In this document: positions 1-64,000 of the stretch, in pieces
Position numbering within the stretch: position 1 is the stretch's first letter
Layout: every line of letters begins with the position of its first letter
Origin: Nitrosotalea sp.
GTDB lineage: Archaea > Thermoproteota > Nitrososphaeria > Nitrososphaerales > Nitrosopumilaceae
Length of the DNA: 64,000 nucleotides
Direction of reading: 5' to 3'
NCBI GenBank assembly: GCA_023251795.1
Contig: JAHEYD010000003.1
Span: 73,853 to 137,852, forward strand
Notes under the pieces: model-generated
Told to the model about the DNA's origin: nothing
Databases searched by the model: none
What the model saw: the letters and a program-made list of their open reading frames with translations, nothing else
Position numbers and translations under genes: made by a program

Positions 1-77
1 ATCAAAGTTTCCGGAACGTCGAACACGATGTACGCAATGTAAAGGGCGCAAAATCCGACAATCAGCAGCGGTATCAT
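1..77 (-). CDS. small hydrophobic protein, N-terminal part only (runs off window)
   Basis: ATG at 77..75 overlaps the TGA of the upstream minus-strand gene (ATGA). Translates MIPLLIVGFCALYIAYIVF... Confidence 0.3.
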   Translation of the reverse strand, partial: MIPLLIVGFCALYIAYIVFDVPETL

Positions 78-217
78 TTGGTTTCCTTTCTAACTGAATG
101 TTTACCAAACCAACGCTCAAACTCTCTGACTACCCATGGTTCAAGTTTCTTGGCTTCCTTTGATGCCCGTTCGAATGCGGCGATGAACTCTTCTCTTGTC
201 ATTTCTGGACCGTCCAT
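74..217 (-). CDS. hypothetical small protein (47 aa)
   Basis: Hand-translated MDGPEMTREEFIAAFERASKEAKKLEPW... Stop is coupled to the next ATG. Below the ORF-track size cutoff. Confidence 0.3.
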   Translation of the reverse strand: MDGPEMTREEFIAAFERASKEAKKLEPWVVREFERWFGKHSVRKETK

Positions 218-281
218 AGTATGACAACAGTGATTACGGTTCCAATGAAAAAGATTTTGTAGAAGAGGCGTTCTCTGTAGC

Positions 282-485
282 TCATTTGAACAACCATTCT
301 GCTGATTTCTGTATGAAGATTGATAGCGCGATAATGTCGAGAATAGTTATAAGCAATAACGCTGGACCATAGCTGTTTCGCTCCCCTTCTGACTCAGCCT
401 TATGAAATTTGGCTGCCAAGCCCATGCCGATCATAGTTATGTAGACCGCCAGAAACGTGCTCAGGATTTTAGATGCTAGAATCAT
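282..485 (-). CDS. small membrane protein
   Basis: ORF 282..521. Start MILASKIL at 485 overlaps the TGA of the upstream gene (ATGA). Two hydrophobic segments. Confidence 0.4.
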   Translation of the reverse strand: MILASKILSTFLAVYITMIGMGLAAKFHKAESEGERNSYGPALLLITILDIIALSIFIQKSAEWLFK

Positions 486-958
486 TTTGCCGACTCCAAC
501 GCAGTTTGCACAGCGTTCCACAGGTGGTCTGGAATAACGATGTTATGGTTATCCATTACCCACACGATTGCTTCCTGTGCATTCTTGAGTTTCTTCAACG
601 CTTCTTCCTCACGGCAAGCAGGGCACGAAAGGGTGCCGTCCATGGCGCGCTGTTTGTCACGATGATCCGGGCAAAGTGGCATATGGTCTACAATCATCTT
701 CAGGTATTGGATTTTCTTTTCCATGCTTTCAGTTAGGGCCTTAAGATGAGTCACTTGGTTCTCCCGGTCGTCTTCTTGTGTGTTAACAGCGGCAAGAGCG
801 TTTCGCAGTTGTTGGTAAGCAAATGACATTGCTCCGCCGTGCCGATTGAAAACGCTAGTAGCTCCTGCAATAATGTCCCCATCGTGTGCATATTTGAGAG
901 ACATTGCTGCACAAGCGGTTATTATTGCTTCCCTTAGAAGTTTTACTTCATTGTTCAT
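482..958 (-). CDS. hypothetical protein (coiled-coil, CxxC pair)
   Basis: ORF 482..1075. Start MNNEVK at 958 overlaps the TGA of the 955..1179 gene. Confidence 0.5.
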   Translation of the reverse strand: MNNEVKLLREAIITACAAMSLKYAHDGDIIAGATSVFNRHGGAMSFAYQQLRNALAAVNTQEDDRENQVTHLKALTESMEKKIQYLKMIVDHMPLCPDHRDKQRAMDGTLSCPACREEEALKKLKNAQEAIVWVMDNHNIVIPDHLWNAVQTALESAK

Positions 959-1179
959 TTCTTCCTCGCGTTTCGCACGTAGTTTATGGCGCGTTCTTTC
1001 TTTTCCTTGCGGCGAAGTCTGAGAATCTTCTGCGCTAGTTGGTGTTGAGGAATCTGTAATGCTGTTGAAGCGCAAATAGTAGAAAGGTAGTAGGCAATGC
1101 TGTCCTCTTCAAAATCGGTTGGTTCATCGTTCAAAGCAATAAATTCGACAGCCCTTTTGATTGCCTCATTTCTATTCAT
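955..1179 (-). CDS. hypothetical protein
   Basis: ORF track. GGAGG lies 5 nt upstream of the ATG at 1179. First gene of the leftward operon. Confidence 0.5.
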   Translation of the reverse strand: MNRNEAIKRAVEFIALNDEPTDFEEDSIAYYLSTICASTALQIPQHQLAQKILRLRRKEKKERAINYVRNARKK

Positions 1180-1197
1180 GCTACCTCCATGCCGAGA

Positions 1198-1227
1198 ATT
1201 TTATCATATTTGGTGAGTATTTGTCAA
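1198..1227 (-). promoter_or_regulatory. sigma70-type promoter (leftward)
   Basis: On the minus strand: TTGACA (revcomp of 1222-1227), 18 nt, TAAAAT (revcomp of 1198-1203), preceded by TATGA. Confidence 0.55.
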
Positions 1228-1238
1228 TATTTAGTAAC

Positions 1239-1269
1239 TTGACAACATTACGGTACTCTATGTTAGAAT
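1239..1269 (+). promoter_or_regulatory. sigma70-type promoter (rightward)
   Basis: TTGACA 1239-1244, 19 nt spacer ending in TGT, TAGAAT 1264-1269, then GGAGG and ATG 1293. Confidence 0.55.
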
Positions 1270-1292
1270 GTCGTCGGAGGAGTGGTGTTAAC

Positions 1293-1601
1293 ATGAAAGA
1301 AATAACGGTTTTATTGGAAATCCCGACGATAGACCACGGTCTTGCTATTGGGTTCAAAAAGATTAAATTCAAAGACGAGACAATTAAAAAGCTGGAGGCA
1401 CAAGCAGAAACCATAGTGTTGCATACTACGATGGCATTTCCATTGTACAAGAACAACGGTGAAGTTGTGAATAATTTAGTTGCTAAAATGATTAGAGAAA
1501 TATTGCCGCTTGGGTGTACTATTGTCGGCATTGTGAAACCCGGTGGGTGGGTTGGCGAAATACAACCGATTAACTTAGGGGTTGAAGAAGAAGGTCTATG
1601 A
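1293..1601 (+). CDS. hypothetical protein
   Basis: ORF 1161..1601. Internal ATG 1293 is preceded by GGAGG. Confidence 0.5.
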   Translation: MKEITVLLEIPTIDHGLAIGFKKIKFKDETIKKLEAQAETIVLHTTMAFPLYKNNGEVVNNLVAKMIREILPLGCTIVGIVKPGGWVGEIQPINLGVEEEGL

Positions 1602-2026
1602 TTTCTTCGTTTGCCGGTAAATTCGATTTTCTTTCGAATTTCTACCCGTGTAAAGTGGTTTATGACGGGGACGAGTATAAATCTGTCGAGCATGCGTATC
1701 AAGCAGCGAAGACGCTTGACAAACGGTTAAGATATGTAATTGGGAAAGCTTACTGTGGCGGAGCAGCAAAACGATTGGGCAGGGAGGTTGTTATTAGACC
1801 GGATTGGGAAGAAATTAAAGTTAGTATTATGGCCGATTTAGTTAGGAAAAAGTTTAAAAACGACGTGGAATTGGCTCTACAGCTTCTTAATACTGGCGAC
1901 GAAGGGTTAGAGGAGGGAAACACTTGGGGAGATAGATTTTGGGGAGTTTACAAAGGTCGTGGTGAAAATAACCTTGGTAAAATACTAATGTCGGTTCGTG
2001 AAGAAATAAGAAAGGATATCGAATGA
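1598..2026 (+). CDS. NADAR (YbiA/DUF1768) family protein
   Basis: FLSNFYP...YKSVEHAYQAAK...W...NLLGKILM pattern typical of NADAR. ATGA overlap with the upstream gene. Confidence 0.75.
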   Translation: MISSFAGKFDFLSNFYPCKVVYDGDEYKSVEHAYQAAKTLDKRLRYVIGKAYCGGAAKRLGREVVIRPDWEEIKVSIMADLVRKKFKNDVELALQLLNTGDEGLEEGNTWGDRFWGVYKGRGENNLGKILMSVREEIRKDIE

Positions 2027-2685
2027 GCCGTTTGACTCTTCCTAGAATATTTACTATAGGGCACAGCAATACGAGTGCTGAGGAATTTGTCGAAAAGCTT
2101 GATGCTTTTGGCATTGAAACTCTCGTTGATGTTAGATCCCACCCCGGTTCCCGTCATGTACCGTGGACAAATAAGGATAGCTTAATTTCTTTGCTTGGTG
2201 ATAGATACGTATGGATGCCGGAGCTAGGTGGCCCAACTTCTGGACCATATTCTGACATTAATAATTTCCCGAAGCATCATATTGGGAAGGTTCGACCGGA
2301 GTTTAAGAAGGTTAAGGAAGAGGACCGCCCTAACACGTGGTGGAATCAGGGGTTGTTTGACTATGGGGTTTGGATAGGGGAAAGCAATTCGTTTTTTGGT
2401 GGCCTTCTTTATCTTGCAAATTTGCCTACGGCGGCTATTTGTTGCTCAGAGGCGCTATGGTGGAAATGCCATCGTAGTATGATTTCAGATGTTTGGTCTG
2501 CTCTTGGTGGTGAAGTCGTTCATATTTTTGCACCTAAGAAAAGTGCTAGTCACCCGTCCGGTGAATCTTTGAAATCTAGGCTTGACAGGTATGAGGAACC
2601 AACCCTTGAAGCAATAAGTCGTTTTAAATTTGCTATGGATTCGTGGAATAGTGGTATTGACAAACTATCCCCTAGTATGGTATAA
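2023..2685 (+). CDS. DUF488 family protein
   Basis: IFTIGHSN.S.EEF...L...GIE.LVDVRS.PGSR ... MPELGG signature of DUF488. Confidence 0.7.
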   Translation: MSRLTLPRIFTIGHSNTSAEEFVEKLDAFGIETLVDVRSHPGSRHVPWTNKDSLISLLGDRYVWMPELGGPTSGPYSDINNFPKHHIGKVRPEFKKVKEEDRPNTWWNQGLFDYGVWIGESNSFFGGLLYLANLPTAAICCSEALWWKCHRSMISDVWSALGGEVVHIFAPKKSASHPSGESLKSRLDRYEEPTLEAISRFKFAMDSWNSGIDKLSPSMV

Positions 2686-2686
2686 T
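2657..2686 (+). promoter_or_regulatory. phage promoter family copy (TTGACA-N18-TATAAT)
   Basis: TTGACA 2657-2662, TATGG, TATAAT 2681-2686, followed by the conserved leader TTTCTTACTGAGGGGAGGAACGGAAATG. Confidence 0.7.
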
Positions 2687-2711
2687 TTTCTTACTGAGGG
2701 GAGGAACGGAA

Positions 2712-2780
2712 ATGACCGACACTTCCAGACAGTCTTGGGAAACCGACGAACAGGTTGATAGGTTTCGGGCAGACGTATGA
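2712..2780 (+). CDS. possible 22-aa leader ORF
   Basis: The ATG sits exactly where the other promoter/leader copies place their gene start. MTDTSRQSWETDEQVDRFRADV. Confidence 0.25.
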   Translation: MTDTSRQSWETDEQVDRFRADV

Positions 2781-2874
2781 AGCGACAAGTTTTCACATTC
2801 CCGGTACCGTGAGTTTTGCGGTGGCGGGAGCTGAAATGGTCCCAAAAGCGTGTACTTGAAGCCTTGGAGATAAC

Positions 2875-3633
2875 ATGGCTCCCGAGAAAGTTCTCGACAA
2901 AATCAGAAAGCTGCTTGCGCTTGGTGATATTTCGAAGTCGAAGACTACTGCTGCCGAAGCTGAGCAGGCGATGGCCGCTGCTTACCGGATCGCGGCTCTA
3001 CACAACATCGATATCGAGAATCTTGATGGCGGTGTTGGTATTGATTTTACGGATGTGGTCGTCAAAGAAACCGGGTTGCGTCCCGTTGAATTTCCGTTTG
3101 TTGGGCGTATTTTGAATGAATTTTTCTTCGTCACGGTTTGGGAATCAGTGTCCGCAGACGACGGTAATCAGAACAGGCGGTTTTACCAGTGCCGCATCTT
3201 TGGCACAAAAGAGAATGTTGAAGTCGCCACCTATATTTACCAGTATCTGTCCAGAAGCTTTCGTTCTCTCTGGAACGGGTTTTCCAAAGAGTGGAAGGAA
3301 GCTTTTAAAGTGCAAGAGAAGATTGGGTTTTCTCTTGGTGTTCCGGCATTTAGTAAGTCGTACGAGAAGTCGTTTTACGCCGGTATCATGCATGGTATAG
3401 TCGAACGGCTCCGGGTTGAGAAAGGTGGCGTCAATCAGGAAAACGCTCTTATGGTGATCGACAACAAACACCGGGAGGCTTTTCAGGATCAGCACCCGGA
3501 CACTAAGACTTACAATGCTTTGGCAAAACAGAAAATTAACCATATGGCGTTTCAGGCCGGGTTTGTTGATTCAGAAAAAATTAATATTAGGAAGGCTGTT
3601 GGTGGCGGTAATCAGGGACAGTTGAGGGGATAA
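2875..3633 (+). CDS. DUF2786-domain protein
   Basis: N-terminal KIRKLLALGD...AEAEQAMAAAYRIAALHNI matches the DUF2786 helical hairpin. GGAG lies before the ATG. Confidence 0.6.
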   Translation: MAPEKVLDKIRKLLALGDISKSKTTAAEAEQAMAAAYRIAALHNIDIENLDGGVGIDFTDVVVKETGLRPVEFPFVGRILNEFFFVTVWESVSADDGNQNRRFYQCRIFGTKENVEVATYIYQYLSRSFRSLWNGFSKEWKEAFKVQEKIGFSLGVPAFSKSYEKSFYAGIMHGIVERLRVEKGGVNQENALMVIDNKHREAFQDQHPDTKTYNALAKQKINHMAFQAGFVDSEKINIRKAVGGGNQGQLRG

Positions 3634-3635
3634 AA

Positions 3636-4301
3636 ATGAATGGTAATGTGAACGATCACAGAATGGTTCCGGGGAAAGATATCAGTAATGAGGAAATTGC
3701 TCGCCTTTTCCATGAAGCTTATGAACGACTTGCCCCTAGTTTTGGGTATTCGACGCGACCCGAAACCAGAAGCTTTGACGCTGAAAGTCCGAATGGTCGT
3801 TTGATGATTGCTGTTGCTGGTGAAGTCAAATCTGCTCTTGCTGTCAATAGTTTGGTTGATGTGACAGAGCAAATGATGGCGGTTGAGCGACTTTGCAAGG
3901 CAGCAGATAGTATGATGGACAAGCTTGAAGTAATTGAGCAAGCGACCGTAGGGGTGTTTACGCTTGCTCAAATACACGGCTCCGTGTATAAGGGTCCGAC
4001 TTACGAGAAAGAGTTCAAGGAATTGAACGATGCAGTGTTCCAATTTAGGGTGAAATATGAACCAGTAGAGCCTATTTCTAGGTGGGCTTCCACACAGACA
4101 ATTAGAGAAGTAGATTGTTCAAGGTGTGGACAACCAGCGGGGAAAGATTGCAGGCAACCAAAAGGGAGGATAGCCCCATACCCTCACCCCGAAAGAGAAA
4201 AAGCGTATATAGATAAGATTGGAAAAGAGGAATGGGAACGTCGTCACATGACAATTGGTAAATCCTTCGAAGAATATATGAACGAATGGAGAACCAAGTG
4301 A
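3636..4301 (+). CDS. hypothetical protein (C-terminal CxxC...C Zn-ribbon-like)
   Basis: ORF track. RBS GAGGGGA. Confidence 0.5.
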   Translation: MNGNVNDHRMVPGKDISNEEIARLFHEAYERLAPSFGYSTRPETRSFDAESPNGRLMIAVAGEVKSALAVNSLVDVTEQMMAVERLCKAADSMMDKLEVIEQATVGVFTLAQIHGSVYKGPTYEKEFKELNDAVFQFRVKYEPVEPISRWASTQTIREVDCSRCGQPAGKDCRQPKGRIAPYPHPEREKAYIDKIGKEEWERRHMTIGKSFEEYMNEWRTK

Positions 4302-4681
4302 AATTAATCGAAAAGTTGATTGATAGATTTTCAATTTTGGTTTTCCGGTTGAGGAATGGATTCGACTATAGAGACTGTTGGAACCTTGACCACTCTTTGG
4401 CAAAGTGGTTAGTGCCAAGGCTTCGGTTTCTTAGCAAAAATACGGCCAGTGCTCCGATAGGCTATCCTAATTTAACTATAGATATTGGTGGTAATTGGGA
4501 AGCTAAGACCGATTTTGAAGCTTGGAGTAGAGATCTTGGAATTGCTGCAGACCAGCTTGAAGCATGGGTGGAACGTCAAGAATTTTACGATGGGGATTTT
4601 GAAAAAGATAAAATGATGTTCGATGATTCGAAAAAAGCGATGATGTGGGTAGCTGAATGGTACCACTCGCTTTGGGATTGA
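4286..4681 (+). CDS. hypothetical protein
   Basis: ORF track, in operon context. Confidence 0.45.
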   Translation: MENQVKLIEKLIDRFSILVFRLRNGFDYRDCWNLDHSLAKWLVPRLRFLSKNTASAPIGYPNLTIDIGGNWEAKTDFEAWSRDLGIAADQLEAWVERQEFYDGDFEKDKMMFDDSKKAMMWVAEWYHSLWD

Positions 4682-4742
4682 GTAGGAGTAGGAAAACTCC
4701 AGCGTGGCGTAATATCAACAAGAAGGAAGACAGGAGGAAGAA

Positions 4743-5060
4743 ATGCTTAACGAAGACATGAGAGAGTATGGTATTGATTTTGACGTTATTGGTCGGCTTG
4801 CCAAAAGGTATTCGACCCCGCCGAATGTTTTGATCACTGATATTGATTTCGTTACGTCGGCTGACGGTGATTCCATTACTTGTGTGATCGGCGCGAGAAT
4901 CAATGTTTGGGTGTGTGGAGAGCACAAGCTTACCACTACCGGTTCCGCATACCGAAACCCAAACGATACCCCTAATCAGCAAATTGGCGGAGCAATTGCG
5001 TTCGCCCGCGCTCTAAAGAATCTTTCTGAAATAGCGTGGTTTCATTTTGACACCGATTAA
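4743..5060 (+). CDS. hypothetical protein, DUF1876-like C-terminus
   Basis: GSAYRNPNDTPNQQIGGAIAFARALKNL resembles the DUF1876 (Rv2632c-like) motif, recalled from memory. RBS AGGAGG. Confidence 0.4.
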   Translation: MLNEDMREYGIDFDVIGRLAKRYSTPPNVLITDIDFVTSADGDSITCVIGARINVWVCGEHKLTTTGSAYRNPNDTPNQQIGGAIAFARALKNLSEIAWFHFDTD

Positions 5061-5174
5061 GAAGGCTCTTTGTTTTCTTGGATTTCATAAATTTGATATC
5101 CAAAAAAAACTTCCTAATGGGATAACTATGACGGTTTGTTCCAGATGTGGGATACCGTTGTATGAGTATGTTCG

Positions 5175-6710
5175 ATGAAGTTTTATACAAGGCCGCCTGA
5201 GAGGCTTTTTGTTTATGTTTCCGGGAATTCTGGAGAGATAGAGGAAGTATGTTCTTCTCTTACTTTCATTGACAAAAAGGCGGTCAAACAGTACAGAAGA
5301 TCGGTTGAGGCGGGGGAATCGATGGAACCGCCTCAACCGGTTACGTTTTTTGATTTACAAGAGCAGAGGCTTTTGTATGGACATTTGCCTATGCTTTTGA
5401 AGGAATTGGATAACAGACGAATAAAGTATGATATAGACGATTTGATATTGAAAATGCAGTCTAGCAAGAATGATGTGTCGGTGGATAATTTGTTGACTAT
5501 TGACTACCGAGACTACCAACTTGGGGCTATTTCGTCGGCTTTGAATGACAAGAATGGAATAATAAAAGTTGCCACTGCTGGTGGTAAGACTATTGTGGCC
5601 GCTGGTGTCATAAAGTCAATAAACAAACCATCGTTGTTTTTGGTTACACAAATACCGCTTCTTCACCAAGCGGTTAGCTCGTTTCAACGATTTGGAATTT
5701 CTAATATAGGTGTCATTGGCGATGGGAAGAAGAACATAGGAGTTCACACTGTAGCGGATGCTAGGTGGTTATCCAGATTAGTGAAAACAGATAAAGATAT
5801 TAGGAAATGGATAACAGGAGTCGATGTTTTAATAGTGGACGAATGCCACAGGGCTGCAGCGAATTCTTGGTTGTCGGTTATTCTTAGCGCAAGCAGGTCT
5901 GAATATAGAATCGGGCTCTCTGGTACCCCGTTTGAATCGAGAGTTGAAGGTGAGTCTATAAGAGATATCCAAATCACAGGATTGTTTGGTCCAATAATAT
6001 ACGAAATAGGTGCTCGCGATTTAATGGATCAAGGGCACATTGCTCGGCCTAGTATTTACATGGTGCCAATAGACAAACCAAAAGTGAACCGTGGCGCTGT
6101 GAGGAGTAAATGGAGAGGGAATCAAGGGAAGCAATACAACAAAATTTATGAAGAAGGGATAGTATTCCACCCTACTAGGAATAAAACAGCTTCCCAAATC
6201 ATTTTTACTTTAGTTAAGAAGCATGGGCTACAAACTTTAGTTCTAGTGAACCAAATACGCCACGGACAAGAGATTGTTGAAATGCTCGACGCTATGGGAG
6301 TCAAATCGGTATTTGTGGCTGGTGATAAGCAAGTATTTATACCGAATGGCAAAGTTTTTGAAGATGAGATTGAGAATTTCAAATCAAAAACTGTTGAGCG
6401 GTTTGCAAATGGTGAATTTGAAGTTATGATAGGATCTCCGGTATTTTCTGAGGGATATGATCTTCCCGGAGGGATGGTTGAGGCTTTGGTCTTAATGGGA
6501 GGAGGAAAGGGTTTAATACCAGTTCTTCAAAGGCTTGGAAGGGCATTAAGACCAAAACCCGGATTGAACGAAGTAGTTGTTATTGATTTTTATGACAAAC
6601 AACATTTTTATTTAGAGAATCACTCAAGAAAAAGGGAGAATGAATATGGGGCAGAAGGGTACGAAGTCCAAGGATGGGGAGAATTCGTCAGTAGATTCGT
6701 TTCCGGCTGA
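5175..6710 (+). CDS. SF2 DEAD/DEAH-box DNA helicase
   Basis: Motifs DYQ, ATAGGKT (Walker A), DECH, SGTP, QRLGRALR (motif VI). Start uncertain. Confidence 0.8.
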   Translation: MKFYTRPPERLFVYVSGNSGEIEEVCSSLTFIDKKAVKQYRRSVEAGESMEPPQPVTFFDLQEQRLLYGHLPMLLKELDNRRIKYDIDDLILKMQSSKNDVSVDNLLTIDYRDYQLGAISSALNDKNGIIKVATAGGKTIVAAGVIKSINKPSLFLVTQIPLLHQAVSSFQRFGISNIGVIGDGKKNIGVHTVADARWLSRLVKTDKDIRKWITGVDVLIVDECHRAAANSWLSVILSASRSEYRIGLSGTPFESRVEGESIRDIQITGLFGPIIYEIGARDLMDQGHIARPSIYMVPIDKPKVNRGAVRSKWRGNQGKQYNKIYEEGIVFHPTRNKTASQIIFTLVKKHGLQTLVLVNQIRHGQEIVEMLDAMGVKSVFVAGDKQVFIPNGKVFEDEIENFKSKTVERFANGEFEVMIGSPVFSEGYDLPGGMVEALVLMGGGKGLIPVLQRLGRALRPKPGLNEVVVIDFYDKQHFYLENHSRKRENEYGAEGYEVQGWGEFVSRFVSG

Positions 6711-7008
6711 CACGACTGTTACTGCTGAGTTGCTGGAAAATAGTAATTTTCGCCTGACTATAGGAATAAAAAATTCAATACCCATAGGTGACTACACAAA
6801 CATTTCACCGTTTGTTACTATATCTGCTGATATTGGCGATGATTCAGACTTGATGGAAGAGGCAAATAGGTTGTACAATAAGATTTCCCCGGTCTATGGG
6901 TTTTTATTGTTGTCTGAATACAACAGAGCAAAGGTTGCTCAGAAAAATGTTATTAGTTTGGCAAAACAACTTCTTGAATTTAACGGCAGGGGTGGCAATG
7001 ATGAATGA
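6646..7008 (+). CDS. hypothetical protein
   Basis: ORF 6640..7008. GGGAG RBS. Confidence 0.4.
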   Translation: MGQKGTKSKDGENSSVDSFPADTTVTAELLENSNFRLTIGIKNSIPIGDYTNISPFVTISADIGDDSDLMEEANRLYNKISPVYGFLLLSEYNRAKVAQKNVISLAKQLLEFNGRGGNDE

Positions 7009-7144
7009 TGAAAGGGACAAGCAAATACATAAACTGTTCGACAAAATTTTGAAGATCGGGCTATTAATAGAGAGTTTGAAAAGTACGATAGATAACCTTG
7101 AAAAACAGATAGTAGATATTGAGGAAGAAGTAAGAAACACTTGA
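6998..7144 (+). CDS. small coiled-coil protein
   Basis: Internal start MMNDERDK of ORF 6896..7144, overlapping the upstream stop. Confidence 0.35.
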   Translation: MMNDERDKQIHKLFDKILKIGLLIESLKSTIDNLEKQIVDIEEEVRNT

Positions 7145-7171
7145 CAAAATATTCATATATTATGATAGAAT
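7141..7171 (+). promoter_or_regulatory. sigma70-type promoter
   Basis: TTGACA 7141-7146, 19 nt ending in TATGA, TAGAAT 7166-7171, then GGAGG and ATG 7191. Confidence 0.6.
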
Positions 7172-7190
7172 CACCGGTAGTGGAGGAGTT

Positions 7191-7652
7191 ATGAGAAAGT
7201 TAATATTTCTTGATATCGATGGCGTCCTTTGCACCGGTAATCACATGCAAAAACTTTCCGATAACGGAGAGAAATGGTTCAAGGCATTGGACCCGGAGTG
7301 TGTTAGCAGATTTAATAAGCTCGTTGCCGAAACCGGTGCTGACGTGGTAGTGTCGAGTACGTGGAGGCTTTCTCATGGATCACACGGGAGACTTGCCGAA
7401 GAGTTGCTTGGGAAGGGCGTGGTGGCTAACATTATAGGCATGACTCCTATTCTGCATAACCGTAACCTTGATGCTACACGCGGTGATGAAATCGCAGCTT
7501 GGATCGCTGGAAATAAATTCGATGGTAAGTTCGTTATTATTGACGACGACGATGATATGGGAGATCTTTGGGTATTTCTTGTTCAAACTGACTTTCTTAA
7601 TGGCTTAACTGACAGGGATTGTGATAAAATAAAGATTGTTCTAAATGAGTGA
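7191..7652 (+). CDS. HAD-superfamily phosphatase (HAD_SAK_2-like)
   Basis: IFLDIDGVL...VVSSTWR...TP...RGDEI..W...FVIIDDDDDM pattern. Confidence 0.65.
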   Translation: MRKLIFLDIDGVLCTGNHMQKLSDNGEKWFKALDPECVSRFNKLVAETGADVVVSSTWRLSHGSHGRLAEELLGKGVVANIIGMTPILHNRNLDATRGDEIAAWIAGNKFDGKFVIIDDDDDMGDLWVFLVQTDFLNGLTDRDCDKIKIVLNE

Positions 7653-10173
7653 CGATAAGGTAGTAAAGTCATACGCTCAGTCGGAAGCATACCCATACGG
7701 GTATCATTTCCAATTGTATCTGTTGGCGATAGCCTTTAGGGAACCGAAGTTTCTTTCCTCGCATGAGTTCGTAGTAAAACCGAGCTACTTCGAAAGTGAA
7801 GAGTTCCGACATATAGCGAAGATTCTGCAGAATTATTTTAGCAGGTATGGTCGTGTCCCCGATTTGGACCTTGCTAGGGACGTGCTCCATCAATATTGCA
7901 TAGATAATAAGCTTTCAGAGAAAGCTAAAAAGCAGCTTGATTTGGCGTTGGAAGGAATCGCTGCTATTGACATAACTGAGGATATTGAATGGGTGAAGGA
8001 CCAAGCCATTCAGTTTGCTCAAGCGAAGTCCATGAAGCAAGCTTTGATCAAAGCGGTAAAATCAATAGACGACCCGAGTAAGTACGGCGAGATTCTTTCA
8101 GACATTGAAAGATCGCTTGAGATCGCGGCTCCTAGGACTTCAATCATAAAGTTTTCCGATGTTGCTCTTGATATTCCAACCCAACTTCGCGAACATTCGA
8201 TGTTTGCTGCTGGAAGAAGGATAAAAACCGGTCTCCCGACGCTCGATGATCATATGTTTGGAGGGGCGGCAGTCGGGAAAATTGGTGTGGTTATGAGTCC
8301 GTCTGGTTACGGTAAGCAAGTCGCTGATAACACACCTGTGCTTACTACAAACGGTTGGAAGAAGCACGGCGATCTTGTTGTTGGTGATTATGTTTTTGGG
8401 ATAAATGGTTTGCCAATTAAAGTTTTGGCGACTACTGAAAAAACCCCTTCAAATATTCGTGTTGAATTGGCCGATGGTTCCGTTATTTACTGCCATGAAA
8501 ATCATGAGTGGTTGATGTTTGATCGTTCTGCTTCTAGAAGGTGTTGGAGAGTCATTGAAACAAAGAAGATGTTGAACGCTAAGGGTAAAATATGGGACAA
8601 TCGGGCAAGATTTCAACTTCCAATCAAACCGGCCATATCTTTTGAAGATAAAGAATTGTTGTTAGAACCGTATGCTCTTGGCGTTTGGCTTGGTGATGGT
8701 ACAACAGGTAAGCCCGTTATTTCCCATGCAGAGTTCGACGTCGAACACATTATGGAAATTGAAAATAACTTTGGGTTCACAGTTTCTAATGAAAGTAAAC
8801 ACAAAGGTACTGGTGTCATGTATTCGTATTTCTCTGACGGATTCAGAGGAGCCCTTGGTAAAATTGGGGTTCTGAAAAACAAGCATATACCAGAAATATA
8901 CCTTCGAGCTAGCCTAGAACAAAGGCTTAGGCTGCTTGCCGGTATTATTGACACTGATGGATATGTTGAAAGGGACGGAAGAGAAAGAGTTACCATTGTG
9001 TCCACTGTTGGTGAATTGGCTGATAATATAGTTGAATTGGTTAGATCGTTTGGGTGGAGAGTAGAGCCGTTTTTGGTTGGTCCAAAGCTATCAACTTCTG
9101 GGATACAGGGCAGAAAGCAAATAGTAAGAATTTCATTTGTACCAGATATCCCGATCCCAACTAAGATACCGAGGAAGAAAATTTTTGGTTTAGGCAAGAA
9201 AAAAAGAGTGGGGGTGAGAAGTGTCGTTTATGATAATAGGGGGTATGTTGGTAACTGCATACAGGTAGATAGTGAAGACGGTATTTATTTAATCGGGAAG
9301 AATTTAATTCCCACCCATAATAGTCACTGTTTAACGTTCCTAGGGGCGAATGCAATTAGGCAGGGAGCGTCTGTTTTCCATTACGCTTTTGGAGACATGA
9401 ATGAGTGGGAAGTTCTTGTCCGATATGCCGCTAATTTTTCCGGTGTAAGTTCTAAGGATATTTTTCATGGGACTGGACCAGATTATGTCTCTGCTATTAC
9501 TGAGTGGCTAGGAAGCAAAACTCAGGGTGAGCTTATAATTTCGTGTCACCCTGCCGATACAATTACTTCTTCAATGTTGAGATCGCATATATCAATGACG
9601 ATAACAAAAACCGGGATACACCCGAGCGTTATTATTGTTGACTATGCCGACAACTTGTCTACCGGGATGCCTTACACCGTGAATTCTGCCGAGCGGTCTG
9701 CGCAAATGGGAATCGTTTATCAGCAATTGTTGAAGATAGCGTACCAATTTGACGCGGTGGTGTGGACGGGTTCGCAGGTTGGGAGAGATCACTGGTCTGA
9801 TGATGTGATTGATAACTCTGCGGTATCTTCTTCGGTTAAGAAAATTGAGCATGCTGACTATATTCTGACTTTGAACCAGACGAAAGAAGAGAACGCATTA
9901 GGGGAAGCTAGAATATACGAAGCTAAAATACGATTTGGTGAGGACAAAAACGTAATCCCAATTAGATTCGATAAAAGGATTTCCACTCTATCTGAGAGAA
10001 ACCCGTCGTCTGAGAAGACACTTAGAAGGAAGAAATCAATAGCTATTAGAACATCTGCAGATGAAGAGGAAGAGCCGGGCATCGAGGCCAAAGAAGTTGA
10101 ATTGACCCCGGAAGAGGATAAGAGGCGCAGGGGTTTGCAAAAGATTTTGAAGGAAAAGGGAGTGAAGGTGTAA
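7645..10173 (+). CDS. dnaB: DnaB/gp4-type replicative helicase interrupted by an intein
   Basis: The P-loop SPSGYGK|...|SHCLT is restored by removing 8317-9321. Downstream motifs IIVDYADNL and GSQVGR. Confidence 0.8.
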   Translation: MSDDKVVKSYAQSEAYPYGYHFQLYLLAIAFREPKFLSSHEFVVKPSYFESEEFRHIAKILQNYFSRYGRVPDLDLARDVLHQYCIDNKLSEKAKKQLDLALEGIAAIDITEDIEWVKDQAIQFAQAKSMKQALIKAVKSIDDPSKYGEILSDIERSLEIAAPRTSIIKFSDVALDIPTQLREHSMFAAGRRIKTGLPTLDDHMFGGAAVGKIGVVMSPSGYGKQVADNTPVLTTNGWKKHGDLVVGDYVFGINGLPIKVLATTEKTPSNIRVELADGSVIYCHENHEWLMFDRSASRRCWRVIETKKMLNAKGKIWDNRARFQLPIKPAISFEDKELLLEPYALGVWLGDGTTGKPVISHAEFDVEHIMEIENNFGFTVSNESKHKGTGVMYSYFSDGFRGALGKIGVLKNKHIPEIYLRASLEQRLRLLAGIIDTDGYVERDGRERVTIVSTVGELADNIVELVRSFGWRVEPFLVGPKLSTSGIQGRKQIVRISFVPDIPIPTKIPRKKIFGLGKKKRVGVRSVVYDNRGYVGNCIQVDSEDGIYLIGKNLIPTHNSHCLTFLGANAIRQGASVFHYAFGDMNEWEVLVRYAANFSGVSSKDIFHGTGPDYVSAITEWLGSKTQGELIISCHPADTITSSMLRSHISMTITKTGIHPSVIIVDYADNLSTGMPYTVNSAERSAQMGIVYQQLLKIAYQFDAVVWTGSQVGRDHWSDDVIDNSAVSSSVKKIEHADYILTLNQTKEENALGEARIYEAKIRFGEDKNVIPIRFDKRISTLSERNPSSEKTLRRKKSIAIRTSADEEEEPGIEAKEVELTPEEDKRRRGLQKILKEKGVKV
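8317..9321 (+). mobile_element. intein (335 aa) with LAGLIDADG homing-endonuclease domain, class 3 features
   Basis: No Cys/Ser/Thr at the N-junction (K|QVADNTPVL). HENHEW places W at block B position 12. GNCIQV supplies the block F Cys. IPTHN|S supplies the block G Thr and a +1 Ser. LAGLIDADG motifs are LGVWLGDGT and LLAGIIDTDGYV. Confidence 0.7.
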
Positions 10174-10174
10174 G

Positions 10175-11104
10175 ATGCAAGAATCAATAGAGCAATTATC
10201 GTTGGTTCTTGGGACAGTGAAATACGCTGATGGTTCTGATGAGCACAAGTTTAATTGCCCGTTTTGCGAAGCTAACGGACACGGGAAAGATAATAAGTGG
10301 CACTTGTACGTAAACCCTAAGAAGGAAAAATGGATATGTTTCAAGTGCGGCGAGCGTGGTTCGCTGGACCAGCTTCTTCAAAAGCTTGGTATTGAAAAGG
10401 GAGCCCCGGTCATAAATGACGATGAGTTCATGAAACTGGCGAAGCAGTTGGAGTTTGGCATTCACGATGAAGAGAAGCTTAATGATGTGAGCCCGAGTGA
10501 ATACCCATGCGAGGTTCGACCAGTTGAACCCGGATCGTCAGCATATAGGTATATGAAGTATGTCCGTGGGTACGAGTACAAAGAGTTTGCCGATTACAAG
10601 CTGGTGTATGGCGAGTTCATGTTTTCGAGCAGGATTTTCTTTCCGACTTTTGATATGGACGGGAAGCTTTGTTATTGGGTAGCCAGAAAAATTTTTAATG
10701 ACTCTGATAAAGTGGCGAAGTACGTGAACCCAAAAGCCGAGAAGCTTAATGTGTTTAACTTGAACAGGGTCAAGGGTGACCACATTATCATTTGTGAGGG
10801 CGTCTTGTCCGCTATGGCGGCAGGACCAGAAGCGGTAGCTATTTTCGGCAAGACAGCAACTAAGCAGCAAATTTGGTTGTTAAATTCAATAAAATTCGAT
10901 GAATACATAATAAGCCTCGACTCGGACGCCAGAAAAGAAGCTTTTAGTTTAGCTTCCGAGTTCATAAATCGTGGTAAGAAAGTTTCCTTAGTGGAGCTTC
11001 CGGAAAGGGAGGACCCGGATTCAGTTCGTAAGTCTTACAAGAAATATCTCGGTTTGAGAACTCCAATAACTGACTCGGAACTAATATTGGGAGGTTTATC
11101 ATGA
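10175..11104 (+). CDS. DNA primase (Zn-ribbon plus TOPRIM)
   Basis: CPFC...CFKCGERG zinc finger. TOPRIM motifs IIICEGVLSA and SLDSDARKEA. Confidence 0.75.
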   Translation: MQESIEQLSLVLGTVKYADGSDEHKFNCPFCEANGHGKDNKWHLYVNPKKEKWICFKCGERGSLDQLLQKLGIEKGAPVINDDEFMKLAKQLEFGIHDEEKLNDVSPSEYPCEVRPVEPGSSAYRYMKYVRGYEYKEFADYKLVYGEFMFSSRIFFPTFDMDGKLCYWVARKIFNDSDKVAKYVNPKAEKLNVFNLNRVKGDHIIICEGVLSAMAAGPEAVAIFGKTATKQQIWLLNSIKFDEYIISLDSDARKEAFSLASEFINRGKKVSLVELPEREDPDSVRKSYKKYLGLRTPITDSELILGGLS

Positions 11105-11466
11105 AAATTTTTAAGAAATTGGGTATTGCTATTCTATTGTTTGGTGTGGTATCTACTGCCAACGCGGCGGTCGCTAGGAACGACGATCTCTCGGTTCCTG
11201 TTTCTACTGTTAGAGCTTTGAGGATTTTACTCGGCCAAGAGTATGAAATGAACCATTCCCCACAGCCGCTAGTTCTTATTGATAGGTTGCTTGCTTTGGT
11301 GCCGTGCGGGCCGTTAAGTTCTGGTCGAACAAGGGTTCCTTGGAATCTTGCTGAATCAGTAACGGTGCATTTATCCTCGCCAAACATTATAGAAGAGGAT
11401 TGGAGAACCGCCCAATATAGGGACGATACGCTTCTTGAATTAAAAGATGCAGAATTTTGCCAATAA
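11101..11466 (+). CDS. secreted hypothetical protein
   Basis: Signal-peptide-like N-terminus MKIFKKLGIAILLFGVVSTANA. GGGAGG RBS. ATGA overlap. Confidence 0.5.
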   Translation: MKIFKKLGIAILLFGVVSTANAAVARNDDLSVPVSTVRALRILLGQEYEMNHSPQPLVLIDRLLALVPCGPLSSGRTRVPWNLAESVTVHLSSPNIIEEDWRTAQYRDDTLLELKDAEFCQ

Positions 11467-11477
11467 GTGAGGTAAAT

Positions 11478-11732
11478 ATGAATTTCTTAAATAAATACGC
11501 CGATTCGATAACAATACTTGTGTTCTTTGCATTTTTTGTGTTACAATTTCAGTTCGAAATGGTGATAGCTGCTAGGGTTGGGTTAACCGCCCTTGTTCTG
11601 TTAGTAATGGGAATAATTTATTCGCTGCTAATCATAAACGAGCAAATACAGTTATTAAGACGAGAAGTGAAGCGTCTGGAGCGAAATCTTACTGGAATAC
11701 CAGAAGGATTTGGTGATATAAATAGGGAGTAA
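11478..11732 (+). CDS. membrane protein
   Basis: Internal start MNFLNK after GAGG. Two hydrophobic helices. Confidence 0.45.
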   Translation: MNFLNKYADSITILVFFAFFVLQFQFEMVIAARVGLTALVLLVMGIIYSLLIINEQIQLLRREVKRLERNLTGIPEGFGDINRE

Positions 11733-11733
11733 T

Positions 11734-14442
11734 ATGGATTGGATATTTGATAAAAGTTGCGAGCGCTGCAACTTATGTAATTCAGCTAGGTCCGTTTGTG
11801 TCGGTAATCGAGGTAAAGAGGAGGGACCGAAGCTTATAATTATAGGCGAAGCTCCGGGAAAAGAAGAAGATGTAAGCGATACGCCGTTCATAGGAAAAGC
11901 TGCTCAGCTTCTTGATAGCCTGATGAAAAAAGCAGGTATTAACGAAGACGATGTTTTGTATACAAACGTAGTTCGGTGTTTCCCCCACGAGAACGGGATT
12001 ACTAAACAACCAACTGAAGAAGAAGTTGATGCTTGCATACCGTATTTGTATGCTGTTTTGTCGGAGATTTCTAAGGACGGAAGTTATCCGATGATAGTTG
12101 CTCTCGGGAATGTTGCGCTTGAAGCGCTTACCGGGTTGAGGAATATTACTAAAAACAGGGGCATAGAATTTAATTTAGTAGTAAGGGACGCATACAAAGA
12201 CGTTGAAGAATTTGCCAACTTGAAAAACTTTAAGGTTATTGGCACAATTCATCCGTCTGCAGTTTTGCGTGGTCAATCGGCTTACGAGCCAAAAATCATT
12301 ACTGACTTGGGAGTTGCATGGAAGAAGGCAACCGGTAATTTCAAGTCTGACTATGATAAGGATTATGTTTGGGTTGATGACCCGCTGATCTTCGAATTCT
12401 TCGTTGACGAAGCAATAAAGCAATATCAAGCTGGTGAAATAAAGTGGGTGGCTTACGACTTGGAGACAACCGGTCTTGGTGTTTATGACAAGTCACAGAA
12501 GACAGTTGCTTTCTCGATGTGTAAAGATCCGGGTAAAGCTTTAGTTATACCACTACACCACAAAGACTCTCCGTGGAAGGAAGAATCCTTCATAATGGAT
12601 AGAGTTTTGAAGGACCTAGGAAGACTTCTTTCGAGCGTTCCTGTTTGCGGTTGGAATTTATCGTTCGATATCAAATGGACTTGGGTTCATCTTGGTTTGG
12701 ATTTCTTCAAGGTTGGATTCGACGGCCTGTTATCAAGAAAATGGTTGAACCCGTCGAAAGAACAAAACAACGACTTGAATTCTGTTTCTGCTGATGAGTT
12801 GGGGTTTGTTGGCCACGGCAGGGAAATTTGGGCCGAAATAAATACGCTACCGAAAGAAATTCAGCATATGGGGAACGTCAGTAAGAACGTTCTTCTGAAA
12901 TATGCTGGTGGCGACGCGGATGCCACTTTCAGGCTGTGCAATTCATATTTCGAAAGTATGAATAGTGTTGATGGTAACTTTGAAAATTTTGATAATTTAA
13001 TCCTTCGTGGGCTTATACCGGTTTGTAAGATGGAATACAACGGAGTGTTCATAGACAGGGATATGAATTCGTATCTTATGGATGAATACCCGAGAACAAT
13101 GGAGCCGCATATACAAATAGTAGAAAATTCTGTATGGGGGTCGGCAACTAAGTCGTTTCTTGCCGCTCGGAAGAGTGGGGACGGAAAGCCTGCACCGTTG
13201 GCATTCAATTTAAAGTCTGACGTGACTCTTAGGAATTTGATCTACTCACAAATGGAACTTCCAGCGATAAATGAAAAGAAGACCGGTCCTTCGACTGATA
13301 GGGAAACGTTGGAAACGTTGTCGGAAGTCTGTAATAATAATGGGTGGGACGATAAGAAGAAAGTTCTGGAAAACATAAACGAATGGCGAGCCCTTAGTCA
13401 TACGTATTCCAACTTTATTAAGAACATGCCTGAGTACACCGCTGCTGACGGATTCTTCCATACTCAGTACAATATCATGGGAACAGAATCGGGGAGATTC
13501 TCTTCATACAAGCCGTCAATTCACGGACAACCGAAGGGGTCGAAAGCTAGATGGCAATTCATTTCTCGCTGGCCGCATGGGGTCCTGCTTTCTGCTGACA
13601 TGAGCCAAATGGAAATGAGAATTCTAGCGTCTCTATCCGGTGACGAATCATTAATAGCATCAATTTTATCCGGTGTAGATATTCACACTTCTAACGCTTC
13701 TAGAATGTTCAAAGTACCAATTGAGGAAGTTACTAAGAAGCAAAGAGATAAAGCGAAGAGAGCCGGATTCGGAGTCGTTTACGGTATCGGAGCGCAAACC
13801 TTGGCAGCTAGAATCGAAACCTCTGTTGAGGAATCGCAAGCTATCATCAACGCGTGGTATGACGCTTTCCCTAAAACGTGGGAATATCAAGAAAAAGAAT
13901 GGAAGACAGCAAAGAAATACGGATGTGTCATTACCGATTTTGGTAGAGTTAGATGGATTGACGGTATAAAAACCTCCAAGTGGGGTGACCGACAGTGGCG
14001 ACAGGCTATTAATAATAGAATCCAGAGCCAAGCTTCCGATGTTACTTATTCATCTTTGTTGGAAATCTATTTTGAAATTGAGAAGCAGAAATTGCAGTCG
14101 TTGTTGTTTGGTTTCGTTCATGATGCTATTATTGTTGACGTTTTCCCCGGAGAATTGTTGAAAATACTTGACGTGCAATACTCCAAAATGGTAAAATGGA
14201 CGAATGAGACGTTCGAATGGATGAAAGCCCCTGTCAGTGCGGATTTCGAAATTGGAGCATCATGGGGATTTCCATGTCCGATAAAGAATTGGGAAAACAA
14301 TAAAATTACGGTTACTGGAGAAGAAGCCGGTCTACTGTTATTAGCTTCTAAGCTTAGTGTTCCTCCTGACATAACTAAACTTGAGGATGGGACAATGGAA
14401 ATGAGGTTTGAATATGAAGAAGAAAATGAAGGAAATATGTAG
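11734..14442 (+). CDS. family-4 uracil-DNA glycosylase domain fused to family A DNA polymerase with 3'-5' exonuclease
   Basis: N-terminus has CERCNLC...GEAPGKEEDVSDTPFIGKAAQLL...VVRCFP (UDG4). YDLETTGL is ExoI. DMSQMEMRILA is motif A. RDKAKRAGFGVVYG is motif B. VHDAII is motif C. Confidence 0.85.
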   Translation: MDWIFDKSCERCNLCNSARSVCVGNRGKEEGPKLIIIGEAPGKEEDVSDTPFIGKAAQLLDSLMKKAGINEDDVLYTNVVRCFPHENGITKQPTEEEVDACIPYLYAVLSEISKDGSYPMIVALGNVALEALTGLRNITKNRGIEFNLVVRDAYKDVEEFANLKNFKVIGTIHPSAVLRGQSAYEPKIITDLGVAWKKATGNFKSDYDKDYVWVDDPLIFEFFVDEAIKQYQAGEIKWVAYDLETTGLGVYDKSQKTVAFSMCKDPGKALVIPLHHKDSPWKEESFIMDRVLKDLGRLLSSVPVCGWNLSFDIKWTWVHLGLDFFKVGFDGLLSRKWLNPSKEQNNDLNSVSADELGFVGHGREIWAEINTLPKEIQHMGNVSKNVLLKYAGGDADATFRLCNSYFESMNSVDGNFENFDNLILRGLIPVCKMEYNGVFIDRDMNSYLMDEYPRTMEPHIQIVENSVWGSATKSFLAARKSGDGKPAPLAFNLKSDVTLRNLIYSQMELPAINEKKTGPSTDRETLETLSEVCNNNGWDDKKKVLENINEWRALSHTYSNFIKNMPEYTAADGFFHTQYNIMGTESGRFSSYKPSIHGQPKGSKARWQFISRWPHGVLLSADMSQMEMRILASLSGDESLIASILSGVDIHTSNASRMFKVPIEEVTKKQRDKAKRAGFGVVYGIGAQTLAARIETSVEESQAIINAWYDAFPKTWEYQEKEWKTAKKYGCVITDFGRVRWIDGIKTSKWGDRQWRQAINNRIQSQASDVTYSSLLEIYFEIEKQKLQSLLFGFVHDAIIVDVFPGELLKILDVQYSKMVKWTNETFEWMKAPVSADFEIGASWGFPCPIKNWENNKITVTGEEAGLLLLASKLSVPPDITKLEDGTMEMRFEYEEENEGNM

Positions 14443-14614
14443 TTGGAGGCTTCCTTGGGGGAAGAAGAAAGTTTGCACTGACGGTGTGTTCCATCACCTA
14501 TTTGAAAAAGTCGATGGGCGCGGGTATAGGTGGAGAGAAATAGATTTCTCAAATGTTACCGCTACTGATATATTGGCCGTATATTACCAATCTATCGGGA
14601 AGTCTAATGTATGA
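14426..14614 (+). CDS. hypothetical small protein
   Basis: ORF 14408..14614. Start uncertain. Stop coupled to the next gene (ATGA). Confidence 0.35.
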   Translation: MKEICSWRLPWGKKKVCTDGVFHHLFEKVDGRGYRWREIDFSNVTATDILAVYYQSIGKSNV

Positions 14615-14976
14615 GGCCGGATAACACGAAATTTTTACGAGACAGAATTGCTAGGCTGAAGTTCCAACTTTACAAGATGGATGAAGAAGCCAAGAAGAAA
14701 CCTAATTTCTTCCATGCAATGGAAGTAACATCGTCCGACACGGCAATAATGTTGAAATACAGCGGGTGCTTAGATTATAAGAAGAAACACCAAATCCCTG
14801 ATGATATGTCGTGTTGCTCGTCATGTCATTGGGACTTTGAAAATAATTTTGGGGAATTAGTAGAAGTAGAAGAAGACGGGGTTCTATACCGCATTTGTTG
14901 TAAAGTTGATATGTATAGAAGGGTACTTGCAGAAGCTAAGGTTAGATATGGTAAAAAAGAAAACATCAGCCGTTGA
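14611..14976 (+). CDS. hypothetical Cys-rich protein
   Basis: ORF track. Confidence 0.45.
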   Translation: MRPDNTKFLRDRIARLKFQLYKMDEEAKKKPNFFHAMEVTSSDTAIMLKYSGCLDYKKKHQIPDDMSCCSSCHWDFENNFGELVEVEEDGVLYRICCKVDMYRRVLAEAKVRYGKKENISR

Positions 14977-15439
14977 AGATTTTTTCTTACATATATCCCA
15001 GACAGCGATTTTACCACCTAGGGTGACACAGTATTTACCTAGGATAGTGAATCTTGAGGATGAATTATCTAGTAACGACGATATAGACCATGTGTTACAC
15101 CATCACCCGGAAACATTTAGAGAGTTGATGGATATACAGTCAGCGATAAAGCTGCACTTATCATTAGAGGAGGCCGAATACAAGCAGAAATATGATAAAG
15201 CAATAGTCCTAGCAAAACAGTCCAGAATTGGCCAAAAGCTCACCGTTGCGGACGTGCAAGCGTTAGTATTCGAAGACGATCCTAGTTTGTCGTCATTACA
15301 CGCGAAAATTGAAGTCCTTAGAGTTCTGGTAGAGCACTTAAAAGAAGCGAGAAATCTGGCATTAATGCGCAAAGATATAGTCATTGAGAGATCAATTGAT
15401 CGTAGATCACTGAGAAAAGACGAAGCTAGCGCAATCTAA
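14948..15439 (+). CDS. hypothetical protein
   Basis: Internal start MVKKKTS of ORF 14906..15439. Confidence 0.4.
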   Translation: MVKKKTSAVEDFFLHISQTAILPPRVTQYLPRIVNLEDELSSNDDIDHVLHHHPETFRELMDIQSAIKLHLSLEEAEYKQKYDKAIVLAKQSRIGQKLTVADVQALVFEDDPSLSSLHAKIEVLRVLVEHLKEARNLALMRKDIVIERSIDRRSLRKDEASAI

Positions 15440-15457
15440 CTAAATGGGAGATAGAAA

Positions 15458-16615
15458 ATGAGTGCATTTCGTAGGCCGAATGTTGATGAGTTATTGAGGC
15501 TTGCTGAGCAAGCTGAGGAAGAGTCAAAAAGCCGTAATGATGGTGATTTAAGGTTTTCGAAGTTAGAAGTTGGTAGGAATCGTTTCGTAGTTTGCCCCCC
15601 TTACAATGAGCACGGGTTTTACGTCAAGAAAGAGTACGTTCACTGGAACATAGGTGAAGGCAAGGCCATTTGTCCGGAGCTTACTCACCCGGCCCGTGGG
15701 CACAAGTGCCCGGTTTGCACGGTTATCAGAATGCTCGTAGAAAATAGCATTTCTGATGATATGCTTAAAGAATACAAGGCACGTGCTCAGGCTTACATGA
15801 ATGTCCTTCTGATTGAAGTAGGTAACCAAGAGGTTAATCTTTCCGAGACCCCTTGGATGCCTCACATTTTGCGTGGCCCTGCTTCTCTTGGTGACTTCAT
15901 CAACCGTGGTTACAAGGATTACCCGGATTTTGCTGACCCGGCGCAGGCCATAGTAATTTCGGTGAAGAAGATCGAAAAGTCTGTTAAGGGTAAGAAGAAC
16001 ACTTCCTACGAGATTACTTGGACACCGGAAAGGTGTGCTATTTCCGATTCCGACGAGGAAGCAGAGAAGATTTCTGCTGGAATTTACGACCTTGATAAGA
16101 TAATTGGTCGTTGGAAAGAGGAAACTTGGAAGGAATCAGTAGCCAAGGCAAATGAGTTGCTTGGGACGTTTAACTTCGATGAACTTGAAGTTGATTTCTT
16201 CGAGTCAGAATGTCCGTCGCCCGTAGACGGTGAGGAACCGGAAGAGAAAGCGGCGAAGAAGCTGACGACCGTTAAGCCCTCAATTTCTTCGGCTAAGCCG
16301 ACCAAGAAGATAATAAAGCAGGAGGAGGAGAGTTCTGAAGAAGAGGCTCCTGCCCCCGCTGCTGCTCCTGCTCCAACCAAGAAGACAGTGAGACCTTCAC
16401 TCCCAAAAGCATTAGCCGCTGAGGCTCCGGTAAAGAAGCTTGCAGCGGCCCCGTTGAAGAAGTCGGTAGAAGCTTCAATAGTTAGAACTCCTGTCCGTGA
16501 ACTTGGTGGAGAACAGCCTGATTGCTACGGCCATCAAGATTCCACTGACAAAGCATGTGGGGAGTGTAAGATGATAACTACTTGCGTTGTAGAAACATTG
16601 AAGCGTAGAATATGA
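15458..16615 (+). CDS. gp32-like single-stranded DNA-binding protein
   Basis: The order LRFSKL...RFVV..P, C-x6-H-x6-CPVC zinc site and AYMNVLLIEV parallels T4 gp32. Acidic/Ala-Pro-Lys low-complexity tail. Adjacent to a RecA-like gene. Confidence 0.55.
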   Translation: MSAFRRPNVDELLRLAEQAEEESKSRNDGDLRFSKLEVGRNRFVVCPPYNEHGFYVKKEYVHWNIGEGKAICPELTHPARGHKCPVCTVIRMLVENSISDDMLKEYKARAQAYMNVLLIEVGNQEVNLSETPWMPHILRGPASLGDFINRGYKDYPDFADPAQAIVISVKKIEKSVKGKKNTSYEITWTPERCAISDSDEEAEKISAGIYDLDKIIGRWKEETWKESVAKANELLGTFNFDELEVDFFESECPSPVDGEEPEEKAAKKLTTVKPSISSAKPTKKIIKQEEESSEEEAPAPAAAPAPTKKTVRPSLPKALAAEAPVKKLAAAPLKKSVEASIVRTPVRELGGEQPDCYGHQDSTDKACGECKMITTCVVETLKRRI

Positions 16616-17646
16616 TAAAAAAGTCCAAAGGGGAAATGAGAGAGTTAGTTGATAAAGCCAATGAGGCTTTGAAATCTTCTGTTGTCTCTCTTGGTGTTGA
16701 TCCTTTGGATTCCGACGTAGAGTTTTGGATACCCACAGGATGGTCACTGCTAGATAGGGCTATTGGCGGTGGTTTTCCTGTGGGCCGCACTGTTGAACTT
16801 TACGGTAAGGAATCATCTGGTAAATCGACGCTTTCTGTTCATGCTATGGTGAATTGCCAGAAAATGGGTGGTCATGTGGTGTTGTATGACCCGGAAGCAA
16901 CTTTCAACAAAGCCCTTGCCAGTCACCTTGGGGTTGATCTGTCGAAGCTGATTGTTATAAACCAAAAAGTACCTCTTGAAGACATATTTAACTGTTTCGT
17001 AAAAATGTTAGAAGCCGTCCGTGAAACCTCTTCCGAAGCACCAATTCTTTTAGTGTGGGACACGCTTGCCGCGACACCCACGAAGAAGGAAATTGAAGAG
17101 CAAGAAGATGGTGGAAGAATGGGTGGTCAGTACCGTGCGCAAATAGTTCGTCGTGGTATGAGATCAATAACTCAGATAGTGTCTGAAATGAATGCCTGTT
17201 TGCTTGTATTGAATCACGTTTATGATTCTATGGGCATGGGTGGTATGGTAATAACCGAAACACCGGGTGGTCGTGGTGTTAAGTTCCATTCTTCAGTAAG
17301 GGTACATTTAAAGACTATGGGTTGGATTCGTGATAAAGAAGACTCTGACCCAATGGGAGTGAAAATTCTTGCTAGGATAGAGAAGAATAAGCTCGCTTCG
17401 CCTAGAAAAGAAGTGGAAACGAGGATTATTTTCGGCCAAGGATTCGACAATCTCTATTCTTTGTTTAGTTATGCAGTCGAGCATGGCATAGTTAGGCGTT
17501 CCGGCTCGTGGTATATATCAACGGTCGGTGACAAAGAGATAAAGTTCTATGCTACGAATTTGAAGAAAATTTCTGACGAGAACCCAGAGTTTCTCCCCGA
17601 TCTGGAACAAAAAGTTTTTGAACATTTTGATAGGGAAAACACATGA
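16612..17646 (+). CDS. RecA/UvsX-family recombinase
   Basis: ELYGKESSGKSTL Walker A. LLVWDTLAA Walker B-like. RecA-like loop order. Confidence 0.8.
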   Translation: MIKKSKGEMRELVDKANEALKSSVVSLGVDPLDSDVEFWIPTGWSLLDRAIGGGFPVGRTVELYGKESSGKSTLSVHAMVNCQKMGGHVVLYDPEATFNKALASHLGVDLSKLIVINQKVPLEDIFNCFVKMLEAVRETSSEAPILLVWDTLAATPTKKEIEEQEDGGRMGGQYRAQIVRRGMRSITQIVSEMNACLLVLNHVYDSMGMGGMVITETPGGRGVKFHSSVRVHLKTMGWIRDKEDSDPMGVKILARIEKNKLASPRKEVETRIIFGQGFDNLYSLFSYAVEHGIVRRSGSWYISTVGDKEIKFYATNLKKISDENPEFLPDLEQKVFEHFDRENT

Positions 17647-17780
17647 TAGTAGACATATGTTTGTCGATATCTGTTATAGCTCTTGCGATTGGTTACACGC
17701 GAGTTGTTTACTACATAAAGCATATAGAACACCATTTGAGGTATAATAGTGACACGTGGAGAGATTGGTGGGAAAGGTGA
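17643..17780 (+). CDS. small membrane protein (45 aa)
   Basis: Hand-translated MIVDICLSISVIALAIGYTRVVYY... ATGA overlap upstream and GTGA overlap downstream. Confidence 0.3.
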   Translation: MIVDICLSISVIALAIGYTRVVYYIKHIEHHLRYNSDTWRDWWER

Positions 17781-17971
17781 AGCACAATTTCTACAGGACG
17801 AGTCGCAGTCTGATTCATTGTGTTGCTACGTGCCGAGAGTGTCAGTGGAGAAATGATGATTACTTAAAAGCATCCCGCGCTGCGACCCGTCATGTTAGTG
17901 AGACGGGTCACGCAGTTAACGTTGACCAAGGAATTGTATATTCCGTTTTACCGGTAAAGGCGGAAGTATGA
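17777..17971 (+). CDS. hypothetical Cys/His protein
   Basis: ORF 17756..17971. GTG 17777 follows GGGAAAGG. Confidence 0.4.
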   Translation: MKHNFYRTSRSLIHCVATCRECQWRNDDYLKASRAATRHVSETGHAVNVDQGIVYSVLPVKAEV

Positions 17972-18201
17972 GTTGCCCAAAGTGTGATGAACTCAGAGAA
18001 GTTATTGAAGAACTTATCGCTGCTGGTGACAGTTTTAGATTTATTGGTAGTTTGCCATCATATGCAAAGGACCGTTGGGATGAAGCTAGGAAGTTGTCAA
18101 AGACGGTAGAGAAAAGACAAAAGATAAGTGAAATACTTGACCAAACAAACAGAATGATAAATGAAGAAGATATAAATAGCTCTAGGAATTGGGGAGCTTA
18201 A
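17968..18201 (+). CDS. hypothetical protein
   Basis: ORF track. ATGA overlap. Confidence 0.45.
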   Translation: MSCPKCDELREVIEELIAAGDSFRFIGSLPSYAKDRWDEARKLSKTVEKRQKISEILDQTNRMINEEDINSSRNWGA

Positions 18202-18303
18202 GATGTTTAAAGGGTGCATTTTGTTTGTGGTTATCTTTTATTTTATAGCGGTCGCGTACCTATCTATTGGGTCTATGGTTTATTTAGTGGATAAATTTTA
18301 TAC

Positions 18304-18534
18304 ATGGTTAGGAAAATGATCAAACTTCTGAGGTTCATACGCGAGCTTTTTGAAACCCCGTATTGCGAGGTTTGCGGGGCCAAGATGATACCGGATGGGT
18401 GTGGTTTTTATGGTGGTTGGGAATGCCCGGTAGACGAATTTCATAGCAGATGCAAAGTTTGCGGGATCTGGAATAGAGAAGGTTACAATAAAGAAATCTG
18501 TGAAATGTGTAAGAGGAGACATTATGAGTGGTGA
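18304..18534 (+). CDS. small zinc-ribbon protein
   Basis: Four CxxC-type pairs (CEVC, CKVC, CEMC). Confidence 0.45.
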   Translation: MVRKMIKLLRFIRELFETPYCEVCGAKMIPDGCGFYGGWECPVDEFHSRCKVCGIWNREGYNKEICEMCKRRHYEW

Positions 18535-19078
18535 TAGTAAGATGAGCAAAATTCATTCTGCACCTAAGGATGAAGAGGGTGTAACCCCGTGTTGTGGAAG
18601 GTCCCCATTTGATCTTCCACTGACGGACCGGCTTACTAACATCCGTAGCTTGGTTACTTGCCATTCTGAGGCCGTTAGATACCAGAATAATAATCTTGAC
18701 GGTTTATTGGAGTGGTTGAAAGAAGATACCGAGGAAAACGGAGCGTTCGTAACTGGTACTGGTACCCACCCACGTCAAGAGACGTTGAGTGAGGAAGTAT
18801 TGAAAACGGCAAAGAACATAGTTGGTGGGTTTAGGCAAAGCGGGATCAGGGAAAGAAATTTTGGTGAGATAGCAAAGGTATGGAACGTAATATTAAGTAG
18901 TAAATTGAAAATGGCTGGCAGTATTGATGCTCATGATATTGCCCTTTGCATGGTTGGTTTGAAGCTTATTCGAGAAGTTGACCATGCGAAGGTCGATAAC
19001 TGTGTTGACGGGGCTGGTTACTTTGCTCTTGCTGCGGAAGAGGCTGAAAAAGAAAGGAAGGAACATGGGGTTTTTTGA
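18523..19078 (+). CDS. hypothetical protein, DUF6378-like C-terminus
   Basis: RBS AGGAGA before ATG 18523. FGEIAKVW...DIALCMVGLKLIRE...D..VDGAGYFAL pattern, recalled from memory. Confidence 0.45.
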
Positions 19079-19400
19079 TTGGATATTGGTAGTAACGGTT
19101 TATCTGTTGATCGGCGTAATTTGTGGTGGCGTGATATCATTTTGGAAAAGGTTCCACCCGGCGTTAAGTAACCTAGAATTGAATAACAGTTTGAGTGATG
19201 GGGTAATCATTGTCTTGGTGCTAACGTGGGCCGTATCGATACCATTGATCATCTTTTTCAATTTAATATTAATAATGTTAGATGTGTTGGTTTCAGCTTC
19301 AAGACATATCGAGAAGGAACTATTGGATCGGGACTTCAAGAAGAGAATGTCGAAAACTTGTAAAGCGTACGATTCGTTAATGGGGAAATTAAGAGGGTGA
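19065..19400 (+). CDS. membrane protein
   Basis: Start MGFFDWILVVTVYLLIG after AAGGAAGG. Three hydrophobic helices. Confidence 0.45.
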   Translation: MGFFDWILVVTVYLLIGVICGGVISFWKRFHPALSNLELNNSLSDGVIIVLVLTWAVSIPLIIFFNLILIMLDVLVSASRHIEKELLDRDFKKRMSKTCKAYDSLMGKLRG

Positions 19401-19402
19401 GT

Positions 19403-19894
19403 ATGGAATGGTCAACTTGTGAGGATTGTGGTGTTACTGTTCGTTCTTTGTCTGAGCATGAATGTAAGAAGGTTGACTTGCTTTTTCTTTTAGACAACGC
19501 TAGGGAAGACATAATTAGGTTGAGAGAAAAGTTAGAAAAAAGGAAAGGCTTAAACGAATGCTCAGCGGAATGTTTCAAAGCCAATGAGAAATGGCACCAC
19601 GATCTAGTAACCGGAAAGAGGCTTGATAGAAACAAAGGCGAGCTTTTCATGTTAATGGTATCCGAGATTTCTGAAGCTATGGAAGGCGAGCGGAAGAATT
19701 TAATGGATGATAAGCTGCCGCACAGAAGAATGGTTGAGGTTGAACTTGCGGACCTATTAATTAGGGTGTTCGATTACGCTGGTGAGTTTGGTCTTGATTT
19801 GGAGGGTGCTTACAGCGAGAAAATGAAGTACAATGCACACAGAGAAGACCATACTAGAGAATCACGTTTGAAAGAAAACGGAAAGAAGTGGTAA
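19403..19894 (+). CDS. MazG-like nucleotide pyrophosphohydrolase
   Basis: ELFMLMVSEISEAMEGERK...EVELADLLIRVFDYA...KMKYNAHRED is the all-alpha NTP-PPase pattern. Confidence 0.7.
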   Translation: MEWSTCEDCGVTVRSLSEHECKKVDLLFLLDNAREDIIRLREKLEKRKGLNECSAECFKANEKWHHDLVTGKRLDRNKGELFMLMVSEISEAMEGERKNLMDDKLPHRRMVEVELADLLIRVFDYAGEFGLDLEGAYSEKMKYNAHREDHTRESRLKENGKKW

Positions 19895-20802
19895 TGTCAG
19901 CCAAAGTTTTATTAGTAGACGGCACACAGGTCCTTTATAGATCAGCGTATGCTACCGGTTACAAATTGGGGTCAAAAGAGCCGGTTTTTGGCCCAACAAC
20001 CATAGCAACGTGCCTTGGCATTATAAGGTCAATAGCTTGGAAGTTTCTCCCGAAGAGTGTTTATGTAGTGTGGGACGGTGGCCGGTCCGAGCGTAGAATG
20101 CAGTTGCTCCCGACTTATAAAAGTGGTAGGAGGGAGCTTACTGAGGAAGTAAAAGTTTCGATGTTGGACGATATACTGTCCATTTCTAGTATTTTAGAGA
20201 AAATTTGCTGCCGAGTTACTATTTTAACAAGTAGAGAAGCGGATGATTTGATTTCTTACTTGTCGAAGAGATTCATCAACCCGATAATAATATCTGACGA
20301 CACAGATTACATGCAGTTAATTCAGTATGGAGTCAGTGTTTATAGGCCAACATCTGATTCATTTGTTTCGAAGCTTACTTTTAAAAACAAATTTGGGGTT
20401 GAACCGGAATCATACCTAATATACAAAGCTTTGGTTGGCGACGATTCTGATTCTATTGAAGGTATTAAAGGTATCGGGCCAGTTTACGCGAAGTCAATTT
20501 TATCAACTAATCCCCCTATTGCTACTGTCAAGGAATTGAGTGAGAATGCCGAAAGAGAAGACGTTAAAAAGAGAATTTCACAGCTTGTATTGACAAACCT
20601 TCCGACCATTGAGAGGAATGTTCAACTGTTAGATACTTCTTTTGAAATCTTAACGAGTCAAGAGGTCATTTTGATAGAGAATAGTATGAATTCGGATGTT
20701 AAATTTGATGAATCGGTGGTATATGACCTTGAGAGAGTTGGGTTATCTTGGATAACAGAACATTTTACTCAATGGAGTTCCCCTTTCCGTCGTTTAATAT
20801 AG
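19894..20802 (+). CDS. 5'-3' exonuclease / flap endonuclease
   Basis: LLVDGT.VLYRS...WDGG...YK..R...EADD...SDDTDY.QL...VGDDSDSIEGIKGIG motifs. Confidence 0.85.
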   Translation: MSAKVLLVDGTQVLYRSAYATGYKLGSKEPVFGPTTIATCLGIIRSIAWKFLPKSVYVVWDGGRSERRMQLLPTYKSGRRELTEEVKVSMLDDILSISSILEKICCRVTILTSREADDLISYLSKRFINPIIISDDTDYMQLIQYGVSVYRPTSDSFVSKLTFKNKFGVEPESYLIYKALVGDDSDSIEGIKGIGPVYAKSILSTNPPIATVKELSENAEREDVKKRISQLVLTNLPTIERNVQLLDTSFEILTSQEVILIENSMNSDVKFDESVVYDLERVGLSWITEHFTQWSSPFRRLI

Positions 20803-20821
20803 AATAAGGGAGGATTGTCCT

Positions 20822-23800
20822 GTGGAACTTTTTGGTTCTAATGTAACTTTTCGTCTTTCTAAAGATTTCGTATCACAATTTAAAAATGTCGCTCCGCCAT
20901 TCGGTTTTAATGGTCTTGGCGAGCTTACGTATATGAGAACGTATTCCAGAGTGAAGGATAATGGTGAAAAAGAGAAGTGGTATGAAACAGTTGAACGGGT
21001 AGTAAATGGTTGCTTCTCGATACAAAAGCGTTGGATAGACGGTAGGCATCTTGGTTGGTCCGAGGAAAAAGCTCAGAGATCAGCCGAAGAAATGTATAGA
21101 AGAATATTTCATATGAAATTCCTGCCGCCCGGAAGAGGGTTATGGGCGATGGGTTCATCAGTTATCGAAGAGAGAGGGTTATTTGCTAGTCTTTCGAATT
21201 GTGGTTTTGTCAGCACAGTAAATATGTCAACCAACCCCGTATCCCCATTCTCTTTTATGATGGATGCCGTAATGCTTGGGGTTGGGGTCGGATTTGATAC
21301 TAAGGGCGCTGGTACTGCGAAAGTTTACAAACCAAATGGGTACGTATATGGGTACAATATAGGTGACTCCCGAGAAGGGTGGGTAGATTCGGTCAGTCTT
21401 TTATTGGGTTCCTTCTTTTTCCGTGACTCTGGGAAGCCTTTGTTTGATTATTCGAATATTAGACCAGCGGGCAGCCCAATCAAGGGCTTCGGAGGTACCG
21501 CCGCTGGCCCGGAAGGGCTACTCCGAGCGCACGTTGACATAGAGAAGTGTATACTGGAATTTTTGGGCGATGAAACTGAAAAAGTAATTACTGAAAACCT
21601 AATTGTCGATCTTATGAACTTAGTAGGTAGGGCGGTTGTTTCCGGTGGTGTTCGACGCTCCGCACAAATAGCTCTTGGTATGGACTCTGATGAATATTTA
21701 GACTTGAAGGATTACAGTAAGAACCCGCATCGCATTGAATATGGGTGGACTTCCAATAATTCTATTTTTGCCGAAGTCGGTCAGGACTATTCTAGGATAG
21801 TTGACCGGATTAAAACAAATGGTGAGCCGGGTATTGTTTGGCTAAAAAACGCGAAGAATTATTCAAGGATGGGTTCTACCCCAGACTTCAAAGATGAATC
21901 TGTGGCTGGATGTAACCCATGTTTCCACCCTGACACTAGAATTTCAACTAACAGGGGACTTGTTTGTATAAAAGATCTGGAATCGGAAGTATTGGTGCAG
22001 TCTAATGATGGTATAATGAGGAGAGGATTGGTCTTTCCGACTGGTATTAAAGAAGTATTAGAAATACATACTAAACATGGTAGGCTATTAAAGGTTACTG
22101 AGAATCATCAAATAATGACATCTAGAGGTTGGGTTGAGGCTGCACAATTAACAGAATCCGACCAATTAATACTGCAAAATTCTGTTGGAATGTTTGGTGG
22201 AAAATCTAATATACCATTGGATTTATTTAAGGTTTTTGGTTGGTTGGTTGGTGATGGATATATTAGTAACGGACGACCACACGCGGTGTTTGGGAAAGAT
22301 GATAATGATTGTAAGTTGGAAATAGAGCGTATTTTATTATTGAATGGGTATAAATTTAATTCGTTCAAACAAACAAGTGGTAGTGTTGGAGAAAACCCGT
22401 ATAGAATGACTATAAGTAAAAAATTTATGGGGCTTGGTGATTACCATTGTACAGAGGGAGTTAAGGCAAGTGTCAAAGTAATACCGGACGCTGTGTTCAG
22501 ATCATCCATGGATGAACAATTGGCATTTTTATCGGGGTTATTTTCAGCGGATGGAACCGTTAATATTAGGGAAGGGAAAAGTTTTGATTTAAGACTTGCT
22601 AGTTCATCTATTGAATTATTGAGGGGTGTACAGTTAATTCTTAGTAACATGGGAATATTATCAAAAATTTACCAGAATAGACAGAATAGAAATGCAAATA
22701 AATTTACATACACAACAGTTTCTGGGGAGTTTAGAGAATATGAATCTAAGAATTACCACGACTTAATTGTTAATGGGGAAAGTTTAAGATTACTAAAACT
22801 GAATTTGATTCGCATTGGTATGGTTTCATCTAGAAAATCGTCGAAACTAGAATTAATATCAGATGAATTCGATAATTATGGTCATAATAGATTTGTAGAT
22901 ACAGTTAAAGAAATTGTAAGAAATGGTGAAGTAGTTACTGTGTACGATGTTTCTGAGCCAGAAACTAATAGTTTGACTGCTAATGGGGTAATAGTTCATA
23001 ACTGTGGTGAGCAGTTCTTGAATTCCTATGAATTATGTTGCTTAGTGGAATCATTCCCTGAAAAACATGAATCCAAAGACGATTTCCTTACTACGTTGAA
23101 ATACGCTTATCTCTACGCGAAGACCGTAACTTTATGCCCGACCCATTGGCCGGAAACTAACAGGGTAATGTTGAAAAACCGGCGTATTGGGTGCTCAATT
23201 TCTGGTGTGGCTCAGTTCATTTCTCGTAAGGGTTTACCAACTTTGATTGATTGGTGCAATTCTGGGTATTCGTATCTAACGAGGCTGGATTGCAAATATA
23301 GTGATTGGTTTACTATCCCGCGTTCCATCAAAATGACAACTGTTAAACCGAGTGGGTCTGTCTCGTTATTGGCTGGTGTCACTCCGGGAATGCATTTCCC
23401 AGAATCCCGGTTTTACATAAGGCGGATAAGATTGTCTAGTCATTCCGATTTGGTTCAGCCAATAATTGATGCTGGTTATTATGTTGAACCGTCTGCTGAA
23501 GACCCCCAAGCTGTGGTTGTGGAAATACCGGTTGATTCTGGCGATGGGATAAGGTCTGCTAGTGAAGTTTCGATGTGGGAACAACTAAATATAGCAGCGA
23601 TGTTGCAAAGGTATTGGAGTGACAATTCAGTATCGGTCACTGTCACCTTTGACCCAGACGCTGAGGTTGATCAGGTAAAGCACGCTATAGAATATTTTCA
23701 GTATAACTTGAAATCGGTGTCGTTTTTACCAAGAGTAAAGAATGGGGCGTATCAACAAATGCCGTATGAAACTATAACCAGGGAGAAATATGAAGAAATG

Positions 23801-23899
23801 AAATCTCGAATCCTGCCGATAAATTTTGAATCTGTTAATTCCGAAGCAGAAGTGGAAAAATATTGCACTTCTGACGTTTGCGAGGTTAAAATTGGATAA
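20822..23899 (+). CDS. nrdJ: class II (adenosylcobalamin-dependent) ribonucleotide reductase interrupted by an intein
   Basis: GTG start after AAGGGAGG. The FGFNGLGELTYMRTYSR N-terminus is typical of monomeric-type NrdJ. The catalytic NP|C...HN|CGE motif is split by the intein. Confidence 0.8.
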   Translation: MELFGSNVTFRLSKDFVSQFKNVAPPFGFNGLGELTYMRTYSRVKDNGEKEKWYETVERVVNGCFSIQKRWIDGRHLGWSEEKAQRSAEEMYRRIFHMKFLPPGRGLWAMGSSVIEERGLFASLSNCGFVSTVNMSTNPVSPFSFMMDAVMLGVGVGFDTKGAGTAKVYKPNGYVYGYNIGDSREGWVDSVSLLLGSFFFRDSGKPLFDYSNIRPAGSPIKGFGGTAAGPEGLLRAHVDIEKCILEFLGDETEKVITENLIVDLMNLVGRAVVSGGVRRSAQIALGMDSDEYLDLKDYSKNPHRIEYGWTSNNSIFAEVGQDYSRIVDRIKTNGEPGIVWLKNAKNYSRMGSTPDFKDESVAGCNPCFHPDTRISTNRGLVCIKDLESEVLVQSNDGIMRRGLVFPTGIKEVLEIHTKHGRLLKVTENHQIMTSRGWVEAAQLTESDQLILQNSVGMFGGKSNIPLDLFKVFGWLVGDGYISNGRPHAVFGKDDNDCKLEIERILLLNGYKFNSFKQTSGSVGENPYRMTISKKFMGLGDYHCTEGVKASVKVIPDAVFRSSMDEQLAFLSGLFSADGTVNIREGKSFDLRLASSSIELLRGVQLILSNMGILSKIYQNRQNRNANKFTYTTVSGEFREYESKNYHDLIVNGESLRLLKLNLIRIGMVSSRKSSKLELISDEFDNYGHNRFVDTVKEIVRNGEVVTVYDVSEPETNSLTANGVIVHNCGEQFLNSYELCCLVESFPEKHESKDDFLTTLKYAYLYAKTVTLCPTHWPETNRVMLKNRRIGCSISGVAQFISRKGLPTLIDWCNSGYSYLTRLDCKYSDWFTIPRSIKMTTVKPSGSVSLLAGVTPGMHFPESRFYIRRIRLSSHSDLVQPIIDAGYYVEPSAEDPQAVVVEIPVDSGDGIRSASEVSMWEQLNIAAMLQRYWSDNSVSVTVTFDPDAEVDQVKHAIEYFQYNLKSVSFLPRVKNGAYQQMPYETITREKYEEMKSRILPINFESVNSEAEVEKYCTSDVCEVKIG
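21920..23002 (+). mobile_element. intein (361 aa) with LAGLIDADG endonuclease
   Basis: CFHPDTRIST (block A), TENH (block B), WLVGDGY and LSGLFSADGT (LAGLIDADG), VIVHN|C. Confidence 0.85.
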
Positions 23900-24060
23900 A
23901 TTACTTAGCTATTCTTTGGATAACAACGGGGCGACGGCTCTAATGTTGAATGAGACTGGCGAACACCCAACTCCTCCTGATGATAGGAATGGATGGACAG
24001 TAAAGAAGAAAGAAAAAGTTGGTAATGTTTACCATTTTACTTGGTTCCTCAAGAAATAAC

Positions 24061-24091
24061 TTGACGGAAAATACATATTTTAGTTTACAAT
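24061..24091 (+). promoter_or_regulatory. weaker sigma70-type promoter
   Basis: TTGACG 24061-24066, 19 nt, TACAAT 24086-24091. Confidence 0.35.
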
Positions 24092-24235
24092 GTGAGGGTT
24101 GGGTTAGGCGATGGGATCTTTGTGGATAATCCCGATAAGTGTTGGGATACTTGTGGTTTTCATTGGCGTGAAATTTGGCAACAAATGGGGCGAGGATTAA
24201 AGCCTCGTCCGTAAATATAGAACGGAGAGAGTGAA

Positions 24236-25318
24236 ATGACGGTTGCGGTTGACGTGATTACCGGAGCAGCATTCGGTAGTGAAGGAAAAGGACTAGCTGC
24301 TGAAATGATCGGTCGTAGATACAAGCACGATCTTATTGTATCAGTAAACAGTAGCCAAGCCGGGCATACATCGCCAGTATTCGAGAACGATAGTCTACTC
24401 GGTTATATGGTGACTAGACAGTTACCGGCTGCCGCGCTAGGGAATAGAACTGCGAAGGTGTTTTTGGCACCCGGTTCGGTAATCCGAGCCCATGTTCTGT
24501 TTGAGGAAATTGAACAGATTGAGAACCAGTTTAAGGTTCCAATCAGAAACAGGCTGTATGTTTCAGCTTTTGCTTCTGTGATTACTGACGAAGATATCCG
24601 TTACGAAGAAGAAGAAAAAATGTGGGAGAAGGGCGGATCAACTCAAGAAGGGGTTGGCCGTGCAGTTTCCCTAAGAGCGATAAGGAAAGGTGCTATTGTC
24701 CGGGACGTTCGTGATGAGTTTGCCCGACATGGTGTTCAGGTTATCGATGAAGTGGACCCTCTAGAATTGATAAGCACTCATTATACACTTGGGTCTATTC
24801 GCTCAGGAAACGTCCTTCTAGAAGGATCTCAGGGGTTTGGACTTTCCACTTTCTACAAATTCTACCCGTATTGCACTTCTAGACCAGCCACTACCGCCGG
24901 ATTTCTGGCAATGGCTAATTTGAGCCCGAAGCTTGTGCGCAATGTCTACGGAGTAACAAGAACGTTCCCGATAAGAGTGGCTGGAAATTCCGGACCGCTT
25001 CACGAAGAGCTTGATTGGGCGACTCTTTCAAAAGAAGCTGGTTACGATGATCTGACTGAAATTACGACAGTAACAAAGCGGATTCGCCGTATCGGCAGGT
25101 TCGATATGGACCTGTACAAGTCTGCGCTTGAAATAAATGGGATTACCCACCCAATTCTTACTTTTGCTAATTACCTTGGTAAGGAAAATGAAGGGGTCAC
25201 CACTTGGGAAGGCTTGACCGACAATGCAAAGAAATTTATACAAAATGTGGAAGCAGTTTCCGGTATAGGCTTTTGGGCTATTTCTACAGCTAAGAGCGGT
25301 GGATGGATTCTTAGTTAA
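24236..25318 (+). CDS. adenylosuccinate synthetase family protein (PurZ-like candidate)
   Basis: P-loop GAAFGSEGKG (canonical PurA has GDEGKG). AGHT, LLEGSQGFG...YPYCTS, RTFPIRV and TTVTKRIRRIGRFD are collinear with PurA motifs. Confidence 0.75.
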   Translation: MTVAVDVITGAAFGSEGKGLAAEMIGRRYKHDLIVSVNSSQAGHTSPVFENDSLLGYMVTRQLPAAALGNRTAKVFLAPGSVIRAHVLFEEIEQIENQFKVPIRNRLYVSAFASVITDEDIRYEEEEKMWEKGGSTQEGVGRAVSLRAIRKGAIVRDVRDEFARHGVQVIDEVDPLELISTHYTLGSIRSGNVLLEGSQGFGLSTFYKFYPYCTSRPATTAGFLAMANLSPKLVRNVYGVTRTFPIRVAGNSGPLHEELDWATLSKEAGYDDLTEITTVTKRIRRIGRFDMDLYKSALEINGITHPILTFANYLGKENEGVTTWEGLTDNAKKFIQNVEAVSGIGFWAISTAKSGGWILS

Positions 25319-28300
25319 TGAATTTTCTTGTACTTGGTGATTTACATGCTACACCTTTTGGTGAATTCAGTCGTTCGATAAACCAATCAGGCGATACAAC
25401 ACTTTCCCGGTCCATACTGGACACCGCAAGGTGGGTCCGAGAAGTATACGGCAAATCAAACGTCAGTTTGTTCATAAACAACGGTGATCATACTTCTACG
25501 CCCGGAAAGTTAGATTCCCCGACAATCCGGTTGCTCGAATTGATTGAGCAAGAATGGAAGTCAATAAAGAGGTTGTACAACATAGGGAATCACGATCTTG
25601 ATAACAAGGTCGGGTTGCACAACCTACATTTACATGCCGGGTATGACGATCTGACCGTAGTTGAACCAAACAAAGTAACGAAACTAGACGACAACGTATA
25701 TGTTGTGCCGTTTACTTATTCAATAGACAGACAAATAGAGCTTCTCAGGTCCATAGAAGACGGTTCGGTTGTAATTGTCCATACCCCGATAAAGGGGGTC
25801 CTCATGACCCCCGAAATATTCGAGGAGCACGGCGTACCGGCGGATGAATTTGGAAGGTTTGCGTTCACCATTGCGTCACATTACCATATACCGCAAATCA
25901 TATCGAAAACGTCTCACATAACACTTTCGAGCGAAACTTCTGGAATTCTTCCGGAAGGGTCTATCGTAGTTACTGGTACCCCGATTCCTCATTCCTTTGC
26001 TGACCAAAATTCGGTTTATGGTATTTGGCGTGTCGAGAGCGATAGCAGATATGTTGAATTTTTCGAAAACCCTCATGCCCCCGTGTACTTATCACGTAAA
26101 ATACAGTCCGACTCAGAAATCAAGAAAATAAAAGAGGAAATATCAGGGTACGGCGACCGTCGTGTATTTTTATCAATTTCTGCCCCAAAGAACGTGGCCG
26201 ATAAAATAGACCAAGATACTTTTGATGTTCAAAACGTAAGGATAAGAAGAGAAAAGCCGAAAGAGATTGAAGCGTTACCAAACAGAATGAAAATTGACGA
26301 TAACGCTTCGTTGATAAACAATATTAAGTCATATTTGAGGAAGATCAAGTCAGATTCCGTAGAGGAAATTTCTAATTACTTGTCGCCATTTATTTCTAAA
26401 CTACCGTCGGACGAGTCAACTTCAAACATAAACTTCCGACAATTAAACTTGAGAAATTTTATGTCTTGGGGAGAAGCCGAAGTAAGCTTTGACGGGTCTG
26501 GGCTGGTTTTAGTACAGGGTGTAAATAATGACACGGCGACAGCTAGTTCTAACGGGTCCGGTAAAACTTCTCTTTTGGAATCAATAATCTGGTGTTTGTT
26601 CGGTAATTCGTTCAGGAATTTTGATTCCAAAGATAGAATAATAAGGCAAGGTTCTAAGGGAGGGTGTTCAGTATCGTTGACGTTTGATATCAACGAGGAA
26701 ACGTACAGAGTAACGAGAACTAGAAAGTCGCCATCTACTGGAGTGACTGTTGAGAAATTGTCTGACGGTGTTTGGGTGGATATTTCTAGGGGGTCTATAC
26801 CCGCTACGGACGAGCAAATAAAACAGCTAACAGGGTACACGTTCGACACTTTTTCGGTTATTACTTTCTTTGGTTCTAGGTTCAATAACCAATTCTCAAT
26901 GATAGGTGATGCCGACAAGAAGAAGTTTTTGGGGTCGGTAGTAGGGATTATTCAATACTCAGAACTCCGTGATTTAGTAAGGGCTGAAATAGCGCCTGTA
27001 TCAAGAGAGCTAGATTCTACGGAAGCGAAGATAGAAATTCTAAGCAAAAAGTTGTTGGAATTTGAAGCTAGGTTGGTAGACGAAGAATTAGAAATAGAAA
27101 ACAAAAAGGCCGAAGATCTTAGAGAAATAGACGAATTAACCAAGAAGAGAAGGGTGTTAATATCGTCTTGTTCATCTATCGACAAGAATATAGAGAAAAT
27201 TGATTTTGACATTAATGAAATACAAAATAAGTTGTCTGCGTTTTCAAGTATTGAGGCAGAAAGGTCAAGGCTTGAATCTGAGCTTTCATCGTCAAAAGTA
27301 TTACTAAACAGATTATCAAGCGAAGCTTCGAGAGCGAAATCTAGACTATTCGTAGCTTCTGATAAGGTTAAAAATCTGGATACTAACTGCCCGACTTGTG
27401 GACAGTTGCTCCCGCAAGAGTCTGTTGATGCTGTGAAAGCAGAATTAATGGAATCAGTTGACAAAGCAGCTAAAGAGTTGACGGAAATATCTGCAAATAG
27501 GTCAGACGCGGAAGCGGTAGCTAAAGATAAAGAAAACAAAATCCAAGAATTCGATGATAACCACAAGAATGACAAAAAGTTAATATTCGGGTTGTCTTCA
27601 GAATTATATTCTATGAGATCTGATAAGAAAAACATAGAAAAGGAAAGACAGGATAAAAACGCTCAAGCAGCGTCTTTCTTAGCGAAAATAGAATCAATCA
27701 AAAACAACGATTACGAGAAATCAATAAACAACCTAAGGAAAACAGTAGAATCGACTTCTGATGAAATAAATGTCTTAACAGAGAAAAGTCTGTTGCTAGC
27801 AAAACAAAAGGAACTATCTAGCACTGCTGACAGGATACTATCACCACAGGGTATCATTTCTTACGTCCTAGACTCTGGCATAGGGCAATTAAATTCTTAC
27901 CTTGAGTACATATCTAACTTCATCTTTGGCGGTGATTACGTAATTTCTTTGGAGTCAACTAAAGAACTGCAAAAGGGCGGAGAAGAGAACAAAATAACGA
28001 TAAAGTATTCGACTCCTGCCGGTTCGTATTTGGCTTCTTCGGATGGAGAGCGCAGAAAAGCTGATATAGCGGTGTTTTTGGCAGTAAACTTTTTGGCTAG
28101 TGGGAACGGTAAAAGTTCTAACATACTAATTGCTGATGAGGCGTTGGATTCGTTAGACCACGTGGCGTCAAAATTCGTTGTAGACGCCATAAGTAAATTC
28201 GCTGAAGAAGAGTGTAAGAGAGTATTTTTGGTATCGCATTCTGATAACGTAGTCTCATGGGTGCCAGAAGTTATGGTTGTAGAAAGATCTTCTGGAATTT

Positions 28301-28326
28301 CGAGGATAATAAATGGCAACGTATGA
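25318..28326 (+). CDS. fused SbcD/Mre11-like nuclease and SbcC/Rad50-like ATPase
   Basis: N-terminus has GDLH, NNGDH, GNHD, VHTP phosphoesterase motifs. From about aa 375: NGSGKTSLLESI (Walker A), long coiled coil with a CPTCGQ zinc hook, SSDGERRK signature, ILIADEALDSLD (Walker B), LVSHS. Confidence 0.8.
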   Translation: MNFLVLGDLHATPFGEFSRSINQSGDTTLSRSILDTARWVREVYGKSNVSLFINNGDHTSTPGKLDSPTIRLLELIEQEWKSIKRLYNIGNHDLDNKVGLHNLHLHAGYDDLTVVEPNKVTKLDDNVYVVPFTYSIDRQIELLRSIEDGSVVIVHTPIKGVLMTPEIFEEHGVPADEFGRFAFTIASHYHIPQIISKTSHITLSSETSGILPEGSIVVTGTPIPHSFADQNSVYGIWRVESDSRYVEFFENPHAPVYLSRKIQSDSEIKKIKEEISGYGDRRVFLSISAPKNVADKIDQDTFDVQNVRIRREKPKEIEALPNRMKIDDNASLINNIKSYLRKIKSDSVEEISNYLSPFISKLPSDESTSNINFRQLNLRNFMSWGEAEVSFDGSGLVLVQGVNNDTATASSNGSGKTSLLESIIWCLFGNSFRNFDSKDRIIRQGSKGGCSVSLTFDINEETYRVTRTRKSPSTGVTVEKLSDGVWVDISRGSIPATDEQIKQLTGYTFDTFSVITFFGSRFNNQFSMIGDADKKKFLGSVVGIIQYSELRDLVRAEIAPVSRELDSTEAKIEILSKKLLEFEARLVDEELEIENKKAEDLREIDELTKKRRVLISSCSSIDKNIEKIDFDINEIQNKLSAFSSIEAERSRLESELSSSKVLLNRLSSEASRAKSRLFVASDKVKNLDTNCPTCGQLLPQESVDAVKAELMESVDKAAKELTEISANRSDAEAVAKDKENKIQEFDDNHKNDKKLIFGLSSELYSMRSDKKNIEKERQDKNAQAASFLAKIESIKNNDYEKSINNLRKTVESTSDEINVLTEKSLLLAKQKELSSTADRILSPQGIISYVLDSGIGQLNSYLEYISNFIFGGDYVISLESTKELQKGGEENKITIKYSTPAGSYLASSDGERRKADIAVFLAVNFLASGNGKSSNILIADEALDSLDHVASKFVVDAISKFAEEECKRVFLVSHSDNVVSWVPEVMVVERSSGISRIINGNV

Positions 28327-29101
28327 ATCGTTAATAAGGAAAACTTTCGACAAAGATAAATGCTCTGAAGATTTTTCTAGACTGAGATCAGACCCAAGAA
28401 ATAGTGAGTACATTGGTGCTGTTGTTGAAAGCGCACTTCCTGTGCTTGGTTGTCTTTTATCAACACAATTTAGGCGGATACTCCGTCCCGGCACTGAGGA
28501 ATACGACGAGATAATATCGGCGGTCCCCGCTTCGTTTTTCGAGTATTTGAATTCTGATAAGTTCTACGAAAAGTATTACGACGACCCAAATACTATATTC
28601 TCGTTTCTTTACGGGATGTTTAGATACGAGATACTCAACACTTTGAAGAAATTGAGGAAGCATCAGGACATAGATTCTAAGATGGTTAACAATTTTTCTG
28701 TTACTTCGTATTTTAACTTGGAAGCGTCAGCTTCATACATGGAGTACAGATTGTTTGCTAATGAACTGCCTGAGTTTATTATCTCGGCCACCCTTAAAAA
28801 GATACGATTCACCGAAAACGACAGGACAATTTGTGAAACAATACTTAATTCGTTGGTCAATTCAAATGGTATACCTTGGTATCTAATTTCGGAAGTTTAT
28901 AATATTAGCAAGCAGGAAATAAGGTTTTTTGTTGACCACGTTGTAATATGTATAAGGGAAGTTCTCAGAGAAAACAGAGAAATGTTCGACCACGTTCCGC
29001 ATGTTATGTATGTTGAGCTAGGTAACGATAAAAATTACGAATCGTTCAGAGAGGGTTTCCATTCAAGCAACCAGAGTGACTTCTGGCAAGGGGTTGATTA
29101 G
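28313..29101 (+). CDS. hypothetical protein, possible sigma-factor-like regulator
   Basis: FSFLYGMFRYEILNTLKKLRK is region-2-like. The C-terminal HTH-like stretch is YLISEVYNISKQEIRFFVDHV. Weak. Confidence 0.3.
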   Translation: MATYESLIRKTFDKDKCSEDFSRLRSDPRNSEYIGAVVESALPVLGCLLSTQFRRILRPGTEEYDEIISAVPASFFEYLNSDKFYEKYYDDPNTIFSFLYGMFRYEILNTLKKLRKHQDIDSKMVNNFSVTSYFNLEASASYMEYRLFANELPEFIISATLKKIRFTENDRTICETILNSLVNSNGIPWYLISEVYNISKQEIRFFVDHVVICIREVLRENREMFDHVPHVMYVELGNDKNYESFREGFHSSNQSDFWQGVD

Positions 29102-29607
29102 TGTTAGGCCATTCCAAAATACAATCAGACATATCAAAAGTGATACGTATTTTTGGGAAGACTGTAACCTCAGAGGATGAAGTTAATAATATCTTAATAA
29201 CCTACTTGTCTAAGGATCTTTCTATAATTAGTTTGTACAAGGTCTTTAGAAAAAACATGCTTAGGTTTATTGAAATTTTTGGTGGGGTTGTCATAGATTT
29301 TCCCGGAGAGAGCGCAACAGAAGAGGATGTGAAATATTCACATCTTCCGGAAATTTCTAGACTATTTGGTAAGAAAGCTGTTTCCGATTTGTTTGACGAA
29401 TTTTCCGGGCAAAGAATCACTCCGCCAACCGTTGATTGCATGGTAGACATTCTTCGGGACGTTGATATCTATTGTCGAGTAAAGAAATGTCAGTCCAAAG
29501 AAGACAGGAAAAGGACTACAAAATTCCTGTCCAACTATTATAGGATACAAGTTTCTGAAGTAAATTTTTCCTATAGAAGAGTGAAAAAAGAATTGGAAGC
29601 AAAATGA
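29101..29607 (+). CDS. hypothetical protein with C-terminal HTH-like segment
   Basis: GTG start at the upstream stop. LSNYYRIQVSEVNFSYRRVKKEL. Confidence 0.3.
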   Translation: MLGHSKIQSDISKVIRIFGKTVTSEDEVNNILITYLSKDLSIISLYKVFRKNMLRFIEIFGGVVIDFPGESATEEDVKYSHLPEISRLFGKKAVSDLFDEFSGQRITPPTVDCMVDILRDVDIYCRVKKCQSKEDRKRTTKFLSNYYRIQVSEVNFSYRRVKKELEAK

Positions 29608-30299
29608 CTAAACCAGCAAAGAAACCGGCCAAGAAACCAAAGAAAAGCCCAAAGAAGCAACCGGCAATAACGCCGGAAGTGGTGATCCAGCCTGTTCTTG
29701 TTCAGACAGAGGAAGAGGCTCTAGAGGCCCTAGAAACAGACCGTCGCCGTAAGGAACGGGACTTCCTTGGAAGGTTTATGAATCCGGAGAAGGCTGGTGG
29801 TCAAATACCGAGATACAGGAGAGACGTAGCTGATAGAGTAGAGGCATTGACGGCTCTGGAAGTTTTACGGAAAGCAGTATTGCAAAAGGGTAGGCTCGAT
29901 GATTCTGTAAAAAACCAAATAAACGAGATCCTAAACGACCATTCAAATAGACTAAAAGCTGTATTAGTAGGGTTGTCTCAGAAGAGAATTGATTCTATAA
30001 TAGCAATAACACAGGATTTGGATAGATTGGAAGATGAGCTTTCAAGTAGAAATCTCGGAGTGCTGACAACTACTACTTTGCTGCAGTTACATACTACTTT
30101 GGCGGCGAGGGAGAAGCAATTCGTAGACTTTATTTCTGCGATAGCATCGTTGACTCTACCTGAGAGAATGGAAGACAAGTTCGAAAGTTCAAGCTTCTTG
30201 AAAGAATTAGAAGACAAGGGAGTAGAGACTACCATTTCTTCCAGAAGGAAAGTTTTGGCTCTTGTCGATAGGATAGTTAGTGAACAGCGGAAAAGTTGA
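29604..30299 (+). CDS. Lys-rich protein, possible small terminase subunit
   Basis: Sits immediately upstream of TerL. KKPAKKPKKSPKK N-terminus. Positional inference only. Confidence 0.3.
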   Translation: MTKPAKKPAKKPKKSPKKQPAITPEVVIQPVLVQTEEEALEALETDRRRKERDFLGRFMNPEKAGGQIPRYRRDVADRVEALTALEVLRKAVLQKGRLDDSVKNQINEILNDHSNRLKAVLVGLSQKRIDSIIAITQDLDRLEDELSSRNLGVLTTTTLLQLHTTLAAREKQFVDFISAIASLTLPERMEDKFESSSFLKELEDKGVETTISSRRKVLALVDRIVSEQRKS

Positions 30300-32241
30300 C
30301 GGTATAATACAGGTATTACCAGATGATTTGAAACAAGAATTCAGTTTATTAACTGAAAATGAGAAGAAACTATTCATAGCTACAGTTTCGGACCCGGAAG
30401 TTCTTCCGCTTTTATACGCAATCGATTTTAAAGAAGTGCCTGTTTCCCCAAGGGAATTTTTCACAAACCCATATTTTGTCGGGGAGGCTCTAGTTTGGAA
30501 TGACAAGGAAAAAAGAGGGATCTACCCAAAATGGCTTGATGAATTGTGTTATGTACTTGAGCCGAAAAACCAAGTGTACGAATGGATTCTTAGCGGATCA
30601 CTTGGTGCCGGTAAGTCTACTGCAGCTTTCTGTTCACAAGTTTATATAATTTATTGGTTGAATTGTCTTAGAAACCCGCATGCTTACCTAGGAATGCTGC
30701 CATCGGCACCAATTGAAATATTCTTGTTCTCTATTACGTTGACGACTGCTGAGGATGCTGGTGTTTCTAGACTCGAAAGAATAGTAAACGGGTCACCGTA
30801 CTTCCGCAGAAATTTTCCTGTAAATAAGAGACGTAGGCAGCGAGGGGGTAAAAGAGGAAACGATTTTGACTATAAGCTTGAGTTCCCACCATTCCTTGAA
30901 ATAGTTGAAGGTTCAAAAGAATCACACTTTATTTCCAGAGACATTATCGGCGGGGTGCTTGACGAAGCGAACTTCGTTCCTCAGCCAAGAAAAACCGGTG
31001 CGCTTTCTTACGACGCTACATCTAGAGCGTTTAGTTTGTACACTGGTCTTAGGAACCGAATTGAATCGCGATTCATGAAACAAGGTAAAGTGTTTGGTTT
31101 AATGTGTTTGATTTCTTCTGCGGCTACTAGGTTCGACTTCTTGGAGCAGCACAAAAAACATCAAAGAGAAAATGGTCATGCACACATATCGGAATTTCCT
31201 CTTTACGGAGTGAAGCCGTGGGAATATTCCGGCAGAAGCTTTTTTGTTATAATAGGTAATGAAAGAAAAAATTCTAAAATAATAGAAGAGTCAATTGATA
31301 AGTCGTTTGATAAACCATTTGAATATTCTGGTAGTGAACGAATAGAAAAAATTCCGATAGAGCATCTAGAGGCTTTCAGACGAGATTTGCCAAAGGCTCT
31401 TAGGGAAATTTCTGGTGTACCATCGGAAACTGCTTACCCGTTGATACCTGATAGAGATTTAATAGGATTAGCTGCTGATCATTCGAGGGAGCACCCATTT
31501 GATGGGCCTGTTACTATTAGTCACCAAAACGATACCGGTTTGGAAATTTTCCTGAAACCACAGAGATTAGTCAAATGGGAAGGTAACATATTAGTACCGA
31601 AATACCACAGAGGAAGACCAAGACATATCCATATCGACTTATCGAAGAATCAATGCGCTACTGGTATTTCTATGGGGTGTGTTTGTGGTTACCAAGAGAG
31701 TAAAACGGCAGGTTATGATGGGAAAGTTGTTGTTGGTAAGTCCCCGATAATATGGATGGATTTTTCTCTCCAGATAAACCCACCTGAACCTCCGGGTGAA
31801 ATAGATTATTCGAAGATAAGATATTTCATTAGGTACCTTCGGGATGAGTTTCATTTCCCTATAAAGATCGTCAGTTTTGACGGATGGCAAAGTGTGGATA
31901 GTAGGCAGATACTACTCAAAGAAGGATTTCCGGAGGTTGAAATCTTGTCCGTCGATAGAGACCCAGGGCCGTATTTGGCAACGAGATCTGCGGTAGTTGA
32001 AAGAAGAATTTTGTGGCCACCTTATCCTCCATTTGAAGAGGAATTAGCAACGTTGCAGCTATTGACTGAAGGAAAAAATACTTGGGTAGAAAAGCCTGCT
32101 GGCGGACTGAAGGACGTTTCGGACTCAGTTGCCGGTGTAGTTTGGTGGTGCAATGAGGAAGCCCATAAAAATAACGAAGCGGAAATAGAAGCGCAAATTG
32201 CGGTTAAAAAGAGACAATTAATGATGCCTATTGTGAGGTAA
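30280..32241 (+). CDS. terL: terminase large subunit
   Basis: Walker A SGSLGAGKST. Walker B GGVLDEANF. C-terminal nuclease-size domain. GTG start uncertain. Confidence 0.8.
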   Translation: MNSGKVDGIIQVLPDDLKQEFSLLTENEKKLFIATVSDPEVLPLLYAIDFKEVPVSPREFFTNPYFVGEALVWNDKEKRGIYPKWLDELCYVLEPKNQVYEWILSGSLGAGKSTAAFCSQVYIIYWLNCLRNPHAYLGMLPSAPIEIFLFSITLTTAEDAGVSRLERIVNGSPYFRRNFPVNKRRRQRGGKRGNDFDYKLEFPPFLEIVEGSKESHFISRDIIGGVLDEANFVPQPRKTGALSYDATSRAFSLYTGLRNRIESRFMKQGKVFGLMCLISSAATRFDFLEQHKKHQRENGHAHISEFPLYGVKPWEYSGRSFFVIIGNERKNSKIIEESIDKSFDKPFEYSGSERIEKIPIEHLEAFRRDLPKALREISGVPSETAYPLIPDRDLIGLAADHSREHPFDGPVTISHQNDTGLEIFLKPQRLVKWEGNILVPKYHRGRPRHIHIDLSKNQCATGISMGCVCGYQESKTAGYDGKVVVGKSPIIWMDFSLQINPPEPPGEIDYSKIRYFIRYLRDEFHFPIKIVSFDGWQSVDSRQILLKEGFPEVEILSVDRDPGPYLATRSAVVERRILWPPYPPFEEELATLQLLTEGKNTWVEKPAGGLKDVSDSVAGVVWWCNEEAHKNNEAEIEAQIAVKKRQLMMPIVR

Positions 32242-32243
32242 AG

Positions 32244-34265
32244 ATGGCAGATAAAGATAACAAAGACATAAAGAACAAGTCAACTGTTCTATCATTGTTG
32301 CACAAGTTCTTTGGTATACGGTTTGGTGAGTCGTTACCCCAAATAGTAAATATACAAAGCGCATCCCCACAACAATTTTCACCGATGGGTTCTGGTGGTT
32401 ATTTCTCAGATTTCGAAGATGAAAGAATAACTAGATACCGAGAATACGATGTTATGGATAATGACTCGTCTGACATAACTATAGCTCTCGATATTTATGC
32501 AGAGGAAGCGACGCAGACTTCTACGGAAAGTGGTAAAGCAGTTTGGGTTACTTCGGAAGACGAAGAAGTAGCACATATGATCGAGCAATTTCTTTCTGAC
32601 ATTGATTTAGAAGAGAGAGTTTATGGTTTGGCAAGACATATTGCCAAGTACGGAGATTTGTTTCTTTTCCCGATTATTGATAACGAACTCGATGAGGAAT
32701 CCTCTCAGTTATTGAATGAAGAAGACAAACCAAGTAACAATCTAAGAAAGTTCAAGAAAAAGAGTGATTCTGAAGATTCTGATGTGGAACCTGATGATGA
32801 GGACGACGAGGATGAGGGTGAGGACGACGAAGAGGGATTATTTGGGAAAAATCGTCTTGGTGTGGATTCGGACGAAACTGGCGAGGATATCGAGCTAGGG
32901 TTTGAAACCGACGATCAGCCTTCTTATACACCGGACCCAAATATACTCTCGGGACACACTATTAGAGATTTCTGGATAGTCCATCCTTCTACGGTGTCAA
33001 TCTCTACAAACCCAAAGAATGGCAAAATTATCGGGTTCAATAGCACATCTATTGGCATGGAAACTTTGATTGGTGATGAAGCTGGAAGAATACCGCCGCA
33101 AAGCATGACTGACAAAGATGAAGAAGGATTCTCACCATGGGATTTTGTCCATTTTAAAATTATAGGATCTGACTTAACTTCGAAATACGGTACTTCGATG
33201 GTCGAATCCGTGCGCCGCAGTTGGCGTACGCTCCAAATGTTAGAGGTATCAGTTGCGTTATGGAGATTAAATAGGGCCGGTTCGCGTTTGCTCTATAAGA
33301 TCGATGTTGGTCAGTCTTCTCCGGACGAAGCTCAAGAAATAGTAAATAACTGGATAAAGACGATCCGCGGTGAAGTTTTCTTAAACGTTACTGACCCGAG
33401 CAGCGAGAATGGCCGTAACACCGGCGACCTTGCTGAATATTTGGACAGATATAAGCCATTTTCACAATTCCACGATATTTACTGGCCCGTAGCTGAAGGA
33501 TCTGATTCGAGTGTTGATGTTCTTACTATGAATGCCGATTTGGCTCATGTTGAAGACATTGAACATTTTAAAAATAAAGTCAGAACAGCCCTTGGTATAC
33601 CGAAGGCATACTTTGACCAAGACATATCAGGGTGGAATGCAAATAAAGCCCTTGCTCAACAAGATATTAGATTCTCAAAGAAGATTGAGCGTCTTCAGAG
33701 AACTCTAATAAAGGGCATCGAAACCCTTTGTTCAGTCTTCCTATTGTACAAGGGTAAAAATGAGTTTTCGTTTACTATCAACATGGAACCGCCTTCCTCA
33801 CTGTCACAATTACAGCGTTTGGAGGTTTTGCAGCAAAAAGTTTCTGTGGCAATAGAATTAGTCGGTGCTGCTGATACTTTCGGATTTGACAGGGACTTGT
33901 GGTCGGTTTGGGTTCTGAAGAATATTGTTGGTATGTCTGAAGACGACATAAAGAAATTCAAGACTAAACCGGCAGAACCGGAGCCGTTGTCCCCTGACAA
34001 CATAGGGGACATACCGCAAATCGATATGAGCCAACCTGACGGAGGAGACAACGAACCTCCTGACAAGAAGAAAGGAAAGGCTGATATTTTACCGATAGGT
34101 GGTCCGGGACAAGATAAAGGATTTAAGAAGAATCAGATGTTAGACCATTTGTCTGATTCTAGAATATCTCGTTTTTCCCCGCGTTCGAAGCCAACTGTGC
34201 TAAAGAAATCTTTTGAAAGAGTAGTTGAGAAGTCGATTGAACGAGAAGGAAGAGACGGGGAGTAA
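32244..34265 (+). CDS. portal protein (with acidic insertion)
   Basis: ALDIYAEEATQ portal motif. Follows TerL. Asp/Glu-rich insertion around aa 170-215. Confidence 0.7.
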   Translation: MADKDNKDIKNKSTVLSLLHKFFGIRFGESLPQIVNIQSASPQQFSPMGSGGYFSDFEDERITRYREYDVMDNDSSDITIALDIYAEEATQTSTESGKAVWVTSEDEEVAHMIEQFLSDIDLEERVYGLARHIAKYGDLFLFPIIDNELDEESSQLLNEEDKPSNNLRKFKKKSDSEDSDVEPDDEDDEDEGEDDEEGLFGKNRLGVDSDETGEDIELGFETDDQPSYTPDPNILSGHTIRDFWIVHPSTVSISTNPKNGKIIGFNSTSIGMETLIGDEAGRIPPQSMTDKDEEGFSPWDFVHFKIIGSDLTSKYGTSMVESVRRSWRTLQMLEVSVALWRLNRAGSRLLYKIDVGQSSPDEAQEIVNNWIKTIRGEVFLNVTDPSSENGRNTGDLAEYLDRYKPFSQFHDIYWPVAEGSDSSVDVLTMNADLAHVEDIEHFKNKVRTALGIPKAYFDQDISGWNANKALAQQDIRFSKKIERLQRTLIKGIETLCSVFLLYKGKNEFSFTINMEPPSSLSQLQRLEVLQQKVSVAIELVGAADTFGFDRDLWSVWVLKNIVGMSEDDIKKFKTKPAEPEPLSPDNIGDIPQIDMSQPDGGDNEPPDKKKGKADILPIGGPGQDKGFKKNQMLDHLSDSRISRFSPRSKPTVLKKSFERVVEKSIEREGRDGE

Positions 34266-35044
34266 TGGATAAGAAAGAGTTTATTGCTTACGCAAAGGAA
34301 TTCATCGAGTTAAGATCCCCGGAACTCGATGGTATTTCACCGAAGACCGTAGAAAGAATAATTTACTCAATATTTGAGTCAATAGTAACAGTTATAGAAC
34401 GTGGTGATGAAGTTAGATTTTCCCCGGTTGGCATATTCTTTCCTAGGATTGTTCAACGTGGCGACGCTTTGGTAGCATCGAAAATAGGATTTGAGTCATT
34501 TTCGGCCATAAACACAAGGCTGTTTGAGAAGTTCAGTAAGTTGCCGATTTTTAGCTCTAAACAATCGACCATAAGAGTATTTGCAGCAAACGGTGCTTTA
34601 AAAGTCACTGATGAAGAGGGGAAGGAATTGTACTCTCTTACCCAAGCAGCGAGAATGGCGAACGTTTCATTGCCTACAGCACATAAGTACAAAGAAAAAT
34701 ATAAAGACAGAATACCAGTAGTAAAAACTCAACAAGGCAATAGGTATTCAGAATCTGCAGTAGAAGTTTTCAAACAGATAAAACTCGAAAACATCCAAAA
34801 CACCAAAGTAAAAAATACGAATTACAACATAAAATTCCCGTCGAACATTGGCGAGTTTTCGTTGTCGGCAATATCGAAAATGACTTCTACTTCTATGCCT
34901 ACTTTGTATAAATACATGAAAAAATACCCTGATATATTAGACCCATATGTTCATCAGATAGATAACGAAAAGAAGTATTCGAGAGAATTTGCGAAGAAAG
35001 TGGTTGACATTAAAAACTCCAACATGTCACAATTCGGACAATGA
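34265..35044 (+). CDS. HU/IHF-like N-terminal domain plus two MerR-like HTH repeats
   Basis: KKEFIAYAKEF...KTVERIIYSIFESIVTVIERGDEVRFSPVGIF is HU-like. Repeats are YSLTQAARMANVSLPTAHKYKEKY and FSLSAISKMTSTSMPTLYKYMKKY. Confidence 0.45.
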   Translation: MDKKEFIAYAKEFIELRSPELDGISPKTVERIIYSIFESIVTVIERGDEVRFSPVGIFFPRIVQRGDALVASKIGFESFSAINTRLFEKFSKLPIFSSKQSTIRVFAANGALKVTDEEGKELYSLTQAARMANVSLPTAHKYKEKYKDRIPVVKTQQGNRYSESAVEVFKQIKLENIQNTKVKNTNYNIKFPSNIGEFSLSAISKMTSTSMPTLYKYMKKYPDILDPYVHQIDNEKKYSREFAKKVVDIKNSNMSQFGQ

Positions 35045-36879
35045 ATTTCAAAGACCTTATAGAAGCCATTTTAAAAGAAACCAACAAATCAGTTGGTAGG
35101 ATAAGGGGTGGTATTCCTGAAATTCCGTCAGAATTATCACAAAAAGGGTATGCTAACCCATCTGTCAAAAAATCAGCGGACCACGGTTTCAAAATCATAA
35201 AAGGAAACTATAGGAAAGCTTTGAGTGATTTGGTTACCGATTACCAAGAAAACAGGTTGGTGCTGCGCAAGTTCAGGGAAAACGCCGAAAAATTAATGAG
35301 ATCGTACTTCGAAAAAGCATACCGATATGGAATGATGATTCAAGCCGGTATATCATCGACCCCCAAGGATTTCCAGTTGAAGCAGTCTCAGTACCAGTGG
35401 ATAGCGAAAGCTGCTGCTGAAGAATACAAATACTTTGAGTCATTAATCAACGATATTAGAACCGGGAACCAGAAAGTACATTTCCTTTCTAGGGTAGATA
35501 GATATGTTGATACTCTGAATTCGATAAAGGACGCTGGAATTGTTGCAGGCACGCCAGTTGAAGGGTATGTAATATTTCGTTGGGAAGTTGACTATGACGC
35601 GGAACATTGCCCCGGTTGCCTATATCTTGCAGAGCATTCACCTTTTACTAGAGAAAATATACCATGTTTGGTCGGGGAAACAAAAATCCATACTTTGGCT
35701 GGTGAATTTACTATAGAAGAATTGTATCGTGGCAAATATCCGTATGAACATATGTTTGTTTGGTCAATAGATGGTGATATGATATTACCATCATTGGTAA
35801 AAGCTGTGGTGTGCAATGGGGAAGAAGAAACGTTAATAGTTACTTTAGATAATGAAGAAAAAATTGAATGTACTCCTGACCATTTATTTATTTTGAAAAA
35901 CGGAAAGGTGAGAAAATCGTCTGAATTATCAGTCGGTGATTCTCTTATGAGATTTGACACTGTAATTGATAGGGATGGATATAGAAAAATATTAAGCAAA
36001 AAAACTAATAGGTGGTTTAGAGCACATTGGTTGGTGGCCAGATATTTCGGTTTATTTGATGGTGTTAAATTTGATGGACAAAGGCCAGTTATACATCATA
36101 TATTATCAGATCAAAAATCAAATAACGACCCGATGAACTTGTTGGCGATGGGAAACGTGGATCACAACAAACTTCATGGTGATCATTTTGTAAAAAATCT
36201 AAGAAATTGGGAGACAGAAAATCCTAATGACCTTTTTGAACTGAGAAGGAATAATGCTAATAGATTCAGGGATTTGTGGTCCAAATTTGACAATAGAATA
36301 ACAAATAACCAGAAATTAAATGCTAAAAAAAGGGCTGAATGGGCTAGAAACAACAGACATTTATTCTCAGAAAAAGCGAAACAGGCATTTGTAAATAATC
36401 CAGGATTGAGAAATATCAGTAGGGAATCCGGGAAAAGAAACTTTAAACACATAGAAAAATTCATAAAATATATAAGTGATGATAAAAAGAAAGAAATATT
36501 AAAGCTACGTATGGAAGGTAATTCGTACAACGAAATATCGAAAATTGTTGGAGTATCTATTGGTGGTGCATGGAAGGTGTGCAAGAACAATTTATCAAAC
36601 CACAAAGTAGTGAGTGTAAAGAAATCTACTAAAAAAATAGTGTATGATCTTATCACTGATGCTGGAAATTTTGCTTTATCAAGTGGTATTTTTATACACA
36701 ATTGTACACCTAGAGACGGTGCTACGCAATGTCTTTATAATTGTAAGTGTGGTCTAACAGTACAGAAAGTAGATAAGAAGACTTACGATTCAATAGTTAG
36801 GTCCTCAATTTCCAAGAAGTCGATGTTGTCACACCTTAATAGGATGAAACAGGCTTCTTTAGGCACGAGGAGAAGATGA
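35041..36879 (+). CDS. Mu F / SPP1 gp7-like head morphogenesis protein interrupted by an intein
   Basis: The exteins join as HCPGCLYLAEHSPFTRENIP|CTPRDGATQCLYNCKCGL (C..C ... NC[KR]C motif). Follows the portal gene. Confidence 0.6.
   Translation: MNFKDLIEAILKETNKSVGRIRGGIPEIPSELSQKGYANPSVKKSADHGFKIIKGNYRKALSDLVTDYQENRLVLRKFRENAEKLMRSYFEKAYRYGMMIQAGISSTPKDFQLKQSQYQWIAKAAAEEYKYFESLINDIRTGNQKVHFLSRVDRYVDTLNSIKDAGIVAGTPVEGYVIFRWEVDYDAEHCPGCLYLAEHSPFTRENIPCLVGETKIHTLAGEFTIEELYRGKYPYEHMFVWSIDGDMILPSLVKAVVCNGEEETLIVTLDNEEKIECTPDHLFILKNGKVRKSSELSVGDSLMRFDTVIDRDGYRKILSKKTNRWFRAHWLVARYFGLFDGVKFDGQRPVIHHILSDQKSNNDPMNLLAMGNVDHNKLHGDHFVKNLRNWETENPNDLFELRRNNANRFRDLWSKFDNRITNNQKLNAKKRAEWARNNRHLFSEKAKQAFVNNPGLRNISRESGKRNFKHIEKFIKYISDDKKKEILKLRMEGNSYNEISKIVGVSIGGAWKVCKNNLSNHKVVSVKKSTKKIVYDLITDAGNFALSSGIFIHNCTPRDGATQCLYNCKCGLTVQKVDKKTYDSIVRSSISKKSMLSHLNRMKQASLGTRRR
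35665..36702 (+). mobile_element. intein (346 aa) carrying an HNH endonuclease and an HTH domain
   Basis: CLVGETKIHT (block A), TPDH (block B), VIHHILSD...NLLAMGNVDHNKLH (HNH), SYNEISKIVGVSIGG (HTH), GIFIHN|C. Confidence 0.8.
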
Positions 36880-36983
36880 TAACAGTTATTTTGTTAGTGT
36901 TGGTGCTTGTCGTATCATTAGCGTCGTATATTGTATGTTCCCTGTCAGAAAAAATCCATTTACGAAAACTACACCATCGTTAA
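36876..36983 (+). CDS. small membrane protein (35 aa)
   Basis: ATGA overlap with the upstream gene. MITVILLVLVLVVSLASYIVCS... Confidence 0.3.
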   Translation: MITVILLVLVLVVSLASYIVCSLSEKIHLRKLHHR

Positions 36984-37164
36984 TATATAGATCGTGTCTT
37001 GTCAGAGAATTCGTAAATGAATTACAACGAAATAGTATTTATGTGGACAATCGCTAGAGGAGACAAATATGACAGATATTTGGGGCTGTAATTCCTCGCG
37101 GTATCATACTCGACAAATTAAAGAACAGTAATTTACCCGGTCCGTTTCTCCGGGTGTAGTATAC

Positions 37165-37194
37165 TTGACAGATTATATACCTGTGTGTTATGAT
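37165..37194 (+). promoter_or_regulatory. sigma70-type promoter heading the RNA island
   Basis: TTGACA 37165-37170, 18 nt, TATGAT 37189-37194. No RBS or ORF start follows. Confidence 0.6.
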
Positions 37195-37199
37195 TCGTC

Positions 37200-38387
37200 T
37201 GTAGTTGATGGTTCATTGACAATTGGAATCCGAATGGACAGTCAATAAAATGACTCTCCTGTTCAATAATGAGTTAGTGGTGTGGTTGGTCTACCCCGCC
37301 CGAAGAGGGAAGACCTTTTCCCCTTTAATGGGGGCCAAGATGATAAGGGCTAATAATGGCGGAGGGTTGTCGGACACCGCTAAAATAAGCCGCCCGCCGA
37401 CACGGGAAACTGCCGCCTAATATATAGATTTTTTGCGACAGGTCTTGACCCCCGTTAAAGGGGAAACGGAAAAGTTGTGGTTTTGATGCTTTGCGGTGAA
37501 GCTTCGGAGGTCGCTAAAACCTCGCGTTGATATCCGCAAAGTTGGAGTCGCAAAGATCCAAAGGGTGAAGCCGTAATATACACGGTGGACAATGGGTGAA
37601 TTTCTTTACGGCGAAATGGAGCGGGAAGTATTACCCATGCAATCCACGACCCCTTGAATTTGCTGGAAGGGGAACCCACAACCGTTGTCGCGGGGAGCGC
37701 TAGTGCGCGGGATGGCCTCATAAGCCATGCCTTGGCGGGTGCGAATCCCGTCCCCGCAACCAAGCTTTGGACCATGAGCGGGCCGTGGGGTGGCGAATGT
37801 CACTGCGGCATTAAGCTAGACAAAATAACCTTTCTGTCAGGGGAGGAATAGACAAATCTAGTGGCTCGACTGACATTGAGAATCGCGAGTGGTCCAATCG
37901 TTTTGTAGTACCCGTTCTAGGAAGACGCTTTGCGACTTCCAAGTTGGCGTTAATGAGAATGCGCCCGGAACGGTTATTGACCCGAGATAAGATCAGGGTC
38001 AAATCCGGAACACTCTTGTGTTCCTATCGTGTGCGGCCTTTCGTCGTTGAGCCGATAATCAACGACTGAAAATTTCGATTCTGTCGAAGAACGCGACCTA
38101 CGTTAGCTAGGGTCCGAGAAGATACTTGAGAAGTCCTGTTGCTTAGGCTTCGTGGGGCGAGCCTTAAGGGACCCCTGTAATTCCCAGCCCCCTAATTTTC
38201 GGAGTCCGGCCCCGAGTTGTTCTGATCAAACAACGAATCTTCCACTTCCTAACGAGGATTCCCTCTAGGTTGTAAGAAAGAAGCCGGGGATTTGCTGAGG
38301 AATCTATCTGGTGGTGGAAGCTGACTGATTTGAACCTATTGTTTACTGGTTGTATTAGCTGGAATTGGTTCAAGTATAGAAATTAGT
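37200..38387 (+). ncRNA. large ORF-free, helix-dense RNA locus A (unclassified; GOLLD/ROOL-class candidate)
   Basis: Only short ORFs occur, overlapping in several frames and on both strands, with no RBS. Many nested helices, for example 37489-96/37534-41, 37507-11/37519-23, 37996-38002 with 37977-83, 38007-13/38018-24 and 38043-50/38059-66. Pseudoknot between 37570-76/37606-12 and 37592-97/37633-38. Confidence 0.55.
37690..37762 (+). ncRNA. tRNA-like element (CAT anticodon loop) embedded in locus A
   Basis: Acceptor GCGGGGA/TCCCCGC (7 bp). Anticodon arm ATGGC-CTCATAA-GCCAT. T-arm CGGG-TGCGAAT-CCCG, then AACCA. The D region is a non-canonical GCGC-TAGT-GCGC hairpin. Confidence 0.45.
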
Positions 38388-38867
38388 ATGAACAATTGCG
38401 CGAATTGCGGTAACCAGCTAGCGAAATATCAAATGAAATTTTGCTCTATTAAATGTTCTGTGTCTTACTCTAATAGAACAAGAGTAAGGCCACATCAGAA
38501 TCAGTTAAAAATTAGGTTATGTAAGAAATGCAAATCCGATATAAATAGACGAGATTGGAAAGACAACCGGTTTTTGTGCGAAGAATGTTCTGATAAGTCA
38601 AAAACTGATCTGTACCGAATTGGTGAGTTGAAAGATTTTAAAAGAGTAATAAGTGAGAATGCTAGAAGGGTATATTACAAATCAAATAAACCAAAACATT
38701 GTGTAGTTTGCGGGTATGATAAACATTTTGACGTTTGCCACGTAAAAGCAATAAAAGAATTCCCACCGAATGCTGTTGTTTCAGAAGTAAACTGCATAGA
38801 CAACCTAGTAGCGTTATGTAAAAATCATCATTGGGAATTCGATAGCGGGTTGATTACGCTGGGGTAA
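38388..38867 (+). CDS. HNH homing endonuclease
   Basis: CVVCGYDKHFDVCHVKAI...NLVALCKNHHWEFD. The stop TAA lies inside the 5' end of the next tRNA. Confidence 0.8.
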   Translation: MNNCANCGNQLAKYQMKFCSIKCSVSYSNRTRVRPHQNQLKIRLCKKCKSDINRRDWKDNRFLCEECSDKSKTDLYRIGELKDFKRVISENARRVYYKSNKPKHCVVCGYDKHFDVCHVKAIKEFPPNAVVSEVNCIDNLVALCKNHHWEFDSGLITLG

Positions 38868-38943
38868 CACTCTGGGAGTGTAACCGGCTGTTAACCGGTC
38901 TAGGGAAACCTTAAGTTTGGTTCGATTCCAAACCTCAGCGCCA
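38858..38943 (+). tRNA. tRNA with anticodon GTT (Asn) on a class II body (16-nt variable arm)
   Basis: Fold: GCTGGGG TA ACAC-TCTGGGA-GTGT A ACCGG-CTGTTAA-CCGGT CTAGGGAAACCTTAAG TTTGG-TTCGATT-CCAAA CCTCAGC G CCA. Confidence 0.55.
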
Positions 38944-39011
38944 TTTAAATTTAAACAAACGAAGTCCAACCCCGCAATTAGACCTAGCGGGAGAAACGAG
39001 GAACAGATATT

Positions 39012-39087
39012 GCCCCTGTCGTCTAAAGGTTCAGGATGAGAGTCTTTCAAGCTCACGATCCGGGTTCGAGTCCCGGCGGGGGTACCA
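39012..39087 (+). tRNA. tRNA-Glu(TTC)
   Basis: Collinear with E. coli tRNA-Glu. Loop CTTTCAA. T-arm CCGGG-TTCGAGT-CCCGG. Acceptor GCCCCTG/CGGGGGT. Encoded CCA. Confidence 0.8.
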
Positions 39088-39721
39088 GAATTGGTTGGCA
39101 GTCCAATGAAACAAAACTGCCTAGGCGCGTTCTAAATTCCGAGTCTGACGAACGGCGAAGATAATGACTTGGGGATCGCTCGCTAGTTCATAGGAGCAAC
39201 CTTCTGCCAGTAAGCGTTGCTGATATAGCGAGAGACTGGTTTCGATGGTCGTGGACTTAGCCACGTTAAATAGGGCGATAGGCTAAGTGCGGATTTCGCG
39301 TCAGGTCGTTCGTACCGTGTTTGGAGACTTCCCTCCTACTTCAAACACGCGGGGAGACACCGGATGAAGGGCGGGCACTCCGATGAGTCTCTTAAATCAA
39401 TCGCACCGCTGACGCGATTTCGAGCCGCTAGGAAAGGCTTCTGGTTTGGTCACCGGCTGTCCGTGCCACACTTTAGTGCCCCTTGTAAAGGGCCGAGAAC
39501 TGACCCTTCTTATTGTTGTGGAACCTAGCAATCTTCTCCGTGCTTCTAAAACAACCCGGCACGGCGTCGGAAATTTGAGGGTTGCGATCCTAGGAGTGCA
39601 GGGGGGTTTCCGAAATGCATCGGTGCAATACGCGTGAGTACGTCAGACCAATGAACACTGACGAGGCAGGCGAATGGTCGCTGGCGAAGCGCGTTCCCCA
39701 AATTTCGCGAAAGATATAAAG
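39088..39721 (+). ncRNA. ORF-free helix-dense RNA locus B (unclassified)
   Basis: About 630 nt between tRNA-Glu and the next HNH gene with no credible ORF. Helices include 39097-102/39116-121, 39179-85/39226-32 enclosing 39196-200/39216-220, and a 10-bp helix 39316-25/39340-49. Confidence 0.5.
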
Positions 39722-40063
39722 ATGCCATTCAAAAATAAAAAACAAAAAGCCGAATACATGGCTGAATATAGAAAGCGAATGACCGAAGAGCAGAAGCGAA
39801 AAGCTTCTGCCAGAGTAGAAGATAGGAAAAGAGAGATTGCGGAATGGTTACAAGATTTAAAGCTGTCTTTGGCATGTGAGGAATGTGGTGAGAGCCATCC
39901 GGCTTGTTTGGATTTTCACCACACTGACCCATCAGAAAAAGAAGTGGCAATATCTAGGATAAGGTTAAAAGGTTGGTCAACAAAAAGAATAATGAAAGAG
40001 ATAAAGAAGTGCAGAGTTTTGTGTGCAAATTGCCACAGGAAATTGCATTATGTGGCCGGTTAG
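39722..40063 (+). CDS. HNH homing endonuclease (paralog family)
   Basis: CEECGE...LDFHHTDP...CRVLCANCHRKLH. The stop TAG lies at positions 8-10 of the next tRNA. Confidence 0.8.
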   Translation: MPFKNKKQKAEYMAEYRKRMTEEQKRKASARVEDRKREIAEWLQDLKLSLACEECGESHPACLDFHHTDPSEKEVAISRIRLKGWSTKRIMKEIKKCRVLCANCHRKLHYVAG

Positions 40064-40128
40064 TGAAACGGTTATCCCATCTGGCTTACATCCAGAAATT
40101 AGAGGTTCGATTCCTCTACCGGCTACCA
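40054..40128 (+). tRNA. tRNA-Val(TAC)
   Basis: Acceptor GGCCGGT/ACCGGCT. Arm TCTGG-CTTACAT-CCAGA. T-arm AGAGG-TTCGATT-CCTCT. A CCA. Confidence 0.8.
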
Positions 40129-40148
40129 GTCCTTTCTTTCGCACCAAC

Positions 40149-40222
40149 GGGCGGTTAGTTAAACGGGATAACATTGGCTTTGCAAGCCAAGATTGAGAGT
40201 TCGATTCTCTCACTGTCCACCA
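40149..40222 (+). tRNA. tRNA-Ala(TGC)
   Basis: Acceptor GGGCGGT/ACTGTCC with G3:U70. D arm GTTA/TAAC. Arm TTGGC-TTTGCAA-GCCAA. T-arm GAGAG-TTCGATT-CTCTC. Confidence 0.85.
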
Positions 40223-40401
40223 GAGATAAATTTACACCCCCAATTACCTGATGTTGAGATCAGGGAAAACGACCGTAGGGGCGGAAAGCAGGTGTGCTAC
40301 GGCCTCAGTCGCGGCGATTTGCGAGTGGCTGGCCCGTCGAAGGGGACTTTCCGGGGGGTGTTTTCAGGCTTCGCAGCAAAAACGATCAAACGAAGGAAAA
40401 T

Positions 40402-40475
40402 TCCCCTGTCGTTTAACGGTAAGACCCTCGCCTTTGGAGCGAGTTATGTTCGTTCGATTCGAACCGGGGGTGCCA
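40402..40475 (+). tRNA. tRNA-Gln(TTG)
   Basis: U1:U72 mismatch and G73. Arm CTCGC-CTTTGGA-GCGAG. T-arm GTTCG-TTCGATT-CGAAC. Confidence 0.8.
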
Positions 40476-40496
40476 AAATACGTAGCCAAGTTTGTT

Positions 40497-40569
40497 GTGA
40501 CGGTAGTTTAATCGGTTAAAACTCTCCCTTGTGACGGGAGCGATGTGGTTCGACTCCACCCGTCACCCA
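40497..40569 (+). tRNA. tRNA-His(GTG)
   Basis: Acceptor GTGACGG/CCGTCAC. D arm GTTT/AAAC. Arm CTCCC-TTGTGAC-GGGAG. T-loop TTCGACT with a short stem. The 3' end and the -1 position are ambiguous. Confidence 0.6.
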
Positions 40570-40748
40570 TACTACATATGGGAATGTGTGTCGGAAGCTT
40601 TTCTTTGAAACAGGGAAATCGATAACTCAAAGGCGTGAACAATTCAGGGTCTTTGACGGGGCCTGAGAAAAATAACGCGCCGGGCGTCAACTCGGAAGCG
40701 CCAATGTTGAATTGGCGCATCGGTTTCCCTATTTGAGAGAACAGAATT

Positions 40749-40823
40749 CGGGATGTAAGCCAATGGTAGACGGCGCGCTTTGGGGGCGCGAAGCTGGAGG
40801 TTCGACTCCTCTCATCCCGACCA
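40749..40823 (+). tRNA. tRNA-Pro(TGG)
   Basis: Acceptor CGGGATG/CATCCCG. Arm CGCGC-TTTGGGG-GCGCG. T-arm GGAGG-TTCGACT-CCTCT. Weak D stem. Confidence 0.7.
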
Positions 40824-40824
40824 T

Positions 40825-40901
40825 GACCCCTTAGCTCAATCGGATAGAGCTATTGCCTTCTAAGCAATGGGTTGGGGGTTCGATTCCCTCAGGGGTCGCC
40901 A
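40825..40901 (+). tRNA. tRNA-Arg(TCT)
   Basis: Acceptor GACCCCT/AGGGGTC. D arm GCTC/GAGC. Arm ATTGC-CTTCTAA-GCAAT. Confidence 0.85.
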
Positions 40902-40909
40902 AAATTCTT

Positions 40910-40984
40910 GCCGCATAAGCATTAGTGGTGATGCAGTAGTTTTGTAAACTACAGAACAGGGTCCGACTCCTTGATGCGGCTCCA
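40910..40984 (+). tRNA. tRNA-Thr(TGT)
   Basis: Acceptor GCCGCAT/ATGCGGC. D arm GCAT/ATGC. Arm GTAGT-TTTGTAA-ACTAC. T-loop TCCGACT (C at position 55). Confidence 0.8.
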
Positions 40985-40989
40985 AATAC

Positions 40990-41019
40990 TTGACAGGGTA
41001 TTCCCTCGTATGATATACT
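40990..41019 (+). promoter_or_regulatory. phage promoter family copy
   Basis: TTGACA 40990-95, N18 ending in TATGA, TATACT 41014-19, leader TCTTTTATTGGGAGGGAGGAACGAAATG. Confidence 0.7.
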
Positions 41020-41044
41020 TCTTTTATTGGGAGGGAGGAACGAA

Positions 41045-41311
41045 ATGGAAAATTGGGACCAGATCGGATGCTACGGGGCGACGGAAGACGATGTTATCAG
41101 CGCTCTCCGGTCCGCCGTCAAAGTTCAGTTCGTTCGTAATCCTGAGATTCCCGGTGAACCGTTGGATGCGGTTGCTCTTCGTAAGGTTGTCGCTTCTCTC
41201 CTCAGTGATGTTCAGGAAATGATCGAGCGCGGTCTGAATGGGCAGGCCCGGAAGACCCTGAACGTCGCCAAACTGGCTCTGTTTGAGCCCAACCGAATCA
41301 TTGGAGACTGA
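41045..41311 (+). CDS. hypothetical protein
   Basis: The ATG follows the conserved leader. Visibly GC-richer codons. Confidence 0.55.
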   Translation: MENWDQIGCYGATEDDVISALRSAVKVQFVRNPEIPGEPLDAVALRKVVASLLSDVQEMIERGLNGQARKTLNVAKLALFEPNRIIGD

Positions 41312-41313
41312 CC

Positions 41314-41463
41314 ATGTGTTGCGACTTCTGCGGAAACGAAGTTGTTGACCTTGCTCTCGACCGTCCCACTAGCCTCTGTTCCTATGAGTGCGCGAACGAG
41401 GCTTTTGATATGTCGCTTCCTGTTGAAGATCCTGACGAATATCTTAGCTACGAGGAGCGGTAA
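41314..41463 (+). CDS. small Cys-rich protein (49 aa)
   Basis: GGAGA RBS. MCCDFCGNEV...CSYEC. Confidence 0.35.
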   Translation: MCCDFCGNEVVDLALDRPTSLCSYECANEAFDMSLPVEDPDEYLSYEER

Positions 41464-41464
41464 A

Positions 41465-41587
41465 ATGAGACTCGTTCTAAAGCGACCGATTCGACCGTGG
41501 CGGATGGTTCTCCGGTATTGGTTCCCGAGGCGACTTACTTGCGATTGGAGCCCGAGAGTTCATGCATGGCTTTGGTGGAATTTCTAG
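41465..41587 (+). CDS. small Arg/Trp-rich ORF (40 aa)
   Basis: GAGGAG RBS 8 nt upstream. Composition is unusual. Confidence 0.25.
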   Translation: MRLVLKRPIRPWRMVLRYWFPRRLTCDWSPRVHAWLWWNF

Positions 41588-41596
41588 GAGATAGAA

Positions 41597-41998
41597 ATGA
41601 GAGTCTGTGAGGATTGTGGGGCCGATAGATCTGGCGCGATTAACCCGAAGACCGGGGACAATCTGACTTGCTATTGCGGTGGAAAGGTCGTCCGCAAGCC
41701 TTCTGTTGGTTCTCCGCTGATCGTGATTGTTAACGAGGATAACTGCATCATCGGGGTCGATGTTAATAGCGGCGGATACCCTTGGCTTCCTTCTCATCCG
41801 AGTGGATGGAAATTCTTCGCTACTATTGAAGATGCGGTAACGTACAGAGACACTTTTAAGCATGACACCCCGAATGCAACTGGTGATCCTAGGAAGTGGA
41901 GGGTGGTTTATTTCCGTTGGGAAATCGATTTTATCCCCCCGGTGTTTTTTGGTGGGTCTGCTCTTACTGACTTTCTTAAACCACAGGTGGCTCGATAG
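41597..41998 (+). CDS. hypothetical protein (N-terminal Zn-ribbon)
   Basis: AGGAG RBS. The last 18 nt overlap tRNA-Ile(TAT), and the stop TAG is in its D loop. Confidence 0.55.
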   Translation: MRVCEDCGADRSGAINPKTGDNLTCYCGGKVVRKPSVGSPLIVIVNEDNCIIGVDVNSGGYPWLPSHPSGWKFFATIEDAVTYRDTFKHDTPNATGDPRKWRVVYFRWEIDFIPPVFFGGSALTDFLKPQVAR

Positions 41999-42057
41999 GT
42001 AAAGGCGCTCGTCTTATAAGCGAGTATACGTAGGTTCAAATCCTACCCTGTGGACCA
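41981..42057 (+). tRNA. tRNA-Ile(TAT)
   Basis: Acceptor CCACAGG/CCTGTGG. Arm CTCGT-CTTATAA-GCGAG. T-arm GTAGG-TTCAAAT-CCTAC. Confidence 0.7.
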
Positions 42058-42059
42058 AA

Positions 42060-42136
42060 GCCGTGGTAGCCCAATTGGTAGAGGCGGCAGACTTAAAATC
42101 TGCAAAGTGTGGGTCCGACTCCCACTCACGGCACCA
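42060..42136 (+). tRNA. class I-shaped tRNA with anticodon TAA (Leu codons)
   Basis: Acceptor GCCGTGG/TCACGGC. Arm GCAGA-CTTAAAA-TCTGC. 5-nt variable loop AAAGT. T-arm GTGGG-TCCGACT-CCCAC. A73. Confidence 0.6.
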
Positions 42137-42153
42137 ATAGAAAGGATGCTGAA

Positions 42154-42450
42154 ATGTTCTTCTCTAACGAAACTAAGCACAAGATCGAAAATTGGTTCAA
42201 AGAGAAAGTATTTCATGGAAATGATTTTGATGGTTGGTGGTGTGATTATTCCAATTCCAAATCTTCTTTCGATGTTTCCGGCAATAAGTTTTCGTTTAAA
42301 CTTTCTTGGCTTCTTGAATTGAAAGATATTTCCCGCGTTGACGATATTGACGTAGGAGATTTTTCTCATTCGGAAGGAAACTGCCCGACTTGTGATTTTG
42401 GGTCGAAAGATTCGGTAACTTTTTACTTTTACAAGAATTCGCCCCTTTAG
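42154..42450 (+). CDS. hypothetical protein
   Basis: Internal ATG after AAAGGA. The stop TAG lies in positions 8-10 of the next tRNA. Confidence 0.45.
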   Translation: MFFSNETKHKIENWFKEKVFHGNDFDGWWCDYSNSKSSFDVSGNKFSFKLSWLLELKDISRVDDIDVGDFSHSEGNCPTCDFGSKDSVTFYFYKNSPL

Positions 42451-42514
42451 TTCAATGGTAGAACTGCTGGCCTTTAACCAGCGTATGGGGGTTCGATTCC
42501 CTCAGGGGGTACCA
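42441..42514 (+). tRNA. tRNA-Lys(TTT) with C at position 33
   Basis: Acceptor GCCCCTT/AGGGGGT. D arm GTTC/GAAC. Arm GCTGG-CCTTTAA-CCAGC. T-arm GGGGG-TTCGATT-CCCTC. Confidence 0.7.
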
Positions 42515-42684
42515 AATTTTGATCTCTTAGGTTAAACGGTCTGTTGACCCACAGTTGGAGTCGAGAGATCAACCGGTGCTCGAATCCGTTCCAACATCGA
42601 GATTTGGGTTATCTAAGACCCTTGATCGTGAGATCGAAAAGATTAGACGGTTAGCGGGTGGACCGAGAACACCCGCATGACTTT

Positions 42685-42761
42685 GGGCTTGTAGCTCAGT
42701 TGGTTAGAGCACACGGCTGATAACCGTGAGATCGGTGGTTCAAATCCACCTGAGCCCACCA
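42685..42761 (+). tRNA. tRNA-Ile(GAT)
   Basis: GGGCTTG TA GCTC-AGTTGGTTA-GAGC A CACGG-CTGATAA-CCGTG ... GGTGG-TTCAAAT-CCACC. Confidence 0.9.
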
Positions 42762-42926
42762 AATATCCTGATGGGGTGTGGTAGCACTCGGTTGCGGAGC
42801 GGTGGAATCTTCGTGGCTCATAGGTTTGCTTGACCTACCAGAAAAGAGCAAACTGCCAAATGTGAAGAAAGTCGGAGCGGGGGTGGGGAATCCCGCCATC
42901 AGGAGTCTGAGGGAAGGAAATCTAGT

Positions 42927-43349
42927 ATGGCTATAAACGAGTTTTTTGGTGAAGAAGATCAAGAATTCTACCGAGAAGTAGCGGAAACCGAGTGTAAAAA
43001 GTTCTTGCAGCAAAGAGGATGGTCAGTAGGGAAAGCCGACCCAAAATCTAGATTTGACTTGTTTGCTACTAAGGACAATAGGTTTGTTAAATTTCAAGTT
43101 AAAAGTACGAAAGTCATTAAAAGTGGGAATCCAGAGTTTAGGACCGGGAAAGTTACGTATAATAGCAAAATCATAAAAAGAACAAAGTATGAAGAAGGTG
43201 ATTTTGACTTTTGGTTCTTCTATTGTGGGGTCACGGGGGAAAGTTGGGTAGTCCCTTATCGCGAGTTACGATCCGGTTCTGCTACTAGAATGAACAAAAA
43301 ATTTGAAAAATGGAGGGTGACGCGTACAGTGGGTAGGCCGTCGCCTTGA
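42927..43349 (+). CDS. PD-(D/E)XK nuclease (I-Ssp6803I-like free-standing endonuclease candidate)
   Basis: FDLFATKDNRFVKFQVKS (D...QVK motif). About 130 aa. The 3' end reads into tRNA-Ser, and the stop TGA is its anticodon. Confidence 0.5.
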   Translation: MAINEFFGEEDQEFYREVAETECKKFLQQRGWSVGKADPKSRFDLFATKDNRFVKFQVKSTKVIKSGNPEFRTGKVTYNSKIIKRTKYEEGDFDFWFFYCGVTGESWVVPYRELRSGSATRMNKKFEKWRVTRTVGRPSP

Positions 43350-43401
43350 AAGCGAATGGAACCTGAAAGGGTTTGGGGTTCGAGTCCTCCGCCCTCCGCC
43401 A
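43312..43401 (+). tRNA. tRNA-Ser(TGA)
   Basis: Acceptor GGAGGGT/GCCCTCC. Loop CTTGAAA. Long variable arm. T-loop TTCGAGT. G73 and CCA. Confidence 0.8.
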
Positions 43402-43418
43402 TTTTTTGACGTAGTTAC

Positions 43419-43554
43419 GGAAGGGAAGGTAGGTGGCTTGCCGGATACCCTGCTAAGGTATTGCGCTCAGAAATGGGCGTCGAGGGTTCGACACCCTAAA
43501 CCAGACGACCGGTGCGCACCATCGGTTGGGGATCGATACCTCTTCCTTCCTCCA
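43419..43554 (+). pseudogene. tRNA-Ser(GCT)-like gene with about 45 nt inserted between T-arm and 3' acceptor strand
   Basis: 5' acceptor GGAAGGG (43419-25). Arm ATACC-CTGCTAA-GGTAT. Variable hairpin present. T-arm AGGG-TTCGACA-CCCT ends at 43497. The matching 3' strand TCCTTCC plus T CCA appears only at 43544-54. Confidence 0.4.
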
Positions 43555-43562
43555 AATTTTAT

Positions 43563-43650
43563 GGAAGGACCCCCAATGGTGAGGGAAGCGCATTGCTAAT
43601 GCGTGGCTCGTGCATACGGGTTGAAGGTTCGAATCCTTCTCTTTCCGCCA
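43563..43650 (+). tRNA. tRNA-Ser(GCT)
   Basis: Acceptor GGAAGGA/TCTTTCC. 3-bp D stem. Arm GCGCA-TTGCTAA-TGCGT. Long variable arm. T-arm GAAGG-TTCGAAT-CCTTC. Confidence 0.8.
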
Positions 43651-43697
43651 GAAATAGCTCTCTTTTTTGCTTGGTTGTTTTGGTTGGGGTACTCTAT

Positions 43698-43895
43698 ATG
43701 GAACCAACCAAAAAAGAGAATGCCGATAGATTGGCTCAGTTCGCTAGTTCTATACTGTTCGCTTCTTTGCTGTTTCACAGAAGAGCATGTTTTGATTCTA
43801 ACAACTGCAAAGAAGAAAATTGTATGGTGACCAACACTCTGAATCTAGCGGAAAAATTCCTAGAAGAGTTTAATAATAGAATAAGACCGTGGTAA
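43698..43895 (+). CDS. hypothetical small protein
   Basis: Internal ATG of ORF 43512..43895, downstream of the tRNA. No clear RBS. Confidence 0.3.
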   Translation: MEPTKKENADRLAQFASSILFASLLFHRRACFDSNNCKEENCMVTNTLNLAEKFLEEFNNRIRPW

Positions 43896-43896
43896 C

Positions 43897-43982
43897 GGGA
43901 GTTTATACCGTTAAAGAGGCGGGATTGACTGTAGATCAATCGTCTTTGTGCTCGGTAGGCGCGATACCTACAACTCCCACCA
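43897..43982 (+). tRNA. tRNA-Tyr(GTA), class II, atypical T-loop
   Basis: Acceptor GGGAGTT/AACTCCC. Arm ATTGA-CTGTAGA-TCAAT. T-arm GTAGG-CGCGATA-CCTAC. Confidence 0.55.
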
Positions 43983-43983
43983 T

Positions 43984-44057
43984 GCTCCCTTAGCTTAATG
44001 GTAAAGCTACCGGCTCTTAATCGGTTGATGTGGGTTCGATTCCCTCAGGGAGTACCA
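43984..44057 (+). tRNA. tRNA-Lys(CTT)
   Basis: Acceptor GCTCCCT/AGGGAGT. D arm GCTT/AAGC. Arm ACCGG-CTCTTAA-TCGGT. Confidence 0.85.
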
Positions 44058-44062
44058 ATCCC

Positions 44063-44139
44063 GTCCCTATAGCACAAATGGATAATGCGCGGCTCTCCTA
44101 AGGCCGATATTCAAGGTTCGATTCCTTGTGGGGACACCA
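44063..44139 (+). tRNA. tRNA-Arg(CCT)
   Basis: Acceptor GTCCCTA/TGGGGAC. Arm CGGCT-CTCCTAA-GGCCG. T-arm CAAGG-TTCGATT-CCTTG. Confidence 0.8.
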
Positions 44140-44154
44140 TTTTTGGAGAAAGTA

Positions 44155-44532
44155 ATGTACAAAGACCCAAATGATGAAAGAGCAAAAGCATCTAGGAGAA
44201 AACATTATAGTAAGAACAAGAAATCATATTACCAACGTAACGAAATCAAAAGACACCAATTACGAGAGTATTTAAGAGAAATAAAAAATAAACCATGTTT
44301 AGACTGTGGAATTCAATACCCGTTTTATGTTATGGAATTTGATCATCGTGATCCGAATGCTAAACTGCGCGGAGTCACTAAATTAGTGAATAACTGCAAC
44401 ATGAAAAAACTAACAGAAGAAATAGAAAAGTGTGATGTTGTTTGCGCTAATTGTCACAGAATAAGAACATGGAATAAAGAAACGGGAGTTTTGAAGTATA
44501 GGGACGGGATTAGGGTAATAGTGGATAGCTAA
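44155..44532 (+). CDS. HNH homing endonuclease (paralog family)
   Basis: GGAG RBS. CLDCG...MEFDHRDP...CDVVCANCHRIRT. The stop lies inside the next tRNA-like gene. Confidence 0.8.
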   Translation: MYKDPNDERAKASRRKHYSKNKKSYYQRNEIKRHQLREYLREIKNKPCLDCGIQYPFYVMEFDHRDPNAKLRGVTKLVNNCNMKKLTEEIEKCDVVCANCHRIRTWNKETGVLKYRDGIRVIVDS

Positions 44533-44591
44533 GGTAGCCGGTTGGCCTCCAAAACCATACTGCGTGGGTTCAAATCCTACATCCACTGCCA
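44520..44591 (+). tRNA. tRNA-Trp(CCA)-like (weak stems)
   Basis: Acceptor AGTGGAT/ATCCACT. Loop CTCCAAA. T-arm GTGGG-TTCAAAT-CCTAC. The anticodon and D stems have mismatches. Confidence 0.45.
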
Positions 44592-44621
44592 CTCTTACAG
44601 CCCCCGCCAAGTTTAAATTGA

Positions 44622-44697
44622 TGCGAGATAGTTTAAATGGTAAAACGTCAGACTCTGAATCTGCTCGATGAAAGTTCGAATCTTTCTCTCGCTGCCA
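44622..44697 (+). tRNA. tRNA-Gln(CTG)
   Basis: U1:U72 and G73, as in the other Gln. D arm GTTT/AAAC. Loop CTCTGAA. T-arm GAAAG-TTCGAAT-CTTTC. Confidence 0.75.
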
Positions 44698-44698
44698 T

Positions 44699-44773
44699 GG
44701 GGACGAAGCTAAATGATCAGGCAGGAGTCTGCAAAACTCCTAGACGTTGGTTTAATTCCAACCGTCCCCTCCA
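44699..44773 (+). tRNA. tRNA-Cys(GCA)
   Basis: Acceptor GGGGACG/CGTCCCC. Arm GGAGT-CTGCAAA-ACTCC. U73. Confidence 0.8.
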
Positions 44774-44799
44774 TTTTTTGTAGTGAAACAGGAGACCCG

Positions 44800-45141
44800 A
44801 TGAAAAAAATTATAGTGTGTGGGGGTAGGGATCTTCCCGTTACAAGGCAATGGGTCCAGCGCGTGGCCGAAAAATTGAAGGAAATAAAAGCTACGTTAGT
44901 GATATCGGGTTGCGCCCGTGGTGGTGATGCAATTGGAGAGGCTGCCGCTATTAGCATAGGGTTGCCAATCGAAAAGCATCCTGCACAGTGGGATAAATGG
45001 GGAAAACGGGCAGGTTATTTAAGGAATGTCGAAATGCTTGCTTGTTGTGATGGTACACTTTCGCTTCCGGGTGGTAAGGGTACCGAAATGATGAAGAAAA
45101 TCACATTGGAAGCAAAGAAACCCTTGTGGGTATTGGAGTGA
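44800..45141 (+). CDS. SLOG-superfamily protein (DUF2493-like)
   Basis: AGGAGA RBS. KIIVCGGRD...VISGCARGGDAIGE...KWGKRAGYLRN..ML pattern. Confidence 0.6.
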   Translation: MKKIIVCGGRDLPVTRQWVQRVAEKLKEIKATLVISGCARGGDAIGEAAAISIGLPIEKHPAQWDKWGKRAGYLRNVEMLACCDGTLSLPGGKGTEMMKKITLEAKKPLWVLE

Positions 45142-45151
45142 CCGACATATT

Positions 45152-45228
45152 GGCCCTATCTTCTAAAGGCTTAGGATGCGACCCCCTCAAGGTTGCGATG
45201 TTGAGTTCGAATCTCACTAGGGCTACCA
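45152..45228 (+). tRNA. tRNA-Glu(CTC) with C at position 33
   Basis: Acceptor GGCCCTA/TAGGGCT. Glu-type D arm. Arm CGACC-CCCTCAA-GGTTG. T-loop TTCGAAT. Confidence 0.65.
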
Positions 45229-45240
45229 ATAGACGGAGAA

Positions 45241-45495
45241 ATGAAGAGGGAGTGTGTCGATGGTGTTTGGTATAGACAGGAATACGAGCACAGTCCCGAT
45301 TGTAGATGTTCGAAATCCGATAATTGTTGGGTTGTTCCTGAAATAGCGTATAGATATTTTGATACTGCCATGAGAAGTAGGCCAAAAATATCGCCGCAAA
45401 CAGTTATTAAATTCATGTGCAATGACCCAAATTGTACTGCCATAATGTTTGTTTCTAGTAAAATTTTTAAGAATATCCCAAATGTAATAGAATAG
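45241..45495 (+). CDS. small Cys-rich protein
   Basis: GGAG RBS. ORF track. Confidence 0.45.
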   Translation: MKRECVDGVWYRQEYEHSPDCRCSKSDNCWVVPEIAYRYFDTAMRSRPKISPQTVIKFMCNDPNCTAIMFVSSKIFKNIPNVIE

Positions 45496-45500
45496 GATAA

Positions 45501-45516
45501 AGGGGTATAGGGGTAT
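45501..45516 (+). repeat. tandem 8-nt duplication AGGGGTAT x2 at the 5' end of tRNA-Asp
   Basis: Read directly: AGGGGTATAGGGGTATAGCTC. Confidence 0.8.
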
Positions 45517-45583
45517 AGCTCAACGGTAGAGCGCTGGCTTGTCACGCCAGTGGTTGCCGGTTCGAATCCGGTTGCCCCTGCCA
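45509..45583 (+). tRNA. tRNA-Asp(GTC)
   Basis: AGGGGTA TA GCTC-AACGGTA-GAGC G CTGGC-TTGTCAC-GCCAG ... GCCGG-TTCGAAT-CCGGT TGCCCCT G CCA. Confidence 0.9.
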
Positions 45584-45587
45584 TCAA

Positions 45588-46049
45588 ATGAAAAAATGTA
45601 CATATTGTAAATTAGAAAAGCCGAAAACTGAATTCTCGAAAAACGCAACGAGAAAAGATGGGATTCAAAATATCTGTAAAGAGTGTAGCAAAAGAAGATT
45701 GATTGAAGCCCACAAGAAAAGTTACAGTAATAGAAAACATATAATAAAAGAAAACAGAAAAGAAGAGATTGAAAGAAATAAACAGATAGTGGCTGAACAT
45801 AAATTAGGCGGGTGTAAATTTTGTTCGGAGAAAGATCCGGTGACACTTGATTTTCACCACGTTAACCCAAAAGAAAAAGATTTATCAATATCAGTCATAA
45901 TTCATAGGTACACTACAAACAAATTAGTAAAAGAAATAGAAAAATGTATAGTCCTGTGTTCTAACTGTCACAGGAAGCTTCATGCTTATGGCGAAGATGT
46001 GGGTTCAAGTCCCATCGGTACTGCCATGGTGAAGTTAGCTCAACGGTAG
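45588..46049 (+). CDS. HNH homing endonuclease (paralog family); C-terminal tail reads through tRNA-derived sequence
   Basis: The ATG lies 4 nt after the CCA of tRNA-Asp. CKFCSE...LDFHHVNP...CIVLCSNCHRKLH. After about 45990 the frame runs through a tRNA 3' fragment and the next tRNA-like gene. Confidence 0.75.
   Translation: MKKCTYCKLEKPKTEFSKNATRKDGIQNICKECSKRRLIEAHKKSYSNRKHIIKENRKEEIERNKQIVAEHKLGGCKFCSEKDPVTLDFHHVNPKEKDLSISVIIHRYTTNKLVKEIEKCIVLCSNCHRKLHAYGEDVGSSPIGTAMVKLAQR
45999..46026 (+). pseudogene. orphan tRNA 3' fragment (T-arm plus 3' acceptor strand plus CCA)
   Basis: GTGGG-TTCAAGT-CCCAT CGGTACT G CCA. No matching 5' half; the upstream sequence encodes the HNH CxxCH motif. Confidence 0.5.
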
Positions 46050-46108
46050 AGCAGGAAGCGTTCTAATTATTCGCTTGCCGTATGTTGGTTCGAGTCCAAC
46101 ACTTCATC
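46029..46108 (+). tRNA. aberrant tRNA-like gene with 11-nt anticodon loop and no encoded CCA
   Basis: GTGAAGT TA GCTC-AACGGTA-GAGC A, extended stem GGAAGCG/CGCTT(G)CC, loop TTCTAATTATT, T-arm GTTGG-TTCGAGT-CCAAC, ACTTCAT C. Confidence 0.4.
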
Positions 46109-46112
46109 GCTT

Positions 46113-46189
46113 GTTCCCCTAGCTTAACGGACTAGAGCAAAACGCTACGAACGTTTTAGGTACAGGTTCGAATCCTGTGGGGAACTCCA
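46113..46189 (+). tRNA. tRNA-Arg(ACG)
   Basis: Acceptor GTTCCCC/GGGGAAC. Arm AAACG-CTACGAA-CGTTT. T-arm ACAGG-TTCGAAT-CCTGT. Confidence 0.9.
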
Positions 46190-46194
46190 ATTTT

Positions 46195-46269
46195 GCGGGT
46201 TTGGTATAAAGGCAATTATCTTTGGCTTCCAACCAAAGGATGAGAGTTCAAGTCTCTCAACCCGCTCCA
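46195..46269 (+). tRNA. tRNA-Gly(TCC)
   Basis: Acceptor GCGGGTT/AACCCGC. Arm TTTGG-CTTCCAA-CCAAA. U73. Weak D stem. Confidence 0.7.
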
Positions 46270-46618
46270 AATTTAGTTCGTGTTTTCTGTTCCTAAGATA
46301 TGGAAGCACGGATGATACCGGTAACTAGGGACGACCGGTTGGTTTGTTATGGCGAACCTAGCCAACGGATCTTAGGGGAGCCGTTGGTAAGTCCCGGAAA
46401 ATTTGATTGGGTTACTAGCGAAAAGTGTACCATAATAAGCACTTCTCGAAAGAGATAGCTGGTATGCAGTCCCGTGGTTGGTTCAGTTACGACGAGAATG
46501 GTGGCACTACTGACGCAAACTATTCTTAGCGCTGAGTAAGTCGGTGGCAGAATACAGGAATGGGAGAGATACCCAACTCTTTGCGCAAAGGGTCTCGACC
46601 ACCCGCCAACCATTATTT
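46270..46618 (+). ncRNA. ORF-free structured spacer C (unclassified)
   Basis: About 350 nt with no credible ORF. Helices include CCAACGG/CCGTTGG (46361-67/46380-86). Confidence 0.35.
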
Positions 46619-46643
46619 GTCGGCGTAGCTCAGTCCGGTAGAG
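46619..46643 (+). pseudogene. 5' half of a split tRNA (acceptor strand plus D arm)
   Basis: GTCGGCG TA GCTC AGTCCGGTA GAG, then runs straight into the RBS and ATG of the HNH gene. Confidence 0.55.
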
Positions 46644-46658
46644 AAAGAAAGGGGTACA

Positions 46659-46958
46659 ATGCCGTATTCTGACCCGGAGAAACAAAAATTATCAACCAAG
46701 AATAGACAGGAAAGAAAGCGTAACGAATTTAGAAAATGGAAAGAAGATAATCCTTGCTCTGATTGTGGAAATTTTTATCCTTACTATATTATGCAATTAG
46801 ATCATACTTCCGACAAGAAATTTAATATTGCACAAAGAAGTGCTTCATATGGTAGCAAATATTTCTTTGAAGAAATAGCAAAATGCGATTTAGTCTGCTC
46901 CAATTGTCACGCAGTTAGAACGCATGAGCGCAGCAATGCCAAGGTAGCTCAGCGGTAG
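46659..46958 (+). CDS. HNH homing endonuclease (paralog family)
   Basis: CSDCG...MQLDHTSD...CDLVCSNCHAVRT. The stop TAG is in the D loop of tRNA-Phe. Confidence 0.8.
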   Translation: MPYSDPEKQKLSTKNRQERKRNEFRKWKEDNPCSDCGNFYPYYIMQLDHTSDKKFNIAQRSASYGSKYFFEEIAKCDLVCSNCHAVRTHERSNAKVAQR

Positions 46959-47013
46959 TAGCGGCTGGCTGAAGACCAGCGCGTCGGAGGTTCGATTCCT
47001 TCCCTTGGCACCA
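46938..47013 (+). tRNA. tRNA-Phe(GAA)
   Basis: Acceptor GCCAAGG/CCTTGGC. Arm GCTGG-CTGAAGA-CCAGC. T-arm GGAGG-TTCGATT-CCTTC. Confidence 0.85.
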
Positions 47014-47054
47014 AGCCCTACGCGTCGGTGGTTCAAATCCATCCGCTGACACCA
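47014..47054 (+). pseudogene. 3' half of the split tRNA (variable region, T-arm, 3' acceptor strand, CCA)
   Basis: ...GCGTC GGTGG-TTCAAAT-CCATC CGCTGAC A CCA. CGCTGAC pairs 7/7 (one G:U) with GTCGGCG at 46619-25. Confidence 0.55.
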
Positions 47055-47058
47055 TATC

Positions 47059-47089
47059 TTGACAAGGTACCCCCTACATATGGTATAAT
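47059..47089 (+). promoter_or_regulatory. phage promoter family copy
   Basis: TTGACA 47059-64, N19 ending in TATGG, TATAAT 47084-89, leader ...GAGGGAGGAAACCGATG. Confidence 0.7.
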
Positions 47090-47112
47090 TCTTTTGTTGA
47101 GGGAGGAAACCG

Positions 47113-47538
47113 ATGAGATCATCATCCTCTATGCTGTCCCAATTCACAGGGGAGATTTCCATGAGTGATTATACTAAGGCGGTCGAGCGGGCGGTGGAGG
47201 CGGCGAAGAAGATGCGCGGCTTCTACCTAAGGCAGTGGAGCGACGATGAAGCAGACGAAAAGCCGCAGTCAGTCTTGGATTTCGACTGTGCCCTCTCCGC
47301 CGTGCGCGAGCAGAAAGTGCGGGCGGTGGAGGCCAGGGTGGTGTTCCGTGACTTCTCCGGCGGCGTTGTATCAGCGGAAATTCTTCTGCCCCCTGAGACG
47401 CCAATTGGAGATCGAGTCACGATCCTGCTGCACGGCGAGCCATGGAACGCAGACGAGAAGTTGATGATTCACTTGGCTGGTGGTAGTCAGGAACACGACC
47501 CCGGTTGTGTTTTTGAATGTTCAAAGTGTGGAAGCTAG
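47113..47538 (+). CDS. hypothetical protein
   Basis: The ATG follows the conserved leader. GC-rich codons. Confidence 0.55.
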   Translation: MRSSSSMLSQFTGEISMSDYTKAVERAVEAAKKMRGFYLRQWSDDEADEKPQSVLDFDCALSAVREQKVRAVEARVVFRDFSGGVVSAEILLPPETPIGDRVTILLHGEPWNADEKLMIHLAGGSQEHDPGCVFECSKCGS

Positions 47539-47548
47539 GAGGAGCGAA

Positions 47549-47833
47549 ATGGTCGAACGATTTGTGGTTGAGCATTTCGGTCGTGATTCTTCCGGTTGTC
47601 CTACGGGGTTTCTAGTAAGAGACAAGAAGACCGGGAAAGCCGTTAGTCATTGGCTTCCGAATGACAGTACACCGTATGACCATTGCAGACTGCTGGCCCG
47701 TGATGAGGCTGACCGTCTGAATGATTCCGAAAATCGTCTCCGTCGAAATTCTCGACAGAGGGTATACCATAAGGCTCGCACCGAAGCTTACCGGTCGGCT
47801 GGTATGGTTCGAACCAAGTACGGTTGGGAATAG
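47549..47833 (+). CDS. hypothetical protein
   Basis: AGGAGGAG RBS before ATG 47549. Confidence 0.5.
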   Translation: MVERFVVEHFGRDSSGCPTGFLVRDKKTGKAVSHWLPNDSTPYDHCRLLARDEADRLNDSENRLRRNSRQRVYHKARTEAYRSAGMVRTKYGWE

Positions 47834-47836
47834 GTA

Positions 47837-47866
47837 TTGACAGGATACTCCCCGGTATGATATAAT
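47837..47866 (+). promoter_or_regulatory. phage promoter family copy
   Basis: TTGACA 47837-42, N18, TATAAT 47861-66, leader TTTCTTACTGGAGGGACGGAAATG. Confidence 0.7.
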
Positions 47867-47887
47867 TTTCTTACTGGAGGGACGGAA

Positions 47888-48562
47888 ATGGACCGAAAGC
47901 ACACTCACCGTGGAACCTGCCAGATTTGCGGTAGCACTCAGGCGGTTGATATCGTTTCCGGTAAGCTTGCCGTTCATGGATACACGGTGAAGTGGGGTTA
48001 CTTCTCCGGTACTTGCAGAGGCTCCAATTCCCTCCCGATGCAGCACGACCGGACCCGCACTGACGAAATGCTTATCAGTCTTCGCGACCACGCTAATGCT
48101 TGCGACGAGAAGGTTTCGAAGATCGATGCTGGAACGTTTCGACCGGCTAACGTCAGAACCGGTCGCCGGATTTATACTGGCATTTCAAACCCTGCCACCA
48201 CGGTTGGATCGAATTACCAGTCTGGTTGGTTGGACGAGGAGATTCCGTTCGATCAGGCGATGCCGTACCAGCAGCAACAGGCAATCGATTCTCTCCGTTG
48301 GGGTTTCATCAATGAGGCTCGCGGTTGCCGCGACCACGCTAAGATGATGGGGGAATTGGCAGATCAGACTTTCGGCACCGATCTGTTCCCGGTCGTTCGT
48401 CCGGAAAACCCGCTTGAGGGTTACTGCTCCGGTTCCCACAAGCCGCTGTCCAAGAAGGATTCCCATTCGGTTTACGGTCAGTGTCCCGGTTGTGGGAAGT
48501 CCTTCAAGGCTTTTCGTAACAATAGCCTTCACCCTGTTTACCAGACTCCAAAGCACAAATAG
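47888..48562 (+). CDS. hypothetical protein (CxxC pairs at both ends)
   Basis: ORF track. The ATG follows the conserved leader. Confidence 0.55.
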   Translation: MDRKHTHRGTCQICGSTQAVDIVSGKLAVHGYTVKWGYFSGTCRGSNSLPMQHDRTRTDEMLISLRDHANACDEKVSKIDAGTFRPANVRTGRRIYTGISNPATTVGSNYQSGWLDEEIPFDQAMPYQQQQAIDSLRWGFINEARGCRDHAKMMGELADQTFGTDLFPVVRPENPLEGYCSGSHKPLSKKDSHSVYGQCPGCGKSFKAFRNNSLHPVYQTPKHK

Positions 48563-48570
48563 GAGGAGTT

Positions 48571-48681
48571 ATGAATCAGGAAACCGAAGTTTGCGATTCC
48601 TGCAACCACCAGATGTGCGAGCATGACGATGGCGATTGTCCGATCAACCATTCTGAGGAGGATTGGAGGGAGGAACGGTGA
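48571..48681 (+). CDS. small Cys/His-rich protein (36 aa)
   Basis: TAGGAGGAG RBS. MNQETEVCDSCNHQMCEHDDGDCPINH... Confidence 0.4.
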   Translation: MNQETEVCDSCNHQMCEHDDGDCPINHSEEDWREER

Positions 48682-49193
48682 ATACCAATTGCATGATTGA
48701 ACTGGTCGAATACGAAGCCAATAGGACCGGTGTTACTGTTAATAGTCTTATTTCTTCCTTGCTGAAAGCTGCGAATCCCGATAGTTGCGTTGTCGTACAG
48801 ATCAGGGACAAGGAACGTTGGAAGTGGAATCTTCCGAAGCATGGCGTTCTTGTCCGCGATGAACAGTTTTTTGACAAGTTTCATAGGTTTTGCGCCACGG
48901 TTAGTAGTTTCAAGGTTGCTACCGGATTCAGCACCGCAATCGTGAAGCGTCTGGTGACGAATGGATTTATCGAAACTTTCGAGAAGTCTTGCAGTGTCAT
49001 TCCACATGTTCGTCAGCTTGGTCGTCTCGGACAATCCAATATTGTTATTAGTATGGAGTCTGCACGCAGAATCGTGAGCGTGAAAGAGGAAATGGTTCTG
49101 AGGCTCAAGAACAGATACACCACAAATTCCTTTTTCAATGAATTGAAGCGGCTAAAGCGGGAAAGCGATGATAAGACATACTTGACAATATAA
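48678..49193 (+). CDS. hypothetical protein
   Basis: ORF 48663..49193. GTG 48678 follows GGGAGGAAC. Start uncertain. Confidence 0.45.
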   Translation: MNTNCMIELVEYEANRTGVTVNSLISSLLKAANPDSCVVVQIRDKERWKWNLPKHGVLVRDEQFFDKFHRFCATVSSFKVATGFSTAIVKRLVTNGFIETFEKSCSVIPHVRQLGRLGQSNIVISMESARRIVSVKEEMVLRLKNRYTTNSFFNELKRLKRESDDKTYLTI

Positions 49194-49211
49194 TATGGGG
49201 TATGGTATAAT
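49182..49211 (+). promoter_or_regulatory. phage promoter family copy (near-leaderless)
   Basis: TTGACA 49182-87, N18, TATAAT 49206-11. The ATG at 49221 is only 9 nt after the -10 element. Confidence 0.65.
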
Positions 49212-49220
49212 TCTCCCATT

Positions 49221-49670
49221 ATGAGATCACACGACATAGCCGAAAATCTTGCAAAGGCGGAGAAGCTTCCCTTGGGTCACTACGGAAGAAAGGAAGCCGA
49301 GGATTTGGTTGCCGAGGAATACCGTCTCTGTCGTGCGTTCGAAGGTAAATTTTCTTGGAAGAGCAGATACATCAAGGTTTGCGACATTGGGAGAATCATC
49401 GGGAAGATCTGCTTCGCTCTTGGTATCAACCCACCGAAGCGCGTTATTCTCGAAAGCGACGAAGTTCATTCTCACGCTGGTGCTCATTACAGCAGTTGGA
49501 GCAAGGAAATTCATTTCCCGTCGAAATGGGTGGGCACGACGACCCTACTTCACGAGCTATCCCACCACGTGAAATATGTTGGTAAATTCTATGGGAGAGG
49601 GGACCACGGTCCAGAGTTCGTTGAGGCGGAGGAATTGGTGTTTCAGGTAGCAAAAGATATAGGACTTTAA
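49221..49670 (+). CDS. HExxH zinc metallopeptidase-like protein
   Basis: TTTLLHELSHHV motif (SprT/WLM-like size). Confidence 0.5.
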   Translation: MRSHDIAENLAKAEKLPLGHYGRKEAEDLVAEEYRLCRAFEGKFSWKSRYIKVCDIGRIIGKICFALGINPPKRVILESDEVHSHAGAHYSSWSKEIHFPSKWVGTTTLLHELSHHVKYVGKFYGRGDHGPEFVEAEELVFQVAKDIGL

Positions 49671-49672
49671 TG

Positions 49673-49755
49673 CGAGAGTGGCGAAACTGGTATACGCGCT
49701 AGACTTAGGATCTAGTCCGAAAGGGTGGGGGTTCGATTCCCTTCTCTCGCACCAA
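49673..49755 (+). tRNA. tRNA-Leu(TAG), class II
   Basis: Acceptor GCGAGAG/CTCTCGC. Arm CTAGA-CTTAGGA-TCTAG. Long variable arm. T-loop TTCGATT. A73. Confidence 0.8.
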
Positions 49756-49771
49756 ATTTAGGAGAGGAAAA

Positions 49772-50071
49772 ATGAGAAAACGTGATGGGTTTATTGAGAG
49801 TCTATTCGGAATTCTAATTTTTCTAGTGGCGGCGCTAGTAATAGTCAGGGGTGTGTTTGTACACCCATCAGTTGCGGTTAATGCCCTCAAAACTCAAGGT
49901 TACAGTAATGTGGAAGTAAAAAGTCACGATTGGTTCATGATCGGGTTTCGTGGGTGTGACGAGAAGGATGCCGCGAAATTTACGGCTGAGGCTATCAATC
50001 CGGTTGGCGAGAAAGTGGAAGTCATTGTTTGTACCGGGATTCTCAAGGGAGCAACAATCAGGTCAAAGTAA
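49772..50071 (+). CDS. membrane-anchored small protein
   Basis: AGGAGAGG RBS. N-terminal TM helix. Confidence 0.5.
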   Translation: MRKRDGFIESLFGILIFLVAALVIVRGVFVHPSVAVNALKTQGYSNVEVKSHDWFMIGFRGCDEKDAAKFTAEAINPVGEKVEVIVCTGILKGATIRSK

Positions 50072-50080
50072 GGATAGAAA

Positions 50081-50407
50081 ATGAGCTACGAAGGAACGAT
50101 AGAATATCTTTGTGCTAACGGCCACTATTGGGTTGAGGATGCTGTATCTGTTATGTATTCGGAACTCTCTAGTATTCATTGCCCCGATTGCGCGTCTTCT
50201 CCTGTTGCTTGGAATTCTATTGATCAGACGAACGGTTGCTGGCCGCTCGATGGGCTGGAAATCCTACGTGATCATTCGAACTGCGGACTGTGTTCCTCTT
50301 GGAATTTCAGAGGGAGACTGACCCGGACCCCACAACCGGAACCGAAGGTTTGTCCATGCTGCGGTCATGCTGAACATCAGAAGCCTACTTTCCGATTGAA
50401 GGATTGA
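50081..50407 (+). CDS. Cys-rich hypothetical protein
   Basis: ORF track. CPDC and CPCCGH motifs. Confidence 0.5.
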   Translation: MSYEGTIEYLCANGHYWVEDAVSVMYSELSSIHCPDCASSPVAWNSIDQTNGCWPLDGLEILRDHSNCGLCSSWNFRGRLTRTPQPEPKVCPCCGHAEHQKPTFRLKD

Positions 50408-50433
50408 CAAATACTATCCCCATGTGGTATACT
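50404..50433 (+). promoter_or_regulatory. phage promoter family copy
   Basis: TTGACA 50404-09, N18, TATACT 50428-33, leader ...GAGGGAGGAACGGAAAATG. Confidence 0.7.
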
Positions 50434-50458
50434 TCCTTCGTTGAGGGAGGAACGGAAA

Positions 50459-51016
50459 ATGCTTTTCGTTGGCGACATTCACGGTGACCTGACACTACTC
50501 CCGAAGGGGTATGTTGGTGATGTGGTTCAGGTTGGTGATTTCGGTATTGGATTTATCCCTACTCCGGAACTGGAACCCAATACCAGATTCATTCGTGGTA
50601 ATCACGATAACCCGGAAGCTTGTAGGGTTCACCCGAGTTACATAGGCGATTGGAAGGTTGAGAACGATATCCTGTACATTTCGGGTGCTTGGTCAATTGA
50701 TTTCGCCATTCGGACGCCTTTTGTGAATTGGTGGCCTGACGAGGAACTCACTTTTAGTCAGATGAACAGCATTCTTAATGTGGACGAGAGGATTGAAATG
50801 GTTGTGTCGCACGATGTTCCGTCGTCAGTGTACAGCGAGCATCTTTCGTCCCAAATTCTTCTTAGTGCGACACCAGAGTTTCTTGAGGAAGTGCTCAATA
50901 AGTTCAATCCTAAGGTGTGGGTTGCTGGTCACCATCACGTTTCCAAAGAATTTTCCCATAGCGGATGCAAGTTTCATATGCTTGGAATTGGCGAAAAGAA
51001 AGAGATAGGGCAATAA
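50459..51016 (+). CDS. calcineurin-like metallophosphoesterase
   Basis: VGDIHGD, VGDFG, GNHDN, SHD and GHHH motifs. Confidence 0.75.
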   Translation: MLFVGDIHGDLTLLPKGYVGDVVQVGDFGIGFIPTPELEPNTRFIRGNHDNPEACRVHPSYIGDWKVENDILYISGAWSIDFAIRTPFVNWWPDEELTFSQMNSILNVDERIEMVVSHDVPSSVYSEHLSSQILLSATPEFLEEVLNKFNPKVWVAGHHHVSKEFSHSGCKFHMLGIGEKKEIGQ

Positions 51017-51017
51017 A

Positions 51018-51332
51018 ATGAAGATTTGGCTTGATGATTGTCGGATTCCACCTGATGGTTGGATTTGGGCTAAGAATTCTATGGAGTTTTGCAGTATCAT
51101 TCGAGCCGATGGTCGTCCTGAAAAGGTATCGTTCGATCACGACCTAGGAGACGATTCCCATGACGGTTCATGGTGTGCTTCTTGGCTGATCAACCGTGGT
51201 CTTGACCTGAATTGGGTACCGTCTCAGTGGGAAGTTCACTCAGACAACCCGTGTGGAAGGGACAACATTGTTTCCAAGATGAGATCTTGGGATAAAGTTT
51301 GGGTGGATTCCAACGTCCCTGTTACTTGTTAG
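51018..51332 (+). CDS. receiver-like small protein (resembles the cyclic-phosphate-processing receiver family)
   Basis: KIWLDD.R.PPDGW...SFDHDLG...G......HS.NP.G pattern. Family assignment recalled from memory. Confidence 0.35.
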   Translation: MKIWLDDCRIPPDGWIWAKNSMEFCSIIRADGRPEKVSFDHDLGDDSHDGSWCASWLINRGLDLNWVPSQWEVHSDNPCGRDNIVSKMRSWDKVWVDSNVPVTC

Positions 51333-51340
51333 GGTGATGT

Positions 51341-51547
51341 ATGAGTAATGGGTACCCAACGCCAAAGCAGTACGTTGATACTCTGCGTCATATTACGGAA
51401 GTCCTTGGGGTGACCGAGGCTGAAATTTCTGATGCTCTGCATGTAAGCCTCCCAACGGTAGCTAGGTGGCTTCAAGGGAAGAATCTACCGCATGGGGCAA
51501 TGAGAATGCCACTCATGCGTTTTATGGAGAGAAGGAACGAGAAATGA
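51341..51547 (+). CDS. HTH (Cro/XRE-like) DNA-binding protein
   Basis: GVTEAEISDALHVSLPTVARWLQG helix-turn-helix. Confidence 0.55.
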   Translation: MSNGYPTPKQYVDTLRHITEVLGVTEAEISDALHVSLPTVARWLQGKNLPHGAMRMPLMRFMERRNEK

Positions 51548-51552
51548 ACTTC

Positions 51553-51629
51553 GGGTCAGTGGTCCAACTGGCAGAGGCGGGAGTCTCAAAAACTCCATGT
51601 TCGGGGTTCGAATCCCCGCTGACCCACCA
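51553..51629 (+). tRNA. class I-shaped tRNA with anticodon CAA (Leu codon)
   Basis: Acceptor GGGTCAG/CTGACCC. Arm GGAGT-CTCAAAA-ACTCC. 5-nt variable loop ATGTT. T-arm CGGGG-TTCGAAT-CCCCG. A73 and CCA. Confidence 0.65.
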
Positions 51630-51647
51630 AATCTTTCTAGGTGAAGT

Positions 51648-52145
51648 ATGATATGGTTTACTGCAGATACTCATTTTGGTCACAAAGGGATAATTGACCA
51701 TTGTTCTCGTCCGTTCTCTTCTGTTGAGGAAATGGACGAGAGCATTCTTTCTACTATCAACAAGCTGGTTCAGCCAAACGACACACTTATTCATCTTGGG
51801 GATTTCTGTTGGCTGGAGAAGAATCTCCCTACTTATTTTGGTAGTATTAATTGTCTCAACAAGCATCTTGTTATTGGGAACCACGACGACAAGTCTGCGA
51901 AGAAATACTTCGATAGCGTGAAGGATATTTGGTATTTCCGTCACAATAACCGGAAGATTGCATTGTGTCATTACCCGTTCCATTCATGGAGACGCGGGTG
52001 GTTTCACCTTCACGGTCACTGTCATGGTACAGCACCAGTGAAACCCGGAAGAATTGATATCGGTTGGGACGTTTGGAAAAGGCCGGTAAGCTTTGATGAA
52101 ATAATTGAGACGTTCGACAGTCAACCACCTATGGAGAAATACTAA
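51648..52145 (+). CDS. metallophosphoesterase (Metallophos_2-like)
   Basis: FTADTHFGH, HLGDF, GNHD, HGHCHG motifs. Confidence 0.7.
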   Translation: MIWFTADTHFGHKGIIDHCSRPFSSVEEMDESILSTINKLVQPNDTLIHLGDFCWLEKNLPTYFGSINCLNKHLVIGNHDDKSAKKYFDSVKDIWYFRHNNRKIALCHYPFHSWRRGWFHLHGHCHGTAPVKPGRIDIGWDVWKRPVSFDEIIETFDSQPPMEKY

Positions 52146-52342
52146 TGTGCGACGTGTGCTTGGTAGTTGGTATAGTCCTAGACGCTGTGAAGTGCAAGGA
52201 TGGTATGCTAGTTATGACTCAGCCAATTTGTGATTCAATCAGGAAGATCAAAGAGAAGCGTCTCATTGATAATAAGTTCGACCAAGCGTCCGAGGAAGCT
52301 AGGAGACAATCTTTCAACTATTGCAAAAGAGACAAGAAATGA
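52145..52342 (+). CDS. hypothetical small protein
   Basis: TAATG overlap. ORF track. Confidence 0.4.
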   Translation: MCDVCLVVGIVLDAVKCKDGMLVMTQPICDSIRKIKEKRLIDNKFDQASEEARRQSFNYCKRDKK

Positions 52343-52569
52343 ATATGAAATTTACTATTGAGTGTGAAATGAACGAGCGTTGGGTACCACATTTCTTATC
52401 TATGCTTCTACACATGGAACACCTTGGCATTATTGGTGGTAGTAGGGAAGTCGGTATATACTCGGATGGGGATGGGGATTTTCGGCCGAAGTTTCGGACA
52501 AATATTGATTTTGAAATTCAGGAACCATCTAGGAACGAGCGCGGGAATCATCTTTACGACGCCGGGTAG
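52339..52569 (+). CDS. hypothetical small protein
   Basis: ATGA overlap. Internal start of ORF 52321..52569. Confidence 0.4.
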   Translation: MNMKFTIECEMNERWVPHFLSMLLHMEHLGIIGGSREVGIYSDGDGDFRPKFRTNIDFEIQEPSRNERGNHLYDAG

Positions 52570-52577
52570 GGGGTATA

Positions 52578-52607
52578 TTGACAGAATATATACCCCTATG
52601 ATATAAT
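52578..52607 (+). promoter_or_regulatory. phage promoter family copy
   Basis: TTGACA 52578-83, N18, TATAAT 52602-07, leader TTTCTTACTGAAGGAAGGGAAAATG. Confidence 0.7.
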
Positions 52608-52629
52608 TTTCTTACTGAAGGAAGGGAAA

Positions 52630-53475
52630 ATGGCCAAAAAGACCGTGAACACTCCCAAGGCGGCGTACAAGAGCACGGCGAAGGTTGTGATCTCGTTTGG
52701 TATGATCGCCGCCCCCGTGAAGCTTTACAAAGCGTCCGAGGATGTTGACATTCACTTCAACCAGCTTCATTCGACTTGCGGCCACCGTCTCAAGCAGCAA
52801 CCGATGTATTGCCCGCACTGCTCCGACAGGGAGGGTAGCAAAGTCGAAGTCGCCAAGGAAGAGATCATCAAGGGGTTCGAAGTTGCGGACAATAGCTACG
52901 TCACTTTCACCGACGAGGAGATTGCTTCCGCCACGATGGGCAAGGATTCCAAGGTTGTAATCAAGGAATTTGTTCCGGCTGATTCGCTCGACCCGATCTA
53001 CTTTGATGGTGATGTTCAGTTCGTTGGTCCTGATAATGGCGGCGAAAAGGCTCTGGCGCTGATCGCCAATGCGCTCGCCAAGACGAACCGCGTGGCGATT
53101 GCTCAGATGGTTTCCCGTGGTCGCCTTCGCCTCGTTGCCCTTCGCTCGATGATGAACAGCGGCGGTTACTGGTCGTTGGTAATGCAGAACCTTCGCTACA
53201 ATGATGAAGTTCGCGACGCTTGCGGTATCCCCGGATTCGATACCCCGGTGACGGCTGAGGAACTGGACCTTGCTACGCTGCTCGTTGCCAAGGCCACTTC
53301 CGAGAAGTTCAACCCGGACAAGTACACCGACGCGGTTCGCATCAAGCTTTACGAAATGATTGATGCCAAGAAGACCGGTGCCGTTGTCGAGATTATCAAT
53401 GAGAAGGGCTACGACCCGGCTTCCGGTTTCGATCTCGCCGCTGCTCTCCGCGCTACGCTCGAATCGATCAAGTGA
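52630..53475 (+). CDS. ku: Ku protein (bacterial-type NHEJ end-binding)
   Basis: ISFGMIAAPVKLYKASED.DIHFNQLH...C.HC...V....IIKGFEV....YV.FTDEE is collinear with bacterial Ku. Confidence 0.85.
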   Translation: MAKKTVNTPKAAYKSTAKVVISFGMIAAPVKLYKASEDVDIHFNQLHSTCGHRLKQQPMYCPHCSDREGSKVEVAKEEIIKGFEVADNSYVTFTDEEIASATMGKDSKVVIKEFVPADSLDPIYFDGDVQFVGPDNGGEKALALIANALAKTNRVAIAQMVSRGRLRLVALRSMMNSGGYWSLVMQNLRYNDEVRDACGIPGFDTPVTAEELDLATLLVAKATSEKFNPDKYTDAVRIKLYEMIDAKKTGAVVEIINEKGYDPASGFDLAAALRATLESIK

Positions 53476-53482
53476 GGCGATA

Positions 53483-54247
53483 ATGATTAAGCCTCAGCTA
53501 CTTACCACGACCACCGTTGAAGAAGCTTCGAAGCTTATTGTTGATGATCGCTTCTGGATTCAGCAGAAGTACGATGGTAAGAGGGTGCTTCTGAACTGTG
53601 GTAAGTCTCTTGTTGGTCTTTCTAGAAATGGCAATTTTGTGAAGCTTCCTGAGTGCATCAAGCGGGATATGGCGCGGATCGCCGCCAAATTTGACGGTGG
53701 AGCTATTCTCGATGGGGAGATAATTGGTAACCAAGTCTTCGTGTTTGATGTGATTGGTGTTGGACCGTACGAGGCTAGGATGAAGTGGCTCCGTGAAAAT
53801 CTTTCTGGCGATAGTCTGGTTCTTGTCTACACTGCCACCACTACGGAAGAGAAAATTGCGCTGGTCAGTAGCTTGATTAACGTAAAGGCGGAAGGTGTTG
53901 TAATCAAGAACAAGAACACCGAATACTGCTTTGGCCGTTCGCCGCTCAATTTCAAGCTGAAATTCTACAAGACCGTTTCTCTGGTGGTGGTTGGATACGA
54001 CCCTGATGGGAAGAGATCGGTTATCGCAGCAGTTTACAGCGAGGGCGAATTGGGAGGAGATTGCAGCAAGATATATACTTCCAGAATTGGGGTTCCGGTT
54101 AATATTGAAATCCCGAAGCTTGGATCGGTTATCGAAGTTAGATTCCTGACCACTACCGAAGATTTCAAGTTGATTCAGCCTGTTTTGCTCGGTGTCAGAG
54201 ACGATATCTCTATTAGCGATTGTAAGACTTCCCAAATCAGGGGGTAA
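53483..54247 (+). CDS. minimal ATP-dependent DNA ligase (254 aa)
   Basis: Motif I KYDGKR, III ILDGEI, IV EGVVIKN, V FKLKFYK. The ATG follows GAGG, 8 nt after the Ku stop. Confidence 0.8.
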   Translation: MIKPQLLTTTTVEEASKLIVDDRFWIQQKYDGKRVLLNCGKSLVGLSRNGNFVKLPECIKRDMARIAAKFDGGAILDGEIIGNQVFVFDVIGVGPYEARMKWLRENLSGDSLVLVYTATTTEEKIALVSSLINVKAEGVVIKNKNTEYCFGRSPLNFKLKFYKTVSLVVVGYDPDGKRSVIAAVYSEGELGGDCSKIYTSRIGVPVNIEIPKLGSVIEVRFLTTTEDFKLIQPVLLGVRDDISISDCKTSQIRG

Positions 54248-54249
54248 AG

Positions 54250-54942
54250 ATGGCTCGTCAGAAGATGCCGCATTATTACGAGGGTAAAGTTAATAGGGAT
54301 ACCCAAAAAGCCAAAAAGGAAGTAGTTGTCAAGAAAGAAGTTCGTTGGGAAGATGAAGAGATTTTGGAAGACGATGGAATTGTTTGGGTGCACCCCAATA
54401 GTTGGGATTGTTTCTATATTGGGATGCGGGCGAGAGCCAAGACCACAAGTGGAAATCTTCTTGGAAGTATTTCTTTGATTGGTGATTTCGAGCACGGTGA
54501 CAAGAATGTTACTATTACTATCGATGATATGGATGGGGTTGTAATCTCCCTTCCGGCATTCAAGTACATATTCATTAAGAAGGATGAAAAGAATCACGCT
54601 GAAAAACCAGTTTTGAAGGGCACTAAAGGAAACCGGCAATTGGTTGTCGGTATTAAGAAAGAGCAGAAGGATGATATGGAGGTTGTTATGGCGAAGAAGG
54701 TAAACGAAACGGTCCCGGAGCCTCAGGAAGACACTCAGAATACCGAATCCGGCCCGGAATATTCTCTGAGTATGAATGGCCTTTCCAAGGCTTCCGGTGT
54801 GTCAACGATCACCCTCAGGAAGTATATGGAGAAATACGCTTCCGAGATCCCGCACCAGAAGATAGGAAATAATTATAAGTTTTCTGAGGCTGCCGCTGCT
54901 GTGGTTCAGGCTATCAAGGCACGCAATAACCCGAATCAGTAA
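54250..54942 (+). CDS. hypothetical protein with C-terminal MerR-like HTH
   Basis: YSLSMNGLSKASGVSTITLRKYMEKYASEIP is the same HTH type as the repeats in the 34265..35044 gene. Confidence 0.45.
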   Translation: MARQKMPHYYEGKVNRDTQKAKKEVVVKKEVRWEDEEILEDDGIVWVHPNSWDCFYIGMRARAKTTSGNLLGSISLIGDFEHGDKNVTITIDDMDGVVISLPAFKYIFIKKDEKNHAEKPVLKGTKGNRQLVVGIKKEQKDDMEVVMAKKVNETVPEPQEDTQNTESGPEYSLSMNGLSKASGVSTITLRKYMEKYASEIPHQKIGNNYKFSEAAAAVVQAIKARNNPNQ

Positions 54943-54944
54943 AT

Positions 54945-55130
54945 ATGAAAATACCATACGGTGCTTTCACAATTTCCGAGTTACGCGACAGAAATTTTCC
55001 ATTGAGGCTTAGTAACGGGAAATGGATACCTGCCCGTCCGCTTCCTTGGGAAGGTATGGTATCTAGGATTCGTGCAGCGTGGGACGTTCTAACTCGTAAG
55101 GCGGATGCAGTCTATTGGATCGAGGGATAA
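54945..55130 (+). CDS. hypothetical small protein
   Basis: ORF track. Confidence 0.35.
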   Translation: MKIPYGAFTISELRDRNFPLRLSNGKWIPARPLPWEGMVSRIRAAWDVLTRKADAVYWIEG

Positions 55131-55643
55131 ATGAAGAAAGTGCTTGTTATTGGTGCTGATGGTGCGGGTAAGGATACTTTTGCTGATATTCTGTCAAAGG
55201 CTACTGGTTTGTCGTATGATTCGATGGCTGGATCTACTAGTAGGGCCATCCTGTACAAACATTTCGCTCAGAATGTCACTAATCTGACAGATCTTGAGGA
55301 AATCTATCGCAATAGGAGAAACAATAGGGAGGAATGGTTCGAAGCTGGTGAACGCCTCCGTAATCAGGATAAGTGTGCTCTGCTTAGGTGGTGTTTCAAT
55401 CGTGGGGATATTGCTACTGGAGTTAGAACCATTGAGGAGATCGAGGAAGCCAAGAAACAGACCATTGTTGATGTGATCCTTTGGGTCGAGCGACCGGGAT
55501 ACGTCAGTAAAACTTTCGGTATTGGTTTCCAGCACGATAGATTGGTTGATTCTGTTATTATGAACGACGAAAATATTGATGGCCTTGTTTGGCATGCACA
55601 CCGCGTAGCTTACAAACATAAACTTTACTCATGGATGCAATAA
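55131..55643 (+). CDS. P-loop kinase (dNMP-kinase-like)
   Basis: VIGADGAGKDTFADIL Walker A. About 170 aa, phage dNMP-kinase-like size. Confidence 0.5.
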   Translation: MKKVLVIGADGAGKDTFADILSKATGLSYDSMAGSTSRAILYKHFAQNVTNLTDLEEIYRNRRNNREEWFEAGERLRNQDKCALLRWCFNRGDIATGVRTIEEIEEAKKQTIVDVILWVERPGYVSKTFGIGFQHDRLVDSVIMNDENIDGLVWHAHRVAYKHKLYSWMQ

Positions 55644-55849
55644 TGCTAACTTCTAATGATAATCGTAGCGTTTTCGTGGAACATATCGTTATTGGTGTTT
55701 ATCCGGGAGCGAACATTGGTGACGTTATGAAGATAGCAGCAAAAATGTCTGTTGATAATGAATGTGATATAAGGTTTACTTTCAATGGTAAGTGGTATCG
55801 AGCCATTTACAAAGAAATAATGGAAGTTCTATACAGGGAGAGAGGATGA
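55631..55849 (+). CDS. hypothetical small protein
   Basis: ORF track. Start is 55631 or 55643. Confidence 0.35.
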   Translation: MDAIMLTSNDNRSVFVEHIVIGVYPGANIGDVMKIAAKMSVDNECDIRFTFNGKWYRAIYKEIMEVLYRERG

Positions 55850-55850
55850 A

Positions 55851-56123
55851 ATGACGAGATCCAGAGTTATTGATATTAAGTACAACAAGAAGTATGGCAC
55901 ATGGGATATCATGGACGGCAAGCGTCGGCTGATCGATTACAGCATTACTAAGAAGGGTGCGATCAAAACCGCCGTTTACCACGTCAGGAACGAAATGAAT
56001 CTCATGAAGGAACAGGTAACCGTTCGAGTCTGGAATAAAAAAGACAAGACTATATCGGGTGTTTCGGTCCCTGAACTCATTCGTCGTTATGGCGCTGGCA
56101 CCCGTGCCACCCGTTGGGATTGA
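55851..56123 (+). CDS. hypothetical small protein
   Basis: GGGAGAGAGGA RBS. Confidence 0.45.
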   Translation: MTRSRVIDIKYNKKYGTWDIMDGKRRLIDYSITKKGAIKTAVYHVRNEMNLMKEQVTVRVWNKKDKTISGVSVPELIRRYGAGTRATRWD

Positions 56124-56126
56124 CGT

Positions 56127-56750
56127 TTGGTTGTAATAGGTGTAGATCCGGGGATATCTGGAGCGCTTTGCGTTCTTACTGATAGTGGTGTCTCCCGAAG
56201 CTGGAAGACACCATTTATCCTAGTCAAAGATAGATACGCAAGACCTGTTCTCGATCTAGTAAGTTTTACCAGTATTCTAGATTTCATTGAAGATTTAGGG
56301 AACCCTGATTTGGTTATGGTTGAAGCTTCACAAATCAGGATGAAGACGAATTCTAGAAAAGCTGTTTCTGGTATATGGTGGTATGCAGGCATTTTGGATA
56401 CTGCTCTCAGGGTGCAAAATTGGAAAATTGAGTACGTACAACCGAAGCAATGGCAAGAAAAAATATTGCATCCATTTTTGAAATCAGAAGCAGCAAAAGC
56501 TTCGTTACCGTTGGAAGTCGTTTGGCCAGATGGTCACGACGAGTGGAAAGAAACATCTATTAGGTACGTACAGGCCGTAAATCCGTCGATATTGATTCCT
56601 TACGGTTCTGCGGTGAAAAAGCCACACGAAGGGGCGGCAGATGCTTTTTGTATAGCCCAATTCGCGCTCAATGGTGAGTATCATAGAGATTGGATTCATA
56701 AACCAACCAAGGCGTCGAAGATCAGGAGAACGAAGAATGCCAAAGTTTGA
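56127..56750 (+). CDS. RuvC-fold Holliday junction resolvase
   Basis: VIGVDPGISGAL (first Asp), VMVEAS (Glu), ADAFCIAQFAL (last Asp). TTG start. Confidence 0.65.
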   Translation: MVVIGVDPGISGALCVLTDSGVSRSWKTPFILVKDRYARPVLDLVSFTSILDFIEDLGNPDLVMVEASQIRMKTNSRKAVSGIWWYAGILDTALRVQNWKIEYVQPKQWQEKILHPFLKSEAAKASLPLEVVWPDGHDEWKETSIRYVQAVNPSILIPYGSAVKKPHEGAADAFCIAQFALNGEYHRDWIHKPTKASKIRRTKNAKV

Positions 56751-56952
56751 GTACACTATACCGGATACGATCAACGGGTATCTGAACGCACATGACTTGC
56801 ACCTTTTGTGTAATATTTTGATTGACTATCTCGGTGTTGTTGAGTATATTAGCCGTGGTTACAGCGTGGAGACTGTTAAATATCTCAACAAAAAGTTGCT
56901 TCGTATTCTTACTGAAATTGATATTCCGACGCCGCCACAAACCGAGGAGTAA
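56737..56952 (+). CDS. hypothetical small protein
   Basis: Internal ATG after AGGAGAACGAAGA. Confidence 0.4.
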   Translation: MPKFEYTIPDTINGYLNAHDLHLLCNILIDYLGVVEYISRGYSVETVKYLNKKLLRILTEIDIPTPPQTEE

Positions 56953-56955
56953 ATC

Positions 56956-57726
56956 ATGAAAGTAAAATCAGTGTTCGGACAGATAACAGGGTTGAAGTCT
57001 ATCATGGTTTTCATGATAGTTATACTACTTTCGTTATCATTTGTAGGATTCGTCATTCAGAAGAATTTTACTAGTAGAATTTCTGAGCAACAGGAAACGA
57101 TTGAACAATTGAATATGCAACTTCGAAACATGCAGCTTGTAATCGGTACGAATGGTAAAATTTTGACCCTTGAGAAAGAGTTAGTAGATCTGTCGAAGCG
57201 TAATAAAGCAGCAGGTAAGCGCGATCTCGGGGTTGACATACCGAATGTTGCATACAAAGTGTTCGAATTGGAGCAGCGCTACAAAGATGATGGGCTAGAA
57301 GCGTCGTTGCTGTTGGGTATTATTGAAACTGAATCGGATTTCGACCCGAGAGCCACATCTACTTACAAGGACGCTTCCGGTAACGTTAAGCCTTTGGCAT
57401 ACGGGATTATGCAAGTGGTACGCTCGACAGCATCGCCATACTTGCAGAAGCTTGGACACACTTGGTCCCCCGAGATAATGTATGAACCAACTATTGCGCT
57501 GGAAGTTGGCACTACTCACTTAGTGGAGCTACATCGTCAGTACATGGACGAGGGACTTGAGTTCACGCATGAATGGAATTGGTCTATAATGTCCTACTTC
57601 TGGGGCGAGCGTCCAATCAAGGACGCAATGAATCTCCCGTCGTCGGCTAGAAGGGAGACACCAGCGTTCGGTTATTGGAACAGAGTTCGTGAAGCACAAC
57701 TTCGATGGAAAGCAAAAGGATTCTAA
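56956..57726 (+). CDS. membrane-anchored lytic transglycosylase (SLT domain)
   Basis: N-terminal TM. LLLGIIETESDFDPRA...YGIMQV catalytic Glu motif. Confidence 0.7.
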   Translation: MKVKSVFGQITGLKSIMVFMIVILLSLSFVGFVIQKNFTSRISEQQETIEQLNMQLRNMQLVIGTNGKILTLEKELVDLSKRNKAAGKRDLGVDIPNVAYKVFELEQRYKDDGLEASLLLGIIETESDFDPRATSTYKDASGNVKPLAYGIMQVVRSTASPYLQKLGHTWSPEIMYEPTIALEVGTTHLVELHRQYMDEGLEFTHEWNWSIMSYFWGERPIKDAMNLPSSARRETPAFGYWNRVREAQLRWKAKGF

Positions 57727-57728
57727 AA

Positions 57729-58262
57729 ATGGACAACGAGAAGTTGATAGAGTCTGTTTATAGTATCATTGAGCAGGAAATCAATAGAGCTAGAAATATC
57801 CACCCTCCGATGGTTGGGGAGGATCATGCTGCTGGCGTTATTATGGAGGAGATAGGTGAATTCTTTGAATCAATCCAGAAGCAATCAGTAAACCCGTTTG
57901 AATTAGCACAAGTGGCGGGTTGTTGCGTCATGGCTATCAAAGATCTTTACCCGTCATACAAGGTCAGTTGGATGCCTAATAGCGATCTAGAAATAGCAAA
58001 GCACCTTACTACCGATAGGATCAATAATAGACCAGAAAAAATGGTGGTTACGTACCATTCTGTGTACGCTCGACTATATAGGTCTTTGAATGGTTACATA
58101 AATGGTGCCACAATGCAGTTTGGGCAACATCTACCACCATACCACATTTCATTCTTAATCAGGGCTTTTGAGTATTGCGTTGATGGTTTGGTGAAGCTGG
58201 TAGAGGAATTAGATTCCAAGTCAATAAAACTACCAGCTTTTCAAAAATGGTCAGTTCAATAA
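57729..58262 (+). CDS. hypothetical protein
   Basis: Internal ATG of ORF 57705..58262. Confidence 0.45.
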   Translation: MDNEKLIESVYSIIEQEINRARNIHPPMVGEDHAAGVIMEEIGEFFESIQKQSVNPFELAQVAGCCVMAIKDLYPSYKVSWMPNSDLEIAKHLTTDRINNRPEKMVVTYHSVYARLYRSLNGYINGATMQFGQHLPPYHISFLIRAFEYCVDGLVKLVEELDSKSIKLPAFQKWSVQ

Positions 58263-58333
58263 TTATTATACAAATGTAGGTATAGGAGTTTTCGTGGTTG
58301 ACGGACGGTTCGAACGGTGCGAGAGGATACAAT

Positions 58334-59101
58334 ATGAAAATTAATGATGATCTTTTTAACTTTAACCCGTTTGTCGGACCGTCCGTTGGATTGACTCTTG
58401 ATGGAGAAACGGCTTCTGCAAATATATTCAATAATGATGATGCTAGGGATTTGTTTTCTAGCATACAAAATATATTTGCGTCACCAACTATAGACACCGA
58501 CCATGTAAGGTCGGTAGTAATACCGAAGGTAGTAGGGCTTTCGGACCCATCTGACAAGCAATGGCTACTTTGGTATATAGGAAATGTTGCGGGTGTGCAT
58601 CTTCCACAACTACCTTGGGTACATTATGAGGAAGATGCTTCGTCGTTCCTGTCGAAATTGAAGGGCATTAATTGGTCACATGTAGACGACAAAGTTGGTC
58701 TAGTTTTGAATATTATTAGCACTATTCTTAGTTTGATCAGTGCTGTTAGAAATTCGGTCAAGGGCGTGAGTATGTTATCCAAATTAATACCAGCGCTCGG
58801 GAAAACCGAAACAGAAATGGCAGAAGCAAGGGAAAAATTGATACCGTACTTAAGTAGTGAAAGAGCGGCTAGAATGGGTGGCCGTCCGTTTGCTTTGGAA
58901 TCTGTGAATGAAGGTGTTAATTGGGGAAAAATTGCGGACATAGCGAAAATAGTCTTCATGGTCATAGCGCTACTACTCCAAATGCATAGAGCACTCAAGA
59001 CCTCTAAGACTTTAGTTTCATTAGTGGGAAAGCACGTTACATCGGCATCGGATGCCATGAGCGGTGCTTCCGACGTAATAGAAATAGCAAAGGAAAGCTA
59101 A
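58334..59101 (+). CDS. hypothetical protein with C-terminal hydrophobic helices
   Basis: ATG follows GAGAGGA. Hydrophobic stretches LVLNIISTILSLISAV and IVFMVIALLLQM. Confidence 0.45.
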   Translation: MKINDDLFNFNPFVGPSVGLTLDGETASANIFNNDDARDLFSSIQNIFASPTIDTDHVRSVVIPKVVGLSDPSDKQWLLWYIGNVAGVHLPQLPWVHYEEDASSFLSKLKGINWSHVDDKVGLVLNIISTILSLISAVRNSVKGVSMLSKLIPALGKTETEMAEAREKLIPYLSSERAARMGGRPFALESVNEGVNWGKIADIAKIVFMVIALLLQMHRALKTSKTLVSLVGKHVTSASDAMSGASDVIEIAKES

Positions 59102-59102
59102 A

Positions 59103-59282
59103 ATGAACGTAAATATTGATATGAGGAACAAAGCAGCAATAGTTTTTGGTGTAGTTATGTTTCTTGTTGCAATGACTGGTATTATTTCTGATGCTCCAAA
59201 CAACGCCGCTGGTGTAACGTTGACGGTGTTGGCATACGCTGGTCCTGCGCTCGCGTACGCTGGCTTCATGAAGAAATTCTAA
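59103..59282 (+). CDS. two-TM small protein, holin-like
   Basis: Hand-translated 59 aa: MNVNIDMRNKAAIVFGVVMFLVAMTGII...GVTLTVLAYAGPALAYAGFMKKF. Confidence 0.4.
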   Translation: MNVNIDMRNKAAIVFGVVMFLVAMTGIISDAPNNAAGVTLTVLAYAGPALAYAGFMKKF

Positions 59283-59285
59283 ATT

Positions 59286-59474
59286 ATGAGAAATGATCAT
59301 AAGCGGAGAGAAAAGCAGCGCGGATATGCTAGATGGTTGTTATGTAATTTCAAAGTAGTAGGAAATTGCCCAAATTGTGGCGAGAAGATACTATATGGCG
59401 GTGGACATTTCGTCCCGCCATCATTAGGTGAACCCGGATTCTTTGTTTGTGATAAGGGAGAGAAAAATGCTTAG
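59286..59474 (+). CDS. small Zn-ribbon protein
   Basis: CPNCGEK...C motif. Confidence 0.4.
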   Translation: MRNDHKRREKQRGYARWLLCNFKVVGNCPNCGEKILYGGGHFVPPSLGEPGFFVCDKGEKNA

Positions 59475-59679
59475 AAAGTCTTTATACGTTGATACTGCTA
59501 CGGATTACCAGATAGAAATTTACATGAATGACGAAAACTTGCTTGTTATTGGCGCTGCCGATAAGAGAGGCACCAATATAGATATTGGCCTTACCCCCGT
59601 AGAAGTGAAAGAACTGCAAAAAGCCATAAGAGTGATATCTCGTTCGTTTAAACCGGCAAAGACGGAAAAGGATAAATAA
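59467..59679 (+). CDS. hypothetical small protein
   Basis: AAGGGAGAG RBS. Confidence 0.45.
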   Translation: MLRKSLYVDTATDYQIEIYMNDENLLVIGAADKRGTNIDIGLTPVEVKELQKAIRVISRSFKPAKTEKDK

Positions 59680-60080
59680 TGGAAATAACGGACCAGAATG
59701 TAAGGGTTGATTTCTCAAAATGGGCGGAGAAGATAGCCCGTTCTAGAGGATATAACGGTATAGATGATACTAATTCAACGCTTAGTCGGGAATTTCGAGA
59801 AAAGATAAATTTAATAGAATCGTCGTGGGAAGCTTTCACTACCATAGTCGGAACGCTACCGGAAAACCCGTCTGCGGTTATTCATCCGCCGTTTGTTCTT
59901 TTCGGTATACCGTCTGGTTCTGATAGACATGTTTTTATTTTAACTGACCAAGAATTTGCTACTATTACGAACATGGCGCAAGGGAATGCTGAATTGATCA
60001 TGCAATTGGTCAGGAAAGTGGCTGGCAGTATGATCATAGTAAGTAGTGGGAAGGTATTGCCTTTTGGTGCCCCTAATTGA
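59679..60080 (+). CDS. hypothetical protein
   Basis: TAATG overlap. ORF track. Confidence 0.45.
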   Translation: MEITDQNVRVDFSKWAEKIARSRGYNGIDDTNSTLSREFREKINLIESSWEAFTTIVGTLPENPSAVIHPPFVLFGIPSGSDRHVFILTDQEFATITNMAQGNAELIMQLVRKVAGSMIIVSSGKVLPFGAPN

Positions 60081-60106
60081 CAGAATACCATATAGTATGA
60101 TATAAT
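60077..60106 (+). promoter_or_regulatory. phage promoter family copy
   Basis: TTGACA 60077-82, N18, TATAAT 60101-06. Confidence 0.7.
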
Positions 60107-60167
60107 TCTTTCATTGGCAGGAAACGGGGCGGAGTTAACCGCCACCGATACCGCGAGGAGAGGAAGA

Positions 60168-61238
60168 ATGAATCAAGTCAAGGACATTGCTGATATTAAG
60201 TATGTGAACACCAGCGTCAAGGATCTGGCCCCTGAGTGGGATCAGGTCAAGAAGTCGGACGGAAGTTTTTCCAACAAGATCAAGTCTCTCACCGTCAATG
60301 GTGAGCGATTCCGCCCGACGAATCGGTTCCTGAATTCGATGTGCTCCCGATTCGGTTTCGCCCCTTCGATCTACGGTCTTTTCGAGCCCGACGAGGTTTT
60401 TGGCCGGATCTCGGACCGTAAGCCGCTTCATAAGGTTCGCGTGGCTATCGACAATAAGGAACGGGAAGTTCTGGCTGTTTCTACGCCGGGCAAGCCGATT
60501 ATCACCGATCACATTGCTGACCGTGTTCTTGGTGGTCTGGACAGGACCCCGTATCGGGTTGACTACCGCGATGGAGTTGTTACTTCGTACCACACCATCG
60601 GTCGCGAGTGGAAGATCGGCCCGGATCGTGCCGTTTCTCAGATCAAGGTTTCGATCCCTGTGGACGGTTTCGGTCTTCCTGATATCGTTCTCGGTTGGAT
60701 TCGTCAGGTCTGCACCAACGGAGCCGTTGCGGTTTCCCCGGTGTTCCGTTCTCAGGTTTCTCTCGGTAAGGGTGCGGACGACGGTGAGCGGGTTCTCATG
60801 CGCGCCATCGATTCCTTCTCCAACGAGGAGGGTTTCGCTGCGATTTCTCAGCGAGTGGATGCAGCGTCCAAGACCCCCGCTTCGATTGCCGAAGTCGCCT
60901 CTTTCCGCCGCGCTCTTGTTTCCGGAATCAAGACCGGCATGAACATCACCGACATTATGAACCGTCTTGAGCGTGTTACCGGTTCGCTTTCCGACAAGTA
61001 CCACGTTCCTTCGGAGAACGCACTTTCTATCAAGAAGCAGCGACTTCTCAACATGAACTGCTCGGTCGCCCACCTGATCAACACCGGGTCGGAGCTAGTG
61101 ACCCATCGCCCCGAGATTTTCTCCAAGCCGGAGTCGGTTTACGCTTGGATCGGTGACCGAATCGCCAACGAGTTCGACCTTGAGGGTGAGGAGAAGCGTT
61201 TCGACAACCGGGACTTCATGATTGTCAACGCCGCCTAA
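60168..61238 (+). CDS. DUF932-family protein
   Basis: GAGGAGAGGAAGA RBS. IRQVCTNGAV resembles the DUF932 R.vC.NG core. About 356 aa. Confidence 0.5.
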   Translation: MNQVKDIADIKYVNTSVKDLAPEWDQVKKSDGSFSNKIKSLTVNGERFRPTNRFLNSMCSRFGFAPSIYGLFEPDEVFGRISDRKPLHKVRVAIDNKEREVLAVSTPGKPIITDHIADRVLGGLDRTPYRVDYRDGVVTSYHTIGREWKIGPDRAVSQIKVSIPVDGFGLPDIVLGWIRQVCTNGAVAVSPVFRSQVSLGKGADDGERVLMRAIDSFSNEEGFAAISQRVDAASKTPASIAEVASFRRALVSGIKTGMNITDIMNRLERVTGSLSDKYHVPSENALSIKKQRLLNMNCSVAHLINTGSELVTHRPEIFSKPESVYAWIGDRIANEFDLEGEEKRFDNRDFMIVNAA

Positions 61239-61253
61239 GTGAGGGAGTAGGAA

Positions 61254-61285
61254 AAGGGGAGGGGTAATACCCTCCCCTTCTTTAT
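61254..61285 (+). terminator. rho-independent terminator
   Basis: 10-bp stem AAGGGGAGGG/CCCTCCCCTT, 6-nt loop, followed by CTTTAT. Confidence 0.65.
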
Positions 61286-61294
61286 ACATACATC

Positions 61295-61324
61295 TTGACA
61301 GGATACCCCTCCGTATGATATACT
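61295..61324 (+). promoter_or_regulatory. phage promoter family copy
   Basis: TTGACA 61295-300, N18, TATACT 61319-24, leader TCTTTTATTGAGAGGGAGGAACGAAATG. Confidence 0.7.
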
Positions 61325-61349
61325 TCTTTTATTGAGAGGGAGGAACGAA

Positions 61350-61541
61350 ATGAGAATCAAGCCCTTCGCTACTGGATTCACCGCTTTTGGCAGTACCTTC
61401 GTTCTGGTGGTTGGTGGTGGTTTCGGAGTCAAGGTCGCCCGCCTTTCTGGCGCTGATTCCGTGGCTTTCATCGAGTCGGTTCAGCAGTGTCGCGACGAGG
61501 CTGATTATCTTGAAACCCTTCTTCACTTCGTAAAGGTGTAA
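61350..61541 (+). CDS. small protein with N-terminal hydrophobic segment
   Basis: The ATG follows the conserved leader. Confidence 0.5.
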   Translation: MRIKPFATGFTAFGSTFVLVVGGGFGVKVARLSGADSVAFIESVQQCRDEADYLETLLHFVKV

Positions 61542-62656
61542 TGATGATTTTCAAGACGCTCTACAAGAAGACTTCTGTTGGCGATATCCAAGTCTGGTGG
61601 ATGGAAGTCGAGGATGATAAGTACCGGACCTATTCCGGTAAGTACAATGGTCGTATCGTTGTTAGCGCGTGGACCGTCGCGACTCCTAAGAACGTTGGCC
61701 GTTCCAACGCTACGAGTGCTATGGGTCAGGCTGAGCAGGAAGTCGCTTCGGCTTACGAATTGAAGATCAAGGGTGGATACCGGGATACTATCGAAGGTGC
61801 TATGGATTCCGGTCGTTTCCAGTGCATGCTTGCCAAGAAGTTTGAGGATTACTCTGATAAAGTCCAAGCGGAGTTTGAGCGTGGGAATTCCGTTTTCGTT
61901 CAGCCGAAGCTTGATGGGATTCGTTGCATCGCCACTCGGAATGGTTTGTTTTCCCGTCAGGGTAACCCAATTGTCGCTGTCCCGCATATCGAGGAAGCGG
62001 TTAAGCGGTTCTTCCTTGAGAACCCTGAGATTCTGACACTCGACGGCGAGCTATACAACCACGAGTTCCACGAGGATTTCAATTCAATTATTTCGATGGT
62101 TAAGAAGACCAAGCCGACCGAGAATGATCTTCTTGAGTCTGAGAAGATGATCCAGTATTGGGTGTATGATTGCCTGCACAAGAATTCTGATGCAGTGTTC
62201 TCCGCCCGTCATAACTGGATTCTGTCGAATGGTCCGATCAGGAAGCTTGAGACTTACAAAGCTTCCAACATGGAGGAAGTTAATTCCTTCTACGATCAGT
62301 TCCTTTCCGAAGGTTTCGAGGGTATGATTATCAGGATCAACAAGCCCTACGAGACGAAGCGTACTCACAACCTTCTCAAGCGCAAGGAATTTCAGGATAG
62401 CGAGTTTACTATTCTCGACATTCAGGAAGGGTCAGGGAACGGCTCCGGGATGGCAAAGCGGGCCATTCTTGACCTTGGTAATGGTAAGACTTTCAAGGCC
62501 GATATCGTCGGTACTCAGCAGATTCTGCGAGAGTATCTCCGCCGTCGCTCGGAGTTCATTGGGAAGCAGGCTACGGTGGTCTTCCAGAACTTGACTCCGG
62601 ACGGCGTTCCCCGGTTCCCGAAGTTTAAGGTTGGTCACGACACGGAAAGATGGTAG
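61541..62656 (+). CDS. ATP-dependent DNA ligase (phage type, 371 aa)
   Basis: Motif I QPKLDGIR, III TLDGEL, IV EGMIIR, V LLKRKEF. N-terminal beta-rich domain WWMEVEDDKYRTYSG. Confidence 0.8.
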   Translation: MMIFKTLYKKTSVGDIQVWWMEVEDDKYRTYSGKYNGRIVVSAWTVATPKNVGRSNATSAMGQAEQEVASAYELKIKGGYRDTIEGAMDSGRFQCMLAKKFEDYSDKVQAEFERGNSVFVQPKLDGIRCIATRNGLFSRQGNPIVAVPHIEEAVKRFFLENPEILTLDGELYNHEFHEDFNSIISMVKKTKPTENDLLESEKMIQYWVYDCLHKNSDAVFSARHNWILSNGPIRKLETYKASNMEEVNSFYDQFLSEGFEGMIIRINKPYETKRTHNLLKRKEFQDSEFTILDIQEGSGNGSGMAKRAILDLGNGKTFKADIVGTQQILREYLRRRSEFIGKQATVVFQNLTPDGVPRFPKFKVGHDTERW

Positions 62657-63024
62657 GAATGATCTCCATTTCGACTTTCATACTGATAGTAATTTTTCTG
62701 GTTGTATTTTTTGCCGCTATCGTTGTGACTATTTATTATGAGACAGAAACTGAATTGGTCGCAATGAAATCGGAGCACTCGCGAAAGATCTATGAAGAGA
62801 TTCAGGCAAAGGTTGAGCTATTGGCTAAGGAAGGGGTTCTTCTGGATTCTTTGAGGGGTTACCACGATCTGATTAAGGATACTATGTTGGCATTTGACAA
62901 TATCGATAGTTTGGTCGAGAGTGGTGAACTGAGTCATGAGACTTACTTGAAGTTGAAATGTGAAGTTTACGAACATATACGCTTTACCTTAACTAACTAC
63001 AGCCTGAGTAGGATGAACAAGTGA
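62650..63024 (+). CDS. membrane-anchored protein
   Basis: N-terminal TM ISISTFILIVIFLVVFFAAIVVTIYY. Confidence 0.45.
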   Translation: MVGMISISTFILIVIFLVVFFAAIVVTIYYETETELVAMKSEHSRKIYEEIQAKVELLAKEGVLLDSLRGYHDLIKDTMLAFDNIDSLVESGELSHETYLKLKCEVYEHIRFTLTNYSLSRMNK

Positions 63025-63176
63025 AGAAACATTGGTACAAGATCTGTCGAGAGTATTGCCCCATATGTGGGTTGATCTACACCCATAGGGAGCGTATGTA
63101 CACAAGACGGCCAAAAAAGGATCAGGATAGGCATAGCTTTACGTATGTATACTGCGGGTGCTATTACGCATATTGA
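63021..63176 (+). CDS. small Zn-ribbon protein (51 aa)
   Basis: GTGA overlap. CREYCPICG...YCGC. Hand-translated. Confidence 0.3.
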   Translation: MKKHWYKICREYCPICGLIYTHRERMYTRRPKKDQDRHSFTYVYCGCYYAY

Positions 63177-63202
63177 CAAAATATACCACCTTATGATATA
63201 AT
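63173..63202 (+). promoter_or_regulatory. phage promoter family copy
   Basis: TTGACA 63173-78, N18, TATAAT 63197-202, then AGGAGA and ATG 63234. Confidence 0.7.
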
Positions 63203-63233
63203 TTCCCCTGTTGGTGACGACAGGAGATAAACG

Positions 63234-64000
63234 ATGGAAGTCGATCTCAGGGATTACCAGCAGCGGATCGTGGAGCAGGTCATTTCCGGTTTCACCGGAG
63301 AAGGTACGGACGAACTGAACTCCATGATGATCGAATCTCCGTGCGGGTCTGGTAAGTCAATCATGGGACTGGCAATCGCTCGATTCTTCGAGGAGGAGTT
63401 TGGGTGGCGCACCAATTGGGTTGCGAATCGTCGTAACCTTCTGTCGCAAATTCTCAGAATGAATTCGAAATTCTTTGGGCTCAAGAAACTCAGCGCGGTT
63501 TCGATGTTCGATTCGAACCCGCCTGCCGCTGACTTTTTGATTATTGACGAGGGACACCACAGCGCGACCGCTTCCGCTGCACACATCGATTCTGTAGTTC
63601 GACCGAAGAAATATCTGGCCCTGTCCGCTACCCCGTACCGTACTGACAAATTGAAGCTTCCATTTCAGAAAGTTGTAAAGGATGCTGGCATTCACCGCCT
63701 GATTCAGGGCGGCTGGTTGTCGAAGTTTCATCATTGGGTTATTGAGAAGTATACACCGGAGACAGTTGCACACACCTATTTGGAATCTCCTGATAAGTGG
63801 GGAAAGACTGTTGTTTTCTTCCACTCCCTAGATCAGTGCCGAAGGTTCCAAGCGATTGTCTCCGGTGTCGGTCCTTCTTGTGAAGTAGTTTCCTCACAAC
63901 AGCCGGTTTCGGATCGTGAGGATATTCTTTCTCGTTTCGAGAGTGGTGAGACTAAGGTTCTTGCTAACGTTGCAATCCTGACCGAGGGTTTCGACTGCGA
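63234..64000 (+). CDS. SF2 (DEAD/DEAH, ResIII-like) helicase, N-terminal part (runs off window)
   Basis: Absent from the ORF track because no stop is reached. Hand-translated with no stops: DYQQ, SPCGSGKS (Walker A), IIDEGHH, SATP, TEGFD. Confidence 0.75.
   Translation, partial: MEVDLRDYQQRIVEQVISGFTGEGTDELNSMMIESPCGSGKSIMGLAIARFFEEEFGWRTNWVANRRNLLSQILRMNSKFFGLKKLSAVSMFDSNPPAADFLIIDEGHHSATASAAHIDSVVRPKKYLALSATPYRTDKLKLPFQKVVKDAGIHRLIQGGWLSKFHHWVIEKYTPETVAHTYLESPDKWGKTVVFFHSLDQCRRFQAIVSGVGPSCEVVSSQQPVSDREDILSRFESGETKVLANVAILTEGFDC

Follow-up and report, generated by a model that had tools for sequence, protein, structure and literature searches.

A divergent purZ gene was found in an uncultured phage of about 140 kb, within the 64,000-nt stretch of DNA analysed here (the window). 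The gene (24236 to 25318, on the forward strand, as are the other genes given with coordinates below) encodes a protein of 360 aa, which its reading frame, family searches, motifs, structural model and phylogenetic tree identify as a credible PurZ-type enzyme, a candidate succino-aminodeoxyadenylate synthase of the PurZ group that carries serine at the position of Asp13 of PurA (the Ser13 group). The protein is homologous to adenylosuccinate synthetases, has the pocket residues of PurZ-type enzymes, falls within the Ser13 group, and is encoded inside a replication and repair operon. Replacement of adenine by 2-aminoadenine (Z) in the phage genome is plausible on these sequence-based grounds, and we consider it probable, for the explanation as a whole, that a working PurZ-type enzyme uses dGMP and aspartate and that its product is built into phage DNA. 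The PurZ and Z-phage theme is known, PurZ being the enzyme with which some phages substitute 2-aminoadenine for adenine in their DNA; what is new is a divergent purZ without the usual helper genes in a phage of about 140 kb. Since these genes were not found in 84 of about 140 kb, the phage adds to a known theme, and modification of its DNA, full or partial, is not demonstrated.

The purZ reading frame begins with ATG and ends with a TAA stop that shares one base with the ATG of the next gene (TAATG); it is translationally coupled to this downstream Mre11-Rad50 gene within the replication module. Its ribosome-binding site, GGAGAGAG, ends 4 nt 5′ of the ATG. The frame was confirmed as a real gene for an adenylosuccinate synthetase homologue: the protein matched Pfam PF00709 (E=1.8e-39), a PDB sequence search gave P. 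horikoshii PurA as the top match (E=3e-31), and the homology is, by these searches, far above chance. An AlphaFold model (pLDDT 95.1) superimposed on the short PurA, PurZ0, and PurZ structures (5K7X, 7VF6, 7ODX, 6FM1) with TM scores of 0.79-0.90, and the short archaeal-type architecture was evident from the Pfam match, the PDB matches and the model. All three types reached 0.79-0.85 against the model, so the fold is useless for telling the subtypes apart and was rejected as a classifier. The gene has a GC content of 46%, compared with about 40% in its neighbours, and an equal GC3, which gives no clear sign of recent transfer. GenBank phages contained no near-identical DNA and hence offered no closely related annotated genome for comparison.

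In NCBIfam searches, the top model was PurZ (NF038379), with 219.6 bits against a curated cutoff of 300. Verified PurZ and PurZ0 proteins scored 346-397 bits on this model; the cutoff appears conservative, because the PurZ of phage OH, which belongs to a complete datZ/mazZ/purZ cluster, reached only 241 bits. The archaeal PurA model (PRK04293) gave a nearly equal 197.3 bits (cutoff 368), and the PurA equivalog TIGR00184 gave 141 bits (cutoff 395). The near-equal score on the archaeal model, together with the best structural match to P. horikoshii PurA, might indicate an auxiliary PurA-like enzyme that acts on IMP (or dIMP) and boosts adenine nucleotides, with no link to 2-aminoadenine. True PurA does occur in large phages, as in the 735 kb megaphage LR756501, whose enzyme carries GDEGKG and TKAD. 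This explanation is nevertheless very improbable, given the active-site residues and the tree.

All the PurA-collinear motifs claimed by the sequence-only reading were located: FGSEGKG at residues 13-19, QAGHT at 41-45, EGSQG at 196-200, YPYCTSR at 210-216, PIRVAGNSG at 245-253, and TTVTKRIRR at 277-285, with other key residues at H44, G134-S135-T136, Q199, Y212-C213-T214, R247-V248, T277, and R284-R285. The altered P-loop that it had noted, GSEGKG where PurA has GDEGKG, spans G14-S15-E16-G17-K18-G19, and Ser15 occupies the position of Asp13, the catalytic base of PurA. Of 147 phage proteins of the PurZ group, 100% have serine here, whereas 99% of PurA have aspartate (PMC12884076), and mutation of S14 of phiVC8 PurZ to Asp abolishes substrate selectivity (bioRxiv 10.1101/2025.10.22.683976). 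Alignment revealed that the residues described as forming the dGMP pocket are all of the PurZ type. The dGMP-pocket residues F12/S14/T262 of phiVC8 are conserved as F13/S15/T277, and G130, S131, Y203, C204, T205, R240, and V241 of S-2L as G134, S135, Y212, C213, T214, R247, and V248. The PurZ-type two-residue loop insertion after PIRV (G250-N251-S252-G253), which follows the valine and presses on C2′, excluding a 2′-OH, is also kept, while archaeal PurA has W, D, and G in place of F13, S15, and T277 and lacks the insertion. Ser15, Asn312 (see below), and scores far under the PurA equivalog cutoffs (197/368 and 141/395) speak against PurA proper. The same observations argue against the IMP-acting auxiliary enzyme, as do the PurZ-type residues and loop for the 2-amino group and against the 2′-OH, and a 99% bootstrap split from PurA.

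The base motif, T309-F310-A311-N312-Y313, places Asn312 where PurA and PurZ0 have a guanine-binding Asp. The corresponding motifs are N-F295-C-N297-Y298 in phiVC8, TKLD in PurA, and SFADQ or TMLDQ in PurZ0, for which the residue definitions of Tong et al. 2023 were available second-hand. F310 and Y313 match the adenine-stacking F295 and Y298 of phiVC8, and the substitution of the guanine-binding Asp by Asn, as in the ATP-using phiVC8 PurZ, was found in 42 of the 42 members of the clade to which the protein belongs. In terms of the adenine pocket, N-F-x-(N/Q)-Y plus G-P, the protein keeps F310, N312, and Y313 but has Thr309 instead of the first Asn (phiVC8 N294) and ‘AISTAKS’ instead of ‘GFGP’. 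This C-terminal base-binding loop is nearer to that of PurA and archaeal PurA than to the ‘GFGP’ of ATP-using PurZ, and the stacking Pro is absent. The phosphate donor is uncertain because of this loop and of the Thr in place of N294. An enzyme that acts on dGMP with a donor other than ATP (GTP, as in PurZ0, or XTP/ITP), that is, a PurZ0-like intermediate, would fit the resemblance of the C-terminal half and the ‘IST’ loop to archaeal PurA and PurZ0, the weak placement of the clade next to PurZ0 in the tree, and the dUTPase-fold partner that relatives in the clade share with PurZ0 phages. In addition, the D333N mutation in E. coli PurA reportedly switches the donor from GTP to XTP. The invariant Asn of the clade and the match of F310/Y313 to the adenine-stacking residues of phiVC8 count against a non-ATP donor, which we regard as quite unlikely.

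In a neighbour-joining (NJ) tree built from 325 alignment columns of 134 sequences, the Ser13 group (131 sequences), with the 360-aa protein inside it, was split from the PurA enzymes of P. horikoshii and E. coli with a bootstrap of 99%; the deep nodes within the group were not resolved. The tree thus backs the proposal of a candidate PurZ rather than a PurA, as do the active-site residues and the best NCBIfam match. The protein groups with about 40 metagenomic proteins (43-51% identical) in a distinct clade (42 sequences; bootstrap 99), which is at most 36% identical to any GenBank phage protein. The canonical ATP-type references (phiVC8, S-2L, SH-Ab 15497) cluster elsewhere, and the protein is not in their subclade; PurZ0 appears as a weak sister of the clade, with a bootstrap of only 24%. 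Placement against the PurZ and PurZ0 clades therefore puts the protein within the PurZ group, in neither characterised clade and under the curated cutoff (219.6 against 300). A scan of IMG/VR with the single protein returned no close relatives, whereas an alignment-based scan did. The genomic contexts seen for the clade were all phage-like and all contained a dUTPase-fold nucleotide-pool gene; RecA was also present, and most had Pol III alpha. No paper linking PurZ with polymerase III was found in a literature search.

Of 29 PF00709 proteins encoded by restriction-resistant (dZ) contigs from aquatic viromes, 28 group with PurZ. Homologues with Ser13 are found in cellular cassettes outside prophages as well, so Ser13 alone does not imply Z-DNA; PADLOC gave no match for the window proteins or the cellular PurZ-like proteins. 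Tentatively, the window protein and its roughly 40 metagenomic relatives may represent a third PurZ lineage, derived from a PurZ0-like or archaeal-like ancestor by an independent Asp-to-Asn (GTP-to-ATP) switch and associated with undescribed partner sets: a dUTPase fold with a DnaE-type Pol III alpha in phages of about 50-70 kb, or a DCTPP1-like MazG with DUF6378 and a UDG-fused PolA in the present phage. This proposal is possible, though doubtful.

The phage has a T4-type portal and 27 tRNA genes. Upstream of purZ lies a 336-nt non-coding gap (23900 to 24235), which holds the ribosome-binding site, a promoter-like pair (TTGACG-19 nt-TACAAT; 24061-24091), and a hairpin (24188-24211). The pair and the hairpin were recognised by reading the sequence; the pair was not called by the promoter scan, which detected no sigma-70-like site with a 16-18 nt spacer near purZ, and Rfam returned no match for an element near the gene. 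The gap is preceded by the ribonucleotide reductase (RNR) gene that the sequence-only reading had listed (20822 to 23899). Pfam matches (RNR_Alpha, RNR-II_ins_dom, Ribonuc_red_lgC, Intein_splicing, LAGLIDADG_3) revealed a class II (B12-type) enzyme into which an intein bearing a LAGLIDADG endonuclease is inserted.

A MazG-like gene (19403 to 19894; 163 aa) had been put forward as a partner of purZ. The protein carries a short Cys/His-rich N-terminal extension and matched phrog_5658, ‘pyrophosphatase’ (3e-51). The family is a very large, generic phage family of 2,883 homologues, named ‘NTP pyrophosphatase (non-canonical NTP hydrolase)’ by JGI. The model (pLDDT 92) has the all-alpha MazG-HisE fold, and Foldseek ranks 1-44 were all DCTPP1, MazG, YpjD, HisE, or DR2231; the highest probability was 1.00, but the E-values were 0.05 or weaker, and S-2L MazZ was absent among the top 50 matches. 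Pfam and NCBIfam gave no match, and the protein belongs neither to PF04447 nor to the MazZ-1/2 sets; PDB sequence searches with this and the DUF6378 protein yielded nothing meaningful. The family HMM matched, at E=1e-4 to 4e-4 and 17-19 bits, only the MazZ/DUF550 frames that three Z-phages carry beside purZ, hhalign related the family to the MazZ group with a probability of 82% (E=1e-5), and phmmer with MazZ/DUF550 queries gave borderline matches to this window frame only. The gene lies 4.3 kb from purZ, with FEN and RNR in between, and its family was beside purZ in none of 80 other PurZ loci. Assignment to MazZ/DUF550 was rejected on the basis of the remote profile similarity, the lack of a Pfam match, and the distance from purZ. 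What stands of the original proposal is a generic all-alpha NTP pyrophosphohydrolase of the MazG/DCTPP1-like type, a distant relative of MazZ whose gene does not usually neighbour purZ; it is a candidate dGMP supplier and possibly a dATP sink.

A second gene of interest (18524 to 19078; 184 aa) encodes a DUF6378-domain protein (Pfam PF19905, 2.9e-18). Gp31 of phage OH matches the same domain (5e-23) and, by phmmer, the window protein (E=0.001), and the domain was found near purZ in two of 80 IMG/VR loci. The idea that it is a cryptic DUF5664-type pyrophosphatase was dropped after hhalign comparisons with DUF5664, MazZ, and the MazG-like family showed no kinship.

The proposed PolA (11734 to 14442; Pfam UDG, DNA_pol_A_exo1, DNA_pol_A) was confirmed: it is a replicative DNA polymerase of family A that carries a family-4 UDG-like domain at its N-terminus as well as a 3′-5′ exonuclease. 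Its nearest cultured relatives are in SPO1-like Bacillus phages (27-30% identity). It is not a DpoZ: it scored 46 bits on DpoZ_1, where 500 are required, and 39.6 bits on DpoZ_2, where 350 are required, against 287 on the generic Pol I model. A dNMP-kinase-like gene, also claimed by the sequence-only reading, could not be found: a Walker-A regular expression matched only RecA, a putative terminase, and a primase-like frame, and no small nucleotide kinase or match to a kinase family was detected. The reported absence of DatZ was upheld across the window and its flanks of about 10 kb (together 84 of about 140 kb), in which five DatZ queries, an HD-motif scan and Pfam tables gave no DatZ or HD protein; the datZ and mazZ synteny of a Z-cluster was accordingly absent at purZ within these 84 kb. 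The same region contained no DutZ, DmtZ, DUF5664, or DUF550, no dUTPase-fold or NDT gene, and not the PurZ0-type partners (DutZ, usually DmtZ, and DpoZ-1). Phmmer searches of all six-frame window ORFs for DatZ, DutZ, DmtZ, and DUF5664 were equally negative. On the whole, the accessory genes back the proposal less strongly than the sequence-only reading had suggested.

As neither a dedicated enzyme for dATP removal nor a DpoZ was detected, A may be replaced only in part. In E. coli, substitution was lower with incomplete Z-clusters, and the combined loss of datZ and mazZ was synergistic (PMC8342488). Moreover, large viral contigs (81-268 kb) carried many genes of the PurZ group that had no known partner within 10 kb. 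These observations, with the lack of DatZ, DutZ, DUF5664, and DUF550 in 84 of about 140 kb and a PolA that is not DpoZ, would fit a PurZ-type enzyme that supports only partial A-to-Z replacement, or that mainly reshapes the purine deoxynucleotide pool. We judge this outcome unlikely. Counting against it, S-2L PurZ itself consumes dATP as a phosphate donor, and the MazG-like enzyme could hydrolyse dATP, as does DUF550 of SH-Ab 15497. The dATPase search covered about 60% of the genome, and Z-phages have repeatedly acquired differing enzymes that remove dATP (PMC12884076), which makes an unrecognised one plausible here.

The favoured explanation, incorporation of a PurZ product into phage DNA, would proceed as follows. 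The class II RNR would supply deoxynucleotides upstream of the pathway, and the MazG/DCTPP1-like pyrophosphatase would be the most likely source of dGMP. The PurZ-type enzyme would condense dGMP with aspartate, with ATP or dATP rather than GTP as the probable nucleoside triphosphate, to form N6-succino-2-amino-2′-deoxyadenylate. Host adenylosuccinate lyase and host kinases would turn this product into dZTP, which the phage UDG-PolA would place opposite T.

Z-DNA phages are a well-studied case of a rewritten genetic alphabet, and the current models rest on two clades, PurZ and PurZ0, with dATP-removing helpers and a Z-preferring polymerase. The present findings suggest that the PurZ family is broader than this dichotomy and fits differing replication machineries, either Pol III alpha or, in a large phage, a PolA that is not DpoZ. 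If the genome is fully Z-substituted, dATP would be excluded in a new way, without DatZ, DutZ, or DpoZ, and Z-genomes would extend to large myovirus-like phages. A Z-substituted phage of this kind would be a test case for the minimal needs of Z-DNA and would offer new enzymes for the synthesis of dZ-DNA. An unsubstituted genome would instead mean that PurZ homology alone over-predicts Z-genomes, which matters because more than 2,000 viruses are now called Z-phages on that basis.

Compared with the PurZ proteins of phiVC8 (6FM1) and S-2L (7ODX), the window protein has the same fold, Ser in place of Asp13, an identical dGMP pocket (F/S/T, GS, YCT, and RV plus insertion), TTVTK, and F-x-N-Y. However, it is only about 31% identical to them, falls outside their clade, and has ‘ISTAKS’ for their ‘GFGP’ and Thr for N294 of phiVC8. 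The phages also differ: phiVC8 and S-2L are podoviruses or siphoviruses of 39-45 kb, whereas the window phage is of about 140 kb with a T4-type portal and lacks the adjacent mazZ-datZ pair, DpoZ, and PrimPol. The PurZ0 proteins of actinophages Ghobes and Wayne (7VF6) are 33-34% identical and share G-S-E-x-K-G, the short ‘PIRVAGNSG’ loop, and the archaeal-like C-terminal half, but they keep the guanine-binding Asp (SFADQ, TMLDQ) where the window protein has Asn312. A dUTPase-fold gene is found both in PurZ0 phages and in relatives from the clade of the window protein; DutZ, DmtZ, DUF5664, and DpoZ-1 are lacking in the window and its 10 kb flanks. P. horikoshii PurA (2D7U, 5K7X) remains the best PDB match in sequence and structure (E=3e-31; TM 0.85/0.90), with the same short architecture and a C-terminus that aligns to the end. 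It is distinguished by Asp13 (GDEGKG), Trp for the preceding Phe, Gly for Thr277, ‘PTRVGAG’ without the insertion, and TMLD.

The Z-cluster of Ochrobactrum phage vB_OspP_OH (DUF6378, purZ, mazZ, datZ) resembles the window in its DUF6378 gene, which it alone has among the reference Z-phages compared, and in a PurZ that scores below the cutoff. In OH the genes are contiguous and accompanied by datZ and a DpoZ-type PolA, whereas in the window 4-5 kb, including FEN and RNR, separate purZ from the DUF6378 and MazG-like genes on its 5′ side, and datZ is absent from 84 of about 140 kb. The same-clade metagenomic phages of about 50-70 kb (e.g., L007, L009, L022, L024, and L074) have a conserved module of purZ, a gene of about 1 kb, RecA, a primase-helicase, a dUTPase-fold gene, and a DnaE-type Pol III alpha (5/6 loci). 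Unlike them, the window phage has PolA and, in 84 of about 140 kb, no dUTPase-fold gene, and its genome is of another size with its genes in another order. Their PurZ-like proteins are 43-49% identical to that of the window and share its motifs, including F-x-N-Y and the C-terminal ‘ST’ loop, and RecA is encoded nearby.

The open reading frame at 24236..25318 on the forward strand was confirmed to encode a 360-residue protein, as the sequence-only reading had described, and all of the PurA-type (adenylosuccinate synthetase) motifs listed in that reading, including the GSEGKG P-loop, were found at the mapped positions. A ribosome-binding site, GGAGAGAG, lies immediately 5' of the purZ ATG, and the TAA stop overlaps the start codon of the gene that follows, a single ORF (25318-28326) encoding a 1002-residue fusion of an Mre11-like metallophosphoesterase and a Rad50/SbcC-like ATPase. 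Matches to Pfam PF00709 (E=1.8e-39) and to PDB sequences (E=3e-31) place the protein, well above chance, among adenylosuccinate-synthetase homologues. The AlphaFold model, built from an alignment of 76 homologues (pLDDT 95.1, pTM 0.93), superimposed on structures of short archaeal PurA, PurZ0 and PurZ with TM-scores of 0.79-0.90.

Residue criteria for PurA, PurZ0 and PurZ were drawn from the literature, according to which Ser replaces the PurA Asp13 in 147 of 147 phage PurZ-group proteins of one study (PMC12884076), and V241, displaced by a loop insertion, sterically clashes with the 2'-OH. The dGMP/IMP-discriminating residues, whose inspection the sequence-only reading had proposed, were examined in an alignment with E. 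coli PurA, a P. horikoshii PurA fragment, phiVC8 PurZ, S-2L PurZ and Ghobes PurZ0. Every dGMP-pocket position was found to be PurZ-type (F13, S15, G134-S135, Y212-C213-T214, R247-V248 and T277), and 'PIRVAGNSG' contains the PurZ-type two-residue insertion, the archaeal PurA counterparts being W, D, G and 'PTRVGAG'. The nucleotide-base motif, T-F-A-N-Y, matches the N-F-C-N-Y of phiVC8 PurZ, and is unlike those of PurA (T-K-L-D), archaeal PurA (T-M-L-D) and PurZ0 (S-F-A-D-Q). The C-terminal base loop, 'AISTAKS', is nearer to the PurA 'ISTGP' than to the 'GFGP' of ATP-type PurZ, and thus appears to misfit canonical PurZ; because of this misfit, ATP is proposed as the phosphate donor with moderate confidence only.

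Phylogenetic placement, also suggested in the earlier reading, was performed by neighbor joining on 134 sequences (119 database homologues and 15 references; 325 trimmed columns; 200 bootstraps). The homologues with Ser at the PurA Asp13 position (Ser13 group), among them the window protein, branched apart from the PurA of P. horikoshii and E. coli (99% bootstrap). The window protein and P0002-P0042 formed a clade of 42, also at 99%, in which all 42 members have Asn at the position of the guanine-binding D333 of PurA. This clade joined PurZ0 (Ghobes, Wayne, Hiyaa) at just 24% bootstrap, and the canonical PurZ references clustered elsewhere, so that the protein is best placed in the PurZ group, yet outside both characterized subclades. 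The best NCBIfam model was PurZ (219.6 bits, under the 300-bit cutoff), followed by archaeal PurA (197.3 bits). Verified PurZ and PurZ0 proteins scored 346-397 bits on the PurZ model, and clade relatives 223-235 bits, suggesting that the clade is intermediate between archaeal PurA and PurZ by profile score. The sub-cutoff score is no bar to a PurZ assignment, since the PurZ of Ochrobactrum phage OH, which comes from a complete datZ/mazZ/purZ cluster, reached only 241 bits. An exhaustive phmmer search of 1.84 billion representatives found no relative more than 51% identical, and only about eleven 50%-clusters share the protein's score tier before a gap; the closest GenBank phage proteins are 31-36% identical.

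Ser13 homologues were also found outside phages, in two non-prophage cellular cassettes of the subgroup with Asp at the D333 position (Asp-type). In both, an RNase_H_2-domain protein of 615-655 residues precedes the PurZ-like gene, which is followed in one (L102, 8147-11451) by an unannotated 136-residue ORF and in the other (L103, 8049-12318) by a DCD-fold protein. One cassette, from a Rhodospirillaceae MAG, adjoins rpmA, obg and proB, and the other, from a contig of 5.76 Mb, adjoins SbcCD-like genes. The two cellular PurZ-like proteins matched no known defence-system model in PADLOC; flanking proteins gave weak matches only, that in L102 alone being kinase-like. In these cassettes, a PurZ-like enzyme may serve an uncharacterized cellular purpose. 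A further 140 representative clusters included 21 of at least 480 residues, and all six N-terminally extended examples scanned join a Ser13, Asp-type PurZ-like domain to one resembling a P-loop kinase (AAA_18, AAA_33 or AAA_17). The named fusions are P0251, P0253, P0254, P0260, P0263, P0273 and P0344, the last joining a PurZ-like domain to a dCTP-deaminase/dUTPase-fold (DCD-fold) domain. Cassettes and fusions together support a coupling of PurZ-like proteins to nucleotide-pool enzymes, and because Ser13 homologues occur in them, Ser13 by itself is no proof of a phage with aminoadenine (Z) DNA. More than 2,000 viruses have been predicted to be Z-phages by PurZ homology, most of them unverified (PMC13128860).

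The identical protein is encoded on a metagenomic contig of ~140.5 kb, for which Logan (SRR14366791) and ENA (ERZ27279937) provide independent assemblies, with the window at approximately positions 30158-94157 of the ENA contig. Since the two assemblies begin at different points, a complete, circularly permuted genome is suggested. No DNA-level similarity to any GenBank phage was found; the T4-type portal is at most 32% identical to that of any cultured phage, and for the polymerase the nearest cultured relatives, SPO1-like Bacillus phages, show 27-30% identity. The purZ neighborhood is a replication and repair module, with the order helicase, intein-bearing DnaB-like gene, primase, UDG-PolA, SSB-like gene, RecA, DUF6378 protein, MazG-like pyrophosphatase, FEN, intein-bearing class II RNR, purZ and Mre11-Rad50, after which come terminase and portal. 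Inteins or homing-endonuclease inserts are present in three genes: DnaB-like (7645-10173, Hom_end/LAGLIDADG), class II RNR (20822-23899, Intein_splicing and LAGLIDADG) and a 612-residue ORF (35041-36879, Intein_splicing). The window also carries 27 tRNA genes (38858-51629 and 63256-63349), 26 of them clustered with interspersed small ORFs and an HNH gene; the set spans most amino acids, including tRNA-Ile(tat) and tRNA-Ile(aat), and the GC content of the region rises to 50%, above the rest of the window. A Ku homologue (52630-53475), an adjoining small ligase-like gene (about 53483-54247) and another gene for an ATP-dependent DNA ligase (61541-62656) look like a phage NHEJ-type repair set. NADAR, DUF488 and HAD_SAK_2 genes (1598-2685 and 7191-7652), with an RtcB RNA ligase just upstream of the window (4336-5526 of locus L019), may form an RNA-repair or ADP-ribose-related set.

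The partner genes named in the sequence-only reading fared unevenly. The RNR is present, and the MazG-like gene (19403-19894) matched phrog_5658 'pyrophosphatase' at 3e-51. Its fold assignment (model pLDDT 92) holds because Foldseek ranks 1-44 are uniformly DCTPP1, MazG, YpjD, HisE or DR2231. No Pfam or NCBIfam match was obtained, S-2L MazZ was absent among the top 50 structural matches, and none of the 80 other purZ loci examined has a member of the family. The family HMM matched, in three Z-phages, only the purZ-adjacent MazZ/DUF550 ORFs, at 17-19 bits (hhalign probability 82%). With 2,883 homologues, many of ~116 residues and ~70% identical, and named NTP pyrophosphatases by JGI, it is a generic family member whose kinship to MazZ/DUF550 is remote. 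The DUF6378 gene (18524-19078) shares its Pfam domain with gp31 of phage OH, encoded immediately upstream of the OH purZ; the domain lies near purZ in 2 of 80 IMG/VR loci, and profile comparison related it to neither DUF5664 nor MazZ. The PolA (11734-14442) is indeed a family A polymerase, whose exonuclease and polymerase domains are fused to a family-4 UDG-like domain at the N-terminus, but it is not a DpoZ, scoring 46 and 40 bits against NCBIfam cutoffs of 500 and 350. Within the window and 10 kb on either side (84 of ~140 kb), no DatZ/HD protein was found, in agreement with the sequence-only reading, nor any dUTPase-fold, NDT/DmtZ, DUF5664, DUF550, PurB or small nucleotide kinase, so the supposed dNMP-kinase-like gene was not recovered.

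In the proposed pathway, RNR would supply deoxynucleotides, and the MazG-like enzyme would probably turn dGTP into dGMP, and may also hydrolyze dATP. From dGMP and aspartate, with ATP or dATP as donor, PurZ would form dSMP, which host PurB and host kinases would carry to dZTP for incorporation by the phage PolA. For this scheme only homology and the pocket residues are established; we infer the substrates, donor and DNA content. The candidate-PurZ interpretation is supported for the enzyme itself, and its pathway context only in part. A functional PurZ-type enzyme feeding dZ into DNA, in what may be full or partial substitution, is considered fairly probable, and not more, because incomplete Z-clusters gave lower substitution in E. 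coli (PMC8342488) and no dATP sink was recognized in the 84 kb covered.

Elsewhere, the clade was examined at six loci (L007, L009, L022, L023, L024 and L074), on contigs of 20 to 74 kb; all share the order purZ, a gene of ~1 kb, RecA and, farther along, a dUTPase-fold gene. Five of them encode a DnaE-type Pol III alpha, a primase-helicase is annotated in L007 and L009, and none has DatZ or MazZ. No paper in the searched literature links PurZ with polymerase III or describes the purZ/RecA/dUTPase-fold/Pol III alpha partner set. About 12 purZ loci lack a recognizable partner inside 10 kb; several of these are on 81-268 kb contigs. The phage L046 (IMGVR_UViG_3300035130_000240), distantly related to that of the window, has eight genes in common with the latter; of these, portal, helicase, DnaB, primase and PolA follow the window's order, and RecA, FEN and purZ are placed elsewhere. 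Since the PurZ-group gene of L046, between DnaB and primase, is of another subtype (Asp-type, 32% identical), purZ-group genes enter and leave this lineage; the window purZ is not simply co-inherited with its replication module. In the cultured Bacillus phage vB_BpsS-140 (MH884512), a PurA-like gene that is Ser13 and Asn-type has a long insertion following PIRV and is neighbored by RecA, helicase, primase and adenylate kinase; its product reaches 233.9 bits on the archaeal PurA model, against 211.5 bits on the PurZ model.

Most Asp-type (PurZ0-like) loci encode Dut or NDT-Dut and PolA/DpoZ, in line with published work, and one canonical locus (L095) has DatZ, MazZ and DpoZ. Set beside these systems, the window enzyme belongs to a distinct, uncharacterized PurZ-group clade with hybrid features, and resides in an unusually large phage with no canonical helpers detected in 84 of ~140 kb. 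If its DNA proves to be Z-substituted with no equivalent of DatZ, DutZ or DpoZ, the locus would become of greater interest.

Follow-up and report, generated by a model that had tools for sequence, protein, structure and literature searches.

A 1.2-kb ORF-free locus in a phage tRNA island as a possible processed non-coding operon head enclosing a divergent initiator-type tRNA(CAU) gene

The ORF-free locus of about 1.19 kb that heads the tRNA island of this phage is read here, with evenly balanced confidence, as the transcribed and processed non-coding head of the tRNA-island operon and not as a giant RNA of a known class. The window, that is, the whole stretch of DNA that was analysed, is 64,000 nucleotides long. 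The genes around the locus are all located on the + strand, and the phage has a T4-like portal. A transcript initiated at the promoter at 37165-37194 would have no ribosome-binding site or ORF and would carry, in this order, a hairpin-rich leader of about 490 nt, a tRNA(CAU) gene, a spacer of about 625 nt that is likewise rich in hairpins, the HNH homing-endonuclease gene for which this spacer doubles as 5′ UTR, and then tRNA-Asn, tRNA-Glu and the remainder of the island. The tRNA-type element would be cut by RNase P at its 5′ end and by the tRNA 3′-processing machinery after its encoded CCA. These cuts would free a 5′ RNA of about 490 nt and leave the 3′ segment on the HNH message, which would be cut in turn at tRNA-Asn. 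A probable pistol self-cleaving ribozyme about 900 nt downstream of the locus (Rfam 15, gathering threshold) could provide a further cut. The stable hairpins are most likely cis-acting. They may protect and order the precursor, they may keep the translation of the endonuclease low, its gene being devoid of a Shine-Dalgarno sequence, or they may have no selected role. The features on which this reading is built are the following.

32244-34265, + strand: portal gene, followed by a 259-aa gene and then by a 612-aa gene with an intein
37133-37151, + strand: hairpin CCCGG-N9-CCGGG, read from the sequence, just 5′ of the promoter
2657, 37165, 40990, 47837, 49182, 50404, 52578, 60077, 61295 and 63173, + strand, and 1227, − strand: copies of the promoter cassette
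37201-37688, + strand: 5′ non-coding segment of about 488 nt, from the predicted transcription start to the tRNA-type gene; minimum free energy (MFE) −175.7 kcal/mol, z = −4.7
37314-37469, + strand: long hairpin domain with 27-nt arms that are 89% complementary and three small hairpins inside
37689-37762, + strand: divergent initiator-type tRNA(CAU) gene, 74 nt, CCA encoded, as judged by cloverleaf fold and family comparison
37763-38387, + strand: 3′ non-coding segment of about 625 nt, z = −2.9, reaching the HNH start codon
37767-37898, 37905-37973, 37977-38002, 38007-38024, 38027-38101 and 38325-38375, + strand: hairpin domains of the 3′ segment, a row of stable hairpins
38388-38867, + strand: HNH_2 homing-endonuclease-type ORF, 159 aa (PF13391, E = 4.5e-10)
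38858-38943, + strand: tRNA-Asn(GUU), the first canonical tRNA of the island (ARAGORN, Rfam)

An earlier reading made from the letters of this DNA (hereafter the sequence-only reading) had proposed a consensus promoter at 37165-37194, and this was confirmed. The element, on the + strand, is TTGACA-N18-TATGAT with a TG extension and matches the consensus at 11 of 12 positions. A lone 11/12 match in 64 kb would be unremarkable; the weight comes from the cassette family to which this promoter belongs, of which a scan of the window found at least 11 copies, all with an identical -35 hexamer, the 18-nt spacer and the TG. Alignment of the copies showed that most of the others lead within about 10-30 nt to a Shine-Dalgarno sequence, usually GGGAGGAAC, with its ATG, the common leader after the aligned cassettes being TTTCTTACTGAGGGAGGAACGGAA-ATG. 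The copy at 37165 is followed by neither Shine-Dalgarno and ATG nor an ORF. On these sequence grounds the element is considered a genuine phage promoter of the sigma-70 type, and the lack of both Shine-Dalgarno and ORF after this cassette is the best argument for a non-coding transcript beginning at this copy, with a predicted start near 37201. A terminator scan detected no terminator-like site on the + strand between this promoter and 39892, and read-through is therefore expected into the HNH gene, tRNA-Asn and tRNA-Glu. Just upstream, a 20-aa ORF with a strong Shine-Dalgarno sequence (37069-37131) precedes the hairpin at 37133-37151. This hairpin, which has no T run and was not called by the terminator scan, may mark where the preceding transcription unit ends.

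The absence of any ORF linked to a ribosome-binding site over about 1190 nt, already remarked in the sequence-only reading, was borne out. Each of the six frames of 36880-38387 has 15-30 stops per 502 codons, and TAA, TAG and TGA are present in every one of them, so stop-codon recoding is excluded; a recoded gene would need a frame in which two of the three stops are absent, and there is none. The gene calls of the source contig (ENA ERZ27279937 k141_7097915) include none in 36880-38387, the six-frame translations of the same interval had no Pfam match at E ≤ 1, and tblastn with the six frames, run on the window and on related loci totalling about 1 Mb, gave no match. A decayed gene was rejected on the stop counts, Pfam and tblastn taken together. 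The neighbors on both sides are intact. The upstream gene ends at 36879 and is complete relative to its homologues, and the HNH_2 ORF, also complete, abuts the 3′ non-coding segment, has no recognisable Shine-Dalgarno sequence and shares its last 10 nt with tRNA-Asn. Base composition, which the sequence-only reading had found GC-richer than the flanking genes, is indeed higher at the locus (0.48-0.56) than in the adjacent genes (0.31-0.40). This richness is not specific to an RNA, since coding regions of the island are as GC-rich (0.51-0.54 in Ku, 52630-53475, and 0.57-0.58 at 47100-47550), and it marks the island.

The tRNA-like module is present at 37689-37762 and reads CGCGGGG-A-GCGC-UAGU-GCGC-GGG-AUGGC-CUCAUAA-GCCAU-GCCUUG-GCGGG-UGCGAAU-CCCGU-CCCCGCA-A-CCA. 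The acceptor stem, CGCGGGG/CCCCGCA, has a C1xA72 mismatch and is followed by A73-CCA, the anticodon loop is CUCAUAA and the T loop is UGCGAAU. The D arm is minimal, with a 4-bp stem and a 4-nt loop, and the anticodon stem is extended. The C1xA72 acceptor, the A73-CCA end and the CUCAUAA loop are those of bacterial initiator tRNA (cf. E. coli tRNAfMet). When the 74-nt module was folded in isolation, the MFE structure was the cloverleaf (−38.4 kcal/mol, z = −2.6). ARAGORN made no call on it, and the only Rfam result was tRNA-Sec with 23.8 bits against a gathering threshold of 47; RF00005, which requires 29 bits or more, was not reached. The standard detectors miss the module because of its 4-nt D loop, the absence of U8 and the G at position 55. 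According to ARAGORN, Rfam and a sequence scan, it is the sole CAU tRNA candidate in the window.

Relatives of the module were found by scanning IMG/VR for its T arm and acceptor end, which returned 37 other viral contigs. Since these two parts served as the search pattern, the independent agreements are the 5′ acceptor strand, the anticodon loop and the GG-less D loop; the 37 genes, 75-79 nt long, agree with the module in their 5′ acceptor strand, have CAU as anticodon and lack GG in the D loop. The module thus has in common with this family the CGCGGGG/CCCCGCA acceptor with A-CCA, the CUCAUAA loop, the GGUGCGAAUCC T arm and the GG-less D loop, and the D, anticodon and T stems covary across the family. 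What sets it apart from the other members is that U8 is missing, the D loop has 4 nt and the D and anticodon stems are separated by three bases. While the other members are called tRNA-Met by ARAGORN and score 49-59 bits with the Rfam tRNA model, the window module fails both. It therefore belongs to an altered-elbow family of phage initiator-type tRNA(CAU) genes, in which it is the most divergent member. This recurrent family, with its G at position 55 and no GG in the D loop, is the more solid by-product of the analysis, and one may speculate that altered-elbow tRNAs bear on the evasion of host defences that target tRNAs.

The family also affects how the locus is divided. In the other 37 phages this tRNA type is located in compact arrays that lack long ORF-free flanks; the flanks are peculiar to the window phage. 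The sequence-only reading had treated the module as embedded in a single RNA. Its presence and its ability to form a cloverleaf alone were upheld, but its role as a domain of one RNA was not, because it is a gene of a recurrent tRNA(CAU) family. The module most simply splits the locus into a leader of about 490 nt and a spacer of about 625 nt. Its gene neighbor is also at home in such arrays, as eight other phage contigs have homologues of the HNH_2 protein, in seven of them within tRNA arrays; no upstream RNA like that of the window was found near them. Neither GOLLD nor ROOL was found beside members of the tRNA(CAU) family in 13 tRNA-array loci.

The folding stability of the locus was assessed by comparing the MFE with that of dinucleotide-preserving shuffles, 200 of them for each sub-domain. 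The z-scores of the 5′ and 3′ segments given above can be compared with those of three coding stretches, which ranged from +1.6 to −2.0, and of the next ORF-free spacer (39090-39670), which was −0.4. None of 200 shuffles was as stable as 37317-37466 (z = −5.9), 37767-37898 (z = −4.8), 37974-38026 (z = −4.4) or 37905-37973 (z = −3.0), values that are inflated because the limits of the sub-domains were picked from the MFE structure. The stability of other portions, namely 37207-37279, 37341-37442 (z = −0.6), 38102-38175 and 38180-38324, was the same as that of shuffles. The signal in the 5′ segment comes mainly from the 27-nt inverted repeat of the domain at 37314-37469. The reverse strand is equally stable against its own shuffles, so that the z-scores have no strand asymmetry, and about 95% of the confident pairs are Watson-Crick. 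Neither GNRA nor UNCG tetraloops were found among the predicted hairpins, and neither multi-stem junctions nor supported pseudoknots were detected at the locus. The eight helices listed in the sequence-only reading are all perfect Watson-Crick complements. Its impression that the region is packed with helices holds to the extent that these stems exist, but local perfect stems are only about 1.5-2 times as frequent as expected by chance (p ~0.02-0.05). Its pseudoknot, formed by 37570-76/37606-12 across 37592-97/37633-38, did not stand, as interleaved stems occur at chance level (3 observed against 2.4 ± 2.1 in shuffles). The folding model suggests an overall architecture that is a chain of unusually stable simple hairpins, mostly independent and local.

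The searches for relatives covered both the phage and the locus. The nearest portals among 5.8 billion clusters share at most 51% identity, and nine contigs from six related phage lineages, with portal identities of 42-51%, have their genes in the same order as far as the portal-adjacent pair, which is followed at once by further, densely packed coding genes. None of the nine has a tRNA island or a gap after the portal-adjacent genes; the sole tRNAs in these lineages at that side of the portal are two located about 9 kb downstream in one relative (L036). Synteny with the window returns only from about 54250, which identifies 36880-54250 as a lineage-specific insertion. The suggestion that the locus occupies the position where capsid genes would be expected was accordingly discarded, since in the nine related contigs the next gene follows directly. 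The sequence-only reading was right in most of its sequence details and over-read the pseudoknot, the single RNA and the capsid position. Besides tRNAs, the insertion encodes HNH and PD-(D/E)XK endonucleases, phosphoesterases, a cREC_REC protein, Ku and a ligase, and the island is a mosaic of HNH and PD-(D/E)XK endonuclease genes and repeated promoter cassettes. It has 28 tRNAs, of which 27 were called by ARAGORN and the other is a Cys tRNA at 44699-44770.

Homologues of the flanks were sought in phage and metagenome databases, and none was found for either one. Blastn of the whole region and of both halves against INPHARED (sequenced cultured phages), up to E = 5, gave only chance matches of 24-29 nt, and PLSDB had no match to the locus. 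Blastn and nhmmer against about 1.0-1.1 Mb of related or tRNA-array loci returned no homologue of the flanks, and a single-sequence covariance model of 37767-37898 run over 1.1 Mb matched only itself. Spurious ORFs were also used as probes: the 62-aa frame of the 5′ part had no candidates in protein catalogues, and the 84-aa frame of the 3′ part, compared with 1.84 billion representatives, matched two eukaryotic tandem-repeat proteins, which were judged chance. Exact 17-20-mers were absent from IMG/VR and GTDB genomes or gave seed-only matches in unrelated GC-rich DNA, and patterns of tRNA variants in JGI metagenomes and IMG/VR retrieved unrelated Met tRNAs or chance matches.

Membership in GOLLD or ROOL, one of the two identities offered for the locus by the sequence-only reading, was not supported. 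A cmscan of the whole window with Rfam 15 at the gathering threshold reported only tRNAs and one pistol ribozyme, and with the cutoff relaxed to E ≤ 10 on 3.2-kb and 1.25-kb segments there was no GOLLD, ROOL, group I/II intron, RNase P, tmRNA, HEARO or ribozyme in 37150-38400. GOLLD RNA (RF01998) and ROOL RNA (RF03087) were rejected because neither model matched at either cutoff, the 1.25-kb segment included. A group I/II intron was rejected for want of a model match at E ≤ 10, and also because the upstream gene and the HNH ORF are both complete. There was no Rfam match to tmRNA or RNase P RNA and no tmRNA call by ARAGORN.

The likeness of the locus to GOLLD and ROOL is contextual. GOLLD has a variable 5′ region and a conserved 3′ region, with tRNAs sometimes in the linker, and GOLLD env-38 adjoins a Met-tRNA (PMC12286853); both GOLLD and ROOL occur near phage tRNA islands (PMC12286853; PMC5737381). 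The context of the locus is of this kind, as it heads a phage island of 28 tRNAs and has a tRNA(CAU)-type element between its halves. Like GOLLD it is phage-encoded, a neighbor of a tRNA island, very large, ORF-free and bipartite with a tRNA in the linker. It differs from GOLLD in size (about 1.19 kb against about 800 nt), in having no model match and no homologue family, and in that the analysis detected neither GNRA loops nor multi-stem junctions, and no supported pseudoknot. With ROOL, found in phages and prophages and often near tRNA islands, it shares a large size and non-coding character; the differences are the absence of a model match and a pseudoknot that is at chance level. Staphylococcus phage K has abundant unclassified lncRNAs beside its tRNA genes with no similarity to GOLLD or ROOL (PMC9241854). 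The locus resembles them in being defined by the vicinity of tRNA genes and by the same lack of similarity. The phage K RNAs are abundantly transcribed, while transcription of the locus is predicted, and no sequence similarity to it was found in INPHARED. A comparable arrangement is the tRNA cluster of T4, which includes the stable non-tRNA RNAs species 1 and 2 and the free-standing homing endonuclease SegB, co-transcribed and processed with the tRNAs. The T4 species 1 and 2 RNAs are about 140 nt long, compared with 500-600 nt for the window segments.

Several explanations can be weighed against each other with these results. The operon-head reading is favored by the 37165 cassette, with no Shine-Dalgarno or ATG and with read-through to 39892 free of terminators, by the absence of ORFs, recoding and protein remnants, and by the acceptor stem, anticodon loop and odd T loop that the module shares with 37 phage tRNA-Met(CAU) genes. 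Independent local hairpins with no GNRA or UNCG loops, no strand asymmetry and interleaved stems at chance point in the same direction, phage tRNA arrays are a usual home of HNH_2 homologues, and a probable pistol ribozyme downstream fits a heavily processed polycistronic RNA. Against it, 1.1 kb of non-coding RNA is much for a phage and the 37 others have no long ORF-free flanks; the stability of several domains is far above that of shuffles (0/200), which junk would not need; and processing is not assured for a tRNA-type element that fails both detectors. In addition, with a Met-type tRNA between its 5′ and 3′ domains the locus is laid out like GOLLD RNAs with linker tRNAs (PMC12286853). A second explanation, possible although doubtful, is a new class of phage RNA that is large, structured and trans-acting and has a bipartite arrangement like that of GOLLD, in which a Met-type tRNA links a 5′ and a 3′ domain. 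Such an RNA would be abundant during infection and would form a folded, possibly oligomeric particle. The size of the locus, the strong promoter with no ORF and the multiple domains whose stability is reached by 0/200 shuffles all argue for it, as does a 19-nt complementarity that joins the halves (37537-37555 with 37928-37946). So do its place in front of a tRNA island, a position shared with GOLLD and ROOL, the tRNAs that GOLLD can have in its linker and the GOLLD env-38 RNA beside a Met-tRNA (PMC12286853; PMC5737381), and the precedent of abundant unclassified lncRNAs beside the tRNA genes of phage K (PMC9241854). Yet nothing in Rfam matches, and no homologue turned up in INPHARED, PLSDB, the IMG/VR and GTDB seed searches, the ~1.1 Mb of loci or, through spurious ORFs, the protein catalogues; the structure is a string of simple perfect hairpins with no GNRA loops and a pseudoknot at chance, and big portions fold no better than shuffles. 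The more specific proposal, in which the two halves and the Met-type tRNA are one new giant RNA class of about 1.2 kb, unrelated to GOLLD in sequence and expressed from the strong promoter as a folded, possibly oligomeric particle with a non-canonical initiator tRNA covalently attached, seems unlikely. Should the flanks nevertheless be functional RNA, they would represent a third type of large RNA beside phage tRNA islands, unrelated in sequence to the others and with a built-in initiator-type tRNA. This would lend weight to a cooperation of GOLLD- and ROOL-like RNAs with phage tRNAs and would offer a new structural subject.

The flanks could also be non-functional debris of a recombination-prone island, brought in by the shuffling of homing endonucleases and promoter cassettes and transcribed only by virtue of their position between a promoter and the tRNAs. 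The locus lies within a lineage-specific insertion (36880-54250) that is absent from six lineages (nine contigs), the island is a mosaic with HNH and PD-(D/E)XK endonuclease genes and repeated cassettes, the region is an orphan in all databases searched and its GC content equals that of neighboring island genes. Phage genomes rarely retain 1.1 kb of useless DNA, however, and there is no trace of decayed ORFs or tRNAs, while the folding stability of several domains goes well beyond what composition predicts. We regard this explanation as rather improbable. Far less probable is an element that acts as DNA, its inverted repeats forming DNA hairpins or cruciforms; it could be an origin of replication primed from the promoter, or else a site for recombination or packaging. 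Reverse-strand z-scores as strong as those of the forward strand, perfect Watson-Crick helices with few G-U pairs and the 27-nt inverted repeat are what such an element would show, and a promoter without an ORF resembles T4-type origins; but the locus is GC-rich and not an AT-rich unwinding element, has no iterons or direct-repeat arrays and carries a tRNA-type gene in the middle.

Read modestly, the region shows a layout of a phage tRNA operon, with a cassette promoter, a long structured leader, an aberrant initiator tRNA, an endonuclease gene with a 625-nt UTR and a pistol ribozyme nearby. The copies of the locus from three samples are 100% identical.

The HNH_2 endonuclease encoded at 38388-38867 has homologues with 31-46% identity, and in seven of eight other phage contigs these lie inside tRNA arrays, which suggests a homing-endonuclease lineage tied to tRNA islands. 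The HNH open reading frame (ORF) runs for its last 10 nt, stop codon included, into the start of the tRNA-Asn gene (38858-38943), and RNase P processing would therefore strip the message of its stop codon. The variable region of this tRNA carries an unusual 13-nt insert. Further along, the island includes the following features.

41981-42057 and 46028-46110, tRNA-Ile genes whose anticodons, UAU and AAU, are unusual (ARAGORN)
44699-44770, tRNA-Cys(GCA), matched by Rfam and missed by ARAGORN
50441-54247, block of repair-type genes at the island's distal end: calcineurin-like phosphoesterase, cREC_REC (cyclic-phosphate-processing receiver) protein, second phosphoesterase, Ku and ATP-dependent DNA/RNA ligase

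A candidate pistol self-cleaving ribozyme was matched by Rfam at 39250-39310, inside the ORF-free spacer 39088-39673. The score, 36.8 bits against a gathering score of 34.5, is barely over the threshold. The hairpin loop ACUUAGC pairs perfectly with a downstream GCUAAGU, as the pistol pseudoknot demands, and one helix of the model is mostly absent. The 586-nt spacer as a whole gave a z of about -0.4, that is, no global folding signal.

The initiator-type tRNA(CAU) genes are a recurrent phage family, represented in 37 IMG/VR contigs and at 37689-37762 in the window. Its members have the acceptor CGCGGGG/CCCCGCA-A-CCA in common, along with the T loop UGCGAAU, and their D loops contain no GG. In the T loop a G occupies the site of the otherwise universal U55; this substitution and the GG-less D loops therefore alter the tRNA elbow. 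A candidate 19-nt pairing, 79% complementary, between 37537-37555 and 37928-37946 spans the tRNA-type gene and would join the 5′ and 3′ non-coding segments.

Two small ORFs, both followed on the 3′ side by a CCCGG/CCGGG hairpin, are found between the gene for the 612-aa product and the promoter at 37165. One (36876-36983) encodes a hydrophobic 35-aa product and overlaps the stop codon of the 612-aa gene; the other, of 20 aa, lies in the stretch 37069-37151 and has a strong Shine-Dalgarno sequence. The 612-aa gene itself (35041-36879) is split by an intein (PF14890, about 35665-36705) with an HNH-like motif, which interrupts a conserved protein of about 260 aa encoded downstream of the portal and was found in none of the relatives examined. 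Pfam gives no support for identifying this protein as MuF. Upstream, ribonucleotide reductase is a second intein-bearing protein, its intein containing LAGLIDADG.

Copies of a promoter cassette, TTGACA-N18-(TG)-TATAAT, recur at the following positions.

2657, 37165, 40990, 47837, 49182, 50404, 52578, 60077, 61295 and 63173, plus strand
1227, minus strand

A leader such as TTTCTTACTGAGGGAGGAACGGAA-ATG usually lies 3′ of the cassette. Hairpins precede some copies, an arrangement reminiscent of the mobile promoter/stem-loop cassettes of T4-type phages.

Follow-up and report, generated by a model that had tools for sequence, protein, structure and literature searches.

Locus B, the 634 nt at positions 39088–39721 on the plus strand of the 64-kb window (the window being the whole stretch of DNA that was analyzed), is best read as a transcribed spacer of a phage tRNA array whose single functional RNA element is a pistol self-cleaving ribozyme at 39250–39426, with P3 expanded to a 130-nt domain. 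A probability of roughly 0.7 was assigned to this reading. Judged by its sequence, the 177-nt element adds a new member to an established class, and its cleavage is predicted. The remaining ~460 nt of the locus give no indication of being one large folded RNA. The initial annotation had proposed a structured non-coding RNA of about 630 nt in the manner of ROOL; the non-coding and structured character was borne out, while the structured part proved to be the 177-nt pistol rather than the whole locus.

Phage and tRNA array around locus B

The window came from a tailed phage that encodes a T4-type portal, inteins and several homing endonucleases. ARAGORN detected 27 or more tRNA genes, arrayed on the plus strand at ~38.8–47 kb. 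Locus B lay between tRNA-Glu and an HNH gene, as annotated. The upstream neighbor, tRNA-Glu (UUC) at 39012–39087 on the plus strand, had an encoded CCA and scored 52.7 bits with the Rfam tRNA model. The downstream neighbor, an HNH homing-endonuclease gene at 39722–40063 on the same strand, matched PHROG family phrog_3106 (E = 3e-26), and its 3′ end overlapped tRNA-Val (40054–40128). The ENA gene caller placed the start of this gene at 39674, not at 39722; the annotated ATG at 39722 was favored by the homologs, which were 110–120 aa long and covered ~85% of the 129-aa reading.

Homologs of the HNH protein also occurred in the tRNA arrays of other phages, where they bordered a tRNA gene on its 5′ side. 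These arrays were without a pistol and without a long leader, and for one homolog the spacer was only 143 nt, again with no pistol. The overlap of HNH gene 39722–40063 with tRNA-Val was repeated by a homolog in L044 that overlapped tRNA-Trp, and the 3′ end of another HNH ORF in the window (46659–46958) overlapped tRNA-Phe (46938–47013). A sequence at 46620–46641 (GGCGTAGCTCAGTCCGGTAGAG), stranded 17 nt upstream of the latter ORF, resembled a tRNA 5′ acceptor plus D-arm. The apparent homing target of this HNH family is the 5′ edge of tRNA genes.

Two further contigs, one of 140 kb in ENA and one in Logan, carried the same phage at 100% identity and therefore offered no usable variation. No gene was called in 39088–39721 in either contig, and the longest ORF within the 634 nt was 63 aa, in agreement with the description of the locus as ORF-free. 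The proposal of a structured RNA had been tied to conservation in related phages, and here the outcome was mixed: the nearest relatives reached by a synteny search had portal proteins ≤51% identical and downstream regions without a tRNA array, yet a 119-nt block of the locus resembled another phage contig (see below). The intein-bearing neighbor, used as a guide to homologs of the locus, led to nothing, and blastn and megablast against the INPHARED phages gave no DNA match.

The strongest promoter-like sites near the locus were at 37165–37194 and 40990–41019 (11/12 matches), with no terminator between them; locus B is therefore probably carried within one precursor. Three Rfam tRNA-type matches were left uncalled by ARAGORN, at 44699–44770 (53.9 bits), 43311–43398 (39.5 bits, tRNA-Sec model) and 45950–46023 (25.6 bits), and the true number of tRNA or tRNA-like genes in the array may exceed the 27 listed.

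Locus A (37270–38387), a 1.1-kb ORF-free region of ~50% GC, was situated just downstream of the promoter-like site at 37165–37194 (11/12 matches, TG); it had no Rfam match save a weak tRNA-like one at 37688–37759 and no similarity to locus B. A comparison of loci A, B and C for shared modules had been suggested in the initial annotation. When the loci were aligned, A, C (46270–46618) and the smaller spacers were found to have no sequence in common with B. Two smaller elements closed by hairpins, 42517–42575 directly after tRNA-Lys (z = −2.25) and 42765–42904 directly after tRNA-Ile (z = −1.49), were without an Rfam match, and 42517–42575 resembled a truncated tRNA-like minihelix.

Pistol core and position of the 3′ half

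The Rfam model of the pistol self-cleaving ribozyme, RF02679, matched 39250–39310 with 36.8 bits against a gathering score of 34.5 (E = 0.0041 for the 64-kb window and 5e-5 for 801 nt). It was the only non-tRNA Rfam match at or above the gathering score in the 64 kb. In the RF02679 alignment, all on the plus strand, the P1 hairpin (39250–39265) was formed by CGUGG (39250–39254) and CCACG (39261–39265), with five of five pairs and the loop ACUUAG (39255–39260). The stretch 39266–39282 then comprised the linker UUAAAUAG (39266–39273), the P2 5′ strand GGC (39274–39276), the loop GAUA (39277–39280), purine-32 (G39281) and G33 (G39282). The pseudoknot 3′ strand CUAAGU (39283–39288) paired with the P1 loop in six out of six Watson–Crick pairs. 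Because the covariance model does not score this pairing, the pseudoknot is independent support for the assignment, and it departed from the consensus and from env25 through compensatory changes. The core GCG followed at 39289–39291, providing G40, C41 (paired with G33) and G42. Roles have been attributed to pistol positions 32, 33 and 40–42, G40 being the general base in solved pistols, and a G is allowed at position 32 (PMC6154101).

An alignment of 19 pistols including the window's (A4), trimmed to the core and the P3 ends and with the 3′ halves parsed by hand, showed that all 16 invariant non-spacer columns were kept in the window's copy and that P1 and the pseudoknot covaried. In A4, 95.9% of cells paired, with a covariation score of 0.882 compared to 0.186 in shuffles, values that lean towards the model because the 3′ halves were hand-parsed to it. 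The motif GTTAAATAG-N5-TARGC-N5-GCG occurred once in the window, with zero mismatches, and at 18 loci in IMG/VR, all of them true pistols; it was regarded as specific, since each of these loci had a P1 and a complementary pseudoknot.

Members of the family have a P3 helix and a strictly conserved 2-nt P3/P2 junction (PMC4604425). Because the Rfam alignment left P3 unformed, the downstream sequence was searched for a P3-closing strand followed by a 2-nt junction and a P2 partner. Three 3′ halves were considered, of which the middle one was the best anchored in 450 nt; its P3 energy of −18.5 kcal/mol was matched by 0.23% of 3000 shuffles. It yields an extended P3 domain of 130 nt (39292–39421), closed by an 11-bp helix (39292–39304/39409–39421) made up of G39292–C39421, A39293–U39420, a UU/UU internal loop and then nine Watson–Crick pairs (39296–39304/39409–39417). 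The P3 insert of 104 nt (39305–39408) contained a 10-bp hairpin (39316–39325/39340–39349). The P3 domain folded alone with the exact closing helix (z = −2.0), and the helix was retained in a 191-nt context.

The predicted scissile dinucleotide, G39422 and A39423, is placed by the conserved 2-nt junction of the family (PMC4604425), here the two nucleotides from C39421 to G39424. The P2 3′ strand GCC (39424–39426) pairs with GGC at 39274–39276. The junction is GA instead of the consensus GU, a variant also found in four other pistols (L060, L061, L063, and L071). P2 has three G–C pairs only, too short a helix to be more than weak evidence by itself, and the 3-bp register was likewise present, with different base pairs, in L050, L063, L064, and L071.

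A compact pistol as Rfam aligns it (39250–39310), cut at G39305/U39306 and with the long-range helix being incidental, appears unlikely. Its 3′ half, GGU CGUU at 39304–39310 on the plus strand, comes directly after the core and has the consensus GU junction and a P2 of 4–5 bp (GGCG/CGUU), and the P3 of most pistols is compact, spanning 14–34 nt. The 11 nt between G43 and that junction, however, form no helix (seven non-pairs), and the sole 3-bp alternative leads to a 4-nt junction, against the strictly conserved length (PMC4604425). P2 would also contain two G–U pairs. A P3 helix right after position 43 was present with the long-range partner 39409–39421 only and absent with the local alignment. 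Pair 43–52 was U–G in 13 pistols and G–C in exactly four with G43 (L068a, L068b, L069, and the window's copy), whereas the compact 3′ half and the most distant one both oppose G to G at 43/52; the other G43 pistols all have C52.

Constrained folding of the three 3′-half models did not discriminate between them (≤5 kcal/mol apart and 17–21 kcal/mol above the nested MFE), and there was no close relative of locus B to show covariation in its own P3. In vitro, activity is retained by bimolecular pistols that lack the P3 loop (PMC4604425). In nature, inserts of 86–289 nt in P3 are tolerated, the spans being 86 nt in L073, 122 nt in L069, 134 and 172 nt in L068, and 289 nt in L055. These large-P3 pistols scored 33.6–44.7 bits in Rfam. 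The marginal score of 36.8 bits in the window is attributable to the inability of the Rfam model to bridge the P3 insert, and for the same reason large-P3 pistols fall near or below threshold and have their cleavage sites mis-assigned; annotation pipelines probably under-count them.

Alternatively, the pistol could be an inactive remnant that has decayed within spacer DNA, in which case the locus would do nothing at the RNA level other than separate a tRNA from the HNH gene that invaded; this is improbable. The marginal Rfam score, the short P2 and the non-consensus junction are in line with decay, as are the movement of the HNH family into tRNA arrays, the homolog with the 143-nt spacer and no pistol, and a whole locus that folds no better than shuffles. 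Decay would nevertheless be expected to hit some of the invariant core, P1, the 6-bp pseudoknot, G43–C52 and the 11-bp P3 closure, all of which are intact.

A discontinuous pistol with its 3′ half at 39670–39682 (GCGAAU G GU CGCU, plus strand), a 370-nt P3 insert and a cut at G39677/U39678, 44 nt before the HNH start codon, is very improbable. No other GU site in the downstream 450 nt comes with a full P2; this one offers the canonical junction, a 4-bp P2 (GGCG/CGCU) and a 6-bp P3 with one bulge, and the 289-nt insert of L055 indicates that such distances are possible. Its bulged P3 is weak, however, 43/52 is G.G, a comparable site arose in 1.9% of shuffles vs. 0.23% for the middle site, and it competes for the 5′ strand of the much stronger 39409–39421 helix.

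CGUCAG and its complement CUGACG each occurred twice in the locus (39297–39304, 39409–39416, 39642–39647, and 39658–39663). The alternative pairings allowed by these repeats could compete with P3 closure.

Remainder of the locus and the downstream block

The locus had been described as GC-richer and as carrying many helices. Its GC content (52.7%) did exceed that of the window (43.5%) and of the two HNH genes (35–40%), but it was shared with coding ORFs at 41000–42000 (50–53% GC); GC-richness alone is thus no sign of RNA structure, the coding parts of the array being equally GC-rich. The helices were all present in the sequence, with 39179–39185/39226–39232 better placed one base over (39180–39186/39226–39232), but they were not above chance. 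The MFE of the whole locus was −209.5 kcal/mol, compared to −209.65 ± 9.75 kcal/mol in shuffles (z = 0.02; minus strand z = 0.54), and a stem of ≥10 bp (G–U allowed, loop 3–40) arose in 66% of dinucleotide shuffles. Of the listed helices, only 39316–39325/39340–39349 fell in the ribozyme, within the P3 insert, and for the locus as a whole the others were statistically unremarkable. Windows of 100 nt were more stable than shuffles only in 39175–39350 (z down to −3.6), with z = 0 or higher in 39350–39720. The nested MFE fold of the entire locus did not recover the ribozyme.

The leader between tRNA-Glu and the ribozyme, 162 nt at 39088–39249 on the plus strand, had no Rfam match and held the helices 39097–39102/39116–39121 and 39180–39186/39226–39232; the leader hairpin 39176–39236 had z = −2.5. 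At 39090–39121, 3 nt after the CCA of tRNA-Glu, AUUGG/CCAAU and GGCAGU/ACUGCC make a possible all-Watson–Crick H-type pseudoknot, a candidate that was set aside as the same geometry, with G–U allowed, was found in 51% of shuffles. The region from the ribozyme to the HNH start codon, 295 nt at 39427–39721 on the plus strand, showed no excess folding stability and no Rfam match. No promoter or terminator match was obtained in either the leader or this tail. Two hairpins listed in the tail, 39539–39544/39560–39565 and 39642–39647/39658–39663, were present in the sequence.

For the remaining sequence, inspection by eye and Rfam led to the rejection of hammerhead, twister, hatchet and HDV-like readings. 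An HDV-like theta ribozyme had no Rfam match, and the HDV nested double pseudoknot is excluded right after tRNA-Glu, because only 8 nt are available between the strands of the first post-tRNA helix, too few for P2 and P3. A HEARO or IscB omega RNA was rejected as well: there was no Rfam match, and the HNH protein has only 113 aa and is not of the large IscB type.

The 119-nt block at 39476–39594 (plus strand) was similar to L068 4437–4543, with a Smith–Waterman score of 38 vs. 21.5 ± 2.9 in shuffles; of 1000 shuffles and of 5991 real segments, one each reached this score. The block began ~50 nt 3′ of a G43-type pistol in the window as well as in L068. The L068 region (3978–4770 of IMGVR_UViG_3300044730_001415) contained tandem pistols at 3978–4197 and 4201–4382, both with a large P3 domain and both within an ORF-free stretch; after them came 388 nt without an ORF, then tRNA-Lys and a sparse tRNA array. 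There was no protein similarity between the window's phage and the L068 fragment, the 162-nt leader had no similarity to L068, and neither the P3 inserts nor the leaders of the window and the two L068 copies were similar. Consensus folding of the two block sequences gave no convincing shared structure; hairpin 39539–39544/39560–39565 was not kept in the L068 relative, and 39642–39647/39658–39663 was outside the aligned stretch. Three pattern scans for a third copy of the block returned only L068 and chance matches in coding DNA.

Shared with one other phage, the 119-nt block may belong to the same module as the ribozyme. A broader reading, doubtful and offered tentatively, is that the pistol and the block ~50 nt downstream make up a single module that recurs in phage tRNA arrays. 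The 5′-OH end of an RNA of ~300–390 nt would then arise by self-cleavage, its other end being set by the next gene; the ribozyme would serve as a processing signal, freeing either a protected leader or a previously undescribed non-coding RNA where a tRNA cluster begins, and the expandable P3 would be a landing pad for inserts. If the module reading is true, the other end of the RNA would be an RNase P-processed tRNA in L068, while here an HNH gene would later have moved in before tRNA-Val.

It is scarcely credible that the 634 nt constitute a single large, structured non-coding RNA similar to ROOL or GOLLD. Such an RNA would fit the length of ~630 nt, a GC content above the phage average, the lack of ORFs, the position beside phage tRNAs and the one downstream block conserved in another phage. 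Rfam 15 includes both ROOL and GOLLD, however, and neither matched at E up to 5 over 36500–47500 or at E up to 10 over 39000–39800. The whole-locus z of 0.02, z = 0 or higher over the 3′ 370 nt and helices at chance frequency also speak against it, as do a conserved block without shared structure and a leader and P3 insert that were not conserved in the one relative found.

A degraded or unrecognised protein gene, which the initial annotation had named as the competing explanation, is practically negligible: there are open frames of 54–63 aa, but the six-frame translations of locus B had no Pfam or PHROG family and no tblastn match in 50,697 phage records, the 63-aa ORF had no relative among 1.84 billion proteins (HMMER), and the L068 copy of the shared block has a stop in the frame of that ORF.

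Proposed working and comparison with known systems

The preferred reading, a pistol with an expanded P3 in a transcribed spacer, suggests the following sequence of events. The precursor would run in the order locus A, HNH-1, tRNA-Asn, tRNA-Glu, locus B, HNH-2 and the seven tRNAs from tRNA-Val to tRNA-Thr (40054–40984). During transcription P1 would form and its loop would pair with 39283–39288 to give the pseudoknot, after which 39292–39304/39409–39421 would close P3 and GGC/GCC would make P2. By analogy with solved pistols, the 2′-OH of G39422 would be activated by G40 (G39289), with purine-32 (G39281) donating the proton to the leaving group. From the Mg2+-dependent chemistry of the family, a 2′,3′-cyclic phosphate on G39422 and a 5′-OH on A39423 are expected. 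The cut would separate an upstream RNA (HNH-1, tRNA-Asn, tRNA-Glu, and the leader) from a downstream RNA with a 5′-OH end, a 299-nt leader, the HNH-2 mRNA and the following tRNAs. Splitting the precursor in this way may uncouple the fates of the upstream and downstream pieces. Since members of this HNH family insert next to the 5′ end of tRNA genes, the ancestral order was probably pistol, spacer and tRNA, as in L068.

The biological role of pistol ribozymes is still called unknown in reviews (PMC6765202). A pistol inside a polycistronic tRNA/homing-endonuclease unit, together with a related pair heading the tRNA array of another phage, provides a testable setting, and one possible role is for the ribozyme to separate tRNA precursors from mRNA, a parallel to theta ribozymes. 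A speculative large RNA is hereby replaced by an ordinary, explainable element. Of moderate interest are the location in a tRNA array, a cleavage site that the standard model mis-assigns, and the conserved downstream block.

ROOL and GOLLD RNAs typically occur in phages or prophages near tRNAs. They are like locus B in size range, in the phage or prophage setting and in tRNA proximity, but locus B matches neither Rfam model and has no locus-wide structure signal.

Theta ribozymes, which are minimal HDV-like ribozymes, adjoin phage tRNAs (PMC10879173). Like the pistol of locus B, they are small self-cleaving RNAs among phage tRNA genes that presumably act on a polycistronic precursor. They belong, however, to another fold and chemistry class, and they abut and trim the tRNA 3′ end, whereas the pistol begins 162 nt after the tRNA.

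The pistol class is reportedly that of Weinberg 2015 and Harris 2015, with env25 and Lysinibacillus sphaericus said to be its representatives. The window's copy shares with the env25 and L. sphaericus pistols of RF02679 the P1, the 6-bp pseudoknot, the AAAUA linker, purine-32, G33–C41, G40, G42, the 2-nt junction and a phage setting, and in env25-type copies P1 (CGUGG/CCACG) and the linker were identical to those of the window. It differs from the RF02679 pistols in having a branched P3 of 130 nt rather than a short hairpin, a 3-bp P2, GA rather than GU at the junction, G43–C52 and a location inside a tRNA array.

Other observations were made on env25-type pistols. A motif, CAGGAGNAGUUGGCAGCRUAGACAC ... 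GUGAAUGCUGU, with no Rfam match, was found right after those in L050 (~12950–13010), L052 (~6135–6190), and L055 (~6575–6628). In L050, a sub-threshold Hatchet match (48.5 bits vs. a gathering score of 51) was located 0.8 kb upstream. L055 6241–6585 (JGI Ga0181591_10015173) was an env25-type pistol whose 289-nt P3 insert held a 75-aa cysteine-rich ORF (6338–6562); it is a natural split pistol, since its 3′ half aligns cleanly with compact relatives.

The closest parallels in architecture are the large-P3 pistols from IMG/VR and JGI, i.e., the L068 tandem pair, L069/L070, L073, and L055. Their P3 inserts had no sequence similarity to that of the window, and the insert of L055 differs in carrying the 75-aa ORF. 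All have the same core as the window's copy, with P3 closed by a helix of 7–9 bp, and L068 and L069 also share its G43–C52 pair, yet use a 4-bp P2 and an AU junction.
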